A stretch of 64,000 nucleotides of DNA, taken from the NCBI GenBank assembly GCA_963820835.1, contig CAWGBP010000005.1, positions 6,257 through 70,256 of the forward strand, in the 5' to 3' direction. This DNA is from Pirellulales bacterium. Lineage in GTDB: Bacteria > Planctomycetota > Planctomycetia > Pirellulales > JADZDJ01. Shown one piece after another: positions 1-64,000 of the stretch; positions within the stretch are counted from its first letter, which is position 1; each line of letters begins with the position of its first letter. Under the pieces are notes generated by a model that was not told the DNA's origin, did not search any database, and worked only from the letters and a program-made list of their open reading frames with translations. The position numbers and the translations under genes are program-made.

Positions 1-37
1 AACCGACACTTCTGACGATCCAATCGCACGCTTTGTT

Positions 38-2503
38 TTGTGGCGAATTGCACGCGACATAGGAGCCAAAACGGGTGATTTCGAGATTTCAAACCTCGCA
101 ATTGAAAAGATCGACGCAAATTACAAAATCGATACTCTCTCGATGAAATTGGATACTCTAGAGGCGGTTGCCGCGCCAGAAGGAGTTCCAGATTTTCGCA
201 AACTATATCATTCAGACGAAGAGCTGCTGGCCGGGTCTCTCGCAGCCGATCGTTACGATCTTGCCAAGCGCGCTTGCGAAAACCTGACGGAGTTTGCACG
301 GAAACTCGGTGATGACCAATTAGCTTTGAAATCGCGATCTAGCTCTGAAAGGGTCGCTTCACTCTTAGTGTTATATGACGGTGTCAAAGAGGCCGAGAGT
401 GCACTCGAAAAGGACTCCGCGGATGCTAGCGCGAACTTGGTCGTGGGCAAATTTCGATGCTTCGCCAAGGAGCAGTGGGAAATTGGATTACCGTTGTTAG
501 CTCATTCGAGTGATGATGCATTGAATGCAATTTCGAAGCAGGATCTTGCGTCCCCGAAGGACCCGGCGGAACAACTCAAACTTGCGGACCAGTGGTGGGG
601 ATTGGGTGAATCTCGGCAAGGTAATGAGCAGTCAGCGATACAAAGACGTGCTGCATATTGGTACGCACAAGCAGCCCGAAAACTAAATGGCCTAGCAAGA
701 GAAAAGGCCGAAAAACGGGCGGCTTTCCTATCGAGCTCCCAGCCGACTGATACGGAGATTGAAGTTCGCGCTTCTGCTGTACCGGAACCCAAGGCCACGA
801 GAATCAAACCTCCCGATGCGGCAGCTTCCGTCGAGCGTGACGCACAGAACTGTCGAACCGCCAAAGATGGCTTATTGGTGTACAAGCTCTTTCTAGCTGA
901 TGGCCAAGTGAGCGATGACGCCAAGGATCTCGCGCGTAAGCACCTTTCAATTTGGGAAGACAGAGCAGCGAAAGACTATGTACGTCTTGGTCAAAGTTGG
1001 GTCTCCGCCGACACAGCACGGAAGGCACATGATGACGCAGAGAACTTAGTCGGGCAGGCAATCGACCTGTTCGGAACAAATAATGATTCGGCTGCGAAAG
1101 ATCGGCTTGAAAAGGCCAGCAAGCTCGACCCTGAGGCAATCAGAGCAGATTTTCTACTTGGGCTCGTGTACGTCTTGGACGACCGAAATTATAAGGTTGG
1201 TAAATCTCACTTTTCTGAATGTGTTCGACGAGAGCCCCAGGATGTTTGCTCCCTTAACAATCTGGCATTAATAGAGACTCTGACAAATGACCACGATAAC
1301 GCGCTGAAGCACTTACGCGCTGCGGTTGGTGTGGATCCACGCGCACCCGAACTCGCGAGTAACGTGCAACGAATTTTGGATCAGGTGGGAAAAAAGAACC
1401 TTTCAATTCCGTCCTCTTGTGCGAGTGGCTACGCTGACCTGTACAGTACTCTGGTCAAAGAATCTAAATCGAGCACAAAGGGTAGCAGGGGCTGGCTATA
1501 CATGCTCCCCCTGATGCCCGCCAAGCCTTCGGACGATAAGGTTGCATTAAAGTTACCAACGCTACCTGCGAATGCAGTGATTTTCGGTGGCGGTTCAGGA
1601 TTTGTGGTATCCCCACATTTCATTCTCACAAACCGGCACGTTGCAGAAAACGCCAGCGGGTTTCTTGTGAGCGATCCTGAAAATCCAGACAAACCGAAGA
1701 TGACCGCTACCCTAGGGGCGCTATCGGAAGATCACGATTTGGCTCTTCTTCGTTGCGACGAGCTGAACGCACCACCGGTGCATCTTGACGCAAAGTTTCC
1801 CGGTCGCGGCACGGACATCATGCTACTCGGCTACCCTGAGTTTTTTGAGATTGGAACTGGATTGAAATCGACTCGCGGTTCTATTGTTGGTCTTCCCGAG
1901 GCCAGCAATGAGAATATGTGCCTCTACGACGCCACTTCAAATCATGGAAATAGCGGCGGACCAGTATCGGATAACCGCGGAAATGTCATTGCAATTCATC
2001 GTGCGGGGTTCACGTTTAGTGGAAAACTGGGCGGTGGTATTCCGATTGAGCAAGCCATTAGTTTTATTTCGGATCACGTTCCGGGTTTTGGCGAAACAAC
2101 GCCAAATAAGAAAACTCTGGAGTGGTCGCAGGTTGACGCACTCGTAAGCAAATCGACTGTGTTGATACTTTGCGAGGCCGCCAAAGATCAGCGAGTGGCG
2201 ATTGGCGGAAAGATGCATTCGGAATCGATTGAAGATCGAGCGTGTGTCGCATGTCGCGGTACGGGCATGGTCCCCTGCCCAGACTGCCACGGACACGGAA
2301 CTATCACTGTTGCAAAACAAGTGGATCGTGGACCGAATCCTTTGAACGGCATTGAAATGTATGGGACCGAACACTTTCAGGAGAACTGTCGAACGTGCGG
2401 TGGCACTGGCAATGTGCGCTGCCAGGTTTGTGACGGCCGTGGAGTCGACGGCGCTCCGGATTCAAGACAGCGCACAGAGGCAGTGCGCCAGCTTAAACCG
2501 TGA
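38..2503 (+). CDS. Multidomain protein: N-terminal TPR-like helical region, trypsin-like (S1/DegP-type) serine protease domain, C-terminal DnaJ-type CxxCxGxG zinc-finger repeats
   Basis: Protease core motifs GGGSGFVVSPHFILTNRHV (His), DLALL (Asp) and HGNSGGPV (Ser). The C-terminus carries four CxxC motifs (CVACRGTG, CPDCHGHG, CRTCGGTG, CQVCDGRG) like the DnaJ CR domain. Confidence 0.6.
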   Translation: MWRIARDIGAKTGDFEISNLAIEKIDANYKIDTLSMKLDTLEAVAAPEGVPDFRKLYHSDEELLAGSLAADRYDLAKRACENLTEFARKLGDDQLALKSRSSSERVASLLVLYDGVKEAESALEKDSADASANLVVGKFRCFAKEQWEIGLPLLAHSSDDALNAISKQDLASPKDPAEQLKLADQWWGLGESRQGNEQSAIQRRAAYWYAQAARKLNGLAREKAEKRAAFLSSSQPTDTEIEVRASAVPEPKATRIKPPDAAASVERDAQNCRTAKDGLLVYKLFLADGQVSDDAKDLARKHLSIWEDRAAKDYVRLGQSWVSADTARKAHDDAENLVGQAIDLFGTNNDSAAKDRLEKASKLDPEAIRADFLLGLVYVLDDRNYKVGKSHFSECVRREPQDVCSLNNLALIETLTNDHDNALKHLRAAVGVDPRAPELASNVQRILDQVGKKNLSIPSSCASGYADLYSTLVKESKSSTKGSRGWLYMLPLMPAKPSDDKVALKLPTLPANAVIFGGGSGFVVSPHFILTNRHVAENASGFLVSDPENPDKPKMTATLGALSEDHDLALLRCDELNAPPVHLDAKFPGRGTDIMLLGYPEFFEIGTGLKSTRGSIVGLPEASNENMCLYDATSNHGNSGGPVSDNRGNVIAIHRAGFTFSGKLGGGIPIEQAISFISDHVPGFGETTPNKKTLEWSQVDALVSKSTVLILCEAAKDQRVAIGGKMHSESIEDRACVACRGTGMVPCPDCHGHGTITVAKQVDRGPNPLNGIEMYGTEHFQENCRTCGGTGNVRCQVCDGRGVDGAPDSRQRTEAVRQLKP

Positions 2504-2665
2504 GCGATGAATTGCGCCAGCGCCTGAGCCTCCGTCAAGCCGGCAAGCGTCACAATCACCTGATCTCGCCAAATGCATTTGTGTCGCGTTAAACTGCCAG
2601 CCTGGCCGTCAATTCGCTCTGCTCTAGTGGTTGCTTCTCTTTCCATCGCCGTTTACTAAGTTCAG

Positions 2666-4192
2666 GTGCGCTACTGGGCGCGGGCTTTATGCGGCGTGCT
2701 TCAAACGCTGAGAAAAACAATGATTTCAATGAAGAAGGGCGTTCGAATTCGAGAATTCGTGCTTGAGGACGAAATTGGCGTCGGGGGAAATTCCATTGTT
2801 TGGAAAGCAGTCGACACGAACCTTGGCAGAAACGTTGCGATCAAATGCCCCCTCAGAAAAGGCAGCAATCTGTCCGAAACGGAGATGGAAGAGTTCAAAC
2901 GAGAGGCACAACGCGGTGCGAAGCTCGTCCACTCGAATATCGTTCAGGTATATCAGATTATCGAAGAATCAAATGACCTATTTCTTGTTTTGGAATTTGT
3001 TGATGGAACCTCGCTTTGGGACGATTTTCGCAGTCGCGCTAAGGACGGAACGGCGCTGCCGCTGGATCAGTCGATTTCGATTCTGAAGGAGATCCTGCTA
3101 GGGCTTTCTTATGCTCATGCGCAGGGAATTTGCCACCGTGATCTCAAGCCAGCAAATATTCTGTTGACGAACAGTAGGATTCCAAAAATCGCTGACTTGG
3201 GAATCGCTCGGGCATTGTCCCCTGAACCCGTCGACGCACATGCTCATCCGTCACAGCGCCAAGGTGGAACTGGAACACCAGAATTTATGTCGCCGGAGCA
3301 AGCACGGGGAGAGGACGCTGATTTCCAATCGGATCTCTTCATGGTCGGAATCATTGGCTACTTGCTACTTTCTGGACGTCATCCATTTGCACATCCGAGC
3401 GGATTGTTTCAGGTGAGTGAGTTGTTGCTGGACGATAACTATTCTCCAGCTCCACTACGTGCATCCCCGAGTATGGCATCTGGCGATGCGAAATTGTTTC
3501 GAGAGTATGCTGCCGTGGTTGTTAGGTTGTTAGAGCGTGAACGTGCCTCGAGGTTCGCATCCGCCAGTGACGCGGTGCGAGCGATCGATGCCGTTACTCC
3601 ATTCGTGGACTGCCCGAGCTGCGGCAGCCGTCTTCCTGAAGCAAGTAGATTTTGCAGCCAGTGTGGAGAACCCATTCCCGGCGGTGCGCCGCTGTCGACG
3701 GGTTCCGTCTTACAAGGACGAACCGCTCGGGAATTGGACGACGAGGGTTTTCGATTAGCGCGGCAGCAGCGCTGGGATGAAGCGATTGTCCACTACCGCC
3801 GTTCCATCGAAATGGACGGTAAATTCCAGCGGACGTACTGGAATCTATCTTACGCACTCAATCACATTGGAGAGTATCCGAAAGCGATCGACATTGCCAC
3901 GCGAGGACTCGGGTTACCGCAAAATGAACCGCGTCATACTGCAAATCTGCTAGGTGTTCGCGCGTTCTCGTACGGCAAGTTGAAGAAGTACGATGACGCG
4001 ATCCACGATCTTACCCAAGCCATCGAAATTGACTCTAATGGGATCGAGCATCTGTATTCCCGTGGAAGAGTATATGCCTACAATGGCGATGTTGCATCGG
4101 CCCGCGCCGATGCCCGCAGTGTGCTTGCACGAAATCCGGAGCACTCGGGGGCTCTGCGATTATTGAGCGAGATAGGAGACGATCAAGCGTAA
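2666..4192 (+). CDS. Ser/Thr protein kinase with central zinc-ribbon and C-terminal TPR repeats
   Basis: Kinase motifs GVGGNSIVWKA...AIK, HRDLKPANILL, DLGIA and SPE. A zinc ribbon CPSCGSRL...CSQCGE follows, then TPR-like repeats (WNLSYAL, YSRGRVY). The true start may be the internal Met at about 2720. Confidence 0.8.
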   Translation: MRYWARALCGVLQTLRKTMISMKKGVRIREFVLEDEIGVGGNSIVWKAVDTNLGRNVAIKCPLRKGSNLSETEMEEFKREAQRGAKLVHSNIVQVYQIIEESNDLFLVLEFVDGTSLWDDFRSRAKDGTALPLDQSISILKEILLGLSYAHAQGICHRDLKPANILLTNSRIPKIADLGIARALSPEPVDAHAHPSQRQGGTGTPEFMSPEQARGEDADFQSDLFMVGIIGYLLLSGRHPFAHPSGLFQVSELLLDDNYSPAPLRASPSMASGDAKLFREYAAVVVRLLERERASRFASASDAVRAIDAVTPFVDCPSCGSRLPEASRFCSQCGEPIPGGAPLSTGSVLQGRTARELDDEGFRLARQQRWDEAIVHYRRSIEMDGKFQRTYWNLSYALNHIGEYPKAIDIATRGLGLPQNEPRHTANLLGVRAFSYGKLKKYDDAIHDLTQAIEIDSNGIEHLYSRGRVYAYNGDVASARADARSVLARNPEHSGALRLLSEIGDDQA

Positions 4193-4851
4193 CCACCCCA
4201 AATTGACGAGTCATGACCGCGCTGGCGAAACAGTCACAGTATCCAATGTTCGTCGGGCTCGCATGGGGCGGGAATGGCCTACAGCGACCCACGCTTTGCG
4301 ACGGGCGAGCTGTCCGGCAGTGGCGAGTGGACTGATCCGTCGATCAGCATGAGAAAGGCATATTCTGTCGCATTAGCGCCCAGTCCATGTGAACTTGCGT
4401 GGATGCCTTGAAGTGATGAAGCTCCCAGAGGACGGCGCGCCATCCAAGGTTGCCGATAGTTCGGAGCCACGGACTGACTCGGCGAGTGATCCGTACCCTG
4501 GCCCAACACGGTGGTGGTGTCCGAAAGTGCTATGGATCGATTCCCCAACTTAACAGGCTTCTTAACGAATCTCGCCCGAGGGTTGCCCTTGGTCATTCGC
4601 TTTGACCTGAGGAGGGCCTACGGCACTCGCTGGGCATCACGGGTAAAACCGGCGACATTACAGCTTCGAATGCGCTATGAGAGCATCGAGACGACCCTGA
4701 AATATTATGTAGCGCAATCGGCAGACGATGTAGCTAGTGAGCTTTGGAACGACAGGAGTTCAAAGTGTGGCGGAAACCGTTCAAGTGATATATGTGCGAA
4801 AACGAATCCGGCGGAACGGCGGTTAACGAGTGGATTGTATTAAACATCGGT

Positions 4852-6777
4852 TTACGGCTTTGCCATCGCTGGTTTTTGGTCTTCCGCATGGGTCGGTTCT
4901 CCAGAGCCGTTCTGGACTTCGGTGGCTTTCTGGGCTTCGACAGCTTTCTGGGCTTCGACAGCTTTTTGGGCTTCGGCGGCCTTCTGAGCTTCGGCGAGCT
5001 TGGTGAAAGCCGATAGGAAGTTTTCCGTCGATTTAACTTGTCCAGATAGCGTAGTAATCAAGGGGTCGGAGGAGCCAGCGACGATTTCTTTCAGTCGGTT
5101 AAGCAAGTCAGTTGCACGATCAGTTTGCTGCATACTTGCATAAATCTCGACCTCGCGCAACATTGCCCATATCGTCATATCCCGGCCAGGGGTGCCCTCA
5201 GGTCCGAAGTCGGAAATGAGTTTGTCAAAGGCTTCGATTGCTTTGGCCCGGTCGAGGACTTGATGCGTGACACCAATGTAGTAACGACCAATTGCGGAGT
5301 ACCTCCGTAGGCTCGAAGGATCGGCGTCGAAACGTGCCACTAATGCATCGAAGATTATGGCTGCTGCTGCATTTTCGTGCTTTACGGAATGCACATAATA
5401 GCCCTTGCAGTACATTGAGCTGCCGATGCGAGCCAGGTATTTCTCATCGGGCGCAACGTCATTGGCGCTCGTTGCAATTCGATTAAGTAAGTCGCATGCC
5501 TCGGTCACACGCTGTAGCGACTGAACTAGGTTCGGCCTTAGCACGTCATTCAGCGCCTGCATTAAAGCTTCGCACTGCCGACTATCAAAATGGGAAACGT
5601 CGAGCGCCAGGGCACGGTCGATAACTTCTTGGTAGGCGGATCGTCGTAACGAATCTCGAATTTGTTCGAGTGACTCTTCATTGGCTTCCCGTTGAAATTT
5701 CTCGAGTGTGTTGGCGTGGGAGATACGTGAGATTACGCCATTGATACCGTATAGATCTCCCGGTGTGTCGTCTTTATCGTGTATGACGGAACGTTTAAGG
5801 TGATCTGCATAAAAGCCAAGAGGGTCGGTGGTAAGTTTTGGGGCAGCCAGCGAGAAACCCTGGACGAATGCGTCCATAACCTGCTGGGCACTCAATGTCG
5901 CTTCTGACGGCCGAATGTCCACTGGGGTACTAATTCCATTTGACTCGGTTCGATTCGGTTCCTCTTTACGAGTGCCGTCTGGTAGGATGAAGCGGACATC
6001 TTGGTGCTCTCTAAGCCATTGAGGTAACGATTCGTAATCCGCGTAGCGGTAGCAAAACCAATAGAGTCGGTAGGCGAGACCCTGGCCGCTGAGGCGTCTG
6101 CGTAGAGCTGACATGATGACGTCCTCTTCCCATCCAGAATAGCCGACAACAAGCGGCGAACGCTTTGCGAGGATGCGATCGAGAAGGCTGGCCATTGTTG
6201 CGGTAGTGTTGGCTGACATGGCCGATCGATTGAGGACCTCATCCTTCAAGTTGCAACAATCGTAAAACCAGTAGGTTCCGTGCACATGGATGATTTGAAC
6301 AATGTCGTGTCGCTCTGGGTCGATTCGTACAGCTGTTTGCGGATGGTCACATTGCGTGAAGTATTTTCCGAACAAGTTGAGGCCGCCGGCAAGCTGGTCA
6401 TCGAAATTCGGGGTGACTATGATGTCAGCCAACTGTCCTGATTCGAGTATGTGAGCCAATCTTAAATTGGCCGGCGATACCGGTTTGTTGTGAATTAGCT
6501 CATGCAAATATGTGCGCCGTTCGGCCGCATGGGGATATGCACTGTCAAACCAATGTGAGTAGTTGTCCATCGTTGTTCTTCGTGTGTGATCCTTAACTAC
6601 TCCGTCTGAGATAGCTTTTGCTTGGCAATGCTCAGTTATTTCTGCCGCTAATGGGATTGGTGGGGACGAAATTCCGGCACCAACGATAAAGAAAAATGGG
6701 CGGAAATCGCTATCAGTGTGCGGTGCGCACCCTTGGCGGATTTCTCGAATAGCGGTTTTAAGGTCGATGTTGTGCAT
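4852..6777 (-). CDS. SIR2-like (SIR2_2 / DSR-ThsA-type) domain protein with long C-terminal alpha-helical region and AEAQK repeat tail
   Basis: N-terminal motifs FFFIVGAGISSPP (Gly-rich NAD site), IVTPNFDDQL (TxNxD) and IHVHGTYWF (catalytic HG). There is no P-loop. The C-terminal ~350 aa are helical. Confidence 0.65.
   Translation of the reverse strand: MHNIDLKTAIREIRQGCAPHTDSDFRPFFFIVGAGISSPPIPLAAEITEHCQAKAISDGVVKDHTRRTTMDNYSHWFDSAYPHAAERRTYLHELIHNKPVSPANLRLAHILESGQLADIIVTPNFDDQLAGGLNLFGKYFTQCDHPQTAVRIDPERHDIVQIIHVHGTYWFYDCCNLKDEVLNRSAMSANTTATMASLLDRILAKRSPLVVGYSGWEEDVIMSALRRRLSGQGLAYRLYWFCYRYADYESLPQWLREHQDVRFILPDGTRKEEPNRTESNGISTPVDIRPSEATLSAQQVMDAFVQGFSLAAPKLTTDPLGFYADHLKRSVIHDKDDTPGDLYGINGVISRISHANTLEKFQREANEESLEQIRDSLRRSAYQEVIDRALALDVSHFDSRQCEALMQALNDVLRPNLVQSLQRVTEACDLLNRIATSANDVAPDEKYLARIGSSMYCKGYYVHSVKHENAAAAIIFDALVARFDADPSSLRRYSAIGRYYIGVTHQVLDRAKAIEAFDKLISDFGPEGTPGRDMTIWAMLREVEIYASMQQTDRATDLLNRLKEIVAGSSDPLITTLSGQVKSTENFLSAFTKLAEAQKAAEAQKAVEAQKAVEAQKATEVQNGSGEPTHAEDQKPAMAKP
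4912..5001. repeat. Five tandem 18-bp units (ctgggcttcgacagcttt-like) inside the 3' end of the SIR2-like gene, encoding an (AEAQKA)n tail
   Basis: Direct reading of the DNA: units at 4912, 4930, 4948, 4966 and 4984. The minus-strand protein tail reads KLAEAQKAAEAQKAVEAQKAVEAQKATE. Confidence 0.85.
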
Positions 6778-6810
6778 GGCGGGTCTTGCCAGTAAGGTAC
6801 TTGACCGAAC

Positions 6811-7518
6811 TTACGTCGGAACGTGCCACCATGCGACGCTATCTAGAGCCAGCCGCGACTCCGGGATCAAGCGTTCGACCTGTTCCAACCGGAGAATGTC
6901 AGTGTGTCGTCTTGCAGCTTGAACGGTTTGGTCAAAGTTAGGATTTCGGATGGCGGCTTGCAGTACGTCAAGCGACGCTGTTTTACTCAGGTCGCGTAGC
7001 ATAATTGCATTTTGACAGCCTTGCATAGCTCGTAGCAATTCGTTCGTTGTCTGCGGAAGCCCATTTTTGATAGGAACATGCACGGCAAGTGTCTTATTCT
7101 GACGTTCGACAGCCGCGCCAAAGGCCCACTCAAGCTGCTCATTACCTTGCATTTCCACCCAATACGCCTCTTTGTTTGGCACGTCTACTATGACGAATGC
7201 GGCCGGCACATGGATCTCTCGGAGATAGTATCGGGCCTTTTCAATGCTCAAATCACGGAAGCTAATGGTAGTTCCATTGTCGATAACTTCCAGCTTAAGC
7301 GTTCCCTTTTGCTGTACTTTGAATATGTCTCCACTCGGTTGATCTCCTGCATGCATGAGTTCAATCTCGTAATCGATACCAAAGTCTTCCTGGTCCTGCT
7401 GGTTCCGTGCAACCAGCCTAGACGGTAGCTTGTCTAAAAAGACGCGGTCTGCAGCCCGGCTGATTTCTTTTGGTGTCATTTCTGGGACGGACATCAGTTT
7501 TCGTCCATTTGGCGGCAA
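6811..7518 (-). CDS. Hypothetical protein with PD-(D/E)xK-like core (DUF4365-like), co-operonic with the SIR2-like gene
   Basis: DFGIDYEIEL...GDIFKVQQKGT gives a D..ExE..QxK arrangement. Then ARYYL...PAAFVIVDV...AYWVEMQ. The gene lies 33 nt upstream of the SIR2 gene on the same strand, with an AT-rich putative promoter at 7519-7675. Confidence 0.4.
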   Translation of the reverse strand: MPPNGRKLMSVPEMTPKEISRAADRVFLDKLPSRLVARNQQDQEDFGIDYEIELMHAGDQPSGDIFKVQQKGTLKLEVIDNGTTISFRDLSIEKARYYLREIHVPAAFVIVDVPNKEAYWVEMQGNEQLEWAFGAAVERQNKTLAVHVPIKNGLPQTTNELLRAMQGCQNAIMLRDLSKTASLDVLQAAIRNPNFDQTVQAARRHTDILRLEQVERLIPESRLALDSVAWWHVPT

Positions 7519-7675
7519 TTAAAGCTGGAAGTGCATCGTAATGTGCATCTCTAAACTATTAACCGCCGTTTCGAGAGAATTTTTTTCACGCCGTAAAGGC
7601 ACTCCCGCCTATAAGTAACTTCACGGGATCATCGCATTTCACACAACAATATGACTGGAACCTGGCTTCATGATT

Positions 7676-17260: not shown

Positions 17261-19404
17261 ATCGACACTCGCAATGCGTCCTTTTCGTATTTTTTCCACT
17301 CCTTCTTACCGGCAACGCCAGTTGCAAGTGTAATCTTTGAGCACGCCCATTGTTTAATAGCCTCTGCAACTTTTTTATCGCCTGCCTTGTCAATGGCAGA
17401 TTTTAATTTAGATATATCGTGTTGTAGTCTAAGGGCGTAGAAGAAACGTCCAGTTTCTCCAAAGGTGAACCGATCAAACTCGTTCTTGGTTTCCCCGGTG
17501 CAAATCCTACTCAAAGTCTTCTGGGCATCCTGGATCTCGTCATCCGCGTCCTGCGCCCGCCAGTCTTCTAGCCTTCTTATTTTCTCCGCTGTTTGCGGAG
17601 GTCCCATATGTACCAATAGGTCGAAGCGACCTGAACGAATAATGGCTCCGTCAAAACTACCGATGTAGTTTGTGGCCATGAAATAGATGCACCTCCCACC
17701 TTGATTAAGTCGCTGTAGTTTTGGAAGCATGCTGGTAGTAAGTAACTGCTGGGAGACATCGATTGGATTAGTTGAAGCATCGGTTTCGGCAACATCACGA
17801 CTCTGAACAAGCGCGTCCATTTCGTCAAATAGGACGACTACGCCATACAAGTCCTGAAGGTCCTCGAAAACCTCAGAAACCTTGTTGTAAATACCTTCCA
17901 AGCCCGCACTGAGAAAGTCCGAGGGCGATAGTTCAACAAAATACCAACCTAAACGTTTAGCCACCGCTGCGCAGAGCGTTGTTTTGGAAGTTCCTGGCGG
18001 ACCAAAGAGAACCGCAGAATGCCGACACTTCAGGTATAGCCGCGGTGATAGAGATGCATTTTCTAAGAGTTGCTCTGTTGGCTCAAGAATTTCTTTGTCG
18101 ATTAGTTTTTTAACTGAATTTCGATCGTCAACTATGTCGCATTCTTTTGCCTTAAGAAAATGAAAATCCAGGTATTTGTCCCACGCGGCCTTTTCTTTTG
18201 GCCAAGATCGCGCTCGATTTTGAAATTTTGCCAGAACTGTGTCCCTGATGTGAATTGACAATTGATTGTTGAGACGAGCCAAGAACATATGCGCGACGCC
18301 GGTTGGCCAAGACTCTGGCTCGCCACGGCGCATGGCTTGAATGTCGCCACCGGCGTTCCAACCATAAAAGACCTTTCCATTGTGACGAAACTCAAGTCTG
18401 TTGAATTCCAACCAGGTAAGTGCCTTGTCAAGACGCCGCAAAGTATCTGGATCAGAAAGGATCTCCGGAAACTCGGATACGACTGCTTCAAGTACTTCGA
18501 AATGCCAACAATGGTTGGGACCAGATGTCGGATAGTGAAAGATGGGAAAGTATTTCTCCCAAACACCTGATTGCTCGTTTTGCTTTTCAAAAAAAGCCTT
18601 GATCCCTCCCCTCAACTCAGACTCTGATGGAAATTGCGTTTTCTTCAAAGCTTCGTAGAGTTCAACTGATTTTTCTGCAAATCTTTGTAGAGATCGGCAT
18701 AAGCAAGCTGCCATTGCCAACGCAACGGGATCCATCATCGCCTGATACTCGGCTGCAATGAGTGAGTGTTGTCGTCTGAATTCTGCGGCCGCCCAATTGG
18801 CGAGTTCCTGTGCGGAATCGCTTTCCAACCTGACACAAAGTTTGGACGCTGCGTCGACGATCCAAAAACCAATTGTCGGTGATGCGGGGAAAGGCGATAG
18901 GGCGAATGTGGCATCAGGGACTTTCAAATATTCTTCAAGGATTGCGATGATGGATTTGCGGTTGCAGATTCGCCATGCATCAGGAACGTCAGGTTCATCG
19001 TTGTACGATCGATATTCCTCTGAAACGTTTTTTTCACTTAATACTCGAGCCGCACGCATAAATCCTGCCGCCCTCGCCACAACAGCTACGGTGAACGCGT
19101 TATTTGCCGGAAGGCCGCCTGTGTCCCATGGTTGACCCATTATTATTGAGAATGCTTGTAAAGCTTTCTTTGTCGGACGAAAAACCATGGATGGTATTCC
19201 TGCAACGCAGAATGCCATCCAAGCCGTACAAGTCGGTGTAACGCTAGGAGCACTTAATGGCGATGGTGGCCTGCTTGGAAGACGATAAAAAAAGGTGGAC
19301 CCCTCGGGGTCTCGAAACGCCGCATGGTCGTCGACGAGAGTACTTCCAAGGTTGCGTGTACGTTCGCGGAGCTGACGCAACGTCTTAAGTAGCTTAATTG
19401 ACAT
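17254..19404 (-). CDS. AAA+ ATPase (classic AAA clade) with ~460-aa N-terminal domain of unknown function
   Basis: C-terminal half: Walker A LFGPPGTSKTT, Walker B VVLFDEMDAL and a sensor/arginine-finger region. The start overlaps the upstream PurA-like gene by 11 nt. Confidence 0.7.
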   Translation of the reverse strand: MSIKLLKTLRQLRERTRNLGSTLVDDHAAFRDPEGSTFFYRLPSRPPSPLSAPSVTPTCTAWMAFCVAGIPSMVFRPTKKALQAFSIIMGQPWDTGGLPANNAFTVAVVARAAGFMRAARVLSEKNVSEEYRSYNDEPDVPDAWRICNRKSIIAILEEYLKVPDATFALSPFPASPTIGFWIVDAASKLCVRLESDSAQELANWAAAEFRRQHSLIAAEYQAMMDPVALAMAACLCRSLQRFAEKSVELYEALKKTQFPSESELRGGIKAFFEKQNEQSGVWEKYFPIFHYPTSGPNHCWHFEVLEAVVSEFPEILSDPDTLRRLDKALTWLEFNRLEFRHNGKVFYGWNAGGDIQAMRRGEPESWPTGVAHMFLARLNNQLSIHIRDTVLAKFQNRARSWPKEKAAWDKYLDFHFLKAKECDIVDDRNSVKKLIDKEILEPTEQLLENASLSPRLYLKCRHSAVLFGPPGTSKTTLCAAVAKRLGWYFVELSPSDFLSAGLEGIYNKVSEVFEDLQDLYGVVVLFDEMDALVQSRDVAETDASTNPIDVSQQLLTTSMLPKLQRLNQGGRCIYFMATNYIGSFDGAIIRSGRFDLLVHMGPPQTAEKIRRLEDWRAQDADDEIQDAQKTLSRICTGETKNEFDRFTFGETGRFFYALRLQHDISKLKSAIDKAGDKKVAEAIKQWACSKITLATGVAGKKEWKKYEKDALRVSIQ

Positions 19405-20452
19405 TAGCTACCTCTCTGGAGCATTCGTTGGCCAGCGAGATTGCATCGAATGTACCAAAGCCAGTACCAACCCAATCGATTGGTGCTCGTAACTCGGCTT
19501 TAAGAAGTGAGAGAAAGTCGACGGCCTTCGAAGTGAGTGTAGCCAAACTTTCAGCGCCGCGATTGGCATAGTCCAATCGGTCGAGGCCCATAACCGCAAT
19601 GGAAGTTGGCTTGTTATAATCGAACGCCTTTCGCACCAATTCTAGATCGAACATTGCCACCCGACGGAGCTTTTTCGTAACTGAGGTGTATTCCGGCTCA
19701 ACCGTCGGTGCGCCCGATATTTCTTGCACATACTTCCAATTGATTTCATTCGCAATTGGGCCGCTATTACCTCCAACGCGAATCGGAAATGTTCGGATAA
19801 CCATTACAATTTCGCTAACATCACGCGGTGAAATTCCCACCTCAGCAGCGAACGCGGCCGCGGTCGTATCTTTGGAAGTCACGTATGGGTAATCCGGGCC
19901 ATGAAGCAAAGAAAGGCCAAATCCCTGTGTTCCTTCCACGATTACATTTCTTCTTTGGCGGATTAAGTCGTGAACAAGTGGTGCGACCGGCTCGATTCGA
20001 GCAACGCGTGCGATCAATTGTGAATTTGCCGCTAGAACCGGTGTAGATCGAAGCAGTCGCCTGGATGATGCACTTCCAGTACCCGAACCCGTACTTGCAA
20101 TTGACCGAGTCAGTGGTGATTCGTGGACCTTGTCAGCTTCTGAAATTGTCGCGGCTCGTGGATCAACAATTACGCGTGACCGCGTAATCCCAAGATCGGT
20201 TATTTCGTCTACCAGAACAGATTCGTCGACAACCGCACCTGCTGCAATTGCCACAATTGCATCCGAAATTGCAACAGACGAGGGCAAATGCCGGAGGATC
20301 TGATCGGTGAAGCCGACGGACGTTGTATGTCCTGAATTCGGCCCTCCGCACCGAACGACGCATGAAATTGGCCGCGTGCGTGAAAGGAGAGCAACAACTT
20401 TGCCCTTGCCTTCCGATCCGTATTGTCCACCAACAACTATGGTCACTGGCAT
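19394..20452 (-). CDS. Short (352 aa) adenylosuccinate-synthetase-family enzyme (archaeal-PurA / PurZ-like size) with non-canonical P-loop GSEGKGK
   Basis: Motifs match PurA: GGQYGSEGKGKV for QWGDEGKGK, GGPNSGHT for GGHNAGHT, and EGTQGFGLSLLHGPDYPYVTSKDTT for [24 protein letters not shown]. The catalytic Asp13 equivalent is replaced by Ser. It is ~80 aa shorter than bacterial PurA. Confidence 0.7.
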   Translation of the reverse strand: MPVTIVVGGQYGSEGKGKVVALLSRTRPISCVVRCGGPNSGHTTSVGFTDQILRHLPSSVAISDAIVAIAAGAVVDESVLVDEITDLGITRSRVIVDPRAATISEADKVHESPLTRSIASTGSGTGSASSRRLLRSTPVLAANSQLIARVARIEPVAPLVHDLIRQRRNVIVEGTQGFGLSLLHGPDYPYVTSKDTTAAAFAAEVGISPRDVSEIVMVIRTFPIRVGGNSGPIANEINWKYVQEISGAPTVEPEYTSVTKKLRRVAMFDLELVRKAFDYNKPTSIAVMGLDRLDYANRGAESLATLTSKAVDFLSLLKAELRAPIDWVGTGFGTFDAISLANECSREVANVN

Positions 20453-20704
20453 CCGAGAGGCTTTCGTCTAGAGCTATTTATCAGACGCTTTTTGCGCAAG
20501 ATAGCCTATCGCTGGTTGGCAAATCGTAAAACCCCACTTGAAATCCGTTGGTGTTCGAAGAGCGTCCATGGTTGCTTCCCGATTCTACTCAACACGACTG
20601 CACTTCGCCCCATCACCAGATTCTGAAAGCTCCCCGCTAAGCCGGCCGTTCAACAAGCGCTGAGCATTCTTCCTTCAGATTCGTCGGGCTCACTCGTAAT
20701 ACAG

Positions 20705-21499
20705 CTATTTCCCTCCCCACCACCGGGCGCGCTCCTGAAAGAAATGTTCGTGCGAGTCAGCTTCATCCTCGGCCGTTAAAACCTTGGTCACAAGTGCGTC
20801 CTCCGGCTTCTGCATGCGGTTTAGCCACTTCGAAAAACCCTCTGGGTTGAATGACACTTTTTCGGCAATTGAGAGAGCGCGCTCGAAACGTTCGAAACCG
20901 GGAAGCAGCTTCATAAAAGCAAACGGAGGGATGTGATGGCGGTCGCAAAAAAGCTTCCATCCTTCTGCTTTGATTCGCAATACGAAGCCAGCCGCCAACA
21001 CCCAGTTAAGTCTTTTTTGCCATCGGACAGAGTCACGCAAAAAAGCCTTGCTGGAAAGATTGGTTTCGGTCGTCTCAGCCGCCGACTTGAGATCCCGCAT
21101 TCCTTTCTTGTCCCACTCTCCTAGCCTGCGGCATTCCTCGTCCAATCGAACGGCAGCGTCAAACAGTTCAAAAGAAATCATGTTGTTAAGCTCCTGGAGT
21201 GCGTGGCAATACGGAGAGTGGTCGAGGACTGATTGATGAACTTCCTTGCCCGCACTCGATAGTCGACCCTGTTCAATTTCGTCACCGCGCGCACCTGCAG
21301 CAACAATAAGGAAGTAGCGCTCTTCGGGAGTTAGACGATCGTAATCACCAGCAAGAACTTTGGTATCCATGGTTAATTCCCGTTCGATGGTTAATGGTTT
21401 AATTCGCGGAAAACACTCGCTTGCGTTTGTTGAAAGACTTACAGCACCTGATTTCAACCGTTCTTCACAGAAATGGAACGGGTGAAGCGGTACCATCAT
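20705..21499 (-). CDS. Hypothetical protein (third gene of a small minus-strand operon reading inward from the att-like site)
   Basis: No recognisable domain. It overlaps the upstream ORF by 4 nt. Confidence 0.4.
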   Translation of the reverse strand: MMVPLHPFHFCEERLKSGAVSLSTNASECFPRIKPLTIERELTMDTKVLAGDYDRLTPEERYFLIVAAGARGDEIEQGRLSSAGKEVHQSVLDHSPYCHALQELNNMISFELFDAAVRLDEECRRLGEWDKKGMRDLKSAAETTETNLSSKAFLRDSVRWQKRLNWVLAAGFVLRIKAEGWKLFCDRHHIPPFAFMKLLPGFERFERALSIAEKVSFNPEGFSKWLNRMQKPEDALVTKVLTAEDEADSHEHFFQERARWWGGK

Positions 21500-21888
21500 T
21501 TTTTTGATTCGTTTCTGCTCTGCAGGATGCCCTGGAGAGTTTCCAGTCTTCCGCTGATCACACCGACGCCGATCGCGCGCAGCAGAGCGTCCGCAAGCGA
21601 GGCCGATAAGCGTGATTTCTCCGACACCGGCAAATCCGACCGAGCAACTTGTTGCAATTGCCCAGACAGCACTTGGATGACCTCGTCGGCACCCATCGCC
21701 GCGCTGCCAGAAACAGCGGCTTGGCTTTCCACGAGATCCGCCTCACTTAGCCCGCGGAAACTCTGTTCCAATAGTGCCACAGCCGCCCGCACACGATCGC
21801 TGTCGCGTCGACCTAGACTGGCAACAGCCACCAGCGTGTCGACGGCCTGTCCGGTGGCCGCTTGAATACGACCCACGGCAGATTCCAC
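21496..21888 (-). CDS. Hypothetical small protein
   Basis: Coupled by 4-nt and 1-nt overlaps with the flanking ORFs. Helical and Ala/Leu-rich. Confidence 0.35.
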   Translation of the reverse strand: MESAVGRIQAATGQAVDTLVAVASLGRRDSDRVRAAVALLEQSFRGLSEADLVESQAAVSGSAAMGADEVIQVLSGQLQQVARSDLPVSEKSRLSASLADALLRAIGVGVISGRLETLQGILQSRNESKK

Positions 21889-22259
21889 TAATTGGCGGCG
21901 AGCCCGACGGTAAGCCGCGCAAAAGCCGGCCTGTTTAGCCAGCGGTAAAGCGTCGCTTCGCTAATCCCGGCTTTCGTAGCGGCAGCGCTGTAGGTACGCT
22001 CAGTCAACAACGCAGCAATCAGTGCTTCCTGCTTGGCCATCAGTTTTTGGCCATGTCCTCGAAGCTGCTCGCTCCTGCTAACACTGGCTGCGGCACCCAA
22101 AGCCGCTTGTTCTAAGTCAGCCCCAGGGATGGAATCGCCGCCACTACCGGTCGCGGACTCCGCGGCGGCACCGCCGCTTGGCACCGGCACGTCGTGGTTC
22201 GTAGCGTTGGGTCCGTCCAGGTTCGAGGCGTCTTGCGACGAATTTGTTTGGCTAGACAC
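21888..22259 (-). CDS. HTH-domain protein (terminase-small-subunit / excisionase-like helix-turn-helix at C-terminus)
   Basis: ALLTERTYSAAATKAGISEATLYRWL is a classic HTH of mobile-element regulators. It lies ~200 nt from the tRNA-like att fragment. Confidence 0.45.
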   Translation of the reverse strand: MSSQTNSSQDASNLDGPNATNHDVPVPSGGAAAESATGSGGDSIPGADLEQAALGAAASVSRSEQLRGHGQKLMAKQEALIAALLTERTYSAAATKAGISEATLYRWLNRPAFARLTVGLAAN

Positions 22260-22387
22260 GAGGACCTCCCGCCGCTTGCGCGAGAATAAGAATGGCCTCT
22301 CTGACCGAAGCAGGGAGGCTATGCCAGCGGCTTGCGATTAGTTGCAGGTCAGAATCCGCCGAGCTCTCATTGGCCTTTTTCGCTTCG

Positions 22388-22411
22388 CTGGTGCAAACCC
22401 TGGTGCAAACC
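22388..22411. repeat. Perfect 12-bp tandem duplication ctggtgcaaacc x2 just upstream of the tRNA-like fragment
   Basis: Seen directly in the sequence. Confidence 0.9.
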
Positions 22412-22463
22412 GGCGCAGGCGATGATATAACTTCTTGCTTGTCTGGACTTAGAACTTCGGCGC

Positions 22464-22510
22464 TCGGATTGTGGATCTGGGGGTCACGGGTTCAAGTCCC
22501 GTTAGCCACC
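22464..22510 (+). tRNA. Partial tRNA: 3' fragment (anticodon arm GUG = His, variable loop, T-arm GGTTCAAGTCC, 3' acceptor strand TAGCCAC, discriminator C). No matching 5' acceptor strand or D-arm is present, so this is a candidate att site remnant.
   Basis: Folded by hand. The anticodon stem tcgga/tctgg has 2 GU pairs and the loop ttGTGga has U33 and R37. The T stem is acggg/cccgt with loop ttcaagt. No gtggcta 5' strand lies within 100 nt upstream. Confidence 0.45.
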
Positions 22511-22717
22511 CTGGTTATAATTCTCGCCCGATTCTTCTATCGGACTGTCGGCGCATTATTCAAGTGTCGATTGATGCCAGCTAAAATTGGGCGATAGACG
22601 ACTCGCCAAAAGTAGTCATGACCCGTGCGCCGAACGGAGTGCTGATGTAGGGGCCTCTCATATGGATTTCGCAGCACGACGAATCCGGCCGCCGCATTCT
22701 TAATTGTTCGCTTCCAA

Positions 22718-23328
22718 TTGGACTTTTCGATGTGGCCGAATCAGCAAGAAACGATTGAGTTATTGGATCGAGCACAGCGAGGCAGCCCGGAGGCTGTGAA
22801 CCGGCTGATGGCTCGGCATCGCGATTCGCTGCACAGGATGGTGGCTTGCCGGCTGAATCAGGGCGTGGCAAAGCGCGTCGATGCGAGCGATGTTGTGCAG
22901 GACGCATTGCTGACGGCAAGCCGCCGATTGACTGAGTATCTGCAAAATCCTGGCATGCCGTTCCACGCCTGGCTGCGGCAATTGGCGCGCGACCGGCTGG
23001 TCGATGTTTATCGGCGGGAATTGGCCGAGAAGCGCGATCTAGGCGCGAACGGGCGGTTGCCGACTGCGAGCGATCGTCGCTTAGCCCTTTTTCACAATTG
23101 CGCGATGCGCAGTTGACCCCCGCGGCACAACTGCTCGAGAAGGAATTCGAGCTGCGATTTGAGCAGGCCGTGGAGCGGTTAGATGACGATGTGCGCGAGA
23201 TTATAATGATGCGCCACGGGGAAAGGCTTTCCAATTCGCAAGTCGCCGAGTTACTGGGGATCAGTGAAGCAGCGGCGGGAATGAGATACTTAAGGGCGCT
23301 ACGTCAATTGAAATCGGCGCTCAACTAG
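22718..23328 (+). CDS. ECF-type sigma-70 factor, split by a 1-nt frameshift near 23095 (region 2 in one frame, region 4 in the next)
   Basis: Region 2: DVVQDALLTASRRL...FHAWLRQLARDRLVDVYRRE. Region 4: LRDAQ...ERLDDDVREIIMMRHGERLSNSQVAELLGISEAAAGMRYLRALRQL. Confidence 0.75.
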
Positions 23329-23340
23329 AGAGACGGCTCT

Positions 23341-25097
23341 GTGCGAGCCGCAGAGATGACCGCTGACCTCTCCAACACGGCTGGGCAAAGTGATGCTGGG
23401 GGTGCATCGTCCGCGACGCGCTTGGCGGCATTGATGGACGAGTTCCTGGCATGCGCCGAGCAGGGAAGCCTGTCGATATTGAGCAAGCGGCAGCGGCGAA
23501 CCCAGACTTCGGGAAAGAATTGCGCGAATTGTGGGGCGTAGCGGCGCTGGCGGAGGAATTTGGAAGCAGGTGCGGGAATTCGACCATCGAGGGAGCCGGC
23601 GATTTGATTGACGCGCAACAGGCGCGCATTGATACGCTTGGCAAGAACATCGACGATTACGAATTGCTCGAAGAGTTGGGCCGCGGCGGAATGGGAGTGG
23701 TCTTCCGCGCACGTCAGAAAAGCCTCGATCGAATCGTAGCCCTGAAAATCATTCTTGCAGGCTCGGCAGCAACCCGAGCAGACTTGGCGCGCTTTCGGGG
23801 TGAAGCAGAAACCGCCGCGCAGCTCAATCACCCGCACATTGTGCCGGTTTATGAAGTCGGAGAGCATAATGGATTGCCGTACTTTACGATGCGGTACATT
23901 CCCGGAACGACGCTGGCCGAGCGGCTGGCGGAGGGGCCAATTCCTGGGCGGGAGGCAGCGCAAATACTCACTCCGATTGCCCGAGCGATCGCCAGCGCAC
24001 ATCAAAAGGGAGTGCTGCACCGCGATTTGAAGCCGTCGAACATCTTGATCGACGGGGACGGCCGGCCTTATGTGAGCGATTTTGGACTGGCAAAAAAGTT
24101 GTTGACCGGTGGGCTCGATGATGCAACCCAGTCGTTCGCGCAAATCACTCAGACAGGCGCAATCCTGGGCACACCGGGTTACATGAGCCCGGAACAAGCG
24201 GCGGGGAGCCGAAGCACAATTGGTGTGGCCACGGATGTCTACAGCATGGGCGCGATACTTTATGCGGCGCTCACCGGACGCCCACCGTTTCAAGCGGCGT
24301 CGCCGGTGGATACGGTGCTCATGGCGTTGGAACAGGATCCAATAGCCCCGCAGTTGCTGAATCCGCGCGTCGATCGCGATCTAGAAATGATCGCGCTCAA
24401 ATGTTTGCAGCGGCCGGTCGAACTGCGGTATGCCTCGGCGGAGGATCTAGCTGCCGACTTGGAGGCCTATTTGGCCGATGAACCAATTTCAGCCCGATCG
24501 TCGAAATTCCGACAGATATTGACGCGCGCGTTTCGCGAGACGCACCACGTCGGCGTACTTGAAAATTGGGGACTGTTGTGGATTCTGCACTCGGTGGTGC
24601 TCTTGATTTTGTGCGTGGTAACGAACGTTTTCCAACTGAGCGGGATCGCGTCGCGGTGGCCATATCTGGCGCTATGGACGATCGGTCTAGGAACCTGGGC
24701 AGTCGTGTTTTGGAATTTGCGGCATCGCAGCGGACCGATTACGTTCGTCGAGCGGCAAATTGCGCATGTGTGGGCCGGAAGCATGATCGTCGATGTGTTT
24801 ATGTATGTCATCGAGTTCATGCTGGGGATGCCGGTGCTCACACTCTCTCCCATGTTGGGGCCGGTCGGCGGCGCAGTATTTTTAGCAAAGGCCGCGATGC
24901 TGTCGGGAGTGTTTTACATACAAGCCGTGGCGCTGTGCGCGACTGGTTTGGTCATGGCGTGGATGCAGCGACAGAGCGTCATGCCAAATTTGGCCGTGAG
25001 CTTGTTTGGAGTTGTCTCGGCGATCTCGTTTTTTGTGCCAGGTTGGAAGTATTACCGCATAGCGCGGCGCCAAGTTCGACGGCAGGCACGGGTGTGA
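23341..25097 (+). CDS. Membrane-anchored Ser/Thr protein kinase (sigma-associated), N-terminal leader in a different frame (frameshift near 23465)
   Basis: Leader ...RLAALMDEFLACAEQG, then KPVDIEQAAAANPDFGKELRELWG in the next frame. Kinase motifs GRGGMGVVF, ALK, HRDLKPSNILI, DFGLA, GTPGYMSPE. The C-terminal ~170 aa are multi-pass TM. Confidence 0.8.
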
Positions 25098-25124
25098 CAG
25101 GGTGTCCAGAATTTCGGACCGATA

Positions 25125-25835
25125 TCAGACAGTTTGATGGATTTCGGCTGAGGCGCGATCGGTTTCGCGCCAGGAACTGACCTCGGAAAGCCCTTGCACG
25201 GCGGCAGCGATTTGGGCGACGAGTTCCTCGGCACGCGCCGCGGGCGCGCCGCTGAATTTCGCGAGATGGATCATTGTGACCAATTCGCGCACCCAAGCCA
25301 GCGTGCCGACCAGGTCGGCGTGCATCCGATTTCTTAGCCGCGAAAGCTGCTCGATGTTTTCGCGGCGGGTCTGTTCGCTGCGCCGGGCGGAATCGACCTC
25401 GCCGGTAAGCTGGGCCAGCGAATCGTTACGAGCTGTGGGCTCGGCCAGCAGGCGATCGATTTGGCGAATTCGATCGGCCTGCGATTTCCAGGCGGCGCGC
25501 AGTTCGGCCAGCCGGTGCTGCTCGCTGTTAAGAACATCTTCAGCCCAACCGTCGAGCCCGCCAAGTGCGGCATCGAGCTCAGTTTCAACTTGCGAAATTG
25601 CCGCGGCCAGTGAATCGTGATTTTCCGCGTTTAATTCAGCAAATTCATCTGTATGGGGCGGGTCGTCGATCGGCGAACTTAGCAAGATTGGAATGAACAA
25701 CGGCCAAAACAGACATGCTTCGATAGCTTTCAGAATCGTCGGGCCGGCAGAGCCTTTTCGCTCGCGAACGTAAACAGCTACAGCAACGCAAGCGCCGAAA
25801 ATCAGGTAAAAAATTGCGCTTTCAGCAAGTAGCAT
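25125..25835 (-). CDS. Membrane-anchored coiled-coil protein, downstream partner of PspA
   Basis: N-terminal TM helices (LIFGACVAVAVYV, LFWPLFIPILL), then coiled coil. 14-nt overlap with pspA. Confidence 0.45.
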   Translation of the reverse strand: MLLAESAIFYLIFGACVAVAVYVRERKGSAGPTILKAIEACLFWPLFIPILLSSPIDDPPHTDEFAELNAENHDSLAAAISQVETELDAALGGLDGWAEDVLNSEQHRLAELRAAWKSQADRIRQIDRLLAEPTARNDSLAQLTGEVDSARRSEQTRRENIEQLSRLRNRMHADLVGTLAWVRELVTMIHLAKFSGAPAARAEELVAQIAAAVQGLSEVSSWRETDRASAEIHQTV

Positions 25836-26481
25836 GATGTGCGGCCTCCTCGAGCGAGCGCAACTCGGCCTCGATTGTCAAGTCGCTTGCCGCCGGAGCG
25901 GTTGGCTCGCCCAGCAATTCCAGTAGTGCTTCGGTTTCGGCTTCGGATTGTTCGACGCGGGCACACATCGCATCGAAATCGGAACAGACTCGACCCAGTT
26001 CAGTATCGCCCGGCAATTGGGCGACGAATTTGCGTTGGGCCACGACTGCGCGGTTGCGGGCAGTCACATCGACCAATTTGCGGCGCGCTTCGGCAAGCTT
26101 GATGCGCATGGCCGAGACCTGATTTTTGAGGCGTTGGCTTAGTGCCTCGGCATTTGCCACTTGCCCGACGAGGGTCTCGACCATGCGCTGATGTTTGGCT
26201 TTGCGCAATAGCTCGGCGCGAGCGGCGTTGTCATCACCGCGGGCCACGGCGGTTTCAGCCTGCCTGGCGGAACGATCGACTGCGGCGCGCTGGTCCGACA
26301 ATTGCCGGACGAGAATTTTGTGATGGGCAATTGCGCGAGCGGCCCCATCGAGAATTTGGCCCAGCGCCGTTTCCATGTCTCGAACCGCCTGGCGCAACAT
26401 TCGTTCAGGGTTTTCGCACTGCTCGATCAGGTCGTTAAGATTGGCGGAAACGAGGCGGCGCATTCGCTTTAAAAGTCCCAT
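25822..26481 (-). CDS. pspA: PspA/IM30 family protein (phage-shock protein A-like)
   Basis: N-terminus MGLLKRMRRLVSANLNDLIEQCENPERMLRQAVRDMETAL is a PspA signature. Coiled-coil throughout. Confidence 0.8.
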   Translation of the reverse strand: MGLLKRMRRLVSANLNDLIEQCENPERMLRQAVRDMETALGQILDGAARAIAHHKILVRQLSDQRAAVDRSARQAETAVARGDDNAARAELLRKAKHQRMVETLVGQVANAEALSQRLKNQVSAMRIKLAEARRKLVDVTARNRAVVAQRKFVAQLPGDTELGRVCSDFDAMCARVEQSEAETEALLELLGEPTAPAASDLTIEAELRSLEEAAHHATC

Positions 26482-26572
26482 GGCTGGCTCCTATGTGTTT
26501 GTCAGATTTCTGCGTTGAATTAGTGGATGAACTTATCTGAGGCAGGATTTAGCAACGGTCGCAACGCGACGA

Positions 26573-27487
26573 TTATGTCTGCGAGAATGTGGCCCAAAGG
26601 GTGTAAATCATGATGGGCATGATGGCGCTATAGCAGGCCGACCAAGAAAGGACCAACCGGCGGAGGAAGCATTCGCGATCGCTCGGGCAAGCGTCCTCCG
26701 TCGGAGTACAGAGCTGCGAAAAACCCTGATACAACGACGCGGTTCCCCACAGGCCGGCGATAAACGGCAACAGTAAACCGAGGACGATGGCGAGATCGAG
26801 GTAGTATTCGGGCACATTGAAAATGACGACGCCCATGGCGACGGCCACGTAAATTGGCAGAATGCCAATGAGTGCAACGGCGGCGACGGCCTTGGCTTTA
26901 ACGGCGTGGAGCAAGACATCGACCATCGACAGACGAACCCCAGCCAGCAAGCCGTAGAAATACAGACTCGGCAGCGCCACACCGCTGGCCGCAATCAGGC
27001 CAAACGCATAGGCGGCGGTAAGTACGAAGGTGCGCCCGCTTAGCCACGGGGCGAATTTGCCTAGTGGCGAATTGATGGAACCGATTGAGACGAGTTGCGA
27101 CTGGGGCGCTTTGAGCCAGGTGGCAAACGGCGTAAGAGTAGGCCAGCGATCGGCGACGGTGAGGACCAGTGACATAGTAACGCCGTAAAGCACAAAGCCG
27201 ACAAGCGCAATGGTCAACAGACGTGGGAGCAGGCTAGCGTGCGCCTGGCGAGTCCGCAGCACGCGGTGTAAGCCGCTCAGGTTTTTAAGCAAGACCTCAA
27301 CGAGCCCGAAAATATTGAGCGTGCTGACCTGTATGGGCGGCGTACTTTCGAAATCAGTCAGATTGCTGGCAGAATCAACCTCCACGGCATCGGGACGCGA
27401 CTGATCAGAACAGACTTCAGAATAATTCTCACTTAAGTCTGCCATTTGCCGTTCTTTTCGGCGGTGAATGTGTTGCGCGGTATTCAT
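26573..27487 (-). CDS. Polytopic membrane protein (Yip1-like)
   Basis: Five or more hydrophobic helices with a soluble N-terminal region. No catalytic motif. Confidence 0.4.
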   Translation of the reverse strand: MNTAQHIHRRKERQMADLSENYSEVCSDQSRPDAVEVDSASNLTDFESTPPIQVSTLNIFGLVEVLLKNLSGLHRVLRTRQAHASLLPRLLTIALVGFVLYGVTMSLVLTVADRWPTLTPFATWLKAPQSQLVSIGSINSPLGKFAPWLSGRTFVLTAAYAFGLIAASGVALPSLYFYGLLAGVRLSMVDVLLHAVKAKAVAAVALIGILPIYVAVAMGVVIFNVPEYYLDLAIVLGLLLPFIAGLWGTASLYQGFSQLCTPTEDACPSDRECFLRRLVLSWSACYSAIMPIMIYTLWATFSQT

Positions 27488-27563
27488 ATCGAAGATCCCT
27501 TTGATTGAGTGAATTTATTTTTGAAGTGGATAGAAGGCGAATCGGCGACCAAACGCAAATCAA

Positions 27564-28157
27564 CTATTTGAATTGAAACAGGCTGAAGAAATAGAACAGT
27601 TCGGCGCCCAATACGGCGACAATTCCCAGCCACCAAAGCGGCGCGCTAGCGCGGTCTGGCTCGAGCCGCAGCATCACTCGGCGAAAGACATCCACCATGG
27701 ATACACCGACACCGGCAAACACAATCAGATTTATCAGTAACACGACGCCGGAATTGGGAATGGCTGCGGTAAAAAACCAGTTGATGGGAATCGACGCGAT
27801 CATCGCCAACCCACCCCAGCTAACGGTTACAAGTGCCCCCAGCAGCGTGCTGCTGGCCGAGAGTCGGGAGCCGGAGAGACTGTTGAGAATGTAAAGAGCC
27901 GGCAGCGGAATCGCCCAAGATAGACCGGCTGCTAGCGTGCAAATGAAGCCTTTGTAGACGATTGAACCCGGTCCACCCATGAGCCCCATGGTCATGCCGT
28001 AGGCGGTGGTCCCGAGAATGGCCGTGCCGGTCAACGCCAGCCACACGGGCCATCGATAGTTACTGCGGCCTTCGTTCCAGGCAGCGGCGAAAGTGACCGG
28101 GTCGCGCAGCGCGACTCCGACATGGTGGATCCCAACGCGTAAATCGTCTCGAATCAT
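27564..28157 (-). CDS. Polytopic membrane protein (Yip1/DUF1282-like)
   Basis: Four to five TM helices. Paralogous in architecture to the upstream gene. Confidence 0.4.
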   Translation of the reverse strand: MIRDDLRVGIHHVGVALRDPVTFAAAWNEGRSNYRWPVWLALTGTAILGTTAYGMTMGLMGGPGSIVYKGFICTLAAGLSWAIPLPALYILNSLSGSRLSASSTLLGALVTVSWGGLAMIASIPINWFFTAAIPNSGVVLLINLIVFAGVGVSMVDVFRRVMLRLEPDRASAPLWWLGIVAVLGAELFYFFSLFQFK

Positions 28158-28410
28158 GGTTACATCTCCCGAAAGGGTGAAAGTGCCTAAGGGAGAGACC
28201 GTTATTCGAATGAACGATTAACAGAGAATTTCCAAATTTCTTTTTTTATTCGGCGGCTGGCCGAAAGGCAGTCATCTGGCCGCGCCAAATGGGATCAGGC
28301 GATTTGCCGCCGTTTTGAAAGGTTTCTAAGCGATTTCCGAATATAATGGCCTCGCTTGGACATGATCGAATTCAATCCAGTTAGTACCCAAGCCCAAGGG
28401 AGTCAATAAA

Positions 28411-29163
28411 ATGGTCCGCTTTTTGAAATGCGTCTGGCAGCACGTGCCGAGACTAATCCTTGCGCTCGTTTTTGTGCAGCAAATCGGTGCTGTTGAGCTT
28501 CCGGCCAACGCGCAGTCGGAAAAGGCCGAACCGGCAAAATCTCCGGCAGCGCACAATTTTGATAAGTGGGAAAAAGAGATTGCTGCCTACGAAGCGGCCG
28601 ACCGCAAAGACCCGCCCCCTAAGGGCGCGATCCTATTTACCGGCGCTTCGACCATTCGCCGCTGGACCACGCTGGCGACCGATTTTCCCAACAACAAGGT
28701 GCTTAATCGCGGCTTCGGGGGGTCGGAAACCGTCGATTGCACTCATTTCGCCGACCGCATTATTTTGCCTTATGAACCCAAAATGATTTTCTTCCGCAGC
28801 GGCGGCAACGATATTCACAACGGCAAAGCGCCCGAGCAAGTTTTCGACGATTTCAAAGAGTTCGTCGCCAAAGTGCACGAGCGGCTGCCGCAAACCGAGA
28901 TCTATTACATTTCGCAAAATCCGACCGCGGCGCGCTGGAGCCAGAAAGATCAAGAGTTGGCGCTCAACAAAATGGTCGAAGATTACACCGCACAGACCCC
29001 ATGGGTGAAATACATCGATGTCGCGACAATGCCGCTCGATGAGAACGGCCAGCCGCGACTCGAGCTATTTGCCCCCGACAAGCTGCACTTTAATGCGGCC
29101 GGGTACAAGCTACTCGCGGAAAAAGTGCGGCCGTATTTGCCGAAAGAAAACGGCGACCGATGA
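28411..29163 (+). CDS. Secreted SGNH/GDSL-family hydrolase
   Basis: Signal peptide. ILFTGASTI (GDS-like block I), GFGGSET (block II), GGNDI (block III) and the DxxH region at the C-terminus. Confidence 0.6.
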   Translation: MVRFLKCVWQHVPRLILALVFVQQIGAVELPANAQSEKAEPAKSPAAHNFDKWEKEIAAYEAADRKDPPPKGAILFTGASTIRRWTTLATDFPNNKVLNRGFGGSETVDCTHFADRIILPYEPKMIFFRSGGNDIHNGKAPEQVFDDFKEFVAKVHERLPQTEIYYISQNPTAARWSQKDQELALNKMVEDYTAQTPWVKYIDVATMPLDENGQPRLELFAPDKLHFNAAGYKLLAEKVRPYLPKENGDR

Positions 29164-29194
29164 ACGGCCCCAACCGCGAGCTAAGCCGCAGGAA

Positions 29195-30832
29195 TTATTT
29201 GAATAGCGCGGCAAAATCGGGAACACTTCGCTCTTTTTCGACGGCTAACGTGCCGACGTCGGCTGGCGGCAAGATATGATTTTGCCCGTCGCCGGCCAAA
29301 GGCGCTTCCGCCCCCACGTCGAGTTTCGAGCCGCGCGCCAGGCCATTCACATCGATGGTGACAAATGGGAACGAACCGGCCGCGGCACCCACTGCTGGAC
29401 TCGATGGCGGAAGGCGAAACTCGCCATGCTCATCGGGCGCAAGCTGCGGATCGATGCTAATAAAACCTTCGGCAGGAATATCGCCGGCGCCTGCTTTGGT
29501 GCTCCACACGATGTTGCCTGTCCAAACGGCGTTCTTAATTGGGCCCCCCAGTGCCGCCGCCTGCGGGCCCCCCTCGATAATGTTGTCGGCCACAGTGATA
29601 TCGTCGGCGCCTAGGCCGCGGTTGCGACGGCGCATCGTAATGTTCGTTTTGTTGTTTACCAGCGTATTGAACGCCACGACTTCGCCTGTCGGCTCATCAT
29701 GAGCAGTGAGCTTGGCCGGCGGAATAACGCCATCGCCATTTCCAATGTGAATGGCCGGATTGCAGCGCTCGAAATAGTTGCTGTAAATCTTGTGGTCGTG
29801 GCCGAAAAAGCGAATTCCCTGGCTGCCGATGAAAAAGTTGGCGTACACCTGGCATCGATTGCCGTGGCGAATGGAAACTTCGGTCGAACCTTCGCCGAAG
29901 GTGTTGAATCGGTAGATGTTATCGCTCGATTTATTGCAAATGCAGCCCTCGTTCTCACCGGCGCACTTCACAAACAAGTTGTGCTCGGTAAGGCTGTAGG
30001 CCGAAGTCATGCTGCGGCCGCTCATGCCAATTTGAATGGCCGAACAATTGTTCGCCGGGGGCGATCTAAAATCGTGAAAATAGTTGTGGTGAATCCAAGT
30101 GTGCTGGGCCATTTCGCTGGTGCCCGGTCCCACGACCAAGAGCATTTCTCCCTCGGTGCGCTTGTTGCGAAATTCGTTGTGATCGATTTCGAAGTCGCTG
30201 CCGGCAACTTGCAAATATGGCGAGCGCCCCTTGGTCGCTAACTCGAACACGCAGCGGCTGATGCGACAATGGTCTGCCCCTTCGGGCACCTTCATAATTT
30301 CTGGTGAATGCGTGACTTTGAAACCGCGCACCACTACATAGCTTGCGCCGTCAGCGAAGGTAAAACTGCCGATGCCGTTGATCTCAGTTCCTCCGACCGT
30401 TTGCGCGGTAATGACGATCGGATGCTCGATCGTACCGCGATTCTTGATGACAATTGGCGCTGCTGATTTATACGTTCCATCGGCCAGCACGAGACAATCG
30501 CCGGGCTTGGCCGCGTCAATGGCTTTGGCTAAATCGGCCAGCGACGATGAGTTGATCGTCGTGCTGGGCGCTGGCAAACCATCGTTAGCAAACGTCGGCT
30601 GCGGAACTGAAGGTGGCGTCGCGCCATCCCCCGCAGTTTCTCCGCGGGCGATATTTAGCGCCGTTAGCGCGCACACAACGTCCATGAGCACGACGCAGAG
30701 CGCAACATGGCGCCTAAAGCAAAATGTCTGAGCGAACATAGGTATGGCCAGGCGGGTTGGCGGCCGGGTTGGCTTATTTAGCCCAATATCATAATCCCAG
30801 CCGCCAAGTAATGCACGCGTCGTTGTGCGCAC
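29195..30832 (-). CDS. Secreted right-handed parallel beta-helix protein (pectate-lyase-like fold)
   Basis: Signal/TM at the N-terminus. Repeated NxxxxN / GxxN beta-helix rungs (NNKTNITM, HNLFVKC, NNCSAIQIG). Confidence 0.6.
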   Translation of the reverse strand: MRTTTRALLGGWDYDIGLNKPTRPPTRLAIPMFAQTFCFRRHVALCVVLMDVVCALTALNIARGETAGDGATPPSVPQPTFANDGLPAPSTTINSSSLADLAKAIDAAKPGDCLVLADGTYKSAAPIVIKNRGTIEHPIVITAQTVGGTEINGIGSFTFADGASYVVVRGFKVTHSPEIMKVPEGADHCRISRCVFELATKGRSPYLQVAGSDFEIDHNEFRNKRTEGEMLLVVGPGTSEMAQHTWIHHNYFHDFRSPPANNCSAIQIGMSGRSMTSAYSLTEHNLFVKCAGENEGCICNKSSDNIYRFNTFGEGSTEVSIRHGNRCQVYANFFIGSQGIRFFGHDHKIYSNYFERCNPAIHIGNGDGVIPPAKLTAHDEPTGEVVAFNTLVNNKTNITMRRRNRGLGADDITVADNIIEGGPQAAALGGPIKNAVWTGNIVWSTKAGAGDIPAEGFISIDPQLAPDEHGEFRLPPSSPAVGAAAGSFPFVTIDVNGLARGSKLDVGAEAPLAGDGQNHILPPADVGTLAVEKERSVPDFAALFK

Positions 30833-30872
30833 CCGACTTCATATGCAGTCGAGGCGAACACATCCCTAACGA

Positions 30873-33128
30873 TTATCCAATCTTCGGACGTTGCTCGACC
30901 GATTGCATGACTTGCTTGGTGACGCGGTCGGCCAGGGCATCGACTTCCGCCAGCGCCGGGTCGGCGGTTTCGGTCTGGAACCCAGTCTTTTCTGCCACCA
31001 GCAAACTCAGCAGCGTGCCGAACAGGCCCGATGCCGGATCGCCGCCTGCGCCGGTTGCGCCATTTCCGCTTGCGCCGCCGGTCACAAACACACGCTGAGG
31101 CACGAGCGGCTGCGTGCTTTTGGACAACTGTTCGGCCAAGAGCGACAAAGCATACAGCTTCGGATCGCGGTAGGAGGCAATCCGCCGCATGAGCACCGCG
31201 GCTTCGGTGAACCCGACCTGGGCGATTTTTTGCGCTTCGCCGCGGCCGGCCAAATCGCGTTGTTTGGCATCGGCTTCGGCCAACACAACGGTTTGCTCGG
31301 CTTGCCGGCGCGAACGATTCAATTCTCCCTCCGATGTGACCACCACTTGCTCGGCCTGCTTCCGGGCGCGGGCCAAGTCGGCCTCGCCGTGACTTTCGGC
31401 AATTTGCACCTGCACCCGGGCGTTGGTCAGCTCAGTTTGCATGTTGGCCTGGGCTTGCGATTCGTTGAGAATTCGCAGCTTGTCGGCGGCCGCCCGCTGG
31501 CGTTCGTACGTTTCGATTTGCTCGAACGAGAGTTGACGTTGCCGCAGTTGTTCCAACAATGTTTCGATTTTGGAATCGCCTTGGCGCGGGTCGGGCTTGC
31601 CGATCAGCACGTCGACGCATTCGATATCGAATTCGCGGAATCGCTTTTTCAACGATTCGCGCGCTTCCAACTGAATTTCGTCGCGCTGATGCAACAGTTC
31701 GAGCATCGTTTTCTTATGGGCCACGTCGCGAAAGAAGGCCGACAGCATGGGATCGAGCGTTTGCGTAATCAGCCGTTTCACGTCGCCAAATCGCTGGATG
31801 ACGCTGGGCGCCCGTTGATAATCGATGTGCACCACCACCGACAGCGGCAACAGCGGTTCGTAGGCATCGCTGGTCAGCAAATCGATCGATTTCAAACTTT
31901 CATCGTACCGATGCGATTCGCTGCGGCCGGTGATCCAATGCAACACGAAGTTCGTGGTTGGCACCATAATAATGTTGCCGGCGAACGTGTTGAACGAATA
32001 CTTGCCCGGCCCCAACGGCCGTTCCCACACGCCTCGTTGTCCTTCGGCCACGCGTTCGCCATGCCGGAAGGCATCGCCCGACAGGTCTTGCCCCTTCTGG
32101 CCGTAATAACTGACGACCACGCCGACATAGCCAATGGGCACGACGGTTTTGGGAATCAATCCCACCGAGGCGAACCAGCGATTGATGAAATAGGTGCCGT
32201 CGGTCAGCGGCGTGTACTGCCGGCCGCGGCGGCCACCGGCATTCAAGAATTCTTCGGCATCTTGATAGTTGTTGTGGTAATGTTCGCCGGCCAGATCGGT
32301 TCCCACCGCGGGTGCGATGATTTCCCCCGGCGCGAGCGAGGGGCCGTCTTGCACGGTGACAATGCCGATGCTGTCGACCTCGATCGTTTGTTCGGGATCG
32401 ATCGGGTCGGGCGCCGATAGCGGCGCGCCGACCACGACCGGATCGAAGCCGCCGATCGACGACAATTCCTCGCGCCATTGGTCGGCCGCTTCAGCTTCCT
32501 GGCGGTCGAGCAATTGCCGCAGCGCATAAACTCGTGATTCGGTGATGACCACGAACATTGCCAAATTGATGGCGTATACGCCTTCACGCAAAATGGCGCG
32601 TTGCCGGCCGCGCTGGCCGATGTGCTGGTCCGGGGAGCCGTCGACACCCAGAAACTTACGGGCATCCTGAAAATTATTGCAGGACACAATGCGCCCCAGC
32701 GTTTGGCTGGAGGGAAGCGGCTCGCCGTCGCGGGCGTACACGTAGCCTATTTTCCCTTGGGCGATGGTCACGAGCCGCACTTTGTGAACTCGATACTGTC
32801 CGCGCCAATAGCCGAAGTGCATGCCGCCACGCAAAAGCTCCGCCTGATAACCTGCCTCGCCGCCGAGTGCGATGATGTGCCCTTCGGGCACGGAGCCTTC
32901 CGACGACCATAGCTTTTCGACAATGGCCGCATTGACATTAGGAACGTAGCGCAAGCAAAACCAACCAATCAACAGCACAACGAGCAGTCCCGCGATGAGG
33001 CCGATGAAAATGGGCCCCACGCTAGAAATCGCATCGGCGACATCATTGGCGATTAAAAGAACTGCGCCGTGCGGCAAAAACGGCACCGCGCTCAATAAAC
33101 CGTTCAAAACGAGAGTTGAAGTAAACAC
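30873..33128 (-). CDS. SPFH/band-7 flotillin-like protein, N-terminal TM anchor and long C-terminal flotillin coiled-coil
   Basis: SPFH core, then EA-rich flotillin repeats (AEQVVVTSEGELNRSRRQAEQTVVLAEADAKQRDLAGRGEAQKIAQ). Confidence 0.75.
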   Translation of the reverse strand: MFTSTLVLNGLLSAVPFLPHGAVLLIANDVADAISSVGPIFIGLIAGLLVVLLIGWFCLRYVPNVNAAIVEKLWSSEGSVPEGHIIALGGEAGYQAELLRGGMHFGYWRGQYRVHKVRLVTIAQGKIGYVYARDGEPLPSSQTLGRIVSCNNFQDARKFLGVDGSPDQHIGQRGRQRAILREGVYAINLAMFVVITESRVYALRQLLDRQEAEAADQWREELSSIGGFDPVVVGAPLSAPDPIDPEQTIEVDSIGIVTVQDGPSLAPGEIIAPAVGTDLAGEHYHNNYQDAEEFLNAGGRRGRQYTPLTDGTYFINRWFASVGLIPKTVVPIGYVGVVVSYYGQKGQDLSGDAFRHGERVAEGQRGVWERPLGPGKYSFNTFAGNIIMVPTTNFVLHWITGRSESHRYDESLKSIDLLTSDAYEPLLPLSVVVHIDYQRAPSVIQRFGDVKRLITQTLDPMLSAFFRDVAHKKTMLELLHQRDEIQLEARESLKKRFREFDIECVDVLIGKPDPRQGDSKIETLLEQLRQRQLSFEQIETYERQRAAADKLRILNESQAQANMQTELTNARVQVQIAESHGEADLARARKQAEQVVVTSEGELNRSRRQAEQTVVLAEADAKQRDLAGRGEAQKIAQVGFTEAAVLMRRIASYRDPKLYALSLLAEQLSKSTQPLVPQRVFVTGGASGNGATGAGGDPASGLFGTLLSLLVAEKTGFQTETADPALAEVDALADRVTKQVMQSVEQRPKIG

Positions 33129-33794
33129 GATGAAATCCTCCCCACGCGCAGGATGAGCCGTCGAGTTGGGCGAGCGAGTTGCGCAAGCGGACCGGCTGAA
33201 AAGACGATTGGAAGCTAGCCCGACGCTCGCGAAGTTACGCGGCAGTGTAACGAAAGCAAAGACTACTTGGAATCATCTGTTGCGCGATTGCGAAAAGTGA
33301 CGCGCCAGAGACTAGGCCGCGCTCGGCGAGAAGCACTGTGACGTACGAGAATTCATTGCCTCGTGGCCGCATGTGCGATCGAACTTTCGACGAGAGTGCC
33401 CTTTCAACTTTGGACCCGATAACGTATCGGATCCGGCCGACGAGGTTAGCTGACCGGCTAGGGCGTGAAAGTGCCCTGGCTCAGCTTTGGGCTGAGCCTG
33501 CGCCCCGGAACCCGGCCGATTTCACCGAAATTCGCTCGAAGCTTGCCGCAAGTATGTCGCCGCGGTTGTCGCTCGATTTCGGTGCTTTTTCGGCCGGTTT
33601 CAGTTGGTTCCCCCGCTCAAGCGTCTGGCGACGCTCAATTAGGCTACACGCCCCCCTATTATACCGATATTCCTGGCAGCCCTCTGGGCTGCCATTCCGA
33701 TTGTGCCGCAACTGCTTGTCGCCATTGATGATCAACTCCCGCGATTTTCTTTGCGCACGATTTTTGCTTTGCTGGAAGGAATTGAAGTATTTGC

Positions 33795-33852
33795 GTGAGA
33801 GGCAATGCTGATAAAAACCCCTCACCTCGACCCGGCCCTCTCCCGCAAGCGG
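33795..33852 (-). terminator. Putative intrinsic terminator downstream of vapC (hairpin ccctctcc-cgcaagc-ggagaggg then U-run on the minus strand)
   Basis: An 8-bp GC-rich stem seen directly. The minus-strand reading ends ...gaggggttttta. Confidence 0.4.
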
Positions 33853-33875
33853 AGAGGGGAGTCTGATCACGCACT

Positions 33876-34277
33876 TTAAGATTGCAACCAATCTTCGAGG
33901 CGCAGACTGGGAACGTTCTGGAAATTGCGCGTATTGTGCGTGACAAGCGTGAGGTTATGAACCAGTGCAACGGCGGCAATCATAAGATCAAGGCGACTGA
34001 CCGACAGCCCCTGCCGGAGCAACTGTCCGCGCATCCGACCGAACGCTTCCGAACATGGCCTGTCGTAATCGAGTACGGCCACGTCAGCTAGTAGATCGTT
34101 TTCAATGCGATCAAGTAGCGATTGCGGCGACGGGCGCTGATGTGCCCAGGTGTACAATTCGCCCAACGCAACGGTCGAAATGTATAATCCGCCTGAGTGT
34201 TGGATAAAGCGGTGCATCAATCCTGCGGGACGTTTGAGGTGGGCCGAGCAAATGTCGGTGTCCAGCAAGTGGCTCAT
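33876..34277 (-). CDS. vapC: VapC-family PIN-domain toxin
   Basis: MSHLLDTDICSAHL (first PIN Asp), further acidic residues and a C-terminal THNTRNF motif. Its start overlaps the upstream antitoxin by 4 nt. Confidence 0.8.
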   Translation of the reverse strand: MSHLLDTDICSAHLKRPAGLMHRFIQHSGGLYISTVALGELYTWAHQRPSPQSLLDRIENDLLADVAVLDYDRPCSEAFGRMRGQLLRQGLSVSRLDLMIAAVALVHNLTLVTHNTRNFQNVPSLRLEDWLQS

Positions 34278-34525
34278 TCCGCGATCTCCTGCCGGACATC
34301 GTGTTTGCGATCGCGGTAAATGTTCTCAAGAATTTGATCATCGGCAGCAGACCATTCCTTGGCCAACGCCCCGGCGCAGCGGCGCAAACCTTCTCCCCAC
34401 GCGGAACCCGCGGCAGACACTGGCTTGACGACCACTTCCACATGCTGGCCCGGTGGGACGCCGGGATCGTCGTTTAGTTCGATGATTTTGCCGTTCACCA
34501 CGCCGTGGAATGCTCGAATACGCAT
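34274..34525 (-). CDS. Small antitoxin (DUF104-like) paired with VapC
   Basis: 83 aa with a beta-rich N-terminus (MRIRAFHGVVNGKIIELNDD...HVEVVV). Positioned and coupled as a VapB-type partner. Confidence 0.5.
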   Translation of the reverse strand: MRIRAFHGVVNGKIIELNDDPGVPPGQHVEVVVKPVSAAGSAWGEGLRRCAGALAKEWSAADDQILENIYRDRKHDVRQEIAE

Positions 34526-34712
34526 GACATTCTTTCCATAGTTGCGTATGGATTAATAGAACTGCAACATTATTCTACTCCATGAAGCGGTCTGGAGTGA
34601 GTTGCTGATGGAAGTGGAATAGGACGATTGCAAAGTCCGGGGTCTGGAACATTTTTTGGCCATTTGACTTATCTATTTCAGACAAGCCATGCCCAAAAAC
34701 ATGTTCCTGACC

Positions 34713-36256
34713 CGAATGGCACTTAAATAAGCGCGAGTCGGTGGCAGAATTGATCTGGACAGAGACGGCCTTCTTGAGGATGTGAAGGAATGATCACAAA
34801 TCTTTCACGTTCCAGGCAAGGAGGCCGCCCATGTCCAGAAGTATTTCAGCGACGTCATTTTCTCGACGCGTGGAGAGGATTGTCAAACAATTGCAAGAGG
34901 ACGGAGATCTATCTTTTCAGCAGTGGCTTCCTGAACAGCTCGTCAACTCGCTTCTGGAGCAGTTGGGATGCACCTTTCGCGAGCGGATCTATCGACCCGC
35001 CGTGACGCTGTGGGTGTTCCTCTCGCAGGTGTTATCGGCCGATCACTCTTGCCGCGAGGCGGTCGCTCGGCTGCTGGCGTGGCGCACCAGCCAGGGGCAA
35101 TCGCCCTGCTCTCCGGAAACCGGCGCTTACTGTACGGCACGCCGTCAATTGCCGGAAGAGCTATTTGCCAAGTTAGTAAAGACCACGGGACATGCTTCGC
35201 ACGTTGACGCACGGCAACGATCCGGATGGCTGTGGAAAGGCCGCACGGTGAAAATCGTCGACGGCACCACCGTGACCATGCCTGATACGCCAGAGAATCA
35301 ACTGGCCTATCCGCAGCACAATGTGCAAAAGCCGGGTCTAGGCTTCCCAATCGCGCGATTGGTGGTGATCTTTTCACTGTCGGTTGGCTCCGTATTGGAG
35401 TTTGCCATGGGTCGCTATCAAGGCAAGCGAAGCGGCGAGAACCAATTGTTCCGCAGCCTCCTGGACGGGCTTGAATCGGACGACATCTTACTGGCCGATT
35501 GCCATTACGGTTCTTATTACGACCTCGCGATGCTTGCCCAGCGCGGCGTGGACCTGGTCACGCGGCAGCATCAAATGCGCAAAGCCGACTTTCGTTCCGG
35601 CCAGCGGCTGGGCCGGCGCGATCATCTGGTAAGCTGGCGGAAACCGACTCAATGCCCGTATTGGATGGATGAGCTTGCCTACGCCGCGTTGCCCGACCAA
35701 TTGGTCGTTCGGGAACTGCTGGTGCAGGTCAGCCAGCCAGGCTTTCGCGTCCGTAGCTATGTGCTGGTGACTACCTTGCTGGATCCGCAATGTTTCTCGG
35801 CGGCTGACCTAGCCGGCTTGTATCGTGCTCGCTGGCAGGCGGAACTCGATTTGCGCGCTGAAGACGGTGCTGCAAATGGACCATTTACGTTGTCAAACAC
35901 CGTCGATGGTCCGCAAAGAAATCGCCACGCACCTGTTAGCCTATAATTTGATCCGCCGCATCATGGCGGAAGCCGCCGCCTGCAGCGACCTGTTGCCTTG
36001 TACGATCAGCTTCAAAGGCGCGCTGCAGACACTCGGCGCGTTTCGGCATCTCGGTTTACTAAACGATCGTTATGATCTACGCCGGCACGCGATCCTGCTC
36101 GCCGCCATTGCCTCGCACAAAGTGGGCGACCGACCGGACCGCGTCGAACCACGCGCCGTCAAACGTCGGCGCTCCCAACACTTCCTCACGATCCCGCGGG
36201 CCGAAGCTCGAAGTCGTCTGCTCCAAACCGCTTAAGACCTATTCAAGTGCCATTCG
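34713..36256 (+). mobile_element. IS4-family insertion sequence (1544 bp) with ~20-bp imperfect terminal inverted repeats and 9-bp target-site duplication TTCCTGACC
   Basis: IRL cgaatggcacttaaataag (34713-) and IRR cttattcaagtgccattcg (-36256) match at 17 of 20 positions. Identical direct repeats ttcctgacc lie at 34704-34712 and 36257-36265. Confidence 0.75.
34831..36235 (+). pseudogene. IS4-family DDE transposase, interrupted by a 1-nt frameshift near 35857
   Basis: IVDGTTVTMPDTPEN, DxxY motifs, and C-terminal YRARWQAELDLRA | LKTVLQ...LLAYNLIRR in the next frame. That is the conserved YREK region of IS4 transposases. Confidence 0.75.
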
Positions 36257-36323
36257 TTCCTGACCCCTTCTCCGGCGACTTTGCACTCGTCCTGGGGAGT
36301 GGAAGTCGCGTGTGCAGCAGAAC

Positions 36324-37406
36324 TCAATCACTTAATCCCGCCAGCTCGCACAAGTTGGCGTTCATGACTCCTTGCGGACAGCTCCAAACCAAGAAGAAGA
36401 GCGCCTCGCGGCACCAGCGGCCTGCCGGATGGCCAGCAACGTAGCCGGTTCCCTTGGCGGCTGCGAGAGTTGCTTGAGCCGAACGCAGCGCCAAACTATT
36501 TGCCCGGGCGCGCACGTCGTCGGAGGAACATCGGGCTGTGCCGGAGGGCAGCGCAATCAGATCGCGCTCGAGCGCAGCCAGTTCCTCGCGCAAGCTGCCT
36601 GCAGGTTGGGCCAGATCGGGGCGCTTCAAACTTTCGGTTTCCAAAAAGGCAACAGCCGCCGAAGAGAGCCCTGCAGCCAGCGCCGAGGTTTGCAACCCGC
36701 CGGTGTTGGCGCCGCTGTGGCCGCTCATCACATTGGGCGCAGGACCATCGAGCAACCAGTCGCGGCCAACTTTCACGTTTTGGCAATTCAAGGGACCGGT
36801 ATGGCTGGCCGTGAGCGCGACCAACTGAGCATGCGGAGGCGTCGAAACACCGGGAAGGTATCTCGGCAGCGCGACCAAGATTTGCTGCCCGTCGTCGAGG
36901 GTCGCCCCGATGGCCACGTTCTCGGCATGGGCCGCGCCGGTGACCCAGGGACTAAAGCCGTCGAGCATAAAACTGTCGTTCGTTTCTCGGGCCGCGAGCA
37001 CCGGCTTGGCCAAATGGCGGCGGCTGGTGGTCAGATGCGAGATGCCCACCGTGGCGAACAAGCTCCCGTCGGCCAAGCCGGGGAGCAGCTTTTCCTGGGC
37101 CGCAAAATTTTCGCTATCGGCAATTCTTCGCACCGCGCCGCTGCGCTGGGTAAGGATAAAGGTGGTCGTCAGGCACGCCGACGCCAACCGCATGTAGCCG
37201 CGCAGCAAATCGGCTTCATTCCATTCCAATCCGCCCCATTGGCGCGGCTGAAACCACCGGTACACCCCCGCCTCGGCCAGCATTTGCAACTGTTCGGCAG
37301 GCCAAGCGCCGCTGGAATCGACCTCGGCCGCCCGCTCGGCCAACCTCCGGCAAAGTTCGTCGAGTGCCGCATCGTCGGGCGATTCAATCATATTTAAGTT
37401 GCTCAC
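36324..37406 (-). CDS. Acyl-CoA dehydrogenase-family protein (short)
   Basis: Three-part ACAD-like arrangement. A middle beta domain (FATVGISHLTT...DGFSPWVTGAAHAENVAIGA) sits between helical domains. Low sequence certainty. Confidence 0.45.
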   Translation of the reverse strand: MSNLNMIESPDDAALDELCRRLAERAAEVDSSGAWPAEQLQMLAEAGVYRWFQPRQWGGLEWNEADLLRGYMRLASACLTTTFILTQRSGAVRRIADSENFAAQEKLLPGLADGSLFATVGISHLTTSRRHLAKPVLAARETNDSFMLDGFSPWVTGAAHAENVAIGATLDDGQQILVALPRYLPGVSTPPHAQLVALTASHTGPLNCQNVKVGRDWLLDGPAPNVMSGHSGANTGGLQTSALAAGLSSAAVAFLETESLKRPDLAQPAGSLREELAALERDLIALPSGTARCSSDDVRARANSLALRSAQATLAAAKGTGYVAGHPAGRWCREALFFLVWSCPQGVMNANLCELAGLSD

Positions 37407-37631
37407 GCCGTCACCACCATTCCATCACCTGCTCACCCCTTCACCCGTTCTGTTATTCATCGTTCAATTTAGCCAATTGATTGTCGGCGGAAAACTCTCC
37501 CTGCATCGTAATCCAAGGGGTCGCATCGCTCGAAACCATTCGATATAATCTACCAGCTTTGTCGGCAGCGAAAGCTGGGCCGTTTGCGTGGCCGCAGTCC
37601 GCAATTGGAGCGAGGGTGGTAAGGAAATCGC

Positions 37632-39839
37632 ATGAGTCAAACCGAGCTTGAGAGCATCGTCGCTCCGGTGGCCGCTTCAAAACTTAGCCTGGGTGAATTC
37701 TCGCCCCAGACGCTCTACGAAAAGTGTCTGGCCATCGCCAAGAATCTGTGGTGGACTTGGCACCCCGACGTCGTCAACCTGTTTCGCGACCTTGACCCCA
37801 TTCGCTGGCGCCAGCTCGACCATAACCCCATCGCGCTGTTGGGCGAGTTCACGCCCGAGCGCCTCGAAATGCGGGCCGCCGAATTGGTACTGTACAGCCG
37901 CATCAACCAGGCCTTCCGCCGCCTGAAGGAATATATTGGTCCGCGCACCACGTGGGGAACCACGCATGCAGGCGTGCTCGGCTCGAAGCCCGTGGCCTAT
38001 TTCTCCGCCGAGTTCGGCATGCACGAATCAGTGCCGATTTATTCCGGCGGTTTGGGCGTGCTCTCCGGCGATCATATTAAAAGCGCCAGCGGCTTGGGCG
38101 TGCCGCTGGTGGCGCTCGGCTTGTTTTACGACCAGGGTTATTTCAAGCAGCACCTCGATATCGACGGCTACCAGCAGGAAGAGTATCTCGACACGAAGGT
38201 GGAAAATGTGCCGATGGAGCCGGCCCGCGGCGTCGATGGCCGGCCGATTACCGTGCGCGTCGATACGCGCACAGGTCCGCTGTTCGCCAAAGTGTGGCTG
38301 ATGCACGTGGGGCGGGTGGATTTGTACTTGCTCGATTGCGATGTCGACGGCAACAAGCCCGAAGAACGCGAATTGACCAGCCGGCTTTACGGCGGCGATT
38401 ATCGGACGCGCATTCGCCAGGAGCTGATTTTAGGCGTCGGCGGGGTGAAGGCGCTGCGCGCGCTGGGCATTTATCCCGGCGTGTATCACTTAAACGAAGG
38501 GCACAGTGTGTTTGCCACGCTGGAAGCCATTCGCGAGCGCATGCACGACGACGGCATGAGCTTCGACGACTCCCTGCGCGAAGTGGCGCAGCACACGGTA
38601 TTCACGACTCATACTCCGGTGCCTGCCGGTCATGATCGCTTTGACGGTGGCTTGATCGAAGAACACTTGGGCCCCACGCGCGACGCGCTGGGCATTTCGC
38701 TGCAGCAATTAATGGGGCTAGGCCGAGTCGAGCCACATAATGAGGGTGAAAGTTTTTGCATGACGGTGCTGGGCTTGAAGCTTTCGCGCCGCGCCAACGC
38801 CGTAAGCGCGCTGCACGGCCATGTGTCGCGGCGCATGTGGGCGCATCTGTGGCCGTGGCGCGTCGAGGAAGAAATTCCCATCGGCCACATTACCAACGGC
38901 GTGCACATTCCCACGTGGCTGGCGTGGCAGATGCAGCAGCTTTACGACCGCATCTTCGTCGCCGAATGGCTCAAGCGGATGGGCGAGCCGGAAATCTGGC
39001 AGGAGATTTACCGCTGCGATCCCGGCGAACTTTGGGAAACGCACTACGCGCTGAAGAACTTGCTCGTGCAGTTCGTTCGCCGTCGCGTCAGCCGGCAGTG
39101 CCGCCGCCGCGGCGAGAGCGACGAAGCGGTCGAGCAGGCGCGCAATCTGTTAGACCCAAACATTTTGACGATTGGCTTCGCGCGGCGCTTCGCCACATAT
39201 AAACGTGCCGATTTGATCATGTGGGACGCCGATCGCCTAGCTGCCATGGTCAACGATCCGCAGCGGCCACTGCAAATCATTTTCGCCGGCAAGGCGCACC
39301 CGGCCGACGAGCCCGGCAAACGGCTGATTCGCAAAATCGCCAACTTGCGTCACGACCCGCGGTTTGCCGGCCGCGTGGTCTATGTGGAAGACTACGATAT
39401 CAATGTGGCGCGCCACTTGGTGCAAGGCGTCGACGTTTGGCTTAATAACCCGCGGCGTCCGCTGGAAGCTTCCGGCACCAGTGGCCAGAAGGCGGTGCTC
39501 AACGGCGCGCTCAATCTTTCGATTCTCGACGGCTGGTGGGCCGAAGCGTACGACGGCAAAAACGGCTTTGCGATCGGCCACGGCACGACGCACGTTTCCG
39601 ATGAGATTGGCGACCGTCGCGATGCCGAAGAGTTGTTCCGCGTGCTCGACCAGGAAGTAATTCCACTCTATTACGATCGTGATGCCGACGGCCTGCCGCG
39701 GCATTGGATCATGCGGATGATGAACAGCATCAGTTCCTTGGCCTGGCGATTTAGTTCGCACCGCATGGTGGCCGACTACGTGCGGCATTGCTACCTCCCC
39801 GCCGCCGGCGGCCTAAGCTGCGACATGGTCGTGCGGTAG
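37632..39839 (+). CDS. glgP: Alpha-glucan phosphorylase (GT35, maltodextrin-phosphorylase type)
   Basis: [28 protein letters not shown] and [27 protein letters not shown] (PLP-lysine region). Confidence 0.85.
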
Positions 39840-39950
39840 CGCGATCAAAGGCATCTCGAATCGCGAGTTTATTGTCGCGCCCGCTGATTCGATTTTCTGG
39901 TTTTAATTGCCGATGCGGGCTGCTTCTTCACCCGGCTTCCGCCGTTGCTG

Positions 39951-40415
39951 CTAAGTTTTATTCTGCTTGATCAGATCGCGGATTTCGGTGAGCAGCTCTT
40001 GATCTTTGGTCGGCGCGGGCGGGGCCGCCTTTTTTTCCTTCAAAATCAGCCCCAAGAACTTTTTGATGAAAATAAATAAGATCAACGCAACAAGAATAAA
40101 ATTCAGCACGTCAGCGAAGAATTGTCCAAACGCGATGGTGGCTTTGTAGCCGACAAGTTTTCCGTCGACCACTTTCGGGCCGATGTTCCAGGCCAAAGTT
40201 TTGTAGCTGTTTTCACCGGGCACGATCAACGCAATGAACGGCATTATGATATTGTCGACCAGCGATTTAATAATCGTACTGAACGCGGCGCCGATGATGA
40301 CGCCGATGGCTAAATCGACCACGTTTCCCTTGAAGGCGAAATTCTTGAATTCGTCGAATAAGGAACCGACTCGTTTGGCGGGCTCGAACGATTCGAGTTT
40401 GTTGCCGAGTGACAT
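39951..40415 (-). CDS. mscL: Large-conductance mechanosensitive channel
   Basis: FKNFAFKGNVVDLAIGVIIGAAF is the MscL TM1 signature. Confidence 0.85.
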   Translation of the reverse strand: MSLGNKLESFEPAKRVGSLFDEFKNFAFKGNVVDLAIGVIIGAAFSTIIKSLVDNIIMPFIALIVPGENSYKTLAWNIGPKVVDGKLVGYKATIAFGQFFADVLNFILVALILFIFIKKFLGLILKEKKAAPPAPTKDQELLTEIRDLIKQNKT

Positions 40416-40446
40416 GGTGGAACCTGTGTGTGGATGTCGGGTGAAT

Positions 40447-41538
40447 TTAGCTACTTCCGCCTGAATAAAACTTCACGCACACGGGGCTGGGTATTTGCAC
40501 TTTGTAATCAGTAAGGTGAAGTTTGCCGCTGGAAGTGTCAATGCGAAACACGCAGACCGTGTCGCTATCTTGATGGGCTTCCACTAGCCAGCGGCCAGTC
40601 GGATCAATGCCGAAATTGCGCGGTGTTTTGCCGGCGCTGGGCTGATCGCCAAGATAACTTAGTTTCCCGGTCGCCGGATCGACGGCAAACATTGCCAGGC
40701 TGTCGTGGCCACGATTGGATGCGTAGAGGAATTCGCCACTGGGATGAACTTGGACGTCGGCCGCGATGCTGTCGGCCAGTTTCATTCCGGGGGGCAGGAG
40801 GCTGGCGGTCTGAATTTCAGTGGCAGTTCCTTTCTCAGAATTCCAGGCCAGCGCTGTGACAGTGGAGAAAATTTCATTGAGCACAAAGACAAATTTGCCA
40901 TTGGGATGAAACGCCAAATGGCGCGGCCCGCTGCCAGGCGCCAATTCGATTGCTGGGGGATCGTTGGGTATGAGTGCGCCGCAATTGGTATCCAGCCGAT
41001 AGACAAACACCTTATCTAAGCCCAAATCGCAAACCAGCGCCCATTGATTCGTGGGGTCCATGTTGATCGAGTGGGTGTGCGGGCCTTCTTGCCGCGCAGG
41101 GTTCATACTCGCGCCATGGTGCTGCGCGAAGCCGGTCATTAAACCCAAGCGGCCGTCTGCTTCGATGGGAAACACCGCGACGGCTCCGTTGGGATAATTC
41201 GTTGCCAGCGCGAAGCGGCCCGTGCGATCGACACTCACGTGGCACGGAGTGCGCGGGCCGCACGATGGCTGTTGATTCAGCAGAGTTAGCCGGCCTGTGG
41301 TTGGATCGAGCGAGTAGGCGTTGACAGCCCCAATAACATTGCCGTCCGCGTCTGCCATTTGGCCGGAGGAGTACAGCAGGCGGCCGCCGGGGTGGATTGC
41401 AAGGAATGGTGGATCGACGACATCGACGGCGAGTTGGGGTTGCGCGAGCGCACCGGTTTCCGGGTGCAGATTCAACTGGTAAATCCCTTTACCGCCGGCG
41501 CGAGCATAAGTGCCAATGTAAATGCGCATGGCTTGCAT
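40447..41538 (-). CDS. Lactonase-family 7-bladed beta-propeller (6-phosphogluconolactonase / YbhE-like)
   Basis: N-terminus MRIYIGTYARAGGKGIYQLNLHPETGAL and repeated blade motifs (HP.G.FLY..N). Confidence 0.75.
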   Translation of the reverse strand: MQAMRIYIGTYARAGGKGIYQLNLHPETGALAQPQLAVDVVDPPFLAIHPGGRLLYSSGQMADADGNVIGAVNAYSLDPTTGRLTLLNQQPSCGPRTPCHVSVDRTGRFALATNYPNGAVAVFPIEADGRLGLMTGFAQHHGASMNPARQEGPHTHSINMDPTNQWALVCDLGLDKVFVYRLDTNCGALIPNDPPAIELAPGSGPRHLAFHPNGKFVFVLNEIFSTVTALAWNSEKGTATEIQTASLLPPGMKLADSIAADVQVHPSGEFLYASNRGHDSLAMFAVDPATGKLSYLGDQPSAGKTPRNFGIDPTGRWLVEAHQDSDTVCVFRIDTSSGKLHLTDYKVQIPSPVCVKFYSGGSS

Positions 41539-42295
41539 TTGAGCTGATTGAGCCCGCCGATGAGGAGAAAATGCTTCCCACTCTGGCCCCTATTTGAACG
41601 CGGCACCTCACCCAAAAGCAAGCAGCCAATGAATCGGGCTTTTCGACGAATACCTGCTTGGAAGGGCGAGAATTGCTGATTTATGTCGGGGCCTGTAACA
41701 AACCGCTCGGCTTTACGCTCTCACTGAGTAGAAAGGAGCGTGACCTATGCCAGACGGAACCAGAAATCGCCGCTTTTCGCAAAACGCCGCCAAACGACAT
41801 TGGTATGCCCAGCATCGGGCGGTCCGCTTCACCCGCCGCTTTGGATTGAATCATTAAAACGGGGCGAAATTCCCTCAGCCTAAAAAGGCTGGCCCACCGC
41901 CAGCCGCTCGAAAGTAGCTGGTATCAAATCGATACGCAGAAATCTCGATTCTGGAAAAGCGCCGCTCGTCCTCGATATACTTGCCACTCTTGCTTTTTCG
42001 GGGGCTGATCAAACGCACGCTGGCTGAGTACTGTTTGGGCAAAGCTTGCGGTGGAAGCTGTGCCGTCATTTCTCGCGCATCCGGCTATCTTTCCCTAAGT
42101 TGCCTCGGCTGTTGCCATTTGGCTACGCTGTTGCTTTTTGTTTTCGGAAGAAAGAATTCTGGCACGCACCCTGCACTTGCTTGATTACCTGAGATTTAAG
42201 TGACATACTTTCCTAGGTAGTTTTCAAAGAACTATCGCTTATCTTTTCCTGCTCAATTCAATCTGAATCCCCAATACAAGACGAGGAGACCCGCG

Positions 42296-42751
42296 ATGAA
42301 ACGCTTTGTTCCACCGTTGTTCGCCGTAGCAGTGCTCGGAGTTGCCACTACCGTGAATGCTGAATGTGCGTGCGGCGGCGCGGCACCCGCGACGGCGTAC
42401 TACGCTCCAGCAACGACAGCGTATTACGCGCCCGCAACGACGGCCTACTACGCGCCATCGACAACGGCGTCGGTAGTGACCGGCTCGCCGATGCCGACAA
42501 CTGTGTCCAGCTACTATCCGACGACAACCGCCGCCTACTATGCACCGGCTGAGACCGTCGCCACGTATTACGCACCTGAACCGGTGACGAGCTATTACGC
42601 GCCGGTGACGACTTATTACGCGCCAGCGCCTGTCAGTGCCTATTATGCTCCAGCGACGGTGTATTCGCCGGTGGTCGCTGCGCCGGCTTACTCGTATGGG
42701 TATCCGGTCTATTACCGCCGCGGATTGTTCGGCCGCTTGATCGTGCGCTAG
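42296..42751 (+). CDS. Secreted low-complexity protein with YYAP(A/S)TTA tandem repeats
   Basis: Signal peptide (LFAVAVLGVATTVNA), a CACGG motif, then at least 12 YYAP-type repeats. GAGGAG RBS 8 nt upstream. The DNA shows ~27-nt periodicity. Confidence 0.55.
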   Translation: MKRFVPPLFAVAVLGVATTVNAECACGGAAPATAYYAPATTAYYAPATTAYYAPSTTASVVTGSPMPTTVSSYYPTTTAAYYAPAETVATYYAPEPVTSYYAPVTTYYAPAPVSAYYAPATVYSPVVAAPAYSYGYPVYYRRGLFGRLIVR

Positions 42752-42802
42752 ACGAGTGATTCACTTGGCGTTTTTGAAAAGCGAAAATACAAAGGTATTT
42801 CA

Positions 42803-42841
42803 AGCGAGACCCTGGCAAACGCCGGGGTCTCGCTTTATTTT
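42803..42841 (+). terminator. Rho-independent terminator after the YYAP-repeat gene (10-bp stem agcgagaccc/gggtctcgct then TTATTTT)
   Basis: Read directly from the sequence. Confidence 0.65.
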
Positions 42842-42922
42842 AGGTGCGCATCATCTCGCCCTTAGCTTGCGCAATGGCGGAGTCGCACGCGCACCTAGCG
42901 GCCTGGCTCGATGGGATAAAGC

Positions 42923-43283
42923 ATGAACCAAATAACCGGCATTGGCGGAATATTTTTTCGCGCACGACCCCCCCATGTTAAGCCGGTGGTACTCGAAGCA
43001 TTTAGGTGTGTTGCCGCCGCCGCCCAGTTACGATATAGCGCCGTGGCAGCAGGAAGCGGGGCCAACGGTATTTGCGCCGTTTCCGGCGGACACGAAATAC
43101 TTCGGCGAAGGCGCTCAGACGTGGATGATAAATTTTCGCGTGAAAAGATTGGATGCCGCCGTCGCTGAGCTGCGGTCGGCCGGAATCGAAGTCGAGGTCG
43201 ACTCCGAAGAATATCCCAACGGAAGATTCGCGCGGCTCAGCGACCCGGAAGGAAATCCGATCCAATTGTGGGAACCGAAGTAA
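42923..43283 (+). CDS. VOC (glyoxalase/bleomycin-resistance) family protein, N-terminus split by a frameshift at a T6/C7 homopolymer (~42953-42973)
   Basis: MNQITGIGGIFFRA in one frame, then DPPMLSRWYSKHLGV...PNGRFARLSDPEGNPIQLWEP in the next. Confidence 0.6.
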
Positions 43284-43365
43284 GTCATCGATGCAGACGA
43301 ATCGGGCCGTTGAATTCTGTCGCCGCGCCTCTGAAACCTCAACTTAATCTCCTGAGCCACCACCC

Positions 43366-44255
43366 ATGAAACTCAAAGATCTCTTCGAACACTGCCGCGT
43401 TAAAGCTGGGAAGAAATTTAAGCTGAAAGATCACGACCCTTCCTGGGCGGGCGACACCGATATCGCCAAATCCGAGCGTAAAGACTTCGCCGAAAAACTG
43501 CTCTCGGAAGATGTCGATTCCTTGGCCGCGGCGCAAGACCTGTTGTATGCGGCCGACCAATGGTCGATCTTAGTGGTGCTGCAGGCGATGGATGCCGCCG
43601 GCAAGGATGGCATTATCAAGCACGTTATGTCGGGGGTAAATCCGCAGGGCTGCCAGGTGTACAGCTTCAAGCAGCCGTCGGTCGAAGAGCTCGATCACAA
43701 TTTTCTCTGGCGGTGCATGGTGCGGCTGCCGGAGCGCGGAAGAATTGGCATCTTCAACCGCTCATATTACGAAGACGTGCTCGTGGTGAAGGTGCATCCG
43801 GAATTGGTGGCCAAAGAACGCATACCTGACGCAAAAGTGAACAAGGAGTTTTGGGAAGCGCGTTATGAAGATATCAATCATTTTGAGCAGCACCTGACAC
43901 GCAACGGCACGAAGATCGTTAAGTTCTTCCTGCATATCTCAAAAGACGAGCAGCGCAAACGGTTTTTACGCGCATCGACGACCCCGACAAGCATTGGAAG
44001 TTTTCGACCGCCGACGTGGCGGAGCGCGCGCATTGGGACGAGTACATGGAAGCGTTCGAAGAGTGCATCGACGCCACAAGCACCGACGAGGCGCCCTGGC
44101 ACGTAATTCCTTCGAACCACAAATGGGTCAGCCGAGCGCTGGTGGCAAAGATTTTAGTCGATACGATTCAATCGCTGGGGCTCAAATATCCTGAGGTTAC
44201 GCCAGAGCGATTGAAACAAATCGAAGCAGCCAAGAAACAGTTGGAAGGGGAATAG
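43366..44255 (+). CDS. Polyphosphate kinase 2 (PPK2) family, frameshift at T5 run 43963-43967
   Basis: Walker A region ILVVLQAMDAAGKDG, then RIGIFNRSYYEDVLVVKVHPE. The C-terminus RIDDPDKHWKFSTADVAERAHWDEYMEAFEE...APWHVIPSNHKW is in the next frame. Confidence 0.75.
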
Positions 44256-44397
44256 TACCGCGCGATCGGCGGTCTGTCTCAAAAACCCTTACCGAAGGAG
44301 CGAATTGTCGTGTATAGTATTGACAGGCGGCTTTGCGCGGCCGGGCTAGTGTGTTCGGCGTGCAGGACGGCGGTTTTACCCAAGGCGGGACACCCCG

Positions 44398-45927
44398 ATG
44401 GTTACCCGCAAGCATCTCGTACTGTTTCTCAACGGCAAGAGGCGCGAAGTTCATGGCGGCGATTGCTTCCTGAGCCTTAGCGACTTTCTCCGCTATCGGC
44501 TCGCGCTGGTCGGTACGAAAATTGTCTGTTCCGAGGGAGATTGTGGAAGTTGCACCGTGCTTGTCGGCCGGAGCGAGGGGAATGCATTTCGCTACCAGCC
44601 GATCGATTCGTGCATCCGCTGGATGTTTCAACTCGACGGCATGCATGTGATTACCGTCGAAGGCCTGGCAGGGGCGCAGGCTGAGCACCCATTGAATGGC
44701 ACGGTTGAAACTACCGTCGGCCAAAATCGCAATGCCGCCACGCGCGAATTGACTTCCGTGCAGCAAGCGATGGTCGATTGCCATGGTTCGCAGTGCGGGT
44801 TTTGCACGCCAGGGTTCGTGATGGCGATGACCGGCTTGTGCGAATCGGCCAATGGGCATGCTTTGACAGAGGACGATTGGCGGCACGGGCTGACCGGAAA
44901 TCTGTGCCGCTGCACTGGCTACACTCCGATTTTGAAAGCCGGTGTGCAAATCGCAGCTAGCAGGGTCGCTAAGCTGAACGAGCTATATCCTCCTGCGGCA
45001 ATGTTAGCGGCGCTTAAGCCGCTGGAGGCAGACGCAATTGATTTGCGCGCCGATTGGGCAGGCACCACGCGGCGCGCTTATTGCCCCACAACCATCGACC
45101 AAGCAATTGCCTTTCGCCGCGATAATCCGCAAGCCAAAGTCATTGCGGGCGCGACGGATGTCGGCGTGCAAATGAATAAGCGGTTGATCGAGCCCGACGT
45201 CTTTTTGGATCTGAATCGAGTGGCTGAATTGGAAGGCGCGCGAATTGTAGAGACAGACGACGGCAAGCGGGTTCTCATGGCCGAAGCGCGAGCGACTTGG
45301 ACTGAACTGCTGGAACTGCTCGAGAAGGAAGTGCCTCAATTTGGCGAAATTTTGTCGGTGTTTGGCTCGCCGCAAATCCGCCATGCTGGCACAATCGGTG
45401 GCAATATTATCAATGCCTCGCCTATCGCCGACTCGCTGCCATTTTTGTTCGTGATGGAAGCGGAACTGGAACTTGCCGGCCCAACGGAGCGCCGCCGCGT
45501 AAATATCAACAATTTCTATCACGGTTATAAAGAATTCGATTTGCGGCCCGACGAGCTGCTCGCATCGGTGCGTGTTCCACTGCCGGCGGAGGACGAGATA
45601 TTGCGGCTATTTAAGATTTCGCGGCGGCGCGATTTGGATATATCGACCTTCACGGCCGCCGTTCGATTGCGGCTAGACAGCGACCAAATTTCCAGCGCGG
45701 CAATCGCTTACGGCGCGGTGGCGCCAACGGTGCTGCGGCTACCGAAAACCGAGCGGTTTTTGGTCGGCCGAGAATTTTCGGAAGAAACGATGCGAAGAGC
45801 CGGCGATATCGCCGTGAGCGAAATCAGCCCAATTAGCGATGTGCGCGGCAGCAAAGATTATCGCTTGCAGCTTGCCCGCAACGTGCTGTTGAAATTTTAT
45901 CACGAACAACAATTAGCAATGGCTTAG
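44398..45927 (+). CDS. xdhA: Xanthine dehydrogenase-type small subunit ([2Fe-2S] ferredoxin + FAD-binding domains)
   Basis: CSEGDCGSCTV and CHGSQCGFCTPGFVM (two Fe-S clusters), then a CO-dehydrogenase-flavoprotein-like FAD domain (AGATDVGV). Confidence 0.8.
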   Translation: MVTRKHLVLFLNGKRREVHGGDCFLSLSDFLRYRLALVGTKIVCSEGDCGSCTVLVGRSEGNAFRYQPIDSCIRWMFQLDGMHVITVEGLAGAQAEHPLNGTVETTVGQNRNAATRELTSVQQAMVDCHGSQCGFCTPGFVMAMTGLCESANGHALTEDDWRHGLTGNLCRCTGYTPILKAGVQIAASRVAKLNELYPPAAMLAALKPLEADAIDLRADWAGTTRRAYCPTTIDQAIAFRRDNPQAKVIAGATDVGVQMNKRLIEPDVFLDLNRVAELEGARIVETDDGKRVLMAEARATWTELLELLEKEVPQFGEILSVFGSPQIRHAGTIGGNIINASPIADSLPFLFVMEAELELAGPTERRRVNINNFYHGYKEFDLRPDELLASVRVPLPAEDEILRLFKISRRRDLDISTFTAAVRLRLDSDQISSAAIAYGAVAPTVLRLPKTERFLVGREFSEETMRRAGDIAVSEISPISDVRGSKDYRLQLARNVLLKFYHEQQLAMA

Positions 45928-45937
45928 CAAGACTTGA

Positions 45938-48465
45938 TTGCTGAATTTGAAAGTTTGTATGCCTTCCGTTGGTAAACCTATTCCGCACGATTCGGCTGTC
46001 GGTCATGTGACCGGCTCGGCCTGGTACATCGACGATGTGCCGGCACGCACCGACGAGTTGTTCGTCGGCTTTGTCGGCAGCCCAGTGGCGGCGGGCAGGA
46101 TCGAATCGATCGAGCTTGATGCCGCCAAAGCAGTGCCAGGCGTCGTTGCGCTGCTGACGGCCAAAGATCTTCCCGGCCACAACCTGTTCGGCCCTATCAT
46201 CCGCGACGAACAGGTGCTCGCCGATTCAAACGTGCAGTACGTCGGCCAACCAGTGGTCGTTGTCGCCGCTGAAACGAGCGCCGCGATGGAGAGGGCCCGC
46301 CGCTTGGTGAAGATTAACATCACGCCGATAGAACCAATTCTTTCCATCGAGAAAGCCATCGAGCATGAGCACTTCATCGGGCCCGCGCGCACCATTCGGC
46401 GCGGCGATCCCGAAGCAGCCTTGAAGGCCGCACCGCATCGTCTGTCGGGCGTATTCCACAACTTGGGCCAGGAGCAGTTCTATCTGGAATCGCAAGCTGC
46501 GATCGCCTATCCCGGCGAGGAAGGCCAGATGGTGGTGCACAGCTCGACGCAAAACCCAACCGAAACGCAGCATGTCGTGGCCGAGGCGCTGGGCTTGCAG
46601 TTCCATCAGGTCGTTTGCATCTGCAAACGGATGGGGGGCGGCTTCGGCGGCAAGGAAACGCAAGGCAGCATTCCCGCCGTGATGGCGGCGCTCGTGGCTC
46701 AAAAAACCGGCCGCGCCGCGCGAGTGATTTACAACAAAGACGACGACATGTGCTCCACCGGCAAGCGGCATGCTTACCGCAGCGAGTGGGAGGTCGGCTT
46801 CGACGAACGCGGTCGCATCCTGGCCTACAAAGTGCAGTTTTATTCCGACGGCGGCTGCTCGGCCGATCTATCGACCGGCATCATGGAGCGCACGATGCTC
46901 CACGCCGAGAACGCTTACTACATTCCCAACATCGAAATTCGCGGGCGCGTTTGCTTCACCAATTATCCGTCGAACACCGCCTTTCGCGGCTTCGGCGGCC
47001 CGCAAGGCATGGCGGTCGTCGAAAACGTAATCTGCGAAATTGCACTGTTTCTCAGCGGCCGATCGGGGATAAGTGGCCGCGATCGCGACGGCCAAGCCAG
47101 CAGCAACGGTCACGCCGGCCGCCAGTTGACGGCGCTCGAAGTGCAGCAAATCAATTTGTACGGCCACGACGATCGCAACATTACGCCCTACGGGCAGATT
47201 TTCAAAAAGAATCATCTGCCTGAAATTATCGACACGCTGGCCAAATCGTGCGATTTCCGGAAACGCCTCACCGAAGTCGAAAAAAGCAACAGCACCGATC
47301 GGCTCTGGCTGCGCGGCTTGGCGCTCATGCCGGTGAAATTCGGCATTTCGTTCACTACCAGTTGGCTCAATCAGGGGAACGCCCTGGTCAGCCTGCAGGC
47401 CGACGGCACGGTGCAAGTTTCGACCGGCGGCACCGAAATGGGTCAAGGACTCAACGTTAAAATCCGCCAGTTGGTGGCCGACGAATTCGGCATCCCTGTG
47501 GCCAATGTCCTGGTGATGGCGACCTCAACTGAAAAAAATCACAACACTTCAGCCACTGCTGCTTCGGCCGGCACGGATTTGAACGGCGCGGCGGCAGTCA
47601 ACGCCTGCCGGCAAATCAAAGAACGTCTGACGGCCTACGCCGCCCGGCGGCTGGCGCGTCCTGATATCGGCTACGGCGAATCGCCATCAACGATTGTCTT
47701 CGAAATGGGCGTAGTTTACGACAGCCGCCATCCGGAAGAAAAACTCGATTTCAAAAAATTCTGCGCCGAAGCTCGCATGGCCCGCGTCGATTTGGGTGCC
47801 CGCGGGTTTTATTCCACGCCGGGAGTTGATTTCAATCGCGAGACCGGCCGCGGCAATCCGTTCTTATATTACACGCAAGGCGCGGCGGCCGCTGAAGTAA
47901 AAATCGACCGCTTCACCGGCGAGCTCACCGTTCCGCGCGTCGATTTGCTCATCGATATCGGCCGCTCGATCAATCCGGGCGTCGATATGGGTCAAATTAT
48001 CGGCGGCTTCATTCAGGGCCTAGGGTGGGTCACGGGCGAATGCCTGGTGTACAACGAGCGCGGCGAGTTGCTATCGCATTCTCCGACGACTTACAAAATT
48101 CCGGCGGTTACCGACGTGCCGCCGATTTTCAATTGCGAGATGTTTCCCAACGACGACAACGTGGAGTCGTGGCGCGCAGCAAAGCGGTCGGCGAACCGCC
48201 GCTGATGCACGCCATCGCGGTTTGGACTGCCGTGAAGCACGCGCTCTCGTTCACCTCCCCGACCGCATCCCAGGCACTCACCTTGCCCGCCACTGGCGAA
48301 GAAATCCTGCGCTGCCTGACGTTGCGCAAATGCAGCCCAAACCAGCGGCCGTTACCAACGGCAATGGCGCTACCGCCCCAAGCGCCACGGCAAAGGCGAA
48401 ATCTTAAGTTGGCTTTGCGGGATCACAATCCACAGTTTCTCTGTGGTAAACTTGCCATAGAATAG
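45938..48465 (+). CDS. xdhB: Xanthine dehydrogenase molybdopterin-binding large subunit, frameshift near 48160
   Basis: a/b hammerhead, GGGFGGKE MoCo motif, and C-terminal RSKAVGEPPLMHAIAVWTAVKHAL...LPATGEEILRCL in the next frame. Confidence 0.8.
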
Positions 48466-48480
48466 TGCTGACCACCATTT

Positions 48481-49302
48481 TTGTTTTCCGGTTTGACTAT
48501 GGCCGCTCCGCACGGATATGTCGAAAAACTCGCCGAGCTTTCAGCCGCCGCGCGCCCTTTCGCCTCAGTCACGCTCGTGGAAGCGATCGGCAGCACTCCT
48601 CAAGACACCGGCACCAAAATGCTGGTCGACGATTCGGGATTGCTGTTTGGGACTGTCGGTGGCGGCAAGGTCGAAAACCAAGCCATTCAATACGCGCAAA
48701 GAATGTTGGCCAATGGCGCAGCTCAAACTTGCCAGCTCGTCGAATGGAACCTGCAGCGCGACGTCGGGATGACTTGCGGCGGCGTGGTCAAACTGTTTTT
48801 CGAGGCGTACAACTTTCGCCAGTGGCGCGTCGTGGTATTCGGAGCCGGCCATGTCTCCCAGGCGCTCGTGCGCCTGCTGCTCTTGTTGGAATGTCGTGTG
48901 GTCTGCGTTGATCAGCGCCCTGAGTGGCTGGCCAAGCTGCCACAAGCTCCCAAGCTGCGCACCAGGCACTTAAATGAACCGCGCGAGTTCGTCCCCGAAC
49001 TGCGCAGCGACGACTTCGCAATCTGCATGACTATGGGACACAAGACCGATCGGCCGATCTTGTGCGCGATTCTCGAAAAGCGCCTCAACTTAGCATACCT
49101 GGGCGTGATCGGCAGCCAAGCTAAGCGCAAAATCCTTGTTCGCGAACTCCTTGAAGACGGCATCCCCGCTGATGTCGTCGAAAACTTCCGCTGCCCCGTC
49201 GGCCTGCCGCTGGGCACCAATCAGCCAGGCGAAATTGCCGTCAGCATCGCGGCGGAGTTGATTCAATGCCGCGACGCGCTACAGTCGGCAGAATCGAAAT
49301 AG
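48481..49302 (+). CDS. xdhC: XdhC/CoxI-family molybdenum-cofactor insertion chaperone
   Basis: N-terminal XdhC_CoxI domain (FASVTLVEAIGSTPQDTGTKMLV) and a Rossmann-like XdhC_C domain (VVVFGAGHVSQAL). Confidence 0.8.
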   Translation: MFSGLTMAAPHGYVEKLAELSAAARPFASVTLVEAIGSTPQDTGTKMLVDDSGLLFGTVGGGKVENQAIQYAQRMLANGAAQTCQLVEWNLQRDVGMTCGGVVKLFFEAYNFRQWRVVVFGAGHVSQALVRLLLLLECRVVCVDQRPEWLAKLPQAPKLRTRHLNEPREFVPELRSDDFAICMTMGHKTDRPILCAILEKRLNLAYLGVIGSQAKRKILVRELLEDGIPADVVENFRCPVGLPLGTNQPGEIAVSIAAELIQCRDALQSAESK

Positions 49303-49487
49303 TATCGCAAGCGCATGCTTTTTGGATCACTCCCACCTGCAGTTGTTGGAAAAAGACCCCGAAGGCTATCGCACCGCGGTATTGGCTTTTTTAAACAGCA
49401 TCAAATCATCGCAGTAAGCCAAGCTACGCTTTCATTGGACGAAGTAATTAATAGGCGTGTGATAACCCGCGGCACCCTTGGTGCTCT

Positions 49488-50438
49488 ATGCCGTTGCGAC
49501 TATTGTTTATAATCGCGCTGTCCGCATTTTTCCTTTGGAATTCTCCGGCGCTTATGTCTGCTCCCACGAGCACTGAAAAGACGAACTCGGTCGATGGCCT
49601 CACGCGCACGTATCGGCTGTTTGTGCCTGCGGGCGCTAAGGAACCGTTGCCGGTTGTTGTCATGCTGCACGGCGGCGGGGGCAGCGCGGCCCAAATGGAG
49701 CGCTACAGCAAGTTCGACGATTCGGCCCAGCGCGATGGTTTTCTGGTGATTTACCCCGAGGCTGTCGATGGAAATTGGAACGATGGGCGCGGCATGGATT
49801 TTATTCGCGCCCAGCGCGAGAACATCGACGATGTTAAATTCATTCGCGCTTGCATTGACGAGGTCGCAAAGGACCACAAGCTTGATCGGAGCCGCATTTT
49901 CGCCACGGGAATCTCCAACGGCGGGCTGATGTCGCACCGGCTGGCGGCCGAAGCCTCCGACCTAGTCGCCGGCATCGCGCCGGTCTCGGGCGGTTTAGCG
50001 CCGGCGATTGCCGAGAGGTTCAATCCGAAGTATCCCGTTTCGATTCTGATTATTCAGGGAGATGCCGATCCGCTGGTGCCCATCGATGGCGGCGAAATAT
50101 CACTTGGATTCGGGCGCAAGCGCGGCAAGGTAATTCCCACCAAAGACACACTCGGCAAATATCTCGAGCGCAACGGCAGCCACGGCGAGCCGACGGTCAG
50201 CATCCTCGATGGCGACCCGCACGATGGCACAACCGTCGTGATCAGCAAATATCCCGACGGCCCCGGCGGCGTGAAGATGGAGTATTACCTGGTTAAAAAC
50301 GGTGGCCATACCTGGCCGGGCCGACCGCTTTATTTGCCCGAGAGCATCATTGGCGTCGCCAGCCAAAAATTCACTGCCAGCGATGTGATTTGCGACTTCT
50401 TCAAAAGCTGCCCGTCGCGAGTAGCAACACCGCAGTAG
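49488..50438 (+). CDS. Secreted alpha/beta-hydrolase esterase (PHB-depolymerase-like family)
   Basis: Signal peptide, oxyanion region VVMLHGGGGSA and nucleophile elbow GISNGG. Confidence 0.6.
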   Translation: MPLRLLFIIALSAFFLWNSPALMSAPTSTEKTNSVDGLTRTYRLFVPAGAKEPLPVVVMLHGGGGSAAQMERYSKFDDSAQRDGFLVIYPEAVDGNWNDGRGMDFIRAQRENIDDVKFIRACIDEVAKDHKLDRSRIFATGISNGGLMSHRLAAEASDLVAGIAPVSGGLAPAIAERFNPKYPVSILIIQGDADPLVPIDGGEISLGFGRKRGKVIPTKDTLGKYLERNGSHGEPTVSILDGDPHDGTTVVISKYPDGPGGVKMEYYLVKNGGHTWPGRPLYLPESIIGVASQKFTASDVICDFFKSCPSRVATPQ

Positions 50439-50650
50439 TTTTGTCGCATAAAGCTCCGGCCGTAATCTTTCCCAAGCTTCACCAAACGAAGCAACCGGCA
50501 CGGTCTCCTACCAGACTGCGTTAACCCAGGCAAACTTTGCCGACTGTTCGGTTAGATATGGAGATGCTCACAAGGTTTGTCGATACGGCCATTCAGGACT
50601 ATTGCGCATTGCCCGCTTGGAATGCATTTAATGCTTGCACGGAGGCTGCC

Positions 50651-51949
50651 ATGAGATTTGGGGGACGCGTTTTTACCGGATGCATCGCGCTGGCTCTGGC
50701 GGCCGCGCCGGCCATGGCCGACAATCTTTGGTCTCCCCCGCCGCTTTCGCGCTCCGACAGCTACGATCCGTTCGTGCAGCCGGTCGGTGATTCGCAAAAC
50801 GGAGCCGCGATGGACTCGAGCTTGGAAAGCGTCATCGCTCGTACCGCCGGCTATATGCGGCCAGCGAATTCGCCCACGCCGGCTCAGTTGCCGACCGCTT
50901 CGTCAGTACAAACCGTTGCGCAGCCCATCGCACAACCGACGGCGCCGGTGCAAATGTCCGCCACCGCCAGTTGTGGCGACACGGCGACCAGCGCCTCGAC
51001 ATGCCCCTCGTGCCCAACGTGCGGCTGCTGCTGCGACAATTTGTTTGAAAACCGCTGTGGGGCGTTTGTCGATTTCTTATATTTGCGTGCCTACGACATC
51101 GATATGGCGCACGGCATTCAGCAAAATGGCGTGGGTGGTTTAGGCACCGCGCCCGATGGTGCTGTCGGCACCTGCGTGCCGCAATTCGCACCGGGTTTCC
51201 GCGTTGGCGCCAATTTCGCTTGCGATTGCGACTCAGGATTCAGCGTCGACTACATGCAATACTCAGACAGTTCAAGCAATATCATTTTTGCTCCGGCGGG
51301 GATTGGTGGGACTACTGCCTCGCTCGTGCTGTTTCCGAACACGGTCACCGCCGCTTCGACGTTCGATTTCCTCTCGGCCAACTACGATATTCGCTTCGAC
51401 ATCGCCGATGTCGATTACGCTGTGAACTTGGCGCGCAATGGCTGGGCGAATTTGAATTACCATATCGGCGTTCGCTATGCCCATTTGGATCAAGGCTTTG
51501 AACAATTGGCCGAATTCTCCGGCGCGACCGGCGAAGAACAGACCAATACCGATATCCTCTTCGACGGCGTGGGGCTCCGCACGGGCTTCGATGGCGAGTG
51601 GCGAATTCACAAAAGCCGCTTCGCTCTATACGGCAAAGGAACGATCAACGTGCTCTTCGGCCAATTTTCTAGCAACTACCGGCAGTACGACGTGACGACC
51701 GACACGGTCGAAGCCTTGTCGCACTGGACCGATAGCCGCGTGGTGCCGATTTTGGAATACGAAGCGGGCATCAATTGGACGAGCTGCAACGACCACTTCC
51801 GCGTGGGCGCGGGTTACATGACCCAGTTCTGGTTCAACGCAGTCGATACCGCCGAGTTCATTCAAGCGGTTCAGAACCAGAGCTTCACGCATGTTGGCCA
51901 GACGATCGCCTTCACCGGTTTAGTCGCCCACGCCGAATTCCAGTTCTAA
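50651..51949 (+). CDS. Outer-membrane beta-barrel protein (Legionella major-OMP / BBP7-like) with Cys-rich N-terminal segment
   Basis: Signal peptide MRFGGRVFTGCIALALAAAPAMA. Cys cluster CPSCPTCGCCCDN. Alternating amphipathic strands and a terminal ...HAEFQF aromatic residue. The longer ORF from 50537 is probably an overcall. Confidence 0.55.
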   Translation: MRFGGRVFTGCIALALAAAPAMADNLWSPPPLSRSDSYDPFVQPVGDSQNGAAMDSSLESVIARTAGYMRPANSPTPAQLPTASSVQTVAQPIAQPTAPVQMSATASCGDTATSASTCPSCPTCGCCCDNLFENRCGAFVDFLYLRAYDIDMAHGIQQNGVGGLGTAPDGAVGTCVPQFAPGFRVGANFACDCDSGFSVDYMQYSDSSSNIIFAPAGIGGTTASLVLFPNTVTAASTFDFLSANYDIRFDIADVDYAVNLARNGWANLNYHIGVRYAHLDQGFEQLAEFSGATGEEQTNTDILFDGVGLRTGFDGEWRIHKSRFALYGKGTINVLFGQFSSNYRQYDVTTDTVEALSHWTDSRVVPILEYEAGINWTSCNDHFRVGAGYMTQFWFNAVDTAEFIQAVQNQSFTHVGQTIAFTGLVAHAEFQF

Positions 51950-52000
51950 GATCCTGCCAGTTTAAGCTCACGGCCCATTCACAGTAAGCGAAATTAATAA

Positions 52001-52037
52001 CCGGTCGGGCGCACCCAGAGCGCTCGGCCGGTTTTTT
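52001..52037 (+). terminator. Rho-independent terminator (12-bp stem ccggtcgggcgc/gcgctcggccgg with 2 GU pairs, then TTTTTT)
   Basis: Read directly from the sequence, downstream of the OMP gene. Confidence 0.55.
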
Positions 52038-52319
52038 ACGCGCTCTCAGTCTGTGTGGCGCCTCCCGGAACTACGCTACTCCGCATCTTCGATGGCGAGT
52101 GATCGCTTCGATTGCCTTTCCCGCAACCACATTGCGCGCCAATTCTCGTTGACTTAGGCCTTAAACGCCCCCAGAAAACAGGGCGTTTTTTATTGACTTC
52201 GGTCACTCGGCTGCATAATCTGGTCACTACTTGCAAGTGTGTCGACGCTGCCAGAGATTAGGCCCACTGGTCGATCGTTTGCACTCATCCTGACCGCACA
52301 TCTTCAAGAGGCTGCACCA

Positions 52320-55300
52320 ATGCGACGCAACTCGAACCACAAAAAATCTGCGCACAAAATAAACGCACTCGCTTTGACCGGTGGCTTTCTAACTGGCGAT
52401 CAACGGAACGTTCACTGTCCCTGCGATTCGAACAACTCGAAGAACGCCAGATGTTGTCGACCACCACGGTCACGCTCGATAACACTCAGGAAAGCATCGT
52501 CATCCGCGTCAATCCGCAAGACTCCAACAAACTCCAGGTTTATGTTGACGGCGGCAACGGCGCTATTGTAGCCACGCCGGACAACAACACGTCCGATGAC
52601 ATCAATGTGGTCGGCGACGGGAACAACAATCGTGTCACAATCGACAGTACGTTCGGCGTGGTGAACGCCCCTGTCGAATTCGACGGCGGCGGAACTTCCG
52701 GCCCCCCCGGCGATCAGATGATTGTGGTCGGCACCAGCGGCGACGATACGCTCGTCCTCACGCCGACCGATTCGGTTAGCGCCAGCATGACGTTCGATCC
52801 GCCCACGACGGATCCAAATTCCAACTACTCCTTCACCAACATCCAGCAGTTTTCCTTTTATGGCGCCGCCGGCAACGACACGATGACCGTCGACAGCAGC
52901 ACTTCGCTCATCGGAACGCCGTGTTATTCGACGGCGACAATGGACTTTTGTTTGAATCTGGCGGGGCGCCGGGTGGCTCGGTCGGCGGCGGCAGCTTCTC
53001 TCAGGGTAACGGTTTCGATGAGTTGATTCTGACGCAAGGGGGCGACAACGCACCCACCATCACTTCCGACCATTTGGCCCCCGGCGCTACTCCCGGTTCA
53101 GGTCAAAGCATCGTTAGTGACGGGACCACCACTCAAAACGTGTTCTTCCAGAATTTGGAGCCGGTGTTCGATTCGATCCCTTCTGCCGAATTTCACCATC
53201 GCCAGCGTTCCCGGAGTGGCCAGCGTGCTGGATGCCAGCAATGCGATCAATTACACCTCGCAAGATGTCTCGATCACGATTTTGAACACGCCGATCCATC
53301 TCTTCAATGAAGGCGATCTAACGATCGACAATTTCGAGCCGATCGGATTCACGAATAAGGACCATTTGATCATCGACGCCGGCGCCGGCAGCGACGAAAT
53401 CAACCTGAATGGCTCGGTCGCTCCCGACGGCGATACCATGGCTTCGCTCCAGGATATCACTGTCAACGGCGACGATCCCACCGCCAGCGATACCGTCATC
53501 GTCAACGGCACCACGGCCAAAGACACCATCAATTTCTCTCCCACGGCGATCGACGCCGGTATCGTTACGGGCGCTGGCCCAGTGGCAATTAATTTGGCCA
53601 CTGTGGAACACCTGACCATCAACGGTCAAGGCGGCGACGATGCACTCACCATCACCACCCCCACCGGCAACGATCTCATCACCCTCAATCCCGGACCGGT
53701 CGAAGATCAAGGCTCGGTCACGATGCGCCGCTCCAACATGTTTGGCGGTTCGCAACTGTTGGGGGTCGATTACTTAAATCTCGGCGGCAACAATGGCACC
53801 GTCACCTTCGCCAGCAACGGCGGCGCTCGGGAAGATTTCCTCACCTATAACCCCATCAATGTTGCCAACTCCAGCGATATATTCACTGTCAATTCAGATG
53901 GCAGCATTAACTATGCTCTTGCCAGTTCCACCGGCGGCCAGGCAGCACAGGTCGGCGTCTTCACTCCGGGCGTCAGCGCTCTCACGCTCAATGGCCTCGG
54001 CGGTGACGACTTCTTCTACGTCCCCGGCAATCATCCATTCACAGGCGGCGTATTCGTCAATGGCGGCGATCCTTCCGGCAGCGACACGCTGAATTTCACC
54101 GGATCAGCCAATTCTGTCACCGTGGATCTTGGCCTTTCGACCATCACGGAACTGTCTTTCAATCCCGTCCAGTATATCGGCATCGAAAGAGTCAATCTCA
54201 CCATTGCAAATCAACCGATGGTGGTCAAAGGCACCGCCGGCGACGACACTTTCAACTTCACTCCCAGCGCGGCCAATGCCGGCAGCTTCACCGCCGCCTC
54301 CACAGGCGCCGTGGTAAGCACTAGCCCGCTGTTCACGTACACTGGCGCCGGTCCCTCCATTGCCATCGACGGCGGCACGGCGGGCTTCGATACCCTGGGC
54401 CTCACCGCCACCGCAGGAAATGACACCATCAACGCCGTGCAAACCGGCAGCAGTTCGCTGAGCTTCACACTAAACGCTTTCACTACCAGTTTCAGCGCTT
54501 TGAATTCGATCGAAGCCGCCGACATTTTCGCGCTCGCCGGCAACGATATTATCCGCGTCAGCGTGGCCGATGCCTTGGAAACCACCCATCCCGAGACCGC
54601 TTTGCGCTTCGATGTCGACGGGGGCCCCCCCAATGCCAACGATCGCCTGATCGTCAACGACGACGGCCTGGGGGATTTGATTCTGTGGCGGCAATCCGAC
54701 GACAATCAAAGCGGTTCAATCACCGTCGGCGCTTTCGCCCCCGTGACTTACACCAACATCGAACGCGTCGATATTACGCCGGTCGATCCCATCACCGGCG
54801 GCACCGGCACCGATGGCGACGGCCGCATCAAGGTCTTCCACACCGATCCGTTCGAGTACAACGATACGCTCCCCAATGCCGCGCAACTGCAGCGCATCGG
54901 CGACGATCCCAATAGCCCGAACATCGATCCCGCTGGCATTCCTGGCTTCAATCTTCCGGGCGACAACGATTTTTACGTCTTCCGCCCGCAGGCCACCGGC
55001 ACCTACCAGGTCGGCATTCTGTTCAAGACTCTCGCCACCTTGGCCAATGGCCGTCCCGGCTTGCCCGGCAATGGCGATTTGAACCTCGAAATTTACGACG
55101 CCAACGGCAACCTCATCACCACCGGCACCGCCAATTCCGATGGCAGCGGCAAAACCGCAACTTTTGCAGCGACCAACGATCCGAACTTCCCGCAGTTCAA
55201 CACGATTTACGTCCGTGTGCTCGGCGCCACGCCCCCCTCGATCAACGACTACGACTTCAACAACATCGCCGCGCTCATCACCGGCTTGCCGGGCGTCAGC

Positions 55301-58300
55301 GCCGCCGATCTGGAAGGCCCGCAAGTTACCGATGTGCGGATCAGCGACCCCAACACGCCTCCCAACGGCACCGACGGCGAAAACTTGAATTACAACTTGT
55401 TTGGCCTGAAACCGAACAATGCGCCGCAAGGCCCCACTCCGCTCGTCAATTCGATCACAGTCAACTTCCAAGACTTGCCGGCCCGCTTCCCGGGCTTTCT
55501 CTATCCGGCCATCGACTACATGCTCACCGCCGACCAGGCCCGCGGCCTGTTCTCGGTGGTCGGCGATGCCAACGGCCAAGTGGCCATCAAGGAAGTCATC
55601 ATCCACAATGATGCCGTTACGCTCGGCGGAGTCCCAACGGCCGAAATCCAAATCATCTTCGAAAAAGCGCTACCCGACGATCGATTCACGCTGACCATCA
55701 GCGATAGCCTTCGCGATCCCGCCCAAAATGAGCTCGACGGCGAAAGCAACGCCTCCCAGCCCAACAACGGACCATTCTTCCCCAGCGGTGATGGCCACTC
55801 GGGCGGCGATTTCGTGGCCCGCTTCACCGTCGATACCCGACCCGAACTCGCCGATTTCGCCGCCGCTCGGGTCTATGTTGATATCAACGGCAACAGCATT
55901 TACGATCCCACCAACGCCGACTTCACCAACCGCGACCTCATCTTCACCATGCAGTTGGATCCCTCGCTGCTCGGTCGCGCTCAGCTCGGTGTCCACGACA
56001 GCGTGTTCGTCGGCAACTTCGCCAATAGTTCCGGCGTCGCCGACGGCTTCTCCAAGCTCGGCCTCTACGGCACCGATCCGGTCGCAGGCGTCGGTTTCCG
56101 CTGGCTCTTGGATACCGACGATAACGGCACCGCCGATCTGCTTTCCTTCCAAGCAACCGGCTTCACGATGTTCGACCAGAACGGCGCCCCTGTGGTGTTT
56201 AAAGGCAGCGGCATCGCTTTCGCTGGCAATTTCGACGGAAACGCCGACAACGGCGACGAAATCGGCCTGTTCGATGGAACTCACTTCTTCCTCGATACCA
56301 ATCACAATAATGTGATCGACTCCGGCGACACCGTCATCACTTCCGCATTGCGCGGCACCCCCATCGTCGGCGATTTCAACGGCGACGGCGCCATCGATTT
56401 GGGCACCTGGCAGAACGACGTTTTCCAGTTTAACTTCGGCGTCCCCGGCACCGGCGGCAACTCCGGCATTCCGGTGCAGTTAAGCGGCGCGGTCGATGCC
56501 ACCATCAACTTCGGCTTCCCAGGCGTCGGCGAAGTTCCCATTGCCGCCGACATGGATCACGACGGCATCACCGATATCGGGCTCTGGGTTCCCGGCCGCG
56601 CCGGCTCCAGCACCGCCGACATCGCAGAAACCTATTTCCTCATTTCCAACGATTTCGAAGCCAACGGCCTGCCGCGCAACACCGGCCTGACCGATCCCAA
56701 TGCCGCTTTCAACTTGCTGAACCACGCGTTCAGCCCCACGCCGCTAGGCAGCGATCTGTACTCGAACTTCCTCGACGAATTCGCCACGCCGATTGTCGGC
56801 AACTTCGATCCGCCGGTCGTCCCCAACTCGCCGCAGTTGGCGACCGACACCACTCCGCCTACCAGTTCCGTCAGCGCGCTTGCCGCCACGCAAACCTCGC
56901 TGGGATTCACCGTCCGTTGGAGCGGCTCCGACGCCAGCGGCATCGCCAGTTACGATGTGTACGTGTCCGACAATGGCGGCGCATTCACCCAGTGGCAGTC
57001 CGATACCACCAATACCTCCGCCGTCTTCACCGGCGTCAACGGCCACACCTACCGCTTCTTCAGCGTGGCGACCGACAATGCCGGCAACGTGCAAGACACC
57101 CCCGCCACCGCGCAAGCCAGCACCATCCTTGCCATTCGCTCACTCACCACCACTGTGTTGTCTGTCGCCAGCAGCACGGTGGTGCCCGGACAATCGGTTT
57201 CGTTCACGGCCGCGGTCAGCCCGGTCGATTCCAGCAATCCGGTTCCCGCCGGCACCGTCACCTTCAAAGATGGTAAGACCGTACTGGGAACCGTCACGTT
57301 GGTTAGCGGTCAGGCCACGTTCACTGCGGCAAGTCTGTCCGCAGGCAGTCACAGCATCACCGCCACGTACAATGCGCAGGCGCCCAGCGTCGGCAGCGTT
57401 TCGACGACGCTGGTCGAGCACGTCGTCAGCGCCGCGCTAGAGCCCAATCCGAACAATCCGGCACTGTCCGCATTGTTCGTCGGCGGCACCACGGGCAACG
57501 ACATCATCACCGTGTCGTTCGGTCCCTCGGGCGTCACTGTCTCGATCAGCAACAGTTCCACCAAGAACAAGACCACATCGCTCGGTACGTTTAACCCGCC
57601 GGGCGGAATGTTCGTGTTCGGCCTGGGAGGGACCGATACCCTTGTGGCCCCTAACATGGCCAACGCGTGGAACATCACCGGCGCTAATTCCGGCACGCTC
57701 AACGGCAACCCGTTCAATAGCATCGAAAACATCACCGGTGGCAGCCTGGCTGACGTGTTCCAATTGAATGCCGGCGGCAGCCTCAGCGGCACGATCAACG
57801 GCGGCGCCGGCGCCGACACGCTGGTGGGCGCCAACCAGGCCAATACCTGGAGCGTCAGCAATTCCAACGCCGGCAAGCTGAACGGCACCTCATTCACCGG
57901 AATCGAAAATCTTTCCGGCGGCAACCAGAACGACAACTTCGTGCTCGCAAAATCGAAGGGAGTTACCGGCCACATCGACGGCGGGGCGGGCATCAACATG
58001 CTCGACTACGCCGCATACTCAAGCTCGGTCGTCGTCAATCTCGCCACCGGCACGGCCACGAACATCGGCGGCGGCATCGGCAACATCAGCGTGGTGCGAG
58101 GCGGCTCAGGAAATGACACGCTGACCGCCGACAACGGCAACGATGTGTTGATCGGCGGCTCCGGCAGCGACAAGCTCTTCGCCGCAGGCGGCCGCGCGTT
58201 GCTCTTCGGCGGAACTGGCGCCGATACGCTCGCTGGCGGCGCCGGCGAAAGCATCCTCTTCAGCGGCACCACTAAGTTCGACAGCAATCTGGCAATGATC

Positions 58301-58531
58301 GATAATCTGCTCGCCTACTGGTCGCGCACCGATCTCGATTACGCTACGCGCGTGAGCAGCCTGAAAGTCGGCGTGTCCGGAATCTCCCCGCTGAACTCCA
58401 CCAATGTGACCAACGACACTTCCGCCGACACACTCACCGGCGGCAGCGGATTGGATTGGTACTTCGCCAAACTTTCGGGAAGCTCGAAAGATACCGTGAG
58501 CGGCCAGAGCAGCGATGAACAGGTAAATTAG
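52320..58531 (+). CDS. Giant secreted modular adhesin-like protein (~2050 aa) with at least three frameshifts (near 52345, 52920, 53190)
   Basis: N-terminal MRRNSNHKK...LEERQMLS Planctomycete-type leader. The ~400-aa module TVDSS...DGGxGxDxL...NLEPV...NAINYT...IDAGAGxDxINL...GGDPTASDT is shared with the next gene. FG-GAP-like repeats (GDFNGDGAIDLG, DMDHDGITDIG). FN3-like and Ig-like domains. RTX-like GGxGxDxL repeats at the C-terminus. Confidence 0.7.
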
Positions 58532-58880
58532 GCCCGTTCACAATTGCCGGCCCGTCGCGCCAGGATCTCGCAACGTCGTGCGCGCCCGCAGCTAAGCCGT
58601 TTTGCTCACTGGATTAACGCATGCTGCGGGCCTGCCGAGCGGGCAACCTCCAGACGACTCTACTGGCGAATCTCTGGCGATGCACAGCTTCTCTACGGCA
58701 TCACCCGCCAGCGCCAAGCAACCGGCAATCTGGGAAAGATATGTCGATTTCGTTGACTTCGCTCTCCTAGCTGCTTATTCTGGCGGCTGATTGTTTCTGG
58801 GCCTATTCCGCCGCGTAACTGGTGGCCGGAGGAGGTTGCTGTCTGACGTCGATAAGAATCAGCTTCAAGAGGATGCAACG

Positions 58881-61800
58881 ATGCGACGCAATTGGTTTCG
58901 TAACCGTGTGGGGCGTAAAAACAGCAAGGCACTATCGAGAGGGCAAGTCGGCAAGTCGCGAATTGATTCGCGGGCCGCATTCTTTGGCGCGCTCGAGCGA
59001 TTAGAAGACCGGCGCTTACTGGTCGTCTGGAACATCACGGGCGATCTGCTCGCCAATAGGAACGATACGCTGCTGCTGCAACAAGACGGCTCGGGAAATG
59101 ACGTCGCCATTTTAAATGGAGTCACGGTTCTCACTGCACCCTCATCGACAGTCACCCAAATCAATTTCAACGCACTTACGGGCAATGACACTCTGACGGT
59201 CGACAGTTCCAACGGCTTAGTAGCTCCCACAGACGGAATCCATTACGACGGTGGCGCGGGATTCGACAGCCTCACGCTTCAACAGAGTGGCGGCCCGACG
59301 ATTCTGTCCGACCAGTTGGCCATTGGCGCCAGCTCGGGCTCCGGGCTGAGCACGATTACCGACACATCGCATAACGTTCAAAACATTTACTATCAGAATC
59401 TCGAGCCTGTGAATGATTTTGTTCCATCTCCAAATTTTTCGATCAGCGGCGGACCCGGCGCGACCATTCTCGATGCCGATAATGCGATCAATTACGTCGC
59501 ATTCCTCGGCGATGGCTTCGTATCCATCGACAATGCCGAACCGATCGCCTTCAGCTCTAAAGACCATCTGTTGATCGACGCGGGCGCAGGCAACGACACG
59601 ATCAATATCGCCGGCGGCACTGCGCCTGCTGGCGACACACTTGCTTCGCTCGCCGATATCACAGTGACCGGCGGCGACCCCAGCGGCATCGCTTCCGACA
59701 CGCTGATTGTCGAAGGCCAAACCAGCAGCGATTCCATCAACTACAGCCCCTCCAGCACCATCGGTTCGGGCACGGTGCAGGTGAATTCCGACCCAGCTAT
59801 TTTGTTCAACACCGTCGAATCGGTCGTGATCGACGGTCAAGGCAGCGGCGACATGTTGCACGTTGTCACGCCTGCCGGCGGCAATTCCATCACCTATACG
59901 CCCGGCGCCACGGTCGACTCCGGCACGATTGATATTACCGGCTCAGCATCGAACAACACCACGCTGGTGCCGCTTACGTTCCAGCACCTCGGCACCAACG
60001 CCGTCGTCACCTTCAACACCAACAGCGACAGCCCGGAAGATACCCTCACTGTTTACGGCACCAACTCCAGTGATTTTTTCGAAATGATCGGCACCACAGG
60101 CGAACTCATCAGTTCGTTCTCTGTGGGAATCGCCACGCCCGGTATCGACAACCTCAATTTAAAAGGCCTGGCCGGCAACGATATCTTCCTCGTCTATGGT
60201 CCGCAACCGTTTGAATTCTTGGGTATCGACGGCGGCGATCCGTCCGGTACCGGCAGCGACATCGTCAGCCTGCAAGGCGCCACCGGTAATGTGACCGCCG
60301 ATTTTGGCGACACCATCGGTTCGACGCCGGGCGCCGAAGTCGATGGCTACGGCAGCACGATCAGCATGATCGGCGTCGAAACCGCCAATCTCGACGTCAA
60401 CGGCCATGCCCTGACGATTTTGGGATTCCTCAATCAACCCGATTCCATTTCCTACACCCCCACCGGTGCCGGTTCCGGCACTGTTAGCGATGCGGGCTTT
60501 GCCCCCGTTTACAACTTCGCAAATGTCTCCACGGTCCCTGGCTTCTTTGTCATCGATCCGCAGGCAGGCAGCGACACGGTTACGGTCAATGGCACGGCAG
60601 GCAACGATAATATCGTCGTCACGAAATCCGGCCTCTACACAATGGTCACCGTCAACGGCATGCTTGGCGCCACCATCCTGAGCGCCGACGCTGCCTCGTT
60701 GGACGTCAACGGCTTGACCGGCGATGACAGCCTCACCGTCGATAGCTCCAACGGTGCGGTTGCCATTCCCATTACCTACGACGGCGGCGTCGGCCACGAT
60801 TCACTGACCTTAACCGGCGGAACGGCAATCTCTGATACTTACTCCCCCGGTCCGATTGCTGGCAGCGGCAATATCAGCCTTGATTTCAGCGGCAACCTGA
60901 CTGAGGTCGTCAACTTCCTGAATCTGGAACCCGTGACCGACGATGTCACTGCAATCGCCGCGATCGTCAACGGCACCGATGCGAACAATGCCATCAACTA
61001 CACCGAAGGCAATTCCGATACCGGCGAGGGCCTGGTCACCGTGGATGATCAGGAGGGCTACTACTTCTCGAACAAAACGCACCTCTACATCAACGCCGGC
61101 GCCGGCGATGACGTCATCAATTTGAACAACCCCAGCACTCCGCCCGGTCTCATAGATATCACCGTTACCGGCGGCGATCCCACCGCCAGCGACACGCTGA
61201 TCGTTAACGGCACCAGTGGGATGGACACCTTCGACTACAACCCGGCAACCATCGGCACCGGCGCCATATCAAACTCCGGTCTGCAGCCCCCGCTTTACTT
61301 CGATGGGATTGAAGCGGTGACGATCGACGGCCAAGGGGGCGGCGACTCGCTGCACGTCGTTACGCCGTCCGGCGGAAATTATATTTCCTACACCCCAGGC
61401 GCCGCTCCCGACTCCGGCACGATTGCGGTTACCAATTCGCTCAGCATTAACACCGCTCTTGTACCCCTGACGTTCCAACACATTGGCACCTCGGGCAGCG
61501 TCACGTTTAACACTAACAACGACGGTCCCGATGACGTTCTGACAGTCTACGGCACCAACAACAGCGATATCTTTAACGTCACCGGTAGTTCCGGGCAGGT
61601 GCAGATCACTGATACCAGTGCTACTGCTGTTACGGATGTGCTTCATACCGACAGCATTATCTATCTTAAACTCGATAGCCTGGACGGCGATGACATTTTC
61701 AGAATCACCGGTCCGTTGTCCTATGACTTCGTCTCTATCGATGGCGGCGATCCATCGGCCAGCGACATTGTCAATCTCAGCGGCGCTAACGGCCCGGTGA

Positions 61801-64000
61801 GTGCGCATTTTGGCGATTCCGCCTCCTCCTCTCCACTCGCGGGAGTAGATGGCTACGGCAGCCCGATTGCACTGGCGGGCGTTGAAGTTGTTAATTTGGA
61901 CGTCAACGGTCAGACCCTGACGATCAACGGCACGGATCAGCCCGATGCAATCATCTACACGCCCACTGGCGCCCAGGCTGGCACCGTAAACGATGCAGGT
62001 TTTGGCCCCGTTTGCAATTTCACTAACGTTTCGTCGGCCGCAGGCGCGTTCACCATCGATCCGGGAACGGGGGGCAGCAACACCGTCACCGTGAATGGTA
62101 CCGCAGGCAACGACAACATCGTCGTCACCAAATCCGGCGCCAACACAGTTGTCACCGTCAACAGCATGTTGGCGGCCAACGTAGTCACTGCCGACACGGC
62201 ATCTTTGGTCATCGACGGCTTGGCCGGAGACGACAGCCTCGCCGTCGATAGCTCCAACGGCGCGGTGGCCATTCCCATCGTCTACGACGGCGGCACAGGC
62301 ACCAACTCGCTGCTGTTGAGCGGCGGCACTGCGACCGCCGACACCTACACGCCAGGCTCGCAGCTTGGTTCCGGTACCAATGCTCTGACGTTCGCCTCCG
62401 GTTCGGAACTTATTAACTTCCTGAATCTCGCCCCGATCATCGACACCGTTATCTCTCCGCTCACGGTAAACGGCACCGATGGCGACAACGCCATTAACTA
62501 CACAAGCGGCGTCGGATTAAGCCCGCTCGTTTACGGTCTAGTCAACGTCGATAATTACGAGCCGATCACTTTTTCCAACAAGACCACGCTTACTATCAAC
62601 TCCGGGGCCGGCGACGACGTCATCAACCTCAACAATCCCGGCACTCCCACGGGATTGACAGGCATCAGCGTCAACGGCGGCGACCCCACTGCCAGCGACA
62701 CACTGATCGTCAACGGCACCACGGGCAACGACACAATCAATTACTCCCCATCGGCTACGATTGGCAGTGGCACGGTCCAAGTGAATGCCCTACCGCTGGT
62801 TACTTTCAATACGATTGAGAGGCTCACTATCGACGGACAAAGGGGCGCAGATGCTCTGACGATCACCACGCCAGCCGGAGAAAATCAGATTTCATATACG
62901 CCCGGCTCGGCTACCGATTCCGGCGTCATTGCCATCCAATCCGTCACGGGCAACACAGCCGAAGTGCCGCTCACGTTCCAACACATCGGCTTTGACGGAA
63001 TAACCTTCGCCAACACGAGCGGCAACCGGACAGACATTCTCGATCTATACGGCACCAACAATGACGATTCCTTCAGCGTCGATGGGCTAGGCTTCGTCTC
63101 AATCCTGAGCCCTCACACGAATTCCTTTATCACAAATCTCCTAAGACCGACCGGGATTGCACAGCTGGTTCTGCTAGGCCTGCAGGGAGACGATACCTTC
63201 TTCATCGCCAGTAATTTTGCCTTCCCAGGTTTCCCGGGTCTTGGCATGCCAGGCCTAATCGTTCAAGGGGGTGATCCTTCGGCCAGCGACGTATTGGACT
63301 TTTTCGCCGACGGAGGACCAACAACCAACTTGGTTACCGCCGACCTGGGGGCAGCAACAATTGCCGAAGCCACGTTTGGCACGGTCCACTACACCGGTAT
63401 TGAAGTCGTCAACCTCGAAGCCAATGGGCACAGTGTTGCGGTTATGGGCACGACCGGCAACGATTCCCTCGCCGTTACTCCCACGGCTAGCGATTCCGCC
63501 ACGCTACAAGATTACACCGGCGGAACAGCGCAGAACGGCCAAGGCGGCACGCTGGCCACCATGACGCCGTTTGGACCCGTGTTTAACTTCAGCGGTGTTT
63601 CCACTGCCTCGGGCGGTTTTGCCGTCGACGGCAACGGCGGCAGCGATCAACTATTCGTCGAAGGCATGCAGAACGCCGACACAATCGATGTGAACGACGG
63701 CGCCTCCGGCGCCAACGCCGTGAAGGTGAATTCGCTGCTCGTGGTGAATTACAACTCCACCATGGCTCACGTCGAAGTCGATTCGCTGGCCGGCAGCGAC
63801 ACCATCAACATCGCTCCTTCGACAACCACCACGTTCCTGGTCGATGGCGGCGATCCCATCGGCGTGTTGCCCGGCGATACCATCAATCTGCTGCATCCGG
63901 TTGGGTTCTATCAAATCTTCCCCGGCCCAACGAAAGATTCTGGCGGACTGAACACGGCCGGTGGCTACCAAACAATCAGTTGGATTCACATCGAAACTGT
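58881..64000 (+). CDS. Second giant modular adhesin-like protein, paralogous; 3'-partial (continues beyond window)
   Basis: Starts MRRNWFRNRVGRKNSK...LERLEDRRLLVVW. At least four tandem ~400-aa modules at ~55-65% aa identity to each other. The frame has no stop up to the window end. Confidence 0.7.
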   Translation, partial: MRRNWFRNRVGRKNSKALSRGQVGKSRIDSRAAFFGALERLEDRRLLVVWNITGDLLANRNDTLLLQQDGSGNDVAILNGVTVLTAPSSTVTQINFNALTGNDTLTVDSSNGLVAPTDGIHYDGGAGFDSLTLQQSGGPTILSDQLAIGASSGSGLSTITDTSHNVQNIYYQNLEPVNDFVPSPNFSISGGPGATILDADNAINYVAFLGDGFVSIDNAEPIAFSSKDHLLIDAGAGNDTINIAGGTAPAGDTLASLADITVTGGDPSGIASDTLIVEGQTSSDSINYSPSSTIGSGTVQVNSDPAILFNTVESVVIDGQGSGDMLHVVTPAGGNSITYTPGATVDSGTIDITGSASNNTTLVPLTFQHLGTNAVVTFNTNSDSPEDTLTVYGTNSSDFFEMIGTTGELISSFSVGIATPGIDNLNLKGLAGNDIFLVYGPQPFEFLGIDGGDPSGTGSDIVSLQGATGNVTADFGDTIGSTPGAEVDGYGSTISMIGVETANLDVNGHALTILGFLNQPDSISYTPTGAGSGTVSDAGFAPVYNFANVSTVPGFFVIDPQAGSDTVTVNGTAGNDNIVVTKSGLYTMVTVNGMLGATILSADAASLDVNGLTGDDSLTVDSSNGAVAIPITYDGGVGHDSLTLTGGTAISDTYSPGPIAGSGNISLDFSGNLTEVVNFLNLEPVTDDVTAIAAIVNGTDANNAINYTEGNSDTGEGLVTVDDQEGYYFSNKTHLYINAGAGDDVINLNNPSTPPGLIDITVTGGDPTASDTLIVNGTSGMDTFDYNPATIGTGAISNSGLQPPLYFDGIEAVTIDGQGGGDSLHVVTPSGGNYISYTPGAAPDSGTIAVTNSLSINTALVPLTFQHIGTSGSVTFNTNNDGPDDVLTVYGTNNSDIFNVTGSSGQVQITDTSATAVTDVLHTDSIIYLKLDSLDGDDIFRITGPLSYDFVSIDGGDPSASDIVNLSGANGPVSAHFGDSASSSPLAGVDGYGSPIALAGVEVVNLDVNGQTLTINGTDQPDAIIYTPTGAQAGTVNDAGFGPVCNFTNVSSAAGAFTIDPGTGGSNTVTVNGTAGNDNIVVTKSGANTVVTVNSMLAANVVTADTASLVIDGLAGDDSLAVDSSNGAVAIPIVYDGGTGTNSLLLSGGTATADTYTPGSQLGSGTNALTFASGSELINFLNLAPIIDTVISPLTVNGTDGDNAINYTSGVGLSPLVYGLVNVDNYEPITFSNKTTLTINSGAGDDVINLNNPGTPTGLTGISVNGGDPTASDTLIVNGTTGNDTINYSPSATIGSGTVQVNALPLVTFNTIERLTIDGQRGADALTITTPAGENQISYTPGSATDSGVIAIQSVTGNTAEVPLTFQHIGFDGITFANTSGNRTDILDLYGTNNDDSFSVDGLGFVSILSPHTNSFITNLLRPTGIAQLVLLGLQGDDTFFIASNFAFPGFPGLGMPGLIVQGGDPSASDVLDFFADGGPTTNLVTADLGAATIAEATFGTVHYTGIEVVNLEANGHSVAVMGTTGNDSLAVTPTASDSATLQDYTGGTAQNGQGGTLATMTPFGPVFNFSGVSTASGGFAVDGNGGSDQLFVEGMQNADTIDVNDGASGANAVKVNSLLVVNYNSTMAHVEVDSLAGSDTINIAPSTTTTFLVDGGDPIGVLPGDTINLLHPVGFYQIFPGPTKDSGGLNTAGGYQTISWIHIET

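What the first reader, a model, noticed from the sequence alone, without database searches (positions are those of the whole stretch)
1..22510. Mosaic, lower-GC defence/mobile island ending exactly at a tRNA-His 3' fragment
Composition left of 22464 is patchy, while 22600 onward is uniformly higher. Spot windows left of 22464: ~43-50% for 1-7600; 57-63% for the R-M locus; 43-53% for 14997-21100, with 52-60% patches in 21500-21660. Spot windows right of 22500: 50-60% in 22741-22920 and 57-60% at 38 kb and 54 kb. The boundary is a 47-nt piece that folds as the anticodon arm (GUG), T-arm and 3' acceptor strand of a tRNA-His, with the right discriminator C. No 5' half is present. tRNA-targeting integrases are well known to leave such a fragment at the far end of an integrated element. 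A perfect 12-bp tandem duplication sits 50 nt upstream, and a three-gene operon with a terminase/excisionase-type HTH protein reads inward from it. The island packs SIR2, Type I R-M and nuclease/kinase/ATPase genes, which is typical defence-island content. No integrase is inside the window, so the intact tRNA-His and int are probably beyond the left edge, or the element is a decayed remnant.
Basis: partly seen in the sequence, partly recalled or inferred. Interest (0 to 1): 0.7.

Follow-up and report, generated by a model that had tools for sequence, protein, structure and literature searches.

The report
tRNA-His scar bounding a defence island
An orphaned 45-base tail of a histidine tRNA gene marks the right-hand edge of at least 22 kb of foreign, defence-gene-rich DNA in a Pirellulales (planctomycete) genome; this is an ordinary kind of genomic island, but it carries an undescribed gene cassette built around a PurZ-type purine enzyme.

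Summary
The core observation holds. Window 22467-22511 (45 nt) is identical to the 3' end of intact tRNA-His(GUG) genes in six Pirellulales loci. No 5' half is present, and neither ARAGORN nor Rfam finds a tRNA. A second genome carries the same orphan piece with the same 5' boundary, which points to a site-specific, anticodon-loop-type att scar. DNA to the left is 52.5% GC against 57.7% to the right, and it differs in tetranucleotide use in every 2-kb window. A conserved gene block (ECF sigma, Ser/Thr kinase, PspA and others) starts about 135-200 nt right of the fragment in four relatives. Nothing from the left 22 kb lies upstream of that block in any of them. Cargo: a complete Type I R-M system, SIR2 plus DUF4365, protease/kinase TPR proteins, and a three-gene module also found next to an integrase in a prophage-like element elsewhere. 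Not shown: the integrase and the regenerated tRNA-His. Neither is in the window, and the rest of the 95-kb contig could not be fetched. Verdict: a new member of a well-known kind, a tDNA-bounded genomic island. The most interesting item is cargo: a PurZ-type (Asp13->Ser) synthetase + AAA+ ATPase + DUF429/NMP-kinase cassette. It recurs next to R-M genes in two other planctomycete genomes.

The parts
22467..22511 (+). Orphan 3' fragment of tRNA-His(GUG), 45 nt; proposed attR core and right edge of the island
   Evidence: It is 100% identical to the 3' 45 nt of intact tRNA-His genes in L003-L008. No tRNA was called. The same orphan with the same 5' boundary occurs in L001.
22388..22411 (.). Perfect 12-bp tandem duplication (CTGGTGCAAACC x2) in the 208-nt spacer between the HTH gene and the tRNA fragment; function unknown
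   Evidence: TRF score 48 with 100% matches; the repeat finder family D1.
20705..22259 (-). Three-gene module: HTH protein (21888-22259, 123 aa), 130-aa protein (21496-21888), 264-aa all-helical protein (20705-21499). It is associated with mobile elements.
   Evidence: The HTH hits are weak. The 264-aa family has 68 homologues, all unannotated. The whole module is conserved in L010 at 9156-10675, inside a prophage-like element (RusA, DUF669, helicase, Prim-Pol, ParB-MTase) and directly next to a Phage_integrase gene. The AlphaFold model (pLDDT 79.5) has no significant PDB match.
19394..20452 (-). Short (352 aa) PurZ-type adenylosuccinate-synthetase homologue; P-loop reads GGQYGSEGKG, with Ser in place of PurA's catalytic Asp13
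   Evidence: Pfam Adenylsucc_synt E=2.7e-47. NCBIfam PRK04293 285 bits and PurZ 212 bits, both below their cut-offs. PDB alignment to P. horikoshii PurA. Ser is the PurZ signature according to PMC12884076. 118 of the 120 closest homologues carry GSEGKG. None of the 126 nearest 50%-identity representatives with a readable motif has Asp.
17254..19404 (-). AAA+ ATPase (716 aa; one CDC48/VCP-like AAA module at residues 435-613; N-terminal ~430 aa unknown); overlaps the PurZ-type gene by 11 nt
   Evidence: Pfam AAA E=3e-21. PDB best match is VCP-like ATPase. The gene pair is conserved in L012 (51% id) and L013 (42% id) with an 8-nt overlap.
14997..16664 (+). RNase_H_2 (PolB-type 3'-5' exonuclease-like) + DUF429 fusion protein, 555 aa
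   Evidence: Pfam hits. The DUF429 half has homologues beside the PurZ-type/AAA+ pair in L012 (49% id) and L013 (47% id).
16670..17260 (+). Adenylate/NMP-kinase-like P-loop protein, 196 aa
   Evidence: Pfam ADK and AAA_17/18. NCBIfam adk subfamily 89.6 bits, below cut-off. The equivalent kinase domain is fused to DUF429 in L012 and L013 and to PurZ-type domains in P0369, P0382, P0393, P0405, P0437 and P0440.
7676..14857 (-). Complete Type I restriction-modification operon: hsdM 13208-14857, hsdS 11511-12932, two unannotated ORFs (11123-11554, 10606-11232), hsdR 7676-10609
   Evidence: Pfam N6_Mtase/HsdM_N, Methylase_S and HSDR_N/SWI2_SNF2/ResIII. PADLOC MTase_I E=3e-208, Specificity_I E=6e-99, REase_I E=9e-57.
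4852..7518 (-). DUF4365 (restriction-endonuclease-like) protein 6811-7518 and SIR2-domain/TPR protein 4852-6777; candidate two-gene defence pair
   Evidence: Pfam SIR2_2 and DUF4365. PADLOC hits to Argonaute-associated SIR2 and REase modules and to PDC-M02A. No Argonaute is present.
38..4192 (+). Trypsin-like protease-TPR-zinc-finger protein (38-2503) and Ser/Thr kinase-zinc-ribbon-TPR protein (2666-4192); whether they belong to the island is unknown
   Evidence: Pfam and PADLOC. The PD-T4-6 kinase hits are not diagnostic: the core kinase at 23451-25097 scores higher. Composition is island-like.
22646..28157 (.). Start of the conserved chromosomal flank (not island): ECF sigma factor (split over two frames, 22646-23113 and 22936-23325), Ser/Thr kinase 23451-25097, 236-aa protein, PspA, 304-aa protein, 197-aa protein
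   Evidence: The same gene order occurs in four relatives. tblastn homology starts at the sigma gene. Composition is core-like.

Best explanation
Window 22467-22511 is the displaced 3' end of the chromosomal tRNA-His(GUG) gene. It is the attR-side scar of site-specific integration by a tyrosine-integrase-type element whose crossover lies in or next to the anticodon loop. In this well-known mechanism the element carries a copy of the tRNA's 3' ~45 nt. Integration regenerates an intact tRNA at the integrase-proximal end, and pushes the original 3' end, still joined to its native downstream flank, to the far end. So the DNA upstream of the fragment (at least window 1-22466) is horizontally acquired, and the chromosome proper resumes at 22512. 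The acquired DNA is a mosaic of separately conserved modules: protease/kinase TPR genes, SIR2+DUF4365, Type I R-M, a PurZ-type/AAA+/DUF429/kinase cassette, and a phage-like three-gene module. It therefore behaves as a defence island built up at a tRNA integration hotspot. Shown: the fragment's identity and boundary, the absence of a full tRNA, the compositional step, the synteny break, and the gene content. Inferred: the integrase, the regenerated tRNA-His beyond the left edge, and whether the island can still move.
For: The fragment is identical over 45 nt to intact tRNA-His genes of six Pirellulales loci, and nothing upstream resembles the tRNA. No tRNA is called. L001 carries an independent orphan with the same 5' boundary and also no tRNA. 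The boundary, 2 nt before the anticodon loop, and the 45-nt length match the anticodon-centred attP class. According to Islander, 3760 of 3919 mapped islands leave a 3' tDNA fragment and 2083 have anticodon-centred sites (PMC4383910). A 21.4-kb archaeal island flanked by 44-bp tRNA repeats is a close parallel (PMC9897764). GC is 52.5% left and 57.7% right. All eleven 2-kb windows left of 22 kb lie 24.9-35.1 from the core tetranucleotide profile, against 15.3-25.8 on the right. The sigma-kinase-PspA block is conserved in four relatives, and homology starts at the sigma gene; upstream content differs in each, and one relative has a different conflict system (bpX/MoxR) there. The orientation is the one the model requires: island 5' of a same-sense 3' fragment. 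The att-proximal three-gene module recurs next to an integrase in a prophage-like element. Defence content.
Against: No integrase and no second att copy lie within the window. No intact tRNA-His locus recovered from relatives has an integrase in the readable flank, so no occupied site with both ends has been seen. No viral contig carries the att sequence. In the two relatives with DNA (L009, L011) no tRNA lies upstream of the sigma block. The tRNA-His/sigma adjacency is therefore not ancestral at that distance. In the closest relative by DNA identity (L006), tRNA-His sits 2.1 kb from genes that lie 13.8 kb right of the fragment here. The GC step is modest (5 points), and the R-M block is only 3-4 points below the core.
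Confidence: 0.7

Rival explanations
1. The scar is old and unrelated to most of the present left-hand DNA. It would come from a small, long-decayed phage-like element, at most the three-gene module. The R-M, SIR2 and PurZ-type cassettes would then have arrived later by other routes, and no integrase or matching attL survives.
For: The left region is compositionally patchy (50.3% to 55.2% GC between blocks). Its modules are separately conserved elsewhere: the PurZ-type cassette in L012 and L013 without the three-gene module, and the three-gene module in L010 without the cassette. No integrase lies in the window. One relative has a different conflict system at the equivalent position, suggesting a general variable hotspot.
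Against: The fragment is still 45/45 identical to functional tRNA-His genes, and a very old non-functional scar would be expected to have drifted. Tandem accretion at one tDNA is itself part of the integrase model. The whole 22 kb is compositionally foreign, right up to the scar.
Confidence: 0.2
2. The native tRNA-His gene was simply truncated by a non-site-specific insertion or deletion that removed its 5' half, leaving a pseudogene. No integrase was involved.
For: Only one end is visible, and no integrase or direct repeat is seen in 64 kb.
Against: An unrelated genome (L001) has an orphan starting at exactly the same base. The break lies at the anticodon stem-loop junction, the position typical of class-A att sites. 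Random truncation would not reproduce this boundary.
Confidence: 0.07
3. Metagenome assembly artefact: two different genomes or strains were joined through the conserved tRNA-His sequence, which would give the compositional step.
For: The source is a 95-kb contig known only from NCBI/ENA assemblies, apparently a MAG. tRNA sequences are identical across many Pirellulales.
Against: A join through a shared intact tRNA would keep a full tRNA, but here the 5' half is absent. Left-hand genes have planctomycete best hits: the PurZ-type protein is 61-65% identical to Pirellulaceae and Symmachiella proteins, and the cassette recurs in planctomycete genomes.
Confidence: 0.03

Closest known systems
tDNA-integrated genomic islands as catalogued by Islander (tyrosine-integrase elements; anticodon-centred 'A' attP class)
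   Same: A 3' tDNA fragment of ~45 nt in the same sense as the tRNA, beginning at the anticodon stem-loop. Foreign composition on its 5' side and native flank on its 3' side. Cargo unrelated to mobility.
   Different: The regenerated tDNA and the integrase gene, both required by Islander's filters, are not visible. The island is at least 22.5 kb, but its true length is unknown.
PYG1 island of Pyrococcus yayanosii CH1 (21.4 kb, flanked by 44-bp tRNA-Gln direct repeats; PMC9897764)
   Same: Almost the same repeat length (44 vs 45 nt) and a comparable island size. The partial tRNA copy marks one end.
   Different: PYG1 is archaeal, uses a different tRNA, and has both ends mapped.
Bacterial defence islands (clusters of R-M and other anti-phage genes at variable hotspots)
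   Same: A complete Type I R-M system beside SIR2, DUF4365, AAA+ ATPase and nuclease genes. A relative has a different conflict system (bpX/MoxR) at the same chromosomal junction.
   Different: Only the Type I R-M system is a recognised complete system. The other modules match no complete PADLOC system.
Phage PurZ / PurZ0 (2-aminoadenine 'Z-genome' biosynthesis)
   Same: The island's 352-aa enzyme has the PurZ-defining Asp13->Ser change and the short archaeal-type architecture. Relatives are fused to NMP kinases or to a dCTP-deaminase/dUTPase-like domain, echoing the phage pathway's need for kinases and DutZ.
   Different: It is chromosomal in planctomycetes, not in a phage. It scores below the NCBIfam PurZ cut-off (212 vs 300 bits). 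It is closer to P. horikoshii PurA (172 bits) than to PurZ0 (126) or PurZ (102). Its partners are an AAA+ ATPase and a DUF429 protein, not DatZ, MazZ or DpoZ. Sixteen viral loci with 32-44%-identical homologues lack those partners.
RADAR (RdrA AAA+ ATPase + RdrB adenosine deaminase)
   Same: By analogy only: a large AAA+ ATPase paired with a purine-nucleotide-modifying enzyme in defence islands.
   Different: No RdrA or RdrB model hit was found. The ATPase matches only generic AAA/IetA/TRIP13 models. The enzyme family is also different.

Membership tests
tDNA-integrated genomic island (Islander criteria) | A fragment of a tRNA gene identical or near-identical to the 3' end of the cognate tDNA | tested here: met
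   45/45 nt identity to intact tRNA-His genes of six related loci. The cognate gene of the same replicon could not be examined.
tDNA-integrated genomic island (Islander criteria) | An intact cognate tDNA in the same replicon, same orientation, at the other end of the island | not testable with these tools
   No tRNA in the window. The source contig is 95,421 nt, but look-ups of its proteins return nothing.
tDNA-integrated genomic island (Islander criteria) | A tyrosine integrase gene (PF00589) inside the island, next to the intact tDNA | tested here: inconclusive
   No integrase domain in any sizeable ORF of 1-22.5 kb. The expected position is beyond the left edge.
tDNA-integrated genomic island (Islander criteria) | Fragment oriented so that the island lies on its 5' side and native flank on its 3' side | tested here: met
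   Foreign composition on the left and core-like on the right. The conserved syntenic block starts just right of the fragment.
tDNA-integrated genomic island (Islander criteria) | Island absent from related genomes (empty site) | tested here: inconclusive
   Island genes are absent upstream of the sigma block in four relatives, but those relatives have no tRNA-His there either. A scan for the exact empty or occupied junction in metagenomes found nothing. Intact tRNA-His loci in other MAGs show no integrase in the readable flank, and their flanks are not syntenic with the window, except partly in L006.
Type I restriction-modification system | hsdR, hsdM and hsdS genes together | tested here: met
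   All three lie in one minus-strand operon at 7676-14857.
Prophage | Structural, packaging and lysis genes | tested here: not met
   No capsid, tail, portal, large terminase or lysis hits in 1-22.5 kb. No DNA match to 50,697 phage records.
PurZ (succino-amino-deoxyadenylate synthase of Z-genome phages) | Ser replacing the catalytic Asp13 of PurA | tested here: met
   GGQYGSEGKG aligned to PurA GGQWGDEGKG. The rule comes from PMC12884076.
PurZ (succino-amino-deoxyadenylate synthase of Z-genome phages) | Score above the curated PurZ family threshold | tested here: not met
   NF038379 gives 212.1 bits against a cut-off of 300.
PurZ (succino-amino-deoxyadenylate synthase of Z-genome phages) | Phage genome context with DatZ/MazZ/DutZ and a Z-specific polymerase | tested here: not met
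   The neighbours are an AAA+ ATPase, exo-DUF429 and an NMP-kinase-like protein. The chromosomal context is the same in L012 and L013.
PurZ (succino-amino-deoxyadenylate synthase of Z-genome phages) | Use of dGMP as substrate | not testable with these tools
   This needs an enzyme assay.
PD-T4-6 (single-gene Ser/Thr-kinase defence) | A specific match beyond the generic kinase domain | tested here: not met
   The island kinase hits PD-T4-6 at E=3e-63. The conserved chromosomal kinase at 23451-25097 hits it better, E=1e-82, so the match is to the kinase fold only.

The most novel reading that the evidence does not exclude
The segment 14997-20452 may be a previously undescribed nucleotide-based immune (or DNA-modifying) system. 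Its parts are a PurZ-type (Asp13->Ser) adenylosuccinate-synthetase homologue translationally coupled to a large AAA+ ATPase, plus a nuclease/PHP-DUF429 protein with an NMP-kinase domain or partner. The proposal is that it converts a guanine nucleotide into a succinylated or 2-aminoadenine-type nucleotide and phosphorylates it, to poison or mark DNA during phage attack. The three-part cassette recurs beside R-M genes in two other planctomycete genomes. The Ser-type enzyme family is large (at least 150 clusters at 50% identity), and some members are fused to kinase or dCTP-deaminase-like domains.
Probability: 0.3. Interest if true: 0.75.

Novelty: new member of a known kind. Interest (0 to 1): 0.4.

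Why it matters
The island itself is a textbook case. Its value is practical. It gives a precise right-hand boundary (22511/22512) and a 45-nt att core for a tRNA-His integration hotspot in Pirellulales. Mobile elements and defence systems are barely charted in this group. The cargo matters more. A PurZ-type enzyme, so far tied to phages that replace adenine with 2-aminoadenine, turns up here as a conserved chromosomal cassette with an AAA+ ATPase and a DUF429/kinase protein in defence neighbourhoods. If that cassette is an immune system, bacteria would be using the same chemistry that phages use to evade restriction. That would add a new enzyme class to nucleotide-based immunity.

Tried and rejected
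1. Walking left on the source contig failed. Exact-protein look-ups of four window proteins, including P0001 (100% identical, from the 95,421-nt contig), returned 'not on record'. Cluster look-up gave no accession or name.
2. An empty-site or source search with a 24-nt junction pattern in metagenome contigs gave 0 hits. The 45-nt att pattern there gave only two intact tRNA-His genes.
3. The att pattern has 0 hits in IMG/VR viral contigs, so no candidate attP donor was found.
4. No second, degenerate att copy exists in the window. The best non-self match is 25/45.
5. No integrase lies beside intact tRNA-His genes in L003-L007. The neighbours are Ku, AcrB, an IS transposase, beta-helix proteins and KdpC.
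6. Function of the 264-aa protein of the att-proximal module remains unknown. There are no Pfam, PHROG, NCBIfam or PADLOC hits. The AlphaFold model is all-helical and has no Foldseek PDB match with E<0.5.
7. A promoter scan of 22000-22800 found nothing, and its terminator-like hits and the short repeats found there are near chance level.
8. Megablast of 1-22466 against plasmids and phages gave no match.
9. Rejected: PD-T4-6 membership of the island kinase, because a control with the core kinase scored higher.
10. Rejected: the 'excisionase' label for the HTH protein, because there is no such hit.
11. Rejected: homology between L006's 2-kb tRNA-proximal genes and any window ORF.
12. Literature searches for a PurA/PurZ-like + AAA+ defence system found nothing relevant.


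Full report
**The fragment**

ARAGORN finds no tRNA or tmRNA gene anywhere in the 64-kb window. A permissive Rfam scan of 21500-23500 (E<=10) gives no tRNA-family hit. It returns only weak chance-level matches that pick up the T-arm.

A 31-nt core of the proposed fragment was scanned against one genome per GTDB species and hit six loci. Five are intact tRNA-His(GUG) genes: four in Pirellulales MAGs and one in a Dormibacterota MAG. BLAST and a multiple alignment show that window 22467-22511 (GATTGTGGATCTGGGGGTCACGGGTTCAAGTCCCGTTAGCCACCC, 45 nt) is identical to the 3' end of the four Pirellulales tRNAs. The window sequence upstream of 22467 bears no relation to the D-arm or the 5' acceptor strand. 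Two further intact copies came from a metagenome scan.

It is a tRNA-His 3' end with the correct discriminator C, and it lacks a 5' half. The true identity block is 45 nt at 22467-22511, not 47 nt at 22464-22510. The apparent extra anticodon-stem pairing from 22464-22466 is fortuitous.

**A second orphan**

The sixth genome hit (L001) is not a tRNA either. It carries the same 3' piece, and exact identity starts at the very same base (GATTGTGG...). Two unrelated loci with the same 5' break argue against random truncation. They argue for a defined identity block of an attachment site.

The break lies 2 nt before the anticodon loop. Islander, the standard catalogue of such islands, reports that 3760 of 3919 mapped islands leave a 3' tDNA fragment and that 2083 use an anticodon-centred attP (PMC4383910). 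A 21.4-kb archaeal island flanked by 44-bp tRNA repeats is a near-exact parallel (PMC9897764).

**Composition**

GC is 52.5% for 1-22466 and 57.7% for 22512-64000. Every 2-kb window left of 22 kb lies 24.9-35.1 (Euclidean x1000) from the tetranucleotide profile of 36.3-64 kb. Every window to the right lies 15.3-25.8, and 22-36 kb cannot be told apart from the rest of the right side (Mann-Whitney p about 1e-5 to 7e-5).

The R-M locus is 54.1% GC, not 57-63%. Region 1-7600 is 51.9%, not 43-50%. The minimum is 48.5-49.5% at 16-20 kb.

**Synteny**

The Ser/Thr kinase at 23451-25097 has orthologues at 76-79% identity. Four of their contigs were examined. In all four the order is ECF sigma (207 aa), kinase, 236-aa protein, PspA, ~298-aa protein. 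Two of them add the 197-aa protein, as in window 22646-28157.

In the two contigs with DNA, tblastn homology to the window begins at the sigma gene. Nothing from window 1-22466 occurs in the 6.8-9.4 kb upstream. The upstream neighbours differ in each relative:
- a bpX/bpMoxR conflict system plus an RNase T-like gene;
- DUF2585 and hypothetical genes;
- a molybdo-oxidoreductase, a rhodanese and cNMP-binding proteins;
- NnrU and PfkB.

The junction just left of the sigma gene is therefore a variable spot, and the window's left 22 kb is not conserved chromosome.

There is a caveat. Neither relative with DNA has a tRNA upstream, so at this evolutionary distance the tRNA-His/sigma adjacency is not shared. 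The closest relative by DNA identity (L006, 84% in the phosphorylase gene) has tRNA-His 2.1 kb upstream of the acyl-CoA-dehydrogenase-like and glycogen-phosphorylase genes. Those genes lie 13.8 kb right of the fragment in the window. The intervening genes are unrelated. This gives only loose support that the fragment sits at the native tRNA-His locus.

**Gene content of the left side**

From left to right:
- a trypsin-like protease with TPR repeats and a zinc finger (38-2503);
- a Ser/Thr kinase with a zinc ribbon and TPR repeats (2666-4192);
- a SIR2-domain protein (4852-6777, minus strand) with a DUF4365 nuclease-like partner (6811-7518, minus strand);
- a complete Type I R-M operon (hsdR, two small ORFs, hsdS, hsdM; 7676-14857, minus strand);
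- an RNase_H_2/DUF429 fusion and an NMP-kinase-like gene (14997-17260, plus strand);
- an AAA+ ATPase and a short adenylosuccinate-synthetase homologue (17254-20452, minus strand);
- three small overlapping genes (20705-22259, minus strand).

Only the Type I R-M system is a recognised complete system. The kinase's strong PD-T4-6 hits are not diagnostic, because the conserved chromosomal kinase scores higher. No integrase, transposase or phage structural domain was found in 1-22.5 kb. An IS4 transposase (34831-35946) and a PIN gene (33876-34277) lie on the right side.

**The att-proximal module**

The 264-aa protein has 68 unannotated homologues. In a 6.75-Mb genome (L010) the whole module is conserved: HTH C-terminus fused to the 130-aa protein, then the 264-aa homologue. 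There it sits inside a prophage-like element with DUF669, RusA, a DEAD helicase, Prim-Pol and ParB-methylase genes, directly next to a Phage_integrase gene. This ties the module to integrative elements, although its orientation relative to the element end differs from the window.

Its function stays unknown. The HTH hits are weak. The AlphaFold model of the 264-aa protein (pLDDT 79.5) is all-helical and has no significant PDB neighbour.

The perfect 12-bp tandem duplication at 22388-22411 is confirmed, but nothing assigns it a role.

**What could not be shown**

The other end of the island was not seen. There is no second att copy in the window (best non-self match 25/45). A junction-specific scan of metagenome contigs found nothing. 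The att sequence does not occur in IMG/VR. The intact tRNA-His loci recovered show no integrase in the readable flank. Megablast of the 22 kb against plasmid and phage collections found nothing.

**Interpretation**

The best reading (confidence 0.7) is the classical one. The 45-nt piece is the displaced 3' end of the chromosomal tRNA-His, left at the attR side by site-specific integration with an anticodon-loop crossover. The DNA on its 5' side is acquired, and the chromosome resumes at 22512.

The acquired DNA is a mosaic. The PurZ-type cassette and the three-gene module are each conserved elsewhere without the other, and GC varies by block. Stepwise build-up at a hotspot is as likely as a single element.

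Rivals:
- An old scar unrelated to most of the present cargo (0.2).
- Non-specific truncation of the tRNA (0.07). The identical boundary in L001 argues against it.
- An assembly chimera (0.03). It is unlikely because a join through a shared tRNA would keep the 5' half, and because the left-hand genes have planctomycete affinities.

**The side finding**

The 352-aa synthetase homologue reads GGQYGSEGKG where PurA has G(D)EGKG. Asp13 is 99% conserved in PurA. It is replaced by Ser in all 147 phage PurZ/PurZ0 sequences analysed in PMC12884076.

The protein is nonetheless closer to P. horikoshii PurA (172 bits) than to PurZ0 (126) or PurZ (102). It falls below the NCBIfam PurZ cut-off. Of its 120 closest homologues (55-65% identity, many named planctomycetes), 118 carry GSEGKG. 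Among the 150 nearest 50%-identity cluster representatives, none has Asp at that position: 120 Ser, 5 Gly and 1 Leu among those with a readable motif.

In Pirellulaceae SH501 (L012) and Symmachiella dynata (L013) the gene again overlaps a ~730-aa AAA+ ATPase gene. It is again accompanied by a DUF429 protein, there fused to a P-loop kinase domain and, in L013, to a PHP domain. In both genomes the cassette lies beside MmeI-type R-M genes.

Other family members are fused to one or two NMP-kinase-like domains, or to a dCTP-deaminase-like domain. Sixteen viral contigs encode 32-44%-identical homologues, but without the ATPase or DUF429 partners within 6 kb. PADLOC has no model for the enzyme, and four literature searches found no description of such a system.

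This points to a conserved nucleotide-converting cassette in defence neighbourhoods. Whether it is an immune system, a DNA-modification pathway or a domesticated phage module is open.

**Verdict**

The finding is a genuine but ordinary tDNA-bounded genomic island, a new member of a known kind. Only one end was seen. Its interest comes mainly from the cargo.

Noticed in passing
window 14997-20452; L012 8001-14131; L013 8001-14235: A conserved cassette: a PurZ-type (Asp13->Ser) short adenylosuccinate-synthetase homologue overlapping a ~720-aa AAA+ ATPase gene, plus a DUF429 protein with nuclease/PHP and NMP-kinase domains (fused or adjacent). It lies next to R-M genes in three planctomycete genomes. 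It is absent from PADLOC, and literature searches found no description.
   Followed up: partly
proteins P0369, P0382, P0393, P0405, P0437, P0440, P0320 (homologues of window 19394-20452): Ser-type PurZ-like domains occur fused to one or two N-terminal P-loop NMP-kinase-like domains. In P0320 the fusion is to a C-terminal dCTP-deaminase-like domain. This is a Rosetta-stone link between the synthetase and nucleotide phosphorylation or pool control.
   Followed up: partly
window 22646-23325: The ECF sigma factor immediately right of the tRNA fragment is split over two reading frames (region 2 in 22646-23113, region 4 in 22936-23325). Orthologues are single 207-aa proteins. This is either a frameshift pseudogene or an assembly error.
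   Followed up: partly
L001 7124-7169 (minus strand), contig CAVSZA010000038.1: A MAG labelled Alphaproteobacteria carries the same orphan tRNA-His 3' fragment with the same 5' boundary. It also has a TAGAGC match to the D-stem 4 nt further upstream. Both flanks are high-GC (58-65%). The contig may be mis-binned, or the scar may be old.
   Followed up: partly
contig of P0007 (JGI 3300048101), upstream of its sigma-kinase block: A relative has a complete bpX0-bpX4/bpMoxR conflict system plus an RNase T-like gene at the chromosomal position that the island occupies in the window. This junction is therefore a recurrent site for defence cargo.
   Followed up: no
window 33876-35946: A PIN-domain gene (33876-34277, minus strand) and an IS4-family DDE transposase (34831-35946) lie in the otherwise core-like right side. 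They sit just before the acyl-CoA-dehydrogenase-like and glycogen-phosphorylase genes, which in L006 lie 2.1 kb from tRNA-His.
   Followed up: no
window 4910-5001: An 18-nt tandem repeat (5.1 copies, 82% matches) lies inside the 3' end of the SIR2-domain gene. It encodes a short repeated peptide near the C-terminus.
   Followed up: no
window 10606-11554: Two ORFs (208 aa and 143 aa) are inserted between hsdR and hsdS of the Type I R-M operon. Neither has any Pfam, PHROG, NCBIfam or PADLOC hit.
   Followed up: no
L010 10694-11326: The integrase next to the conserved three-gene module in the prophage-like element is only 210 aa, short for a tyrosine integrase. It abuts a 4089-aa RHS-repeat gene. 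No tRNA lies at that end.
   Followed up: no

Follow-up and report, generated by a model that had tools for sequence, protein, structure and literature searches.

Do two neighbouring genes on the minus strand of the window (the whole 64,000-nucleotide stretch of DNA that was analysed), one encoding a SIR2-type protein with a helical C-terminal region and the other a smaller nuclease-like protein, form a dedicated two-gene defence module, as a sequence-only reading of this DNA had proposed, or has each of them come from a family that works on its own? The genes and the two spacers that go with them are laid out as follows:

4852..6777, minus strand: SIR2-TPR gene, ATG-initiated open reading frame (ORF) of 641 aa plus stop; predicted stand-alone sirtuin of the defence type, with a fused TPR region
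6778..6810, minus strand: inter-ORF spacer of 33 nt, with 11 sense codons in frame with both ORFs after a single TAA
6811..7494, minus strand: truncated DUF4365 (DREN-like PD-(D/E)xK nuclease) gene, 227 aa, with nuclease core and linker helices
7519..7675, minus strand: AT-richer spacer of 157 nt from the hsdR stop to the DUF4365 ORF; possible promoter site

Based on domain searches and an AlphaFold model, the SIR2-TPR protein divides into four parts:

5968..6777, minus strand: SIR2 (NADase-type) domain, aa 1-270, with GAGIS, TPNFDD and HVHG
5593..5967, minus strand: linker and helical middle domain, with disordered aa 271-289 and conserved helices at aa ~290-395
5065..5592, minus strand: TPR-like helical repeat region, aa ~396-571; variable, putative sensor part
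4855..5064, minus strand: C-terminal long helix and A/E/K-rich low-complexity tail, holding the tandem repeat at 4910-5001

The three SIR2_2 signatures on which the sequence-only reading had based its assignment (GAGIS, TxNFD and HVHG) are all present in the translation, as VGAGIS at residues 32-37, TPNFDD at 122-127 and HVHG at 164-167, and across 31 aligned family members N124 and D126 never vary and conservation of H166 is 90% or more. Pfam matched PF13289 (SIR2_2) to residues 119-256 (E 2.7e-8; 34.4 bits against a cut-off of 24.5), and the best PADLOC matches were to pAgo-associated SIR2 models (Aga_SIR2, 2e-17), spanning only residues 66-246, within the SIR2 domain. In the AlphaFold model (pLDDT 83), strands and helices alternate in the SIR2 domain, consistent with a Rossmann-type fold; residues 271-289 have pLDDT below 50 and are followed by helices at 297-391, helix pairs at 399-567 and a helix at 572-622, beyond which pLDDT is again below 50. 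Residues ~297-622 are entirely helical, in agreement with the helical C-terminal region described earlier, which consists of repeats (TPR), a feature shared with DSR-type proteins; the Pfam TPR_6 match in the 641-aa protein is weak, and the family profile matches consensus TPR structures in the PDB. Foldseek returned 79 matches with E <= 0.001, and the closest folds among the best 50 of these were SPARSA SIR2-APAZ, DSR2, KomC and ThsA; the profile also matched the PDB entries 8jkz/8in8, annotated as 'Sir2 superfamily protein' (2.8e-6). A housekeeping sirtuin deacylase was rejected on the grounds that PF02146 (housekeeping SIR2) gave no match at E <= 0.01, that CxxC pairs are absent from the sequence and that no deacylase or other housekeeping sirtuin is found among the best 50 of the 79 Foldseek matches. 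Together, the profile and structure comparisons support a SIR2 domain of the defence type, with predicted NADase activity, rather than a housekeeping sirtuin. The (AEAQKA)n tail noticed earlier is encoded by a tandem repeat with an 18-nt unit (5.1 copies, 82% matching by TRF; positions 4910-5001), which was also recovered as direct-repeat family D1.

The SIR2-TPR protein is a member of a large unnamed family with more than 400 matches of SIR2_2+TPR architecture. This family is common among soil and water bacteria with large genomes (Acidobacteriota, Planctomycetota and Myxococcota), is present in more than one copy in some MAGs, and has a copy, likewise stand-alone, on a Priestia plasmid. The first ~390 aa are conserved, including P313, P319, L327, Y343 and R378 of the middle domain, which are invariant in the 31 members, and the N-terminus is kept as the protein start in the aligned homologues, whereas the TPR region aligns poorly. 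Homologue lengths run from 440 aa to over 1000 aa and the number of Pfam TPR families per protein from 1 to over 10, and most homologues have strong TPR matches compared with the weak match in the window protein; A/E/K tails resembling that of the window protein are found in P0002-P0005, which are close relatives, and also in P0078. The neighbours at 82 SIR2-TPR loci are heterogeneous and mostly housekeeping (UbiA, aldehyde dehydrogenase, histidine kinases and others), there is no recurrent partner family at these loci, with DUF4365 not among the recurrent families, and PADLOC matches around SIR2-TPR in ~80 genomes are very few. Judged by its conserved protein start, its conserved first ~390 aa and its DSR2-like layout, the SIR2-TPR protein looks self-sufficient.

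Upstream, the ORF 6811..7518 opens with TTG, and the likelier starts are two ATG codons, one at 7494 (227 aa) and one at 7479 (222 aa). The nuclease-like core attributed to its product was corroborated as a DREN-like PD-(D/E)xK domain of the DUF4365 family: the protein carries GIDYEIE...FKVQQKG and matches PF14280 (DUF4365) with an E value of 9.4e-16, and its best PADLOC match, Aga_REase (6.8e-8), spans residues 32-121 only. Rather than a dedicated small protein, it is a fragment: its first ~214 residues correspond to the start of a ~610-aa family, and 13 unrelated residues then lead to the stop codon. The 553 HMMER matches to the 227-aa protein are mostly 600-645 aa long and aligned over their residues 1-~210 only, making the window protein the N-terminal third of this widespread family, in which a SPARDA-DREN-like PD-(D/E)xK nuclease is followed by a TPR-like solenoid (~aa 210-487) and, at the C-terminus, by a Cys4 module with four invariant Cys (structure model with pLDDT 94). 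All of the invariant N-domain residues (14/14; pattern D..DxExE..KxQxK) and likewise all near-invariant ones are retained, and the score of 249 bits against the family N-domain HMM is within the range of full-length members. The cut falls exactly at the linker/solenoid boundary of the family model, and missing from the window gene are the C-terminal ~390 aa, comprising the helical solenoid and the Cys4 module, of which neither a C-domain HMM nor tblastn with 149 family members found a remnant in the window. On this sequence evidence, the window gene is a 3'-truncated member of the ~610-aa family.

Elsewhere, the N- and C-domain of this family lie in one ORF in most of the 71 DUF4365 loci long enough to show it, and the neighbourhoods contain R-M, Gabija-like and integrase genes. 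Family members are also disrupted at other loci, for instance by a Mu-like transposase in L142, and two metagenome contigs (L152 and L153) have a DUF4365 ORF, a single in-frame stop and then a TPR ORF, thus providing a precedent for a nuclease head with a separately encoded TPR protein. A further DUF4365 relative (L147) has TPR and a weak PIN-TPR-GreABC match. Importantly for the proposed module, the partner gene does not co-occur with SIR2-TPR in other genomes: the DUF4365 N-domain HMM found no match within 6 kb of the SIR2-TPR loci (0/82), no DUF4365 gene neighbours the nearest SIR2-TPR relatives (62% and 47% identity), and no SIR2-TPR match lies near any of the DUF4365 N-domain loci (0/71). 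Because the two families do not co-occur in these 82 and 71 loci, the pairing is unique to this locus among the loci compared and is most simply explained by juxtaposition and truncation; the idea of a two-gene defence module is not supported by this comparison.

The immediate surroundings of the pair comprise the following elements:

4798..4826, no strand assigned: inverted repeat arm 1, 29 nt, imperfect, 26 nt downstream of the SIR2 stop
7559..7587, no strand assigned: inverted repeat arm 2, within the 157-nt spacer between hsdR and the DUF4365 ORF
7676..14857, minus strand: Type I R-M locus, directly upstream on the same strand (Pfam, PADLOC)
7676..10609, minus strand: hsdR (Pfam/PADLOC)
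10606..11554, minus strand: two small ORFs inside the R-M locus, between hsdR and hsdS
11511..12932, minus strand: hsdS (Pfam/PADLOC)
13208..14857, minus strand: hsdM (Pfam/PADLOC)

Both the 33-nt gap between genes on the same strand and the adjacency of a Type I R-M locus, with hsdR, hsdS and hsdM directly upstream, are as the sequence-only reading had them. The pair is flanked by hsdR on one side and by an unassigned 105-aa ORF and then a kinase on the other; the Pfam and PADLOC scan around the locus took in ten proteins. The 157-bp spacer had been described as an AT-rich promoter region, of which the base composition holds (GC 42.7% versus 55.9% for the window) while a sigma-70 consensus scan found no promoter in it; no terminator was found in this spacer or between the SIR2-TPR and DUF4365 ORFs. 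GC is lower over the first 24 kb of the window, and GC3 is 0.52 and 0.53 for the SIR2-TPR and DUF4365 genes versus 0.64-0.73 for the hsd genes. The inverted-repeat arms bracket exactly the two-gene unit and show 76% complementarity, including a perfect core of 12 nt (TTAACCGCCGTT) that is confined to the two arms within the 64 kb and lies at their inner rather than their outer ends. These values were reached by 0-3 of 1000 shuffles and by 2-6 of 1000 random segment pairs, corresponding to a post hoc p of about 0.002-0.006.

Our working hypothesis, which we hold to be probable, is that two unrelated immune genes, each encoding a single protein with an effector and a helical-repeat sensor, have been juxtaposed in a low-GC island beside a Type I R-M locus. 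More specifically, and with similar moderate confidence, we suggest that a stand-alone DSR2-like NAD-depleting sensor-effector adjoins a 3'-truncated nuclease gene. If it works like DSR2 and other defence sirtuins, the SIR2-TPR protein would bind a phage-derived protein through its TPR part, binding would lift autoinhibition, probably via oligomerisation, and the SIR2 domain would then hydrolyse NAD+, aborting the infection. As for the nuclease gene, a replacement or deletion event may have removed its sensor and Cys4 parts, and the same event would have placed SIR2-TPR behind the remnant, which could now be a pseudogene of recent origin or a nuclease domain free of regulation. Co-transcription of the two genes may follow from their position alone, and this is not evidence of joint function.

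Several observations count against juxtaposition, and most of them would equally be expected of a functional pair: the tight same-strand spacing of 33 nt with no terminator between the ORFs, the shared frame, the matching GC3 that sets both genes apart from the hsd genes, the inverted repeat around exactly these two genes, a truncated gene without decay whose catalytic residues are intact and whose cut falls at a clean domain boundary, and the split DUF4365 and TPR ORFs of L152 and L153. They could point to a newly assembled, functional dual-effector module that moves as a cassette bounded by the inverted repeats, which we regard as unlikely. In such a module, the SIR2-TPR protein, through its TPR region or its oligomerisation, would regulate the sensor-less DREN-like head in trans, a mode of control that we consider doubtful, and a single sensing event would lead to both NAD+ depletion and DNA degradation, an outcome to which we likewise give a small chance. 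In predicted conflict systems, restriction endonuclease (REase) and SIR2 domains can replace one another as heads of TPR scaffolds (PMC8195603), and both domains of the pair are effector types activated by oligomerisation in short pAgo systems, as such control would have it. However, there is no second instance of the pair in the 82 and 71 loci, the SIR2-TPR family is stand-alone elsewhere, and the 13 unrelated end residues of the nuclease are as expected after a rearrangement. Moreover, the helical solenoid that the nuclease has lost is not homologous to the helical part of SIR2-TPR (hhalign probability 1%), so a docking surface is not obviously preserved, and the inverted-repeat statistic is post hoc, with the perfect core at the inner arm ends. 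A recently assembled abortive-infection cassette, in which one TPR sensor would serve a NADase in cis and a SPARDA-type DREN head in trans, is in our view distinctly unlikely; if it were true, the cassette would be a natural snapshot of effector heads being swapped or stacked on repeat-based immune sensors.

The shared frame, with only a TAA and 11 sense codons between the ORFs, and the single in-frame stop between the DUF4365 and TPR ORFs of L152 and L153 could also suggest one gene for a ~880-aa DUF4365-SIR2-TPR fusion, made by read-through of the TAA or split by a recent nonsense mutation or a sequencing error. This is highly improbable: two ORFs in frame without a further stop over 11 codons are expected by chance in ~20% of cases, the N-terminus at which SIR2-TPR starts is that of the family, conserved in every aligned homologue, a DUF4365+SIR2_2 architecture does not occur among the matches listed (120 for SIR2-TPR and 150 for DUF4365), and the last 13 residues of the nuclease are unrelated to either family. 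A different doubt concerns the immune role itself, which we infer for SIR2-TPR and against which the mostly housekeeping neighbours elsewhere count. The protein could instead be a NAD-dependent enzyme with a regulatory or conflict-unrelated role, such as a protein ADP-ribosyltransferase or a deacylase brought to its targets by the TPR region, and its place beside the R-M locus and the stub would then be coincidental; both the general and the more specific version strike us as rather improbable. In their favour are the neighbourhoods in ~80 genomes with their very few PADLOC matches, the frequency of the family in soil and water bacteria whose large genomes encode many TPR signalling proteins, and that the literature searched contained no experimentally tested SIR2-TPR member. 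Against them, the protein has a SIR2_2 domain whose nearest relatives in sequence and fold are all antiphage NADases (best 50 of 79 Foldseek matches), and the conserved enzymatic head, the repeat tail variable in length and sequence and the multiple copies in some MAGs follow the pattern of immune receptors; in addition, one SIR2-TPR copy is on a plasmid and the window copy sits in a low-GC island with R-M genes.

The sequence-only reading had not recognised the pair as one of the named SIR2 systems, and on comparison the SIR2-TPR protein is not a member of Thoeris, DSR1/2, SIR2-HerA, SPARSA or Avs. No SLOG or TIR domain was found in the ten proteins around the locus (Pfam, PADLOC), excluding Thoeris, and ThsA resembles SIR2-TPR through the SIR2 fold only. 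Avs5 / SIR2-STAND was rejected in that there is no NTPase family match and no GxxxxGK[ST] motif, residues 297-395 being purely helical, and SIR2-HerA in that the flanking genes are hsdR, the 105-aa ORF and the kinase, with no HerA-type ATPase. PADLOC matches to the candidate systems PDC-M02, which comprises short stand-alone DUF4365 proteins (PDC-M02A against the upstream protein, 2e-5; no match of the other PDC-M02 models in the ten proteins scanned), and to PDC-S65 (SIR2 domain of SIR2-TPR, 1e-6) are domain-level matches, weaker than those of the pAgo-type models, and membership in either was rejected.

Both domains have relatives in short pAgo systems. By sequence and fold, the SIR2 domain is closest to that of SPARSA SIR2-APAZ (Foldseek 8y80, 1e-7), with matches confined to the SIR2 domain (residues ~54-244), yet SIR2-TPR has no APAZ, its C-terminal part being TPR/helical, and neither flanking gene is a pAgo, arguing against SPARSA. 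The upstream protein shares the DUF4365 assignment with DREN-APAZ of SPARDA, and Foldseek superposed the N-domain of the ~610-aa family model on that of SPARDA over ~154 columns (3.6e-5; ~20% identity at an rmsd of 3-4 A). In SPARDA, however, DREN is fused to APAZ, whereas the DUF4365 domain is fused to a solenoid and Cys4 module in its own family and to nothing in the window; SPARDA was rejected for the 227-aa protein, which lacks APAZ and has no pAgo at either flank. An effector head joined to a TPR region is also the plan of the predicted effector-TPR-GreA/B-C-PIN systems, in which alternative N-terminal heads, including REase and SIR2, are carried on fast-evolving TPRs (Kaur, Iyer, Burroughs and Aravind 2021, eLife; PMC8195603), and for which the literature searched contained no experimental validation. 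Pfam found neither GreA/B-C nor PIN (PF20698) in either window protein, and SIR2-TPR ends in a low-complexity helix, unlike these systems, to which it was not assigned.

The nearest system in overall layout is DSR2, which like SIR2-TPR combines in one chain a SIR2 domain at the N-terminus, a middle domain and helical repeats at the C-terminus; in Bacillus subtilis, the C-terminal helical repeat region of DSR2 binds the phage tail tube protein (PMC11850899). DSR2 is among the top Foldseek matches (1e-7), with more than 600 columns aligned at poor rmsd, and the A/E/K tail of SIR2-TPR did not align with DSR2 chains. DSR2 differs in having ~1000 aa and an alpha-solenoid, as opposed to 641 aa and TPR repeats, and identity is 10-14%. 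Because no PADLOC DSR model matched SIR2-TPR at E <= 0.01 and the protein has only 641 aa, with just the general layout common to both, membership in DSR2 was rejected.

In the window, the gene for the 641-amino acid (aa) SIR2-TPR protein lies next to a DUF4365 gene and a Type I restriction-modification (R-M) locus in the following arrangement:

4852..6777, minus strand: SIR2-TPR ORF with ATG start, 641 aa
6811..7518, minus strand: DUF4365 ORF, upstream of the SIR2-TPR ORF and separated from it by a 33-nt gap
Directly upstream of the DUF4365 ORF, same strand: hsdR, two small unassigned ORFs, hsdS and hsdM

For the DUF4365 ORF, the ATG at 7494 is a probable start, giving a protein of 227 aa (hereafter, the stub), the other being 7479, where the family alignments begin. 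The ORF is preceded by a 157-nt spacer of 42.7% GC (window, 55.9%), and consensus scans, which are uninformative for a non-model, probably planctomycete, genome, returned neither a sigma-70 promoter in this spacer nor a terminator between the two ORFs on the gene strand. At 6778-6813, both ORFs are in one frame, parted by a single TAA and 11 sense codons, an in-frame arrangement for which we estimate a chance of ~20%. GC3 is 0.52 and 0.53 for the pair, whereas it is 0.64-0.73 for hsdR/S/M. The small ORFs between hsdS and hsdR (10606..11232 and 11123..11554, minus strand) had no Pfam, NCBIfam or PADLOC match. GC content is 52-54% over 1-24000 and 56-59% over 24001-64000, and the low-GC first ~24 kb are consistent with a horizontally acquired island with R-M and other conflict-type genes; near the locus, no tRNA or integrase was found to mark an island edge, and there is no tRNA across the window. 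Just beyond the R-M locus, the genes for a 716-aa AAA ATPase (17254..19404, minus strand; weak PADLOC IetA and TRIP13 matches) and a 352-aa adenylosuccinate-synthetase-like protein (19394..20452, minus strand; PF00709, partial) overlap by 11 nt, have a low GC3 of 0.45 and may be another defence pair. Two more proteins that combine an enzyme with TPR are encoded on the plus strand and converge on the SIR2 gene, i.e. a trypsin-like protease that also carries TPR and a Cys-rich finger of the DnaJ type (38..2503) and a Ser/Thr kinase with Zn ribbon and TPR (2666..4192; generic kinase matches to the PD-T4-6 and mad6 models). The exact 641-aa product is missing from a 15-billion-protein collection, and the 227-aa protein, a 105-aa ORF (4279..4596) and HsdR are on record from one 95-kb NCBI/ENA contig; probably, the SIR2 gene start or gene call differs in the source annotation.

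The sequence-only reading had proposed the stub and SIR2-TPR as a candidate two-gene defence module, and it is this proposal that the comparison of loci does not sustain. Specifically, an HMM of the nuclease N-domain (nuclease core and linker helices) had no match within 6 kb in any of 82 SIR2-TPR loci, comprising the two closest relatives and 80 genome loci from GTDB species representatives; as a control, the same HMM gave the window copy 249 bits. Conversely, SIR2-TPR was present in 0/71 loci encoding the nuclease N-domain, all from metagenomes. Across these 82 and 71 loci, the pairing of stub and SIR2-TPR is unique to the window locus. All-against-all clustering of the ORFs in the 82 loci revealed no recurrent partner of SIR2-TPR, returning shadow ORFs and clusters of at most six loci, and Pfam and PADLOC detected no recurrent family among the 135 nearest neighbours, which are varied (UbiA, aldehyde dehydrogenase, histidine kinases, glycosidases and a few TPR proteins) and include very few PADLOC matches. 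SIR2-TPR on a Priestia megaterium plasmid, annotated as 'SIR2 family protein', is also alone. In most of the 71 nuclease loci with sufficient length, the N- and C-domains are in a single ORF of ~610 aa, which is located between hsdM and hsdR in one locus (L101) and just before hsdR in another (L134). Because the neighbours of the N-domain loci include Type I R-M genes, GajA-like ATPases, Mrr, Fic and integrases, besides primase-helicases, and the contig of the homologous protein P0272 has a similar neighbourhood, the 610-aa family itself resembles a defence-island gene and is a candidate single-gene defence protein.

The stub matches Pfam DUF4365 (9.4e-16) and has the motif GIDYEIE...FKVQQKG. 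A word-indexed search returned only the stub itself and one 163-aa fragment, and a third such search, with the N-domain profile, only 14 proteins, mostly fragmentary; an exhaustive HMMER scan of 1.84 billion representatives gave 553 matches, of which 176 were below 1e-10. The great majority of the 553 have a length of 600-645 aa, and the stub aligns to their first ~210 residues only. In an alignment of 60 full-length members, the family (P0125 and relatives) is made up of three parts: the DUF4365 core, then a long helical stretch with poor conservation, and at the C-terminus a strongly conserved module in which four cysteines are invariant (Cys4 module). An AlphaFold model of a full-length member (pLDDT 94, pTM 0.86) is divided as follows:

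Residues 1-140: PD-(D/E)xK domain
Residues 145-206: linker helices
Residues 210-487: helical solenoid
Residues 498-605: small alpha/beta Cys-rich domain

In Foldseek, the N-domain matched the DREN nuclease of the SPARDA filament (3.6e-5, ~154 columns, rmsd 3-4 A), and the solenoid matched LGN/Pins-type TPR domains. The stub retains 14/14 invariant and all 7 near-invariant N-domain residues; its homology to the family stops at about residue 214 ('LEQVERLIPE'), i.e. at the linker/solenoid boundary, and is followed by 13 unrelated residues and a stop. No remnant of the missing ~390 aa was detected by tblastn of 149 family members against the 64-kb window, by a C-domain HMM on all window ORFs of at least 50 aa, or by reading 4193-4851 and the junction in six frames. 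Judged by these alignments, the upstream protein is a fragment of a ~610-aa family member. A like-for-like sensor replacement, in which the helices of the SIR2 protein would correspond to those missing from the nuclease, was considered and rejected (BLASTP, nothing; hhalign probability, 1%). Because plasmid genes of Natrinema and Halomicrobium (H2/H3), annotated as 'DUF4365 domain-containing protein', match the C-terminus of the 610-aa family, the Cys4 module also occurs in haloarchaea; these genes match only this module (residues ~475-595). In the literature, DUF4365 appears almost only as a pAgo-associated nuclease.

The 641-aa protein has the motifs VGAGIS, TPNFDD and HVHG, reaches the gathering score of Pfam SIR2_2, has no match to the housekeeping Pfam SIR2 model and is without a sirtuin-type CxxC Zn ribbon. 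Its AlphaFold model (mean pLDDT 83) has the following parts:

Residues 1-270: alpha/beta SIR2 domain
Residues 271-289: disordered linker
Residues 297-391: helical middle domain
Up to residue 567: paired helices
Residues 572-622: long terminal helix

The last ~70 residues hold an (AEAQKA)n tail, for which the DNA is an 18-nt tandem repeat of 5.1 copies (4910-5001; 82% matching). Because the closest, planctomycete-type relatives (P0002-P0005) and P0078 share A/E/K-rich low-complexity tails (window 4855-5064), the tail is a clade feature rather than a one-off slippage product. Among 8000 candidates scored from a 5.8-billion-protein collection, 408 homologues were found at E <= 1e-3, the top one with 62% identity; nearly all are annotated with SIR2_2 and several TPR families, and their length ranges from 440 to >1000 aa. 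They are mostly from Planctomycetota, Acidobacteriota, Myxococcota and Nitrospirota, also from Cyanobacteria and others, and occur sporadically in Bacillota, on chromosomes and plasmids, and in methanogen MAGs. In an alignment of 31 members, conservation is strong over the first ~390 residues, with N124 and D126 invariant, G33, G35 and H166 kept in at least 90%, and P313, P319, L327, Y343 and R378 invariant in the middle domain, and the TPR part differs in length and sequence. Four cysteines of the SIR2 domain (C51, C143, C174 and C242) are invariant or at least 90% conserved across the family and could be a metal or redox site.

A PDB-sequence profile search with SIR2-TPR returned the 'Sir2 superfamily protein' 8jkz/8in8 (2.8e-6) and consensus TPR proteins. 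Foldseek placed SPARSA SIR2-APAZ and DSR2 on top (1e-7), followed by KomC/HAM-SIR2 and ThsA, and listed no deacylase sirtuin among 50 matches. The best PADLOC models were the pAgo-associated SIR2 models (2e-17), spanning the SIR2 domain only, with a weak match to PDC-S65 (1e-6) and none to the DSR, Thoeris, HerA or Avs models; NTPase, APAZ, SLOG, GreA/B-C and PIN domains are all absent. Because of the Pfam, PDB-profile, Foldseek and PADLOC matches, SIR2-TPR is predicted to be a defence-type sirtuin on a TPR scaffold, and we regard a non-defence role as rather improbable. As a description of the sequence, then, the sequence-only reading was borne out in every particular: the SIR2_2 signatures (GAGIS, TxNFD, HVHG), the D..ExE..QxK core of the partner, the helical C-terminal region with its repeat tail, the same-strand gap, the AT-rich spacer, the adjoining R-M locus, and a SIR2 protein that is neither a housekeeping sirtuin nor a member of Thoeris, DSR1/2, SIR2-HerA, SPARSA or Avs.

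Our working hypothesis, which we consider probable, is that the locus contains a stand-alone SIR2-TPR immune gene next to the remnant of a neighbouring immune gene. SIR2-TPR combines the fold and conserved Asn/Asp/His positions of antiphage NADases with a variable TPR region, and the stub has an intact PD-(D/E)xK motif without the solenoid and Cys4 module of its family. By analogy with DSR2, binding of a phage protein to the TPR repeats would relieve inhibition or drive oligomerisation of SIR2-TPR, which would then hydrolyse NAD+ such that the infection aborts. The stub would be a leftover, the 3' two-thirds of its gene having been replaced on the arrival of SIR2-TPR.

We also considered an inverted repeat around the pair. 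Its imperfect 29-nt arms (4798-4826 and 7559-7587) sit in the two spacers bracketing exactly stub and SIR2-TPR and include a 12-nt perfect core, TTAACCGCCGTT, with no further occurrence in 64 kb. The exact-match length was reached in 3 of 1000 shuffles of the two spacers and in 6 of 1000 random real-segment pairs, and the 22/29 window score in 0 and 2, respectively, corresponding to p ~0.002-0.006 in a post hoc test. The perfect core lies at the inner arm ends, a placement atypical of transposon termini. The GAAAAAAATTCTCTCGAAACGGCGGTTAA-type inverted repeat may mark the edge of a cassette or a site of recombination, or may be due to chance, and we doubt that stub and SIR2-TPR are a unit bounded by it. 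The same repeat, together with the shared frame, the matching GC3 that differs from that of hsdR/S/M, and a stub without sign of decay, would fit a functional dual-effector pair; however, these features do not demonstrate functional coupling and are compatible with recent joint acquisition, and the repeat has the post hoc test and inner core against it. We consider such a pair unlikely. Read-through or a broken fusion of both ORFs (~880 aa) could likewise draw on the common frame with only TAA and 11 sense codons between the ORFs, but with no DUF4365+SIR2_2 architecture among the homologues listed for either family, we consider it highly improbable.

Variants of the nuclease head, all from N-domain loci, bear on the design of both families. 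In L154, DUF4365 is fused to canonical Pfam TPR repeats, and a 1138-aa protein (L147:6962-10375) combines DUF4365 with TPR repeats and weakly matches PIN-TPR-GreABC, linking the nuclease head to the effector-TPR-GreA/B-C-PIN systems of Kaur et al. 2021 (PMC8195603). In L152:1390-2352 and L153:344-2362, from different samples, a 164-aa DUF4365 ORF is followed by one in-frame stop and a TPR protein, of which L153 has all 508 aa and L152 only the part up to the end of the contig. Either the nuclease head and the sensor are naturally split here, or both contigs share a nonsense or read-through site. In L142:1-1970, the DUF4365 N-domain is directly followed by a Mu-like transposase (rve, Mu-transpos_C), indicating that mobile elements disrupt genes of this family. 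In the conflict systems predicted by Kaur et al. 2021 (PMC8195603), the effector head is one of ~13 types, with REase and SIR2 named explicitly; it is joined to fast-evolving TPR repeats, after which come GreA/B-C and PIN domains. Both families thus follow a known design logic, in which exchangeable effector heads are mounted on a sensor built of helical repeats.

If our working hypothesis is true, the claim of a new two-gene system fails and two candidate immune families remain. SIR2-TPR escapes current defence-finder models except at the domain level; PADLOC (2023) has no model for either family beyond domain-level matches, NCBIfam has none for either protein, and we found no paper on 'SIR2-TPR' or on the 610-aa family. 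To our knowledge, almost no defence systems have been validated in the phyla hosting SIR2-TPR; its role in defence, if confirmed, would extend NAD-depletion immunity into further phyla. The 610-aa family is a second uncharacterised candidate immune protein, in R-M and Gabija-type islands. The locus also urges caution about guilt by adjacency, as tight, same-strand, in-frame defence-island neighbours may be no system, and it is a reasonable cloning target.

Short pAgo systems activate SIR2 and DREN heads by oligomerisation. The same two heads, used by short Argonautes, are found here on TPR scaffolds, which lends support to the view that they are interchangeable, oligomerisation-activated modules. 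SIR2-TPR shares the SIR2 fold with SPARSA SIR2-APAZ but lacks the APAZ domain. Its architecture is a compact variant of the DSR type in a large, unnamed stand-alone family; DSR2 works alone, SIR2-TPR would probably do likewise, and it resembles a smaller equivalent of DSR2 built on TPR repeats.
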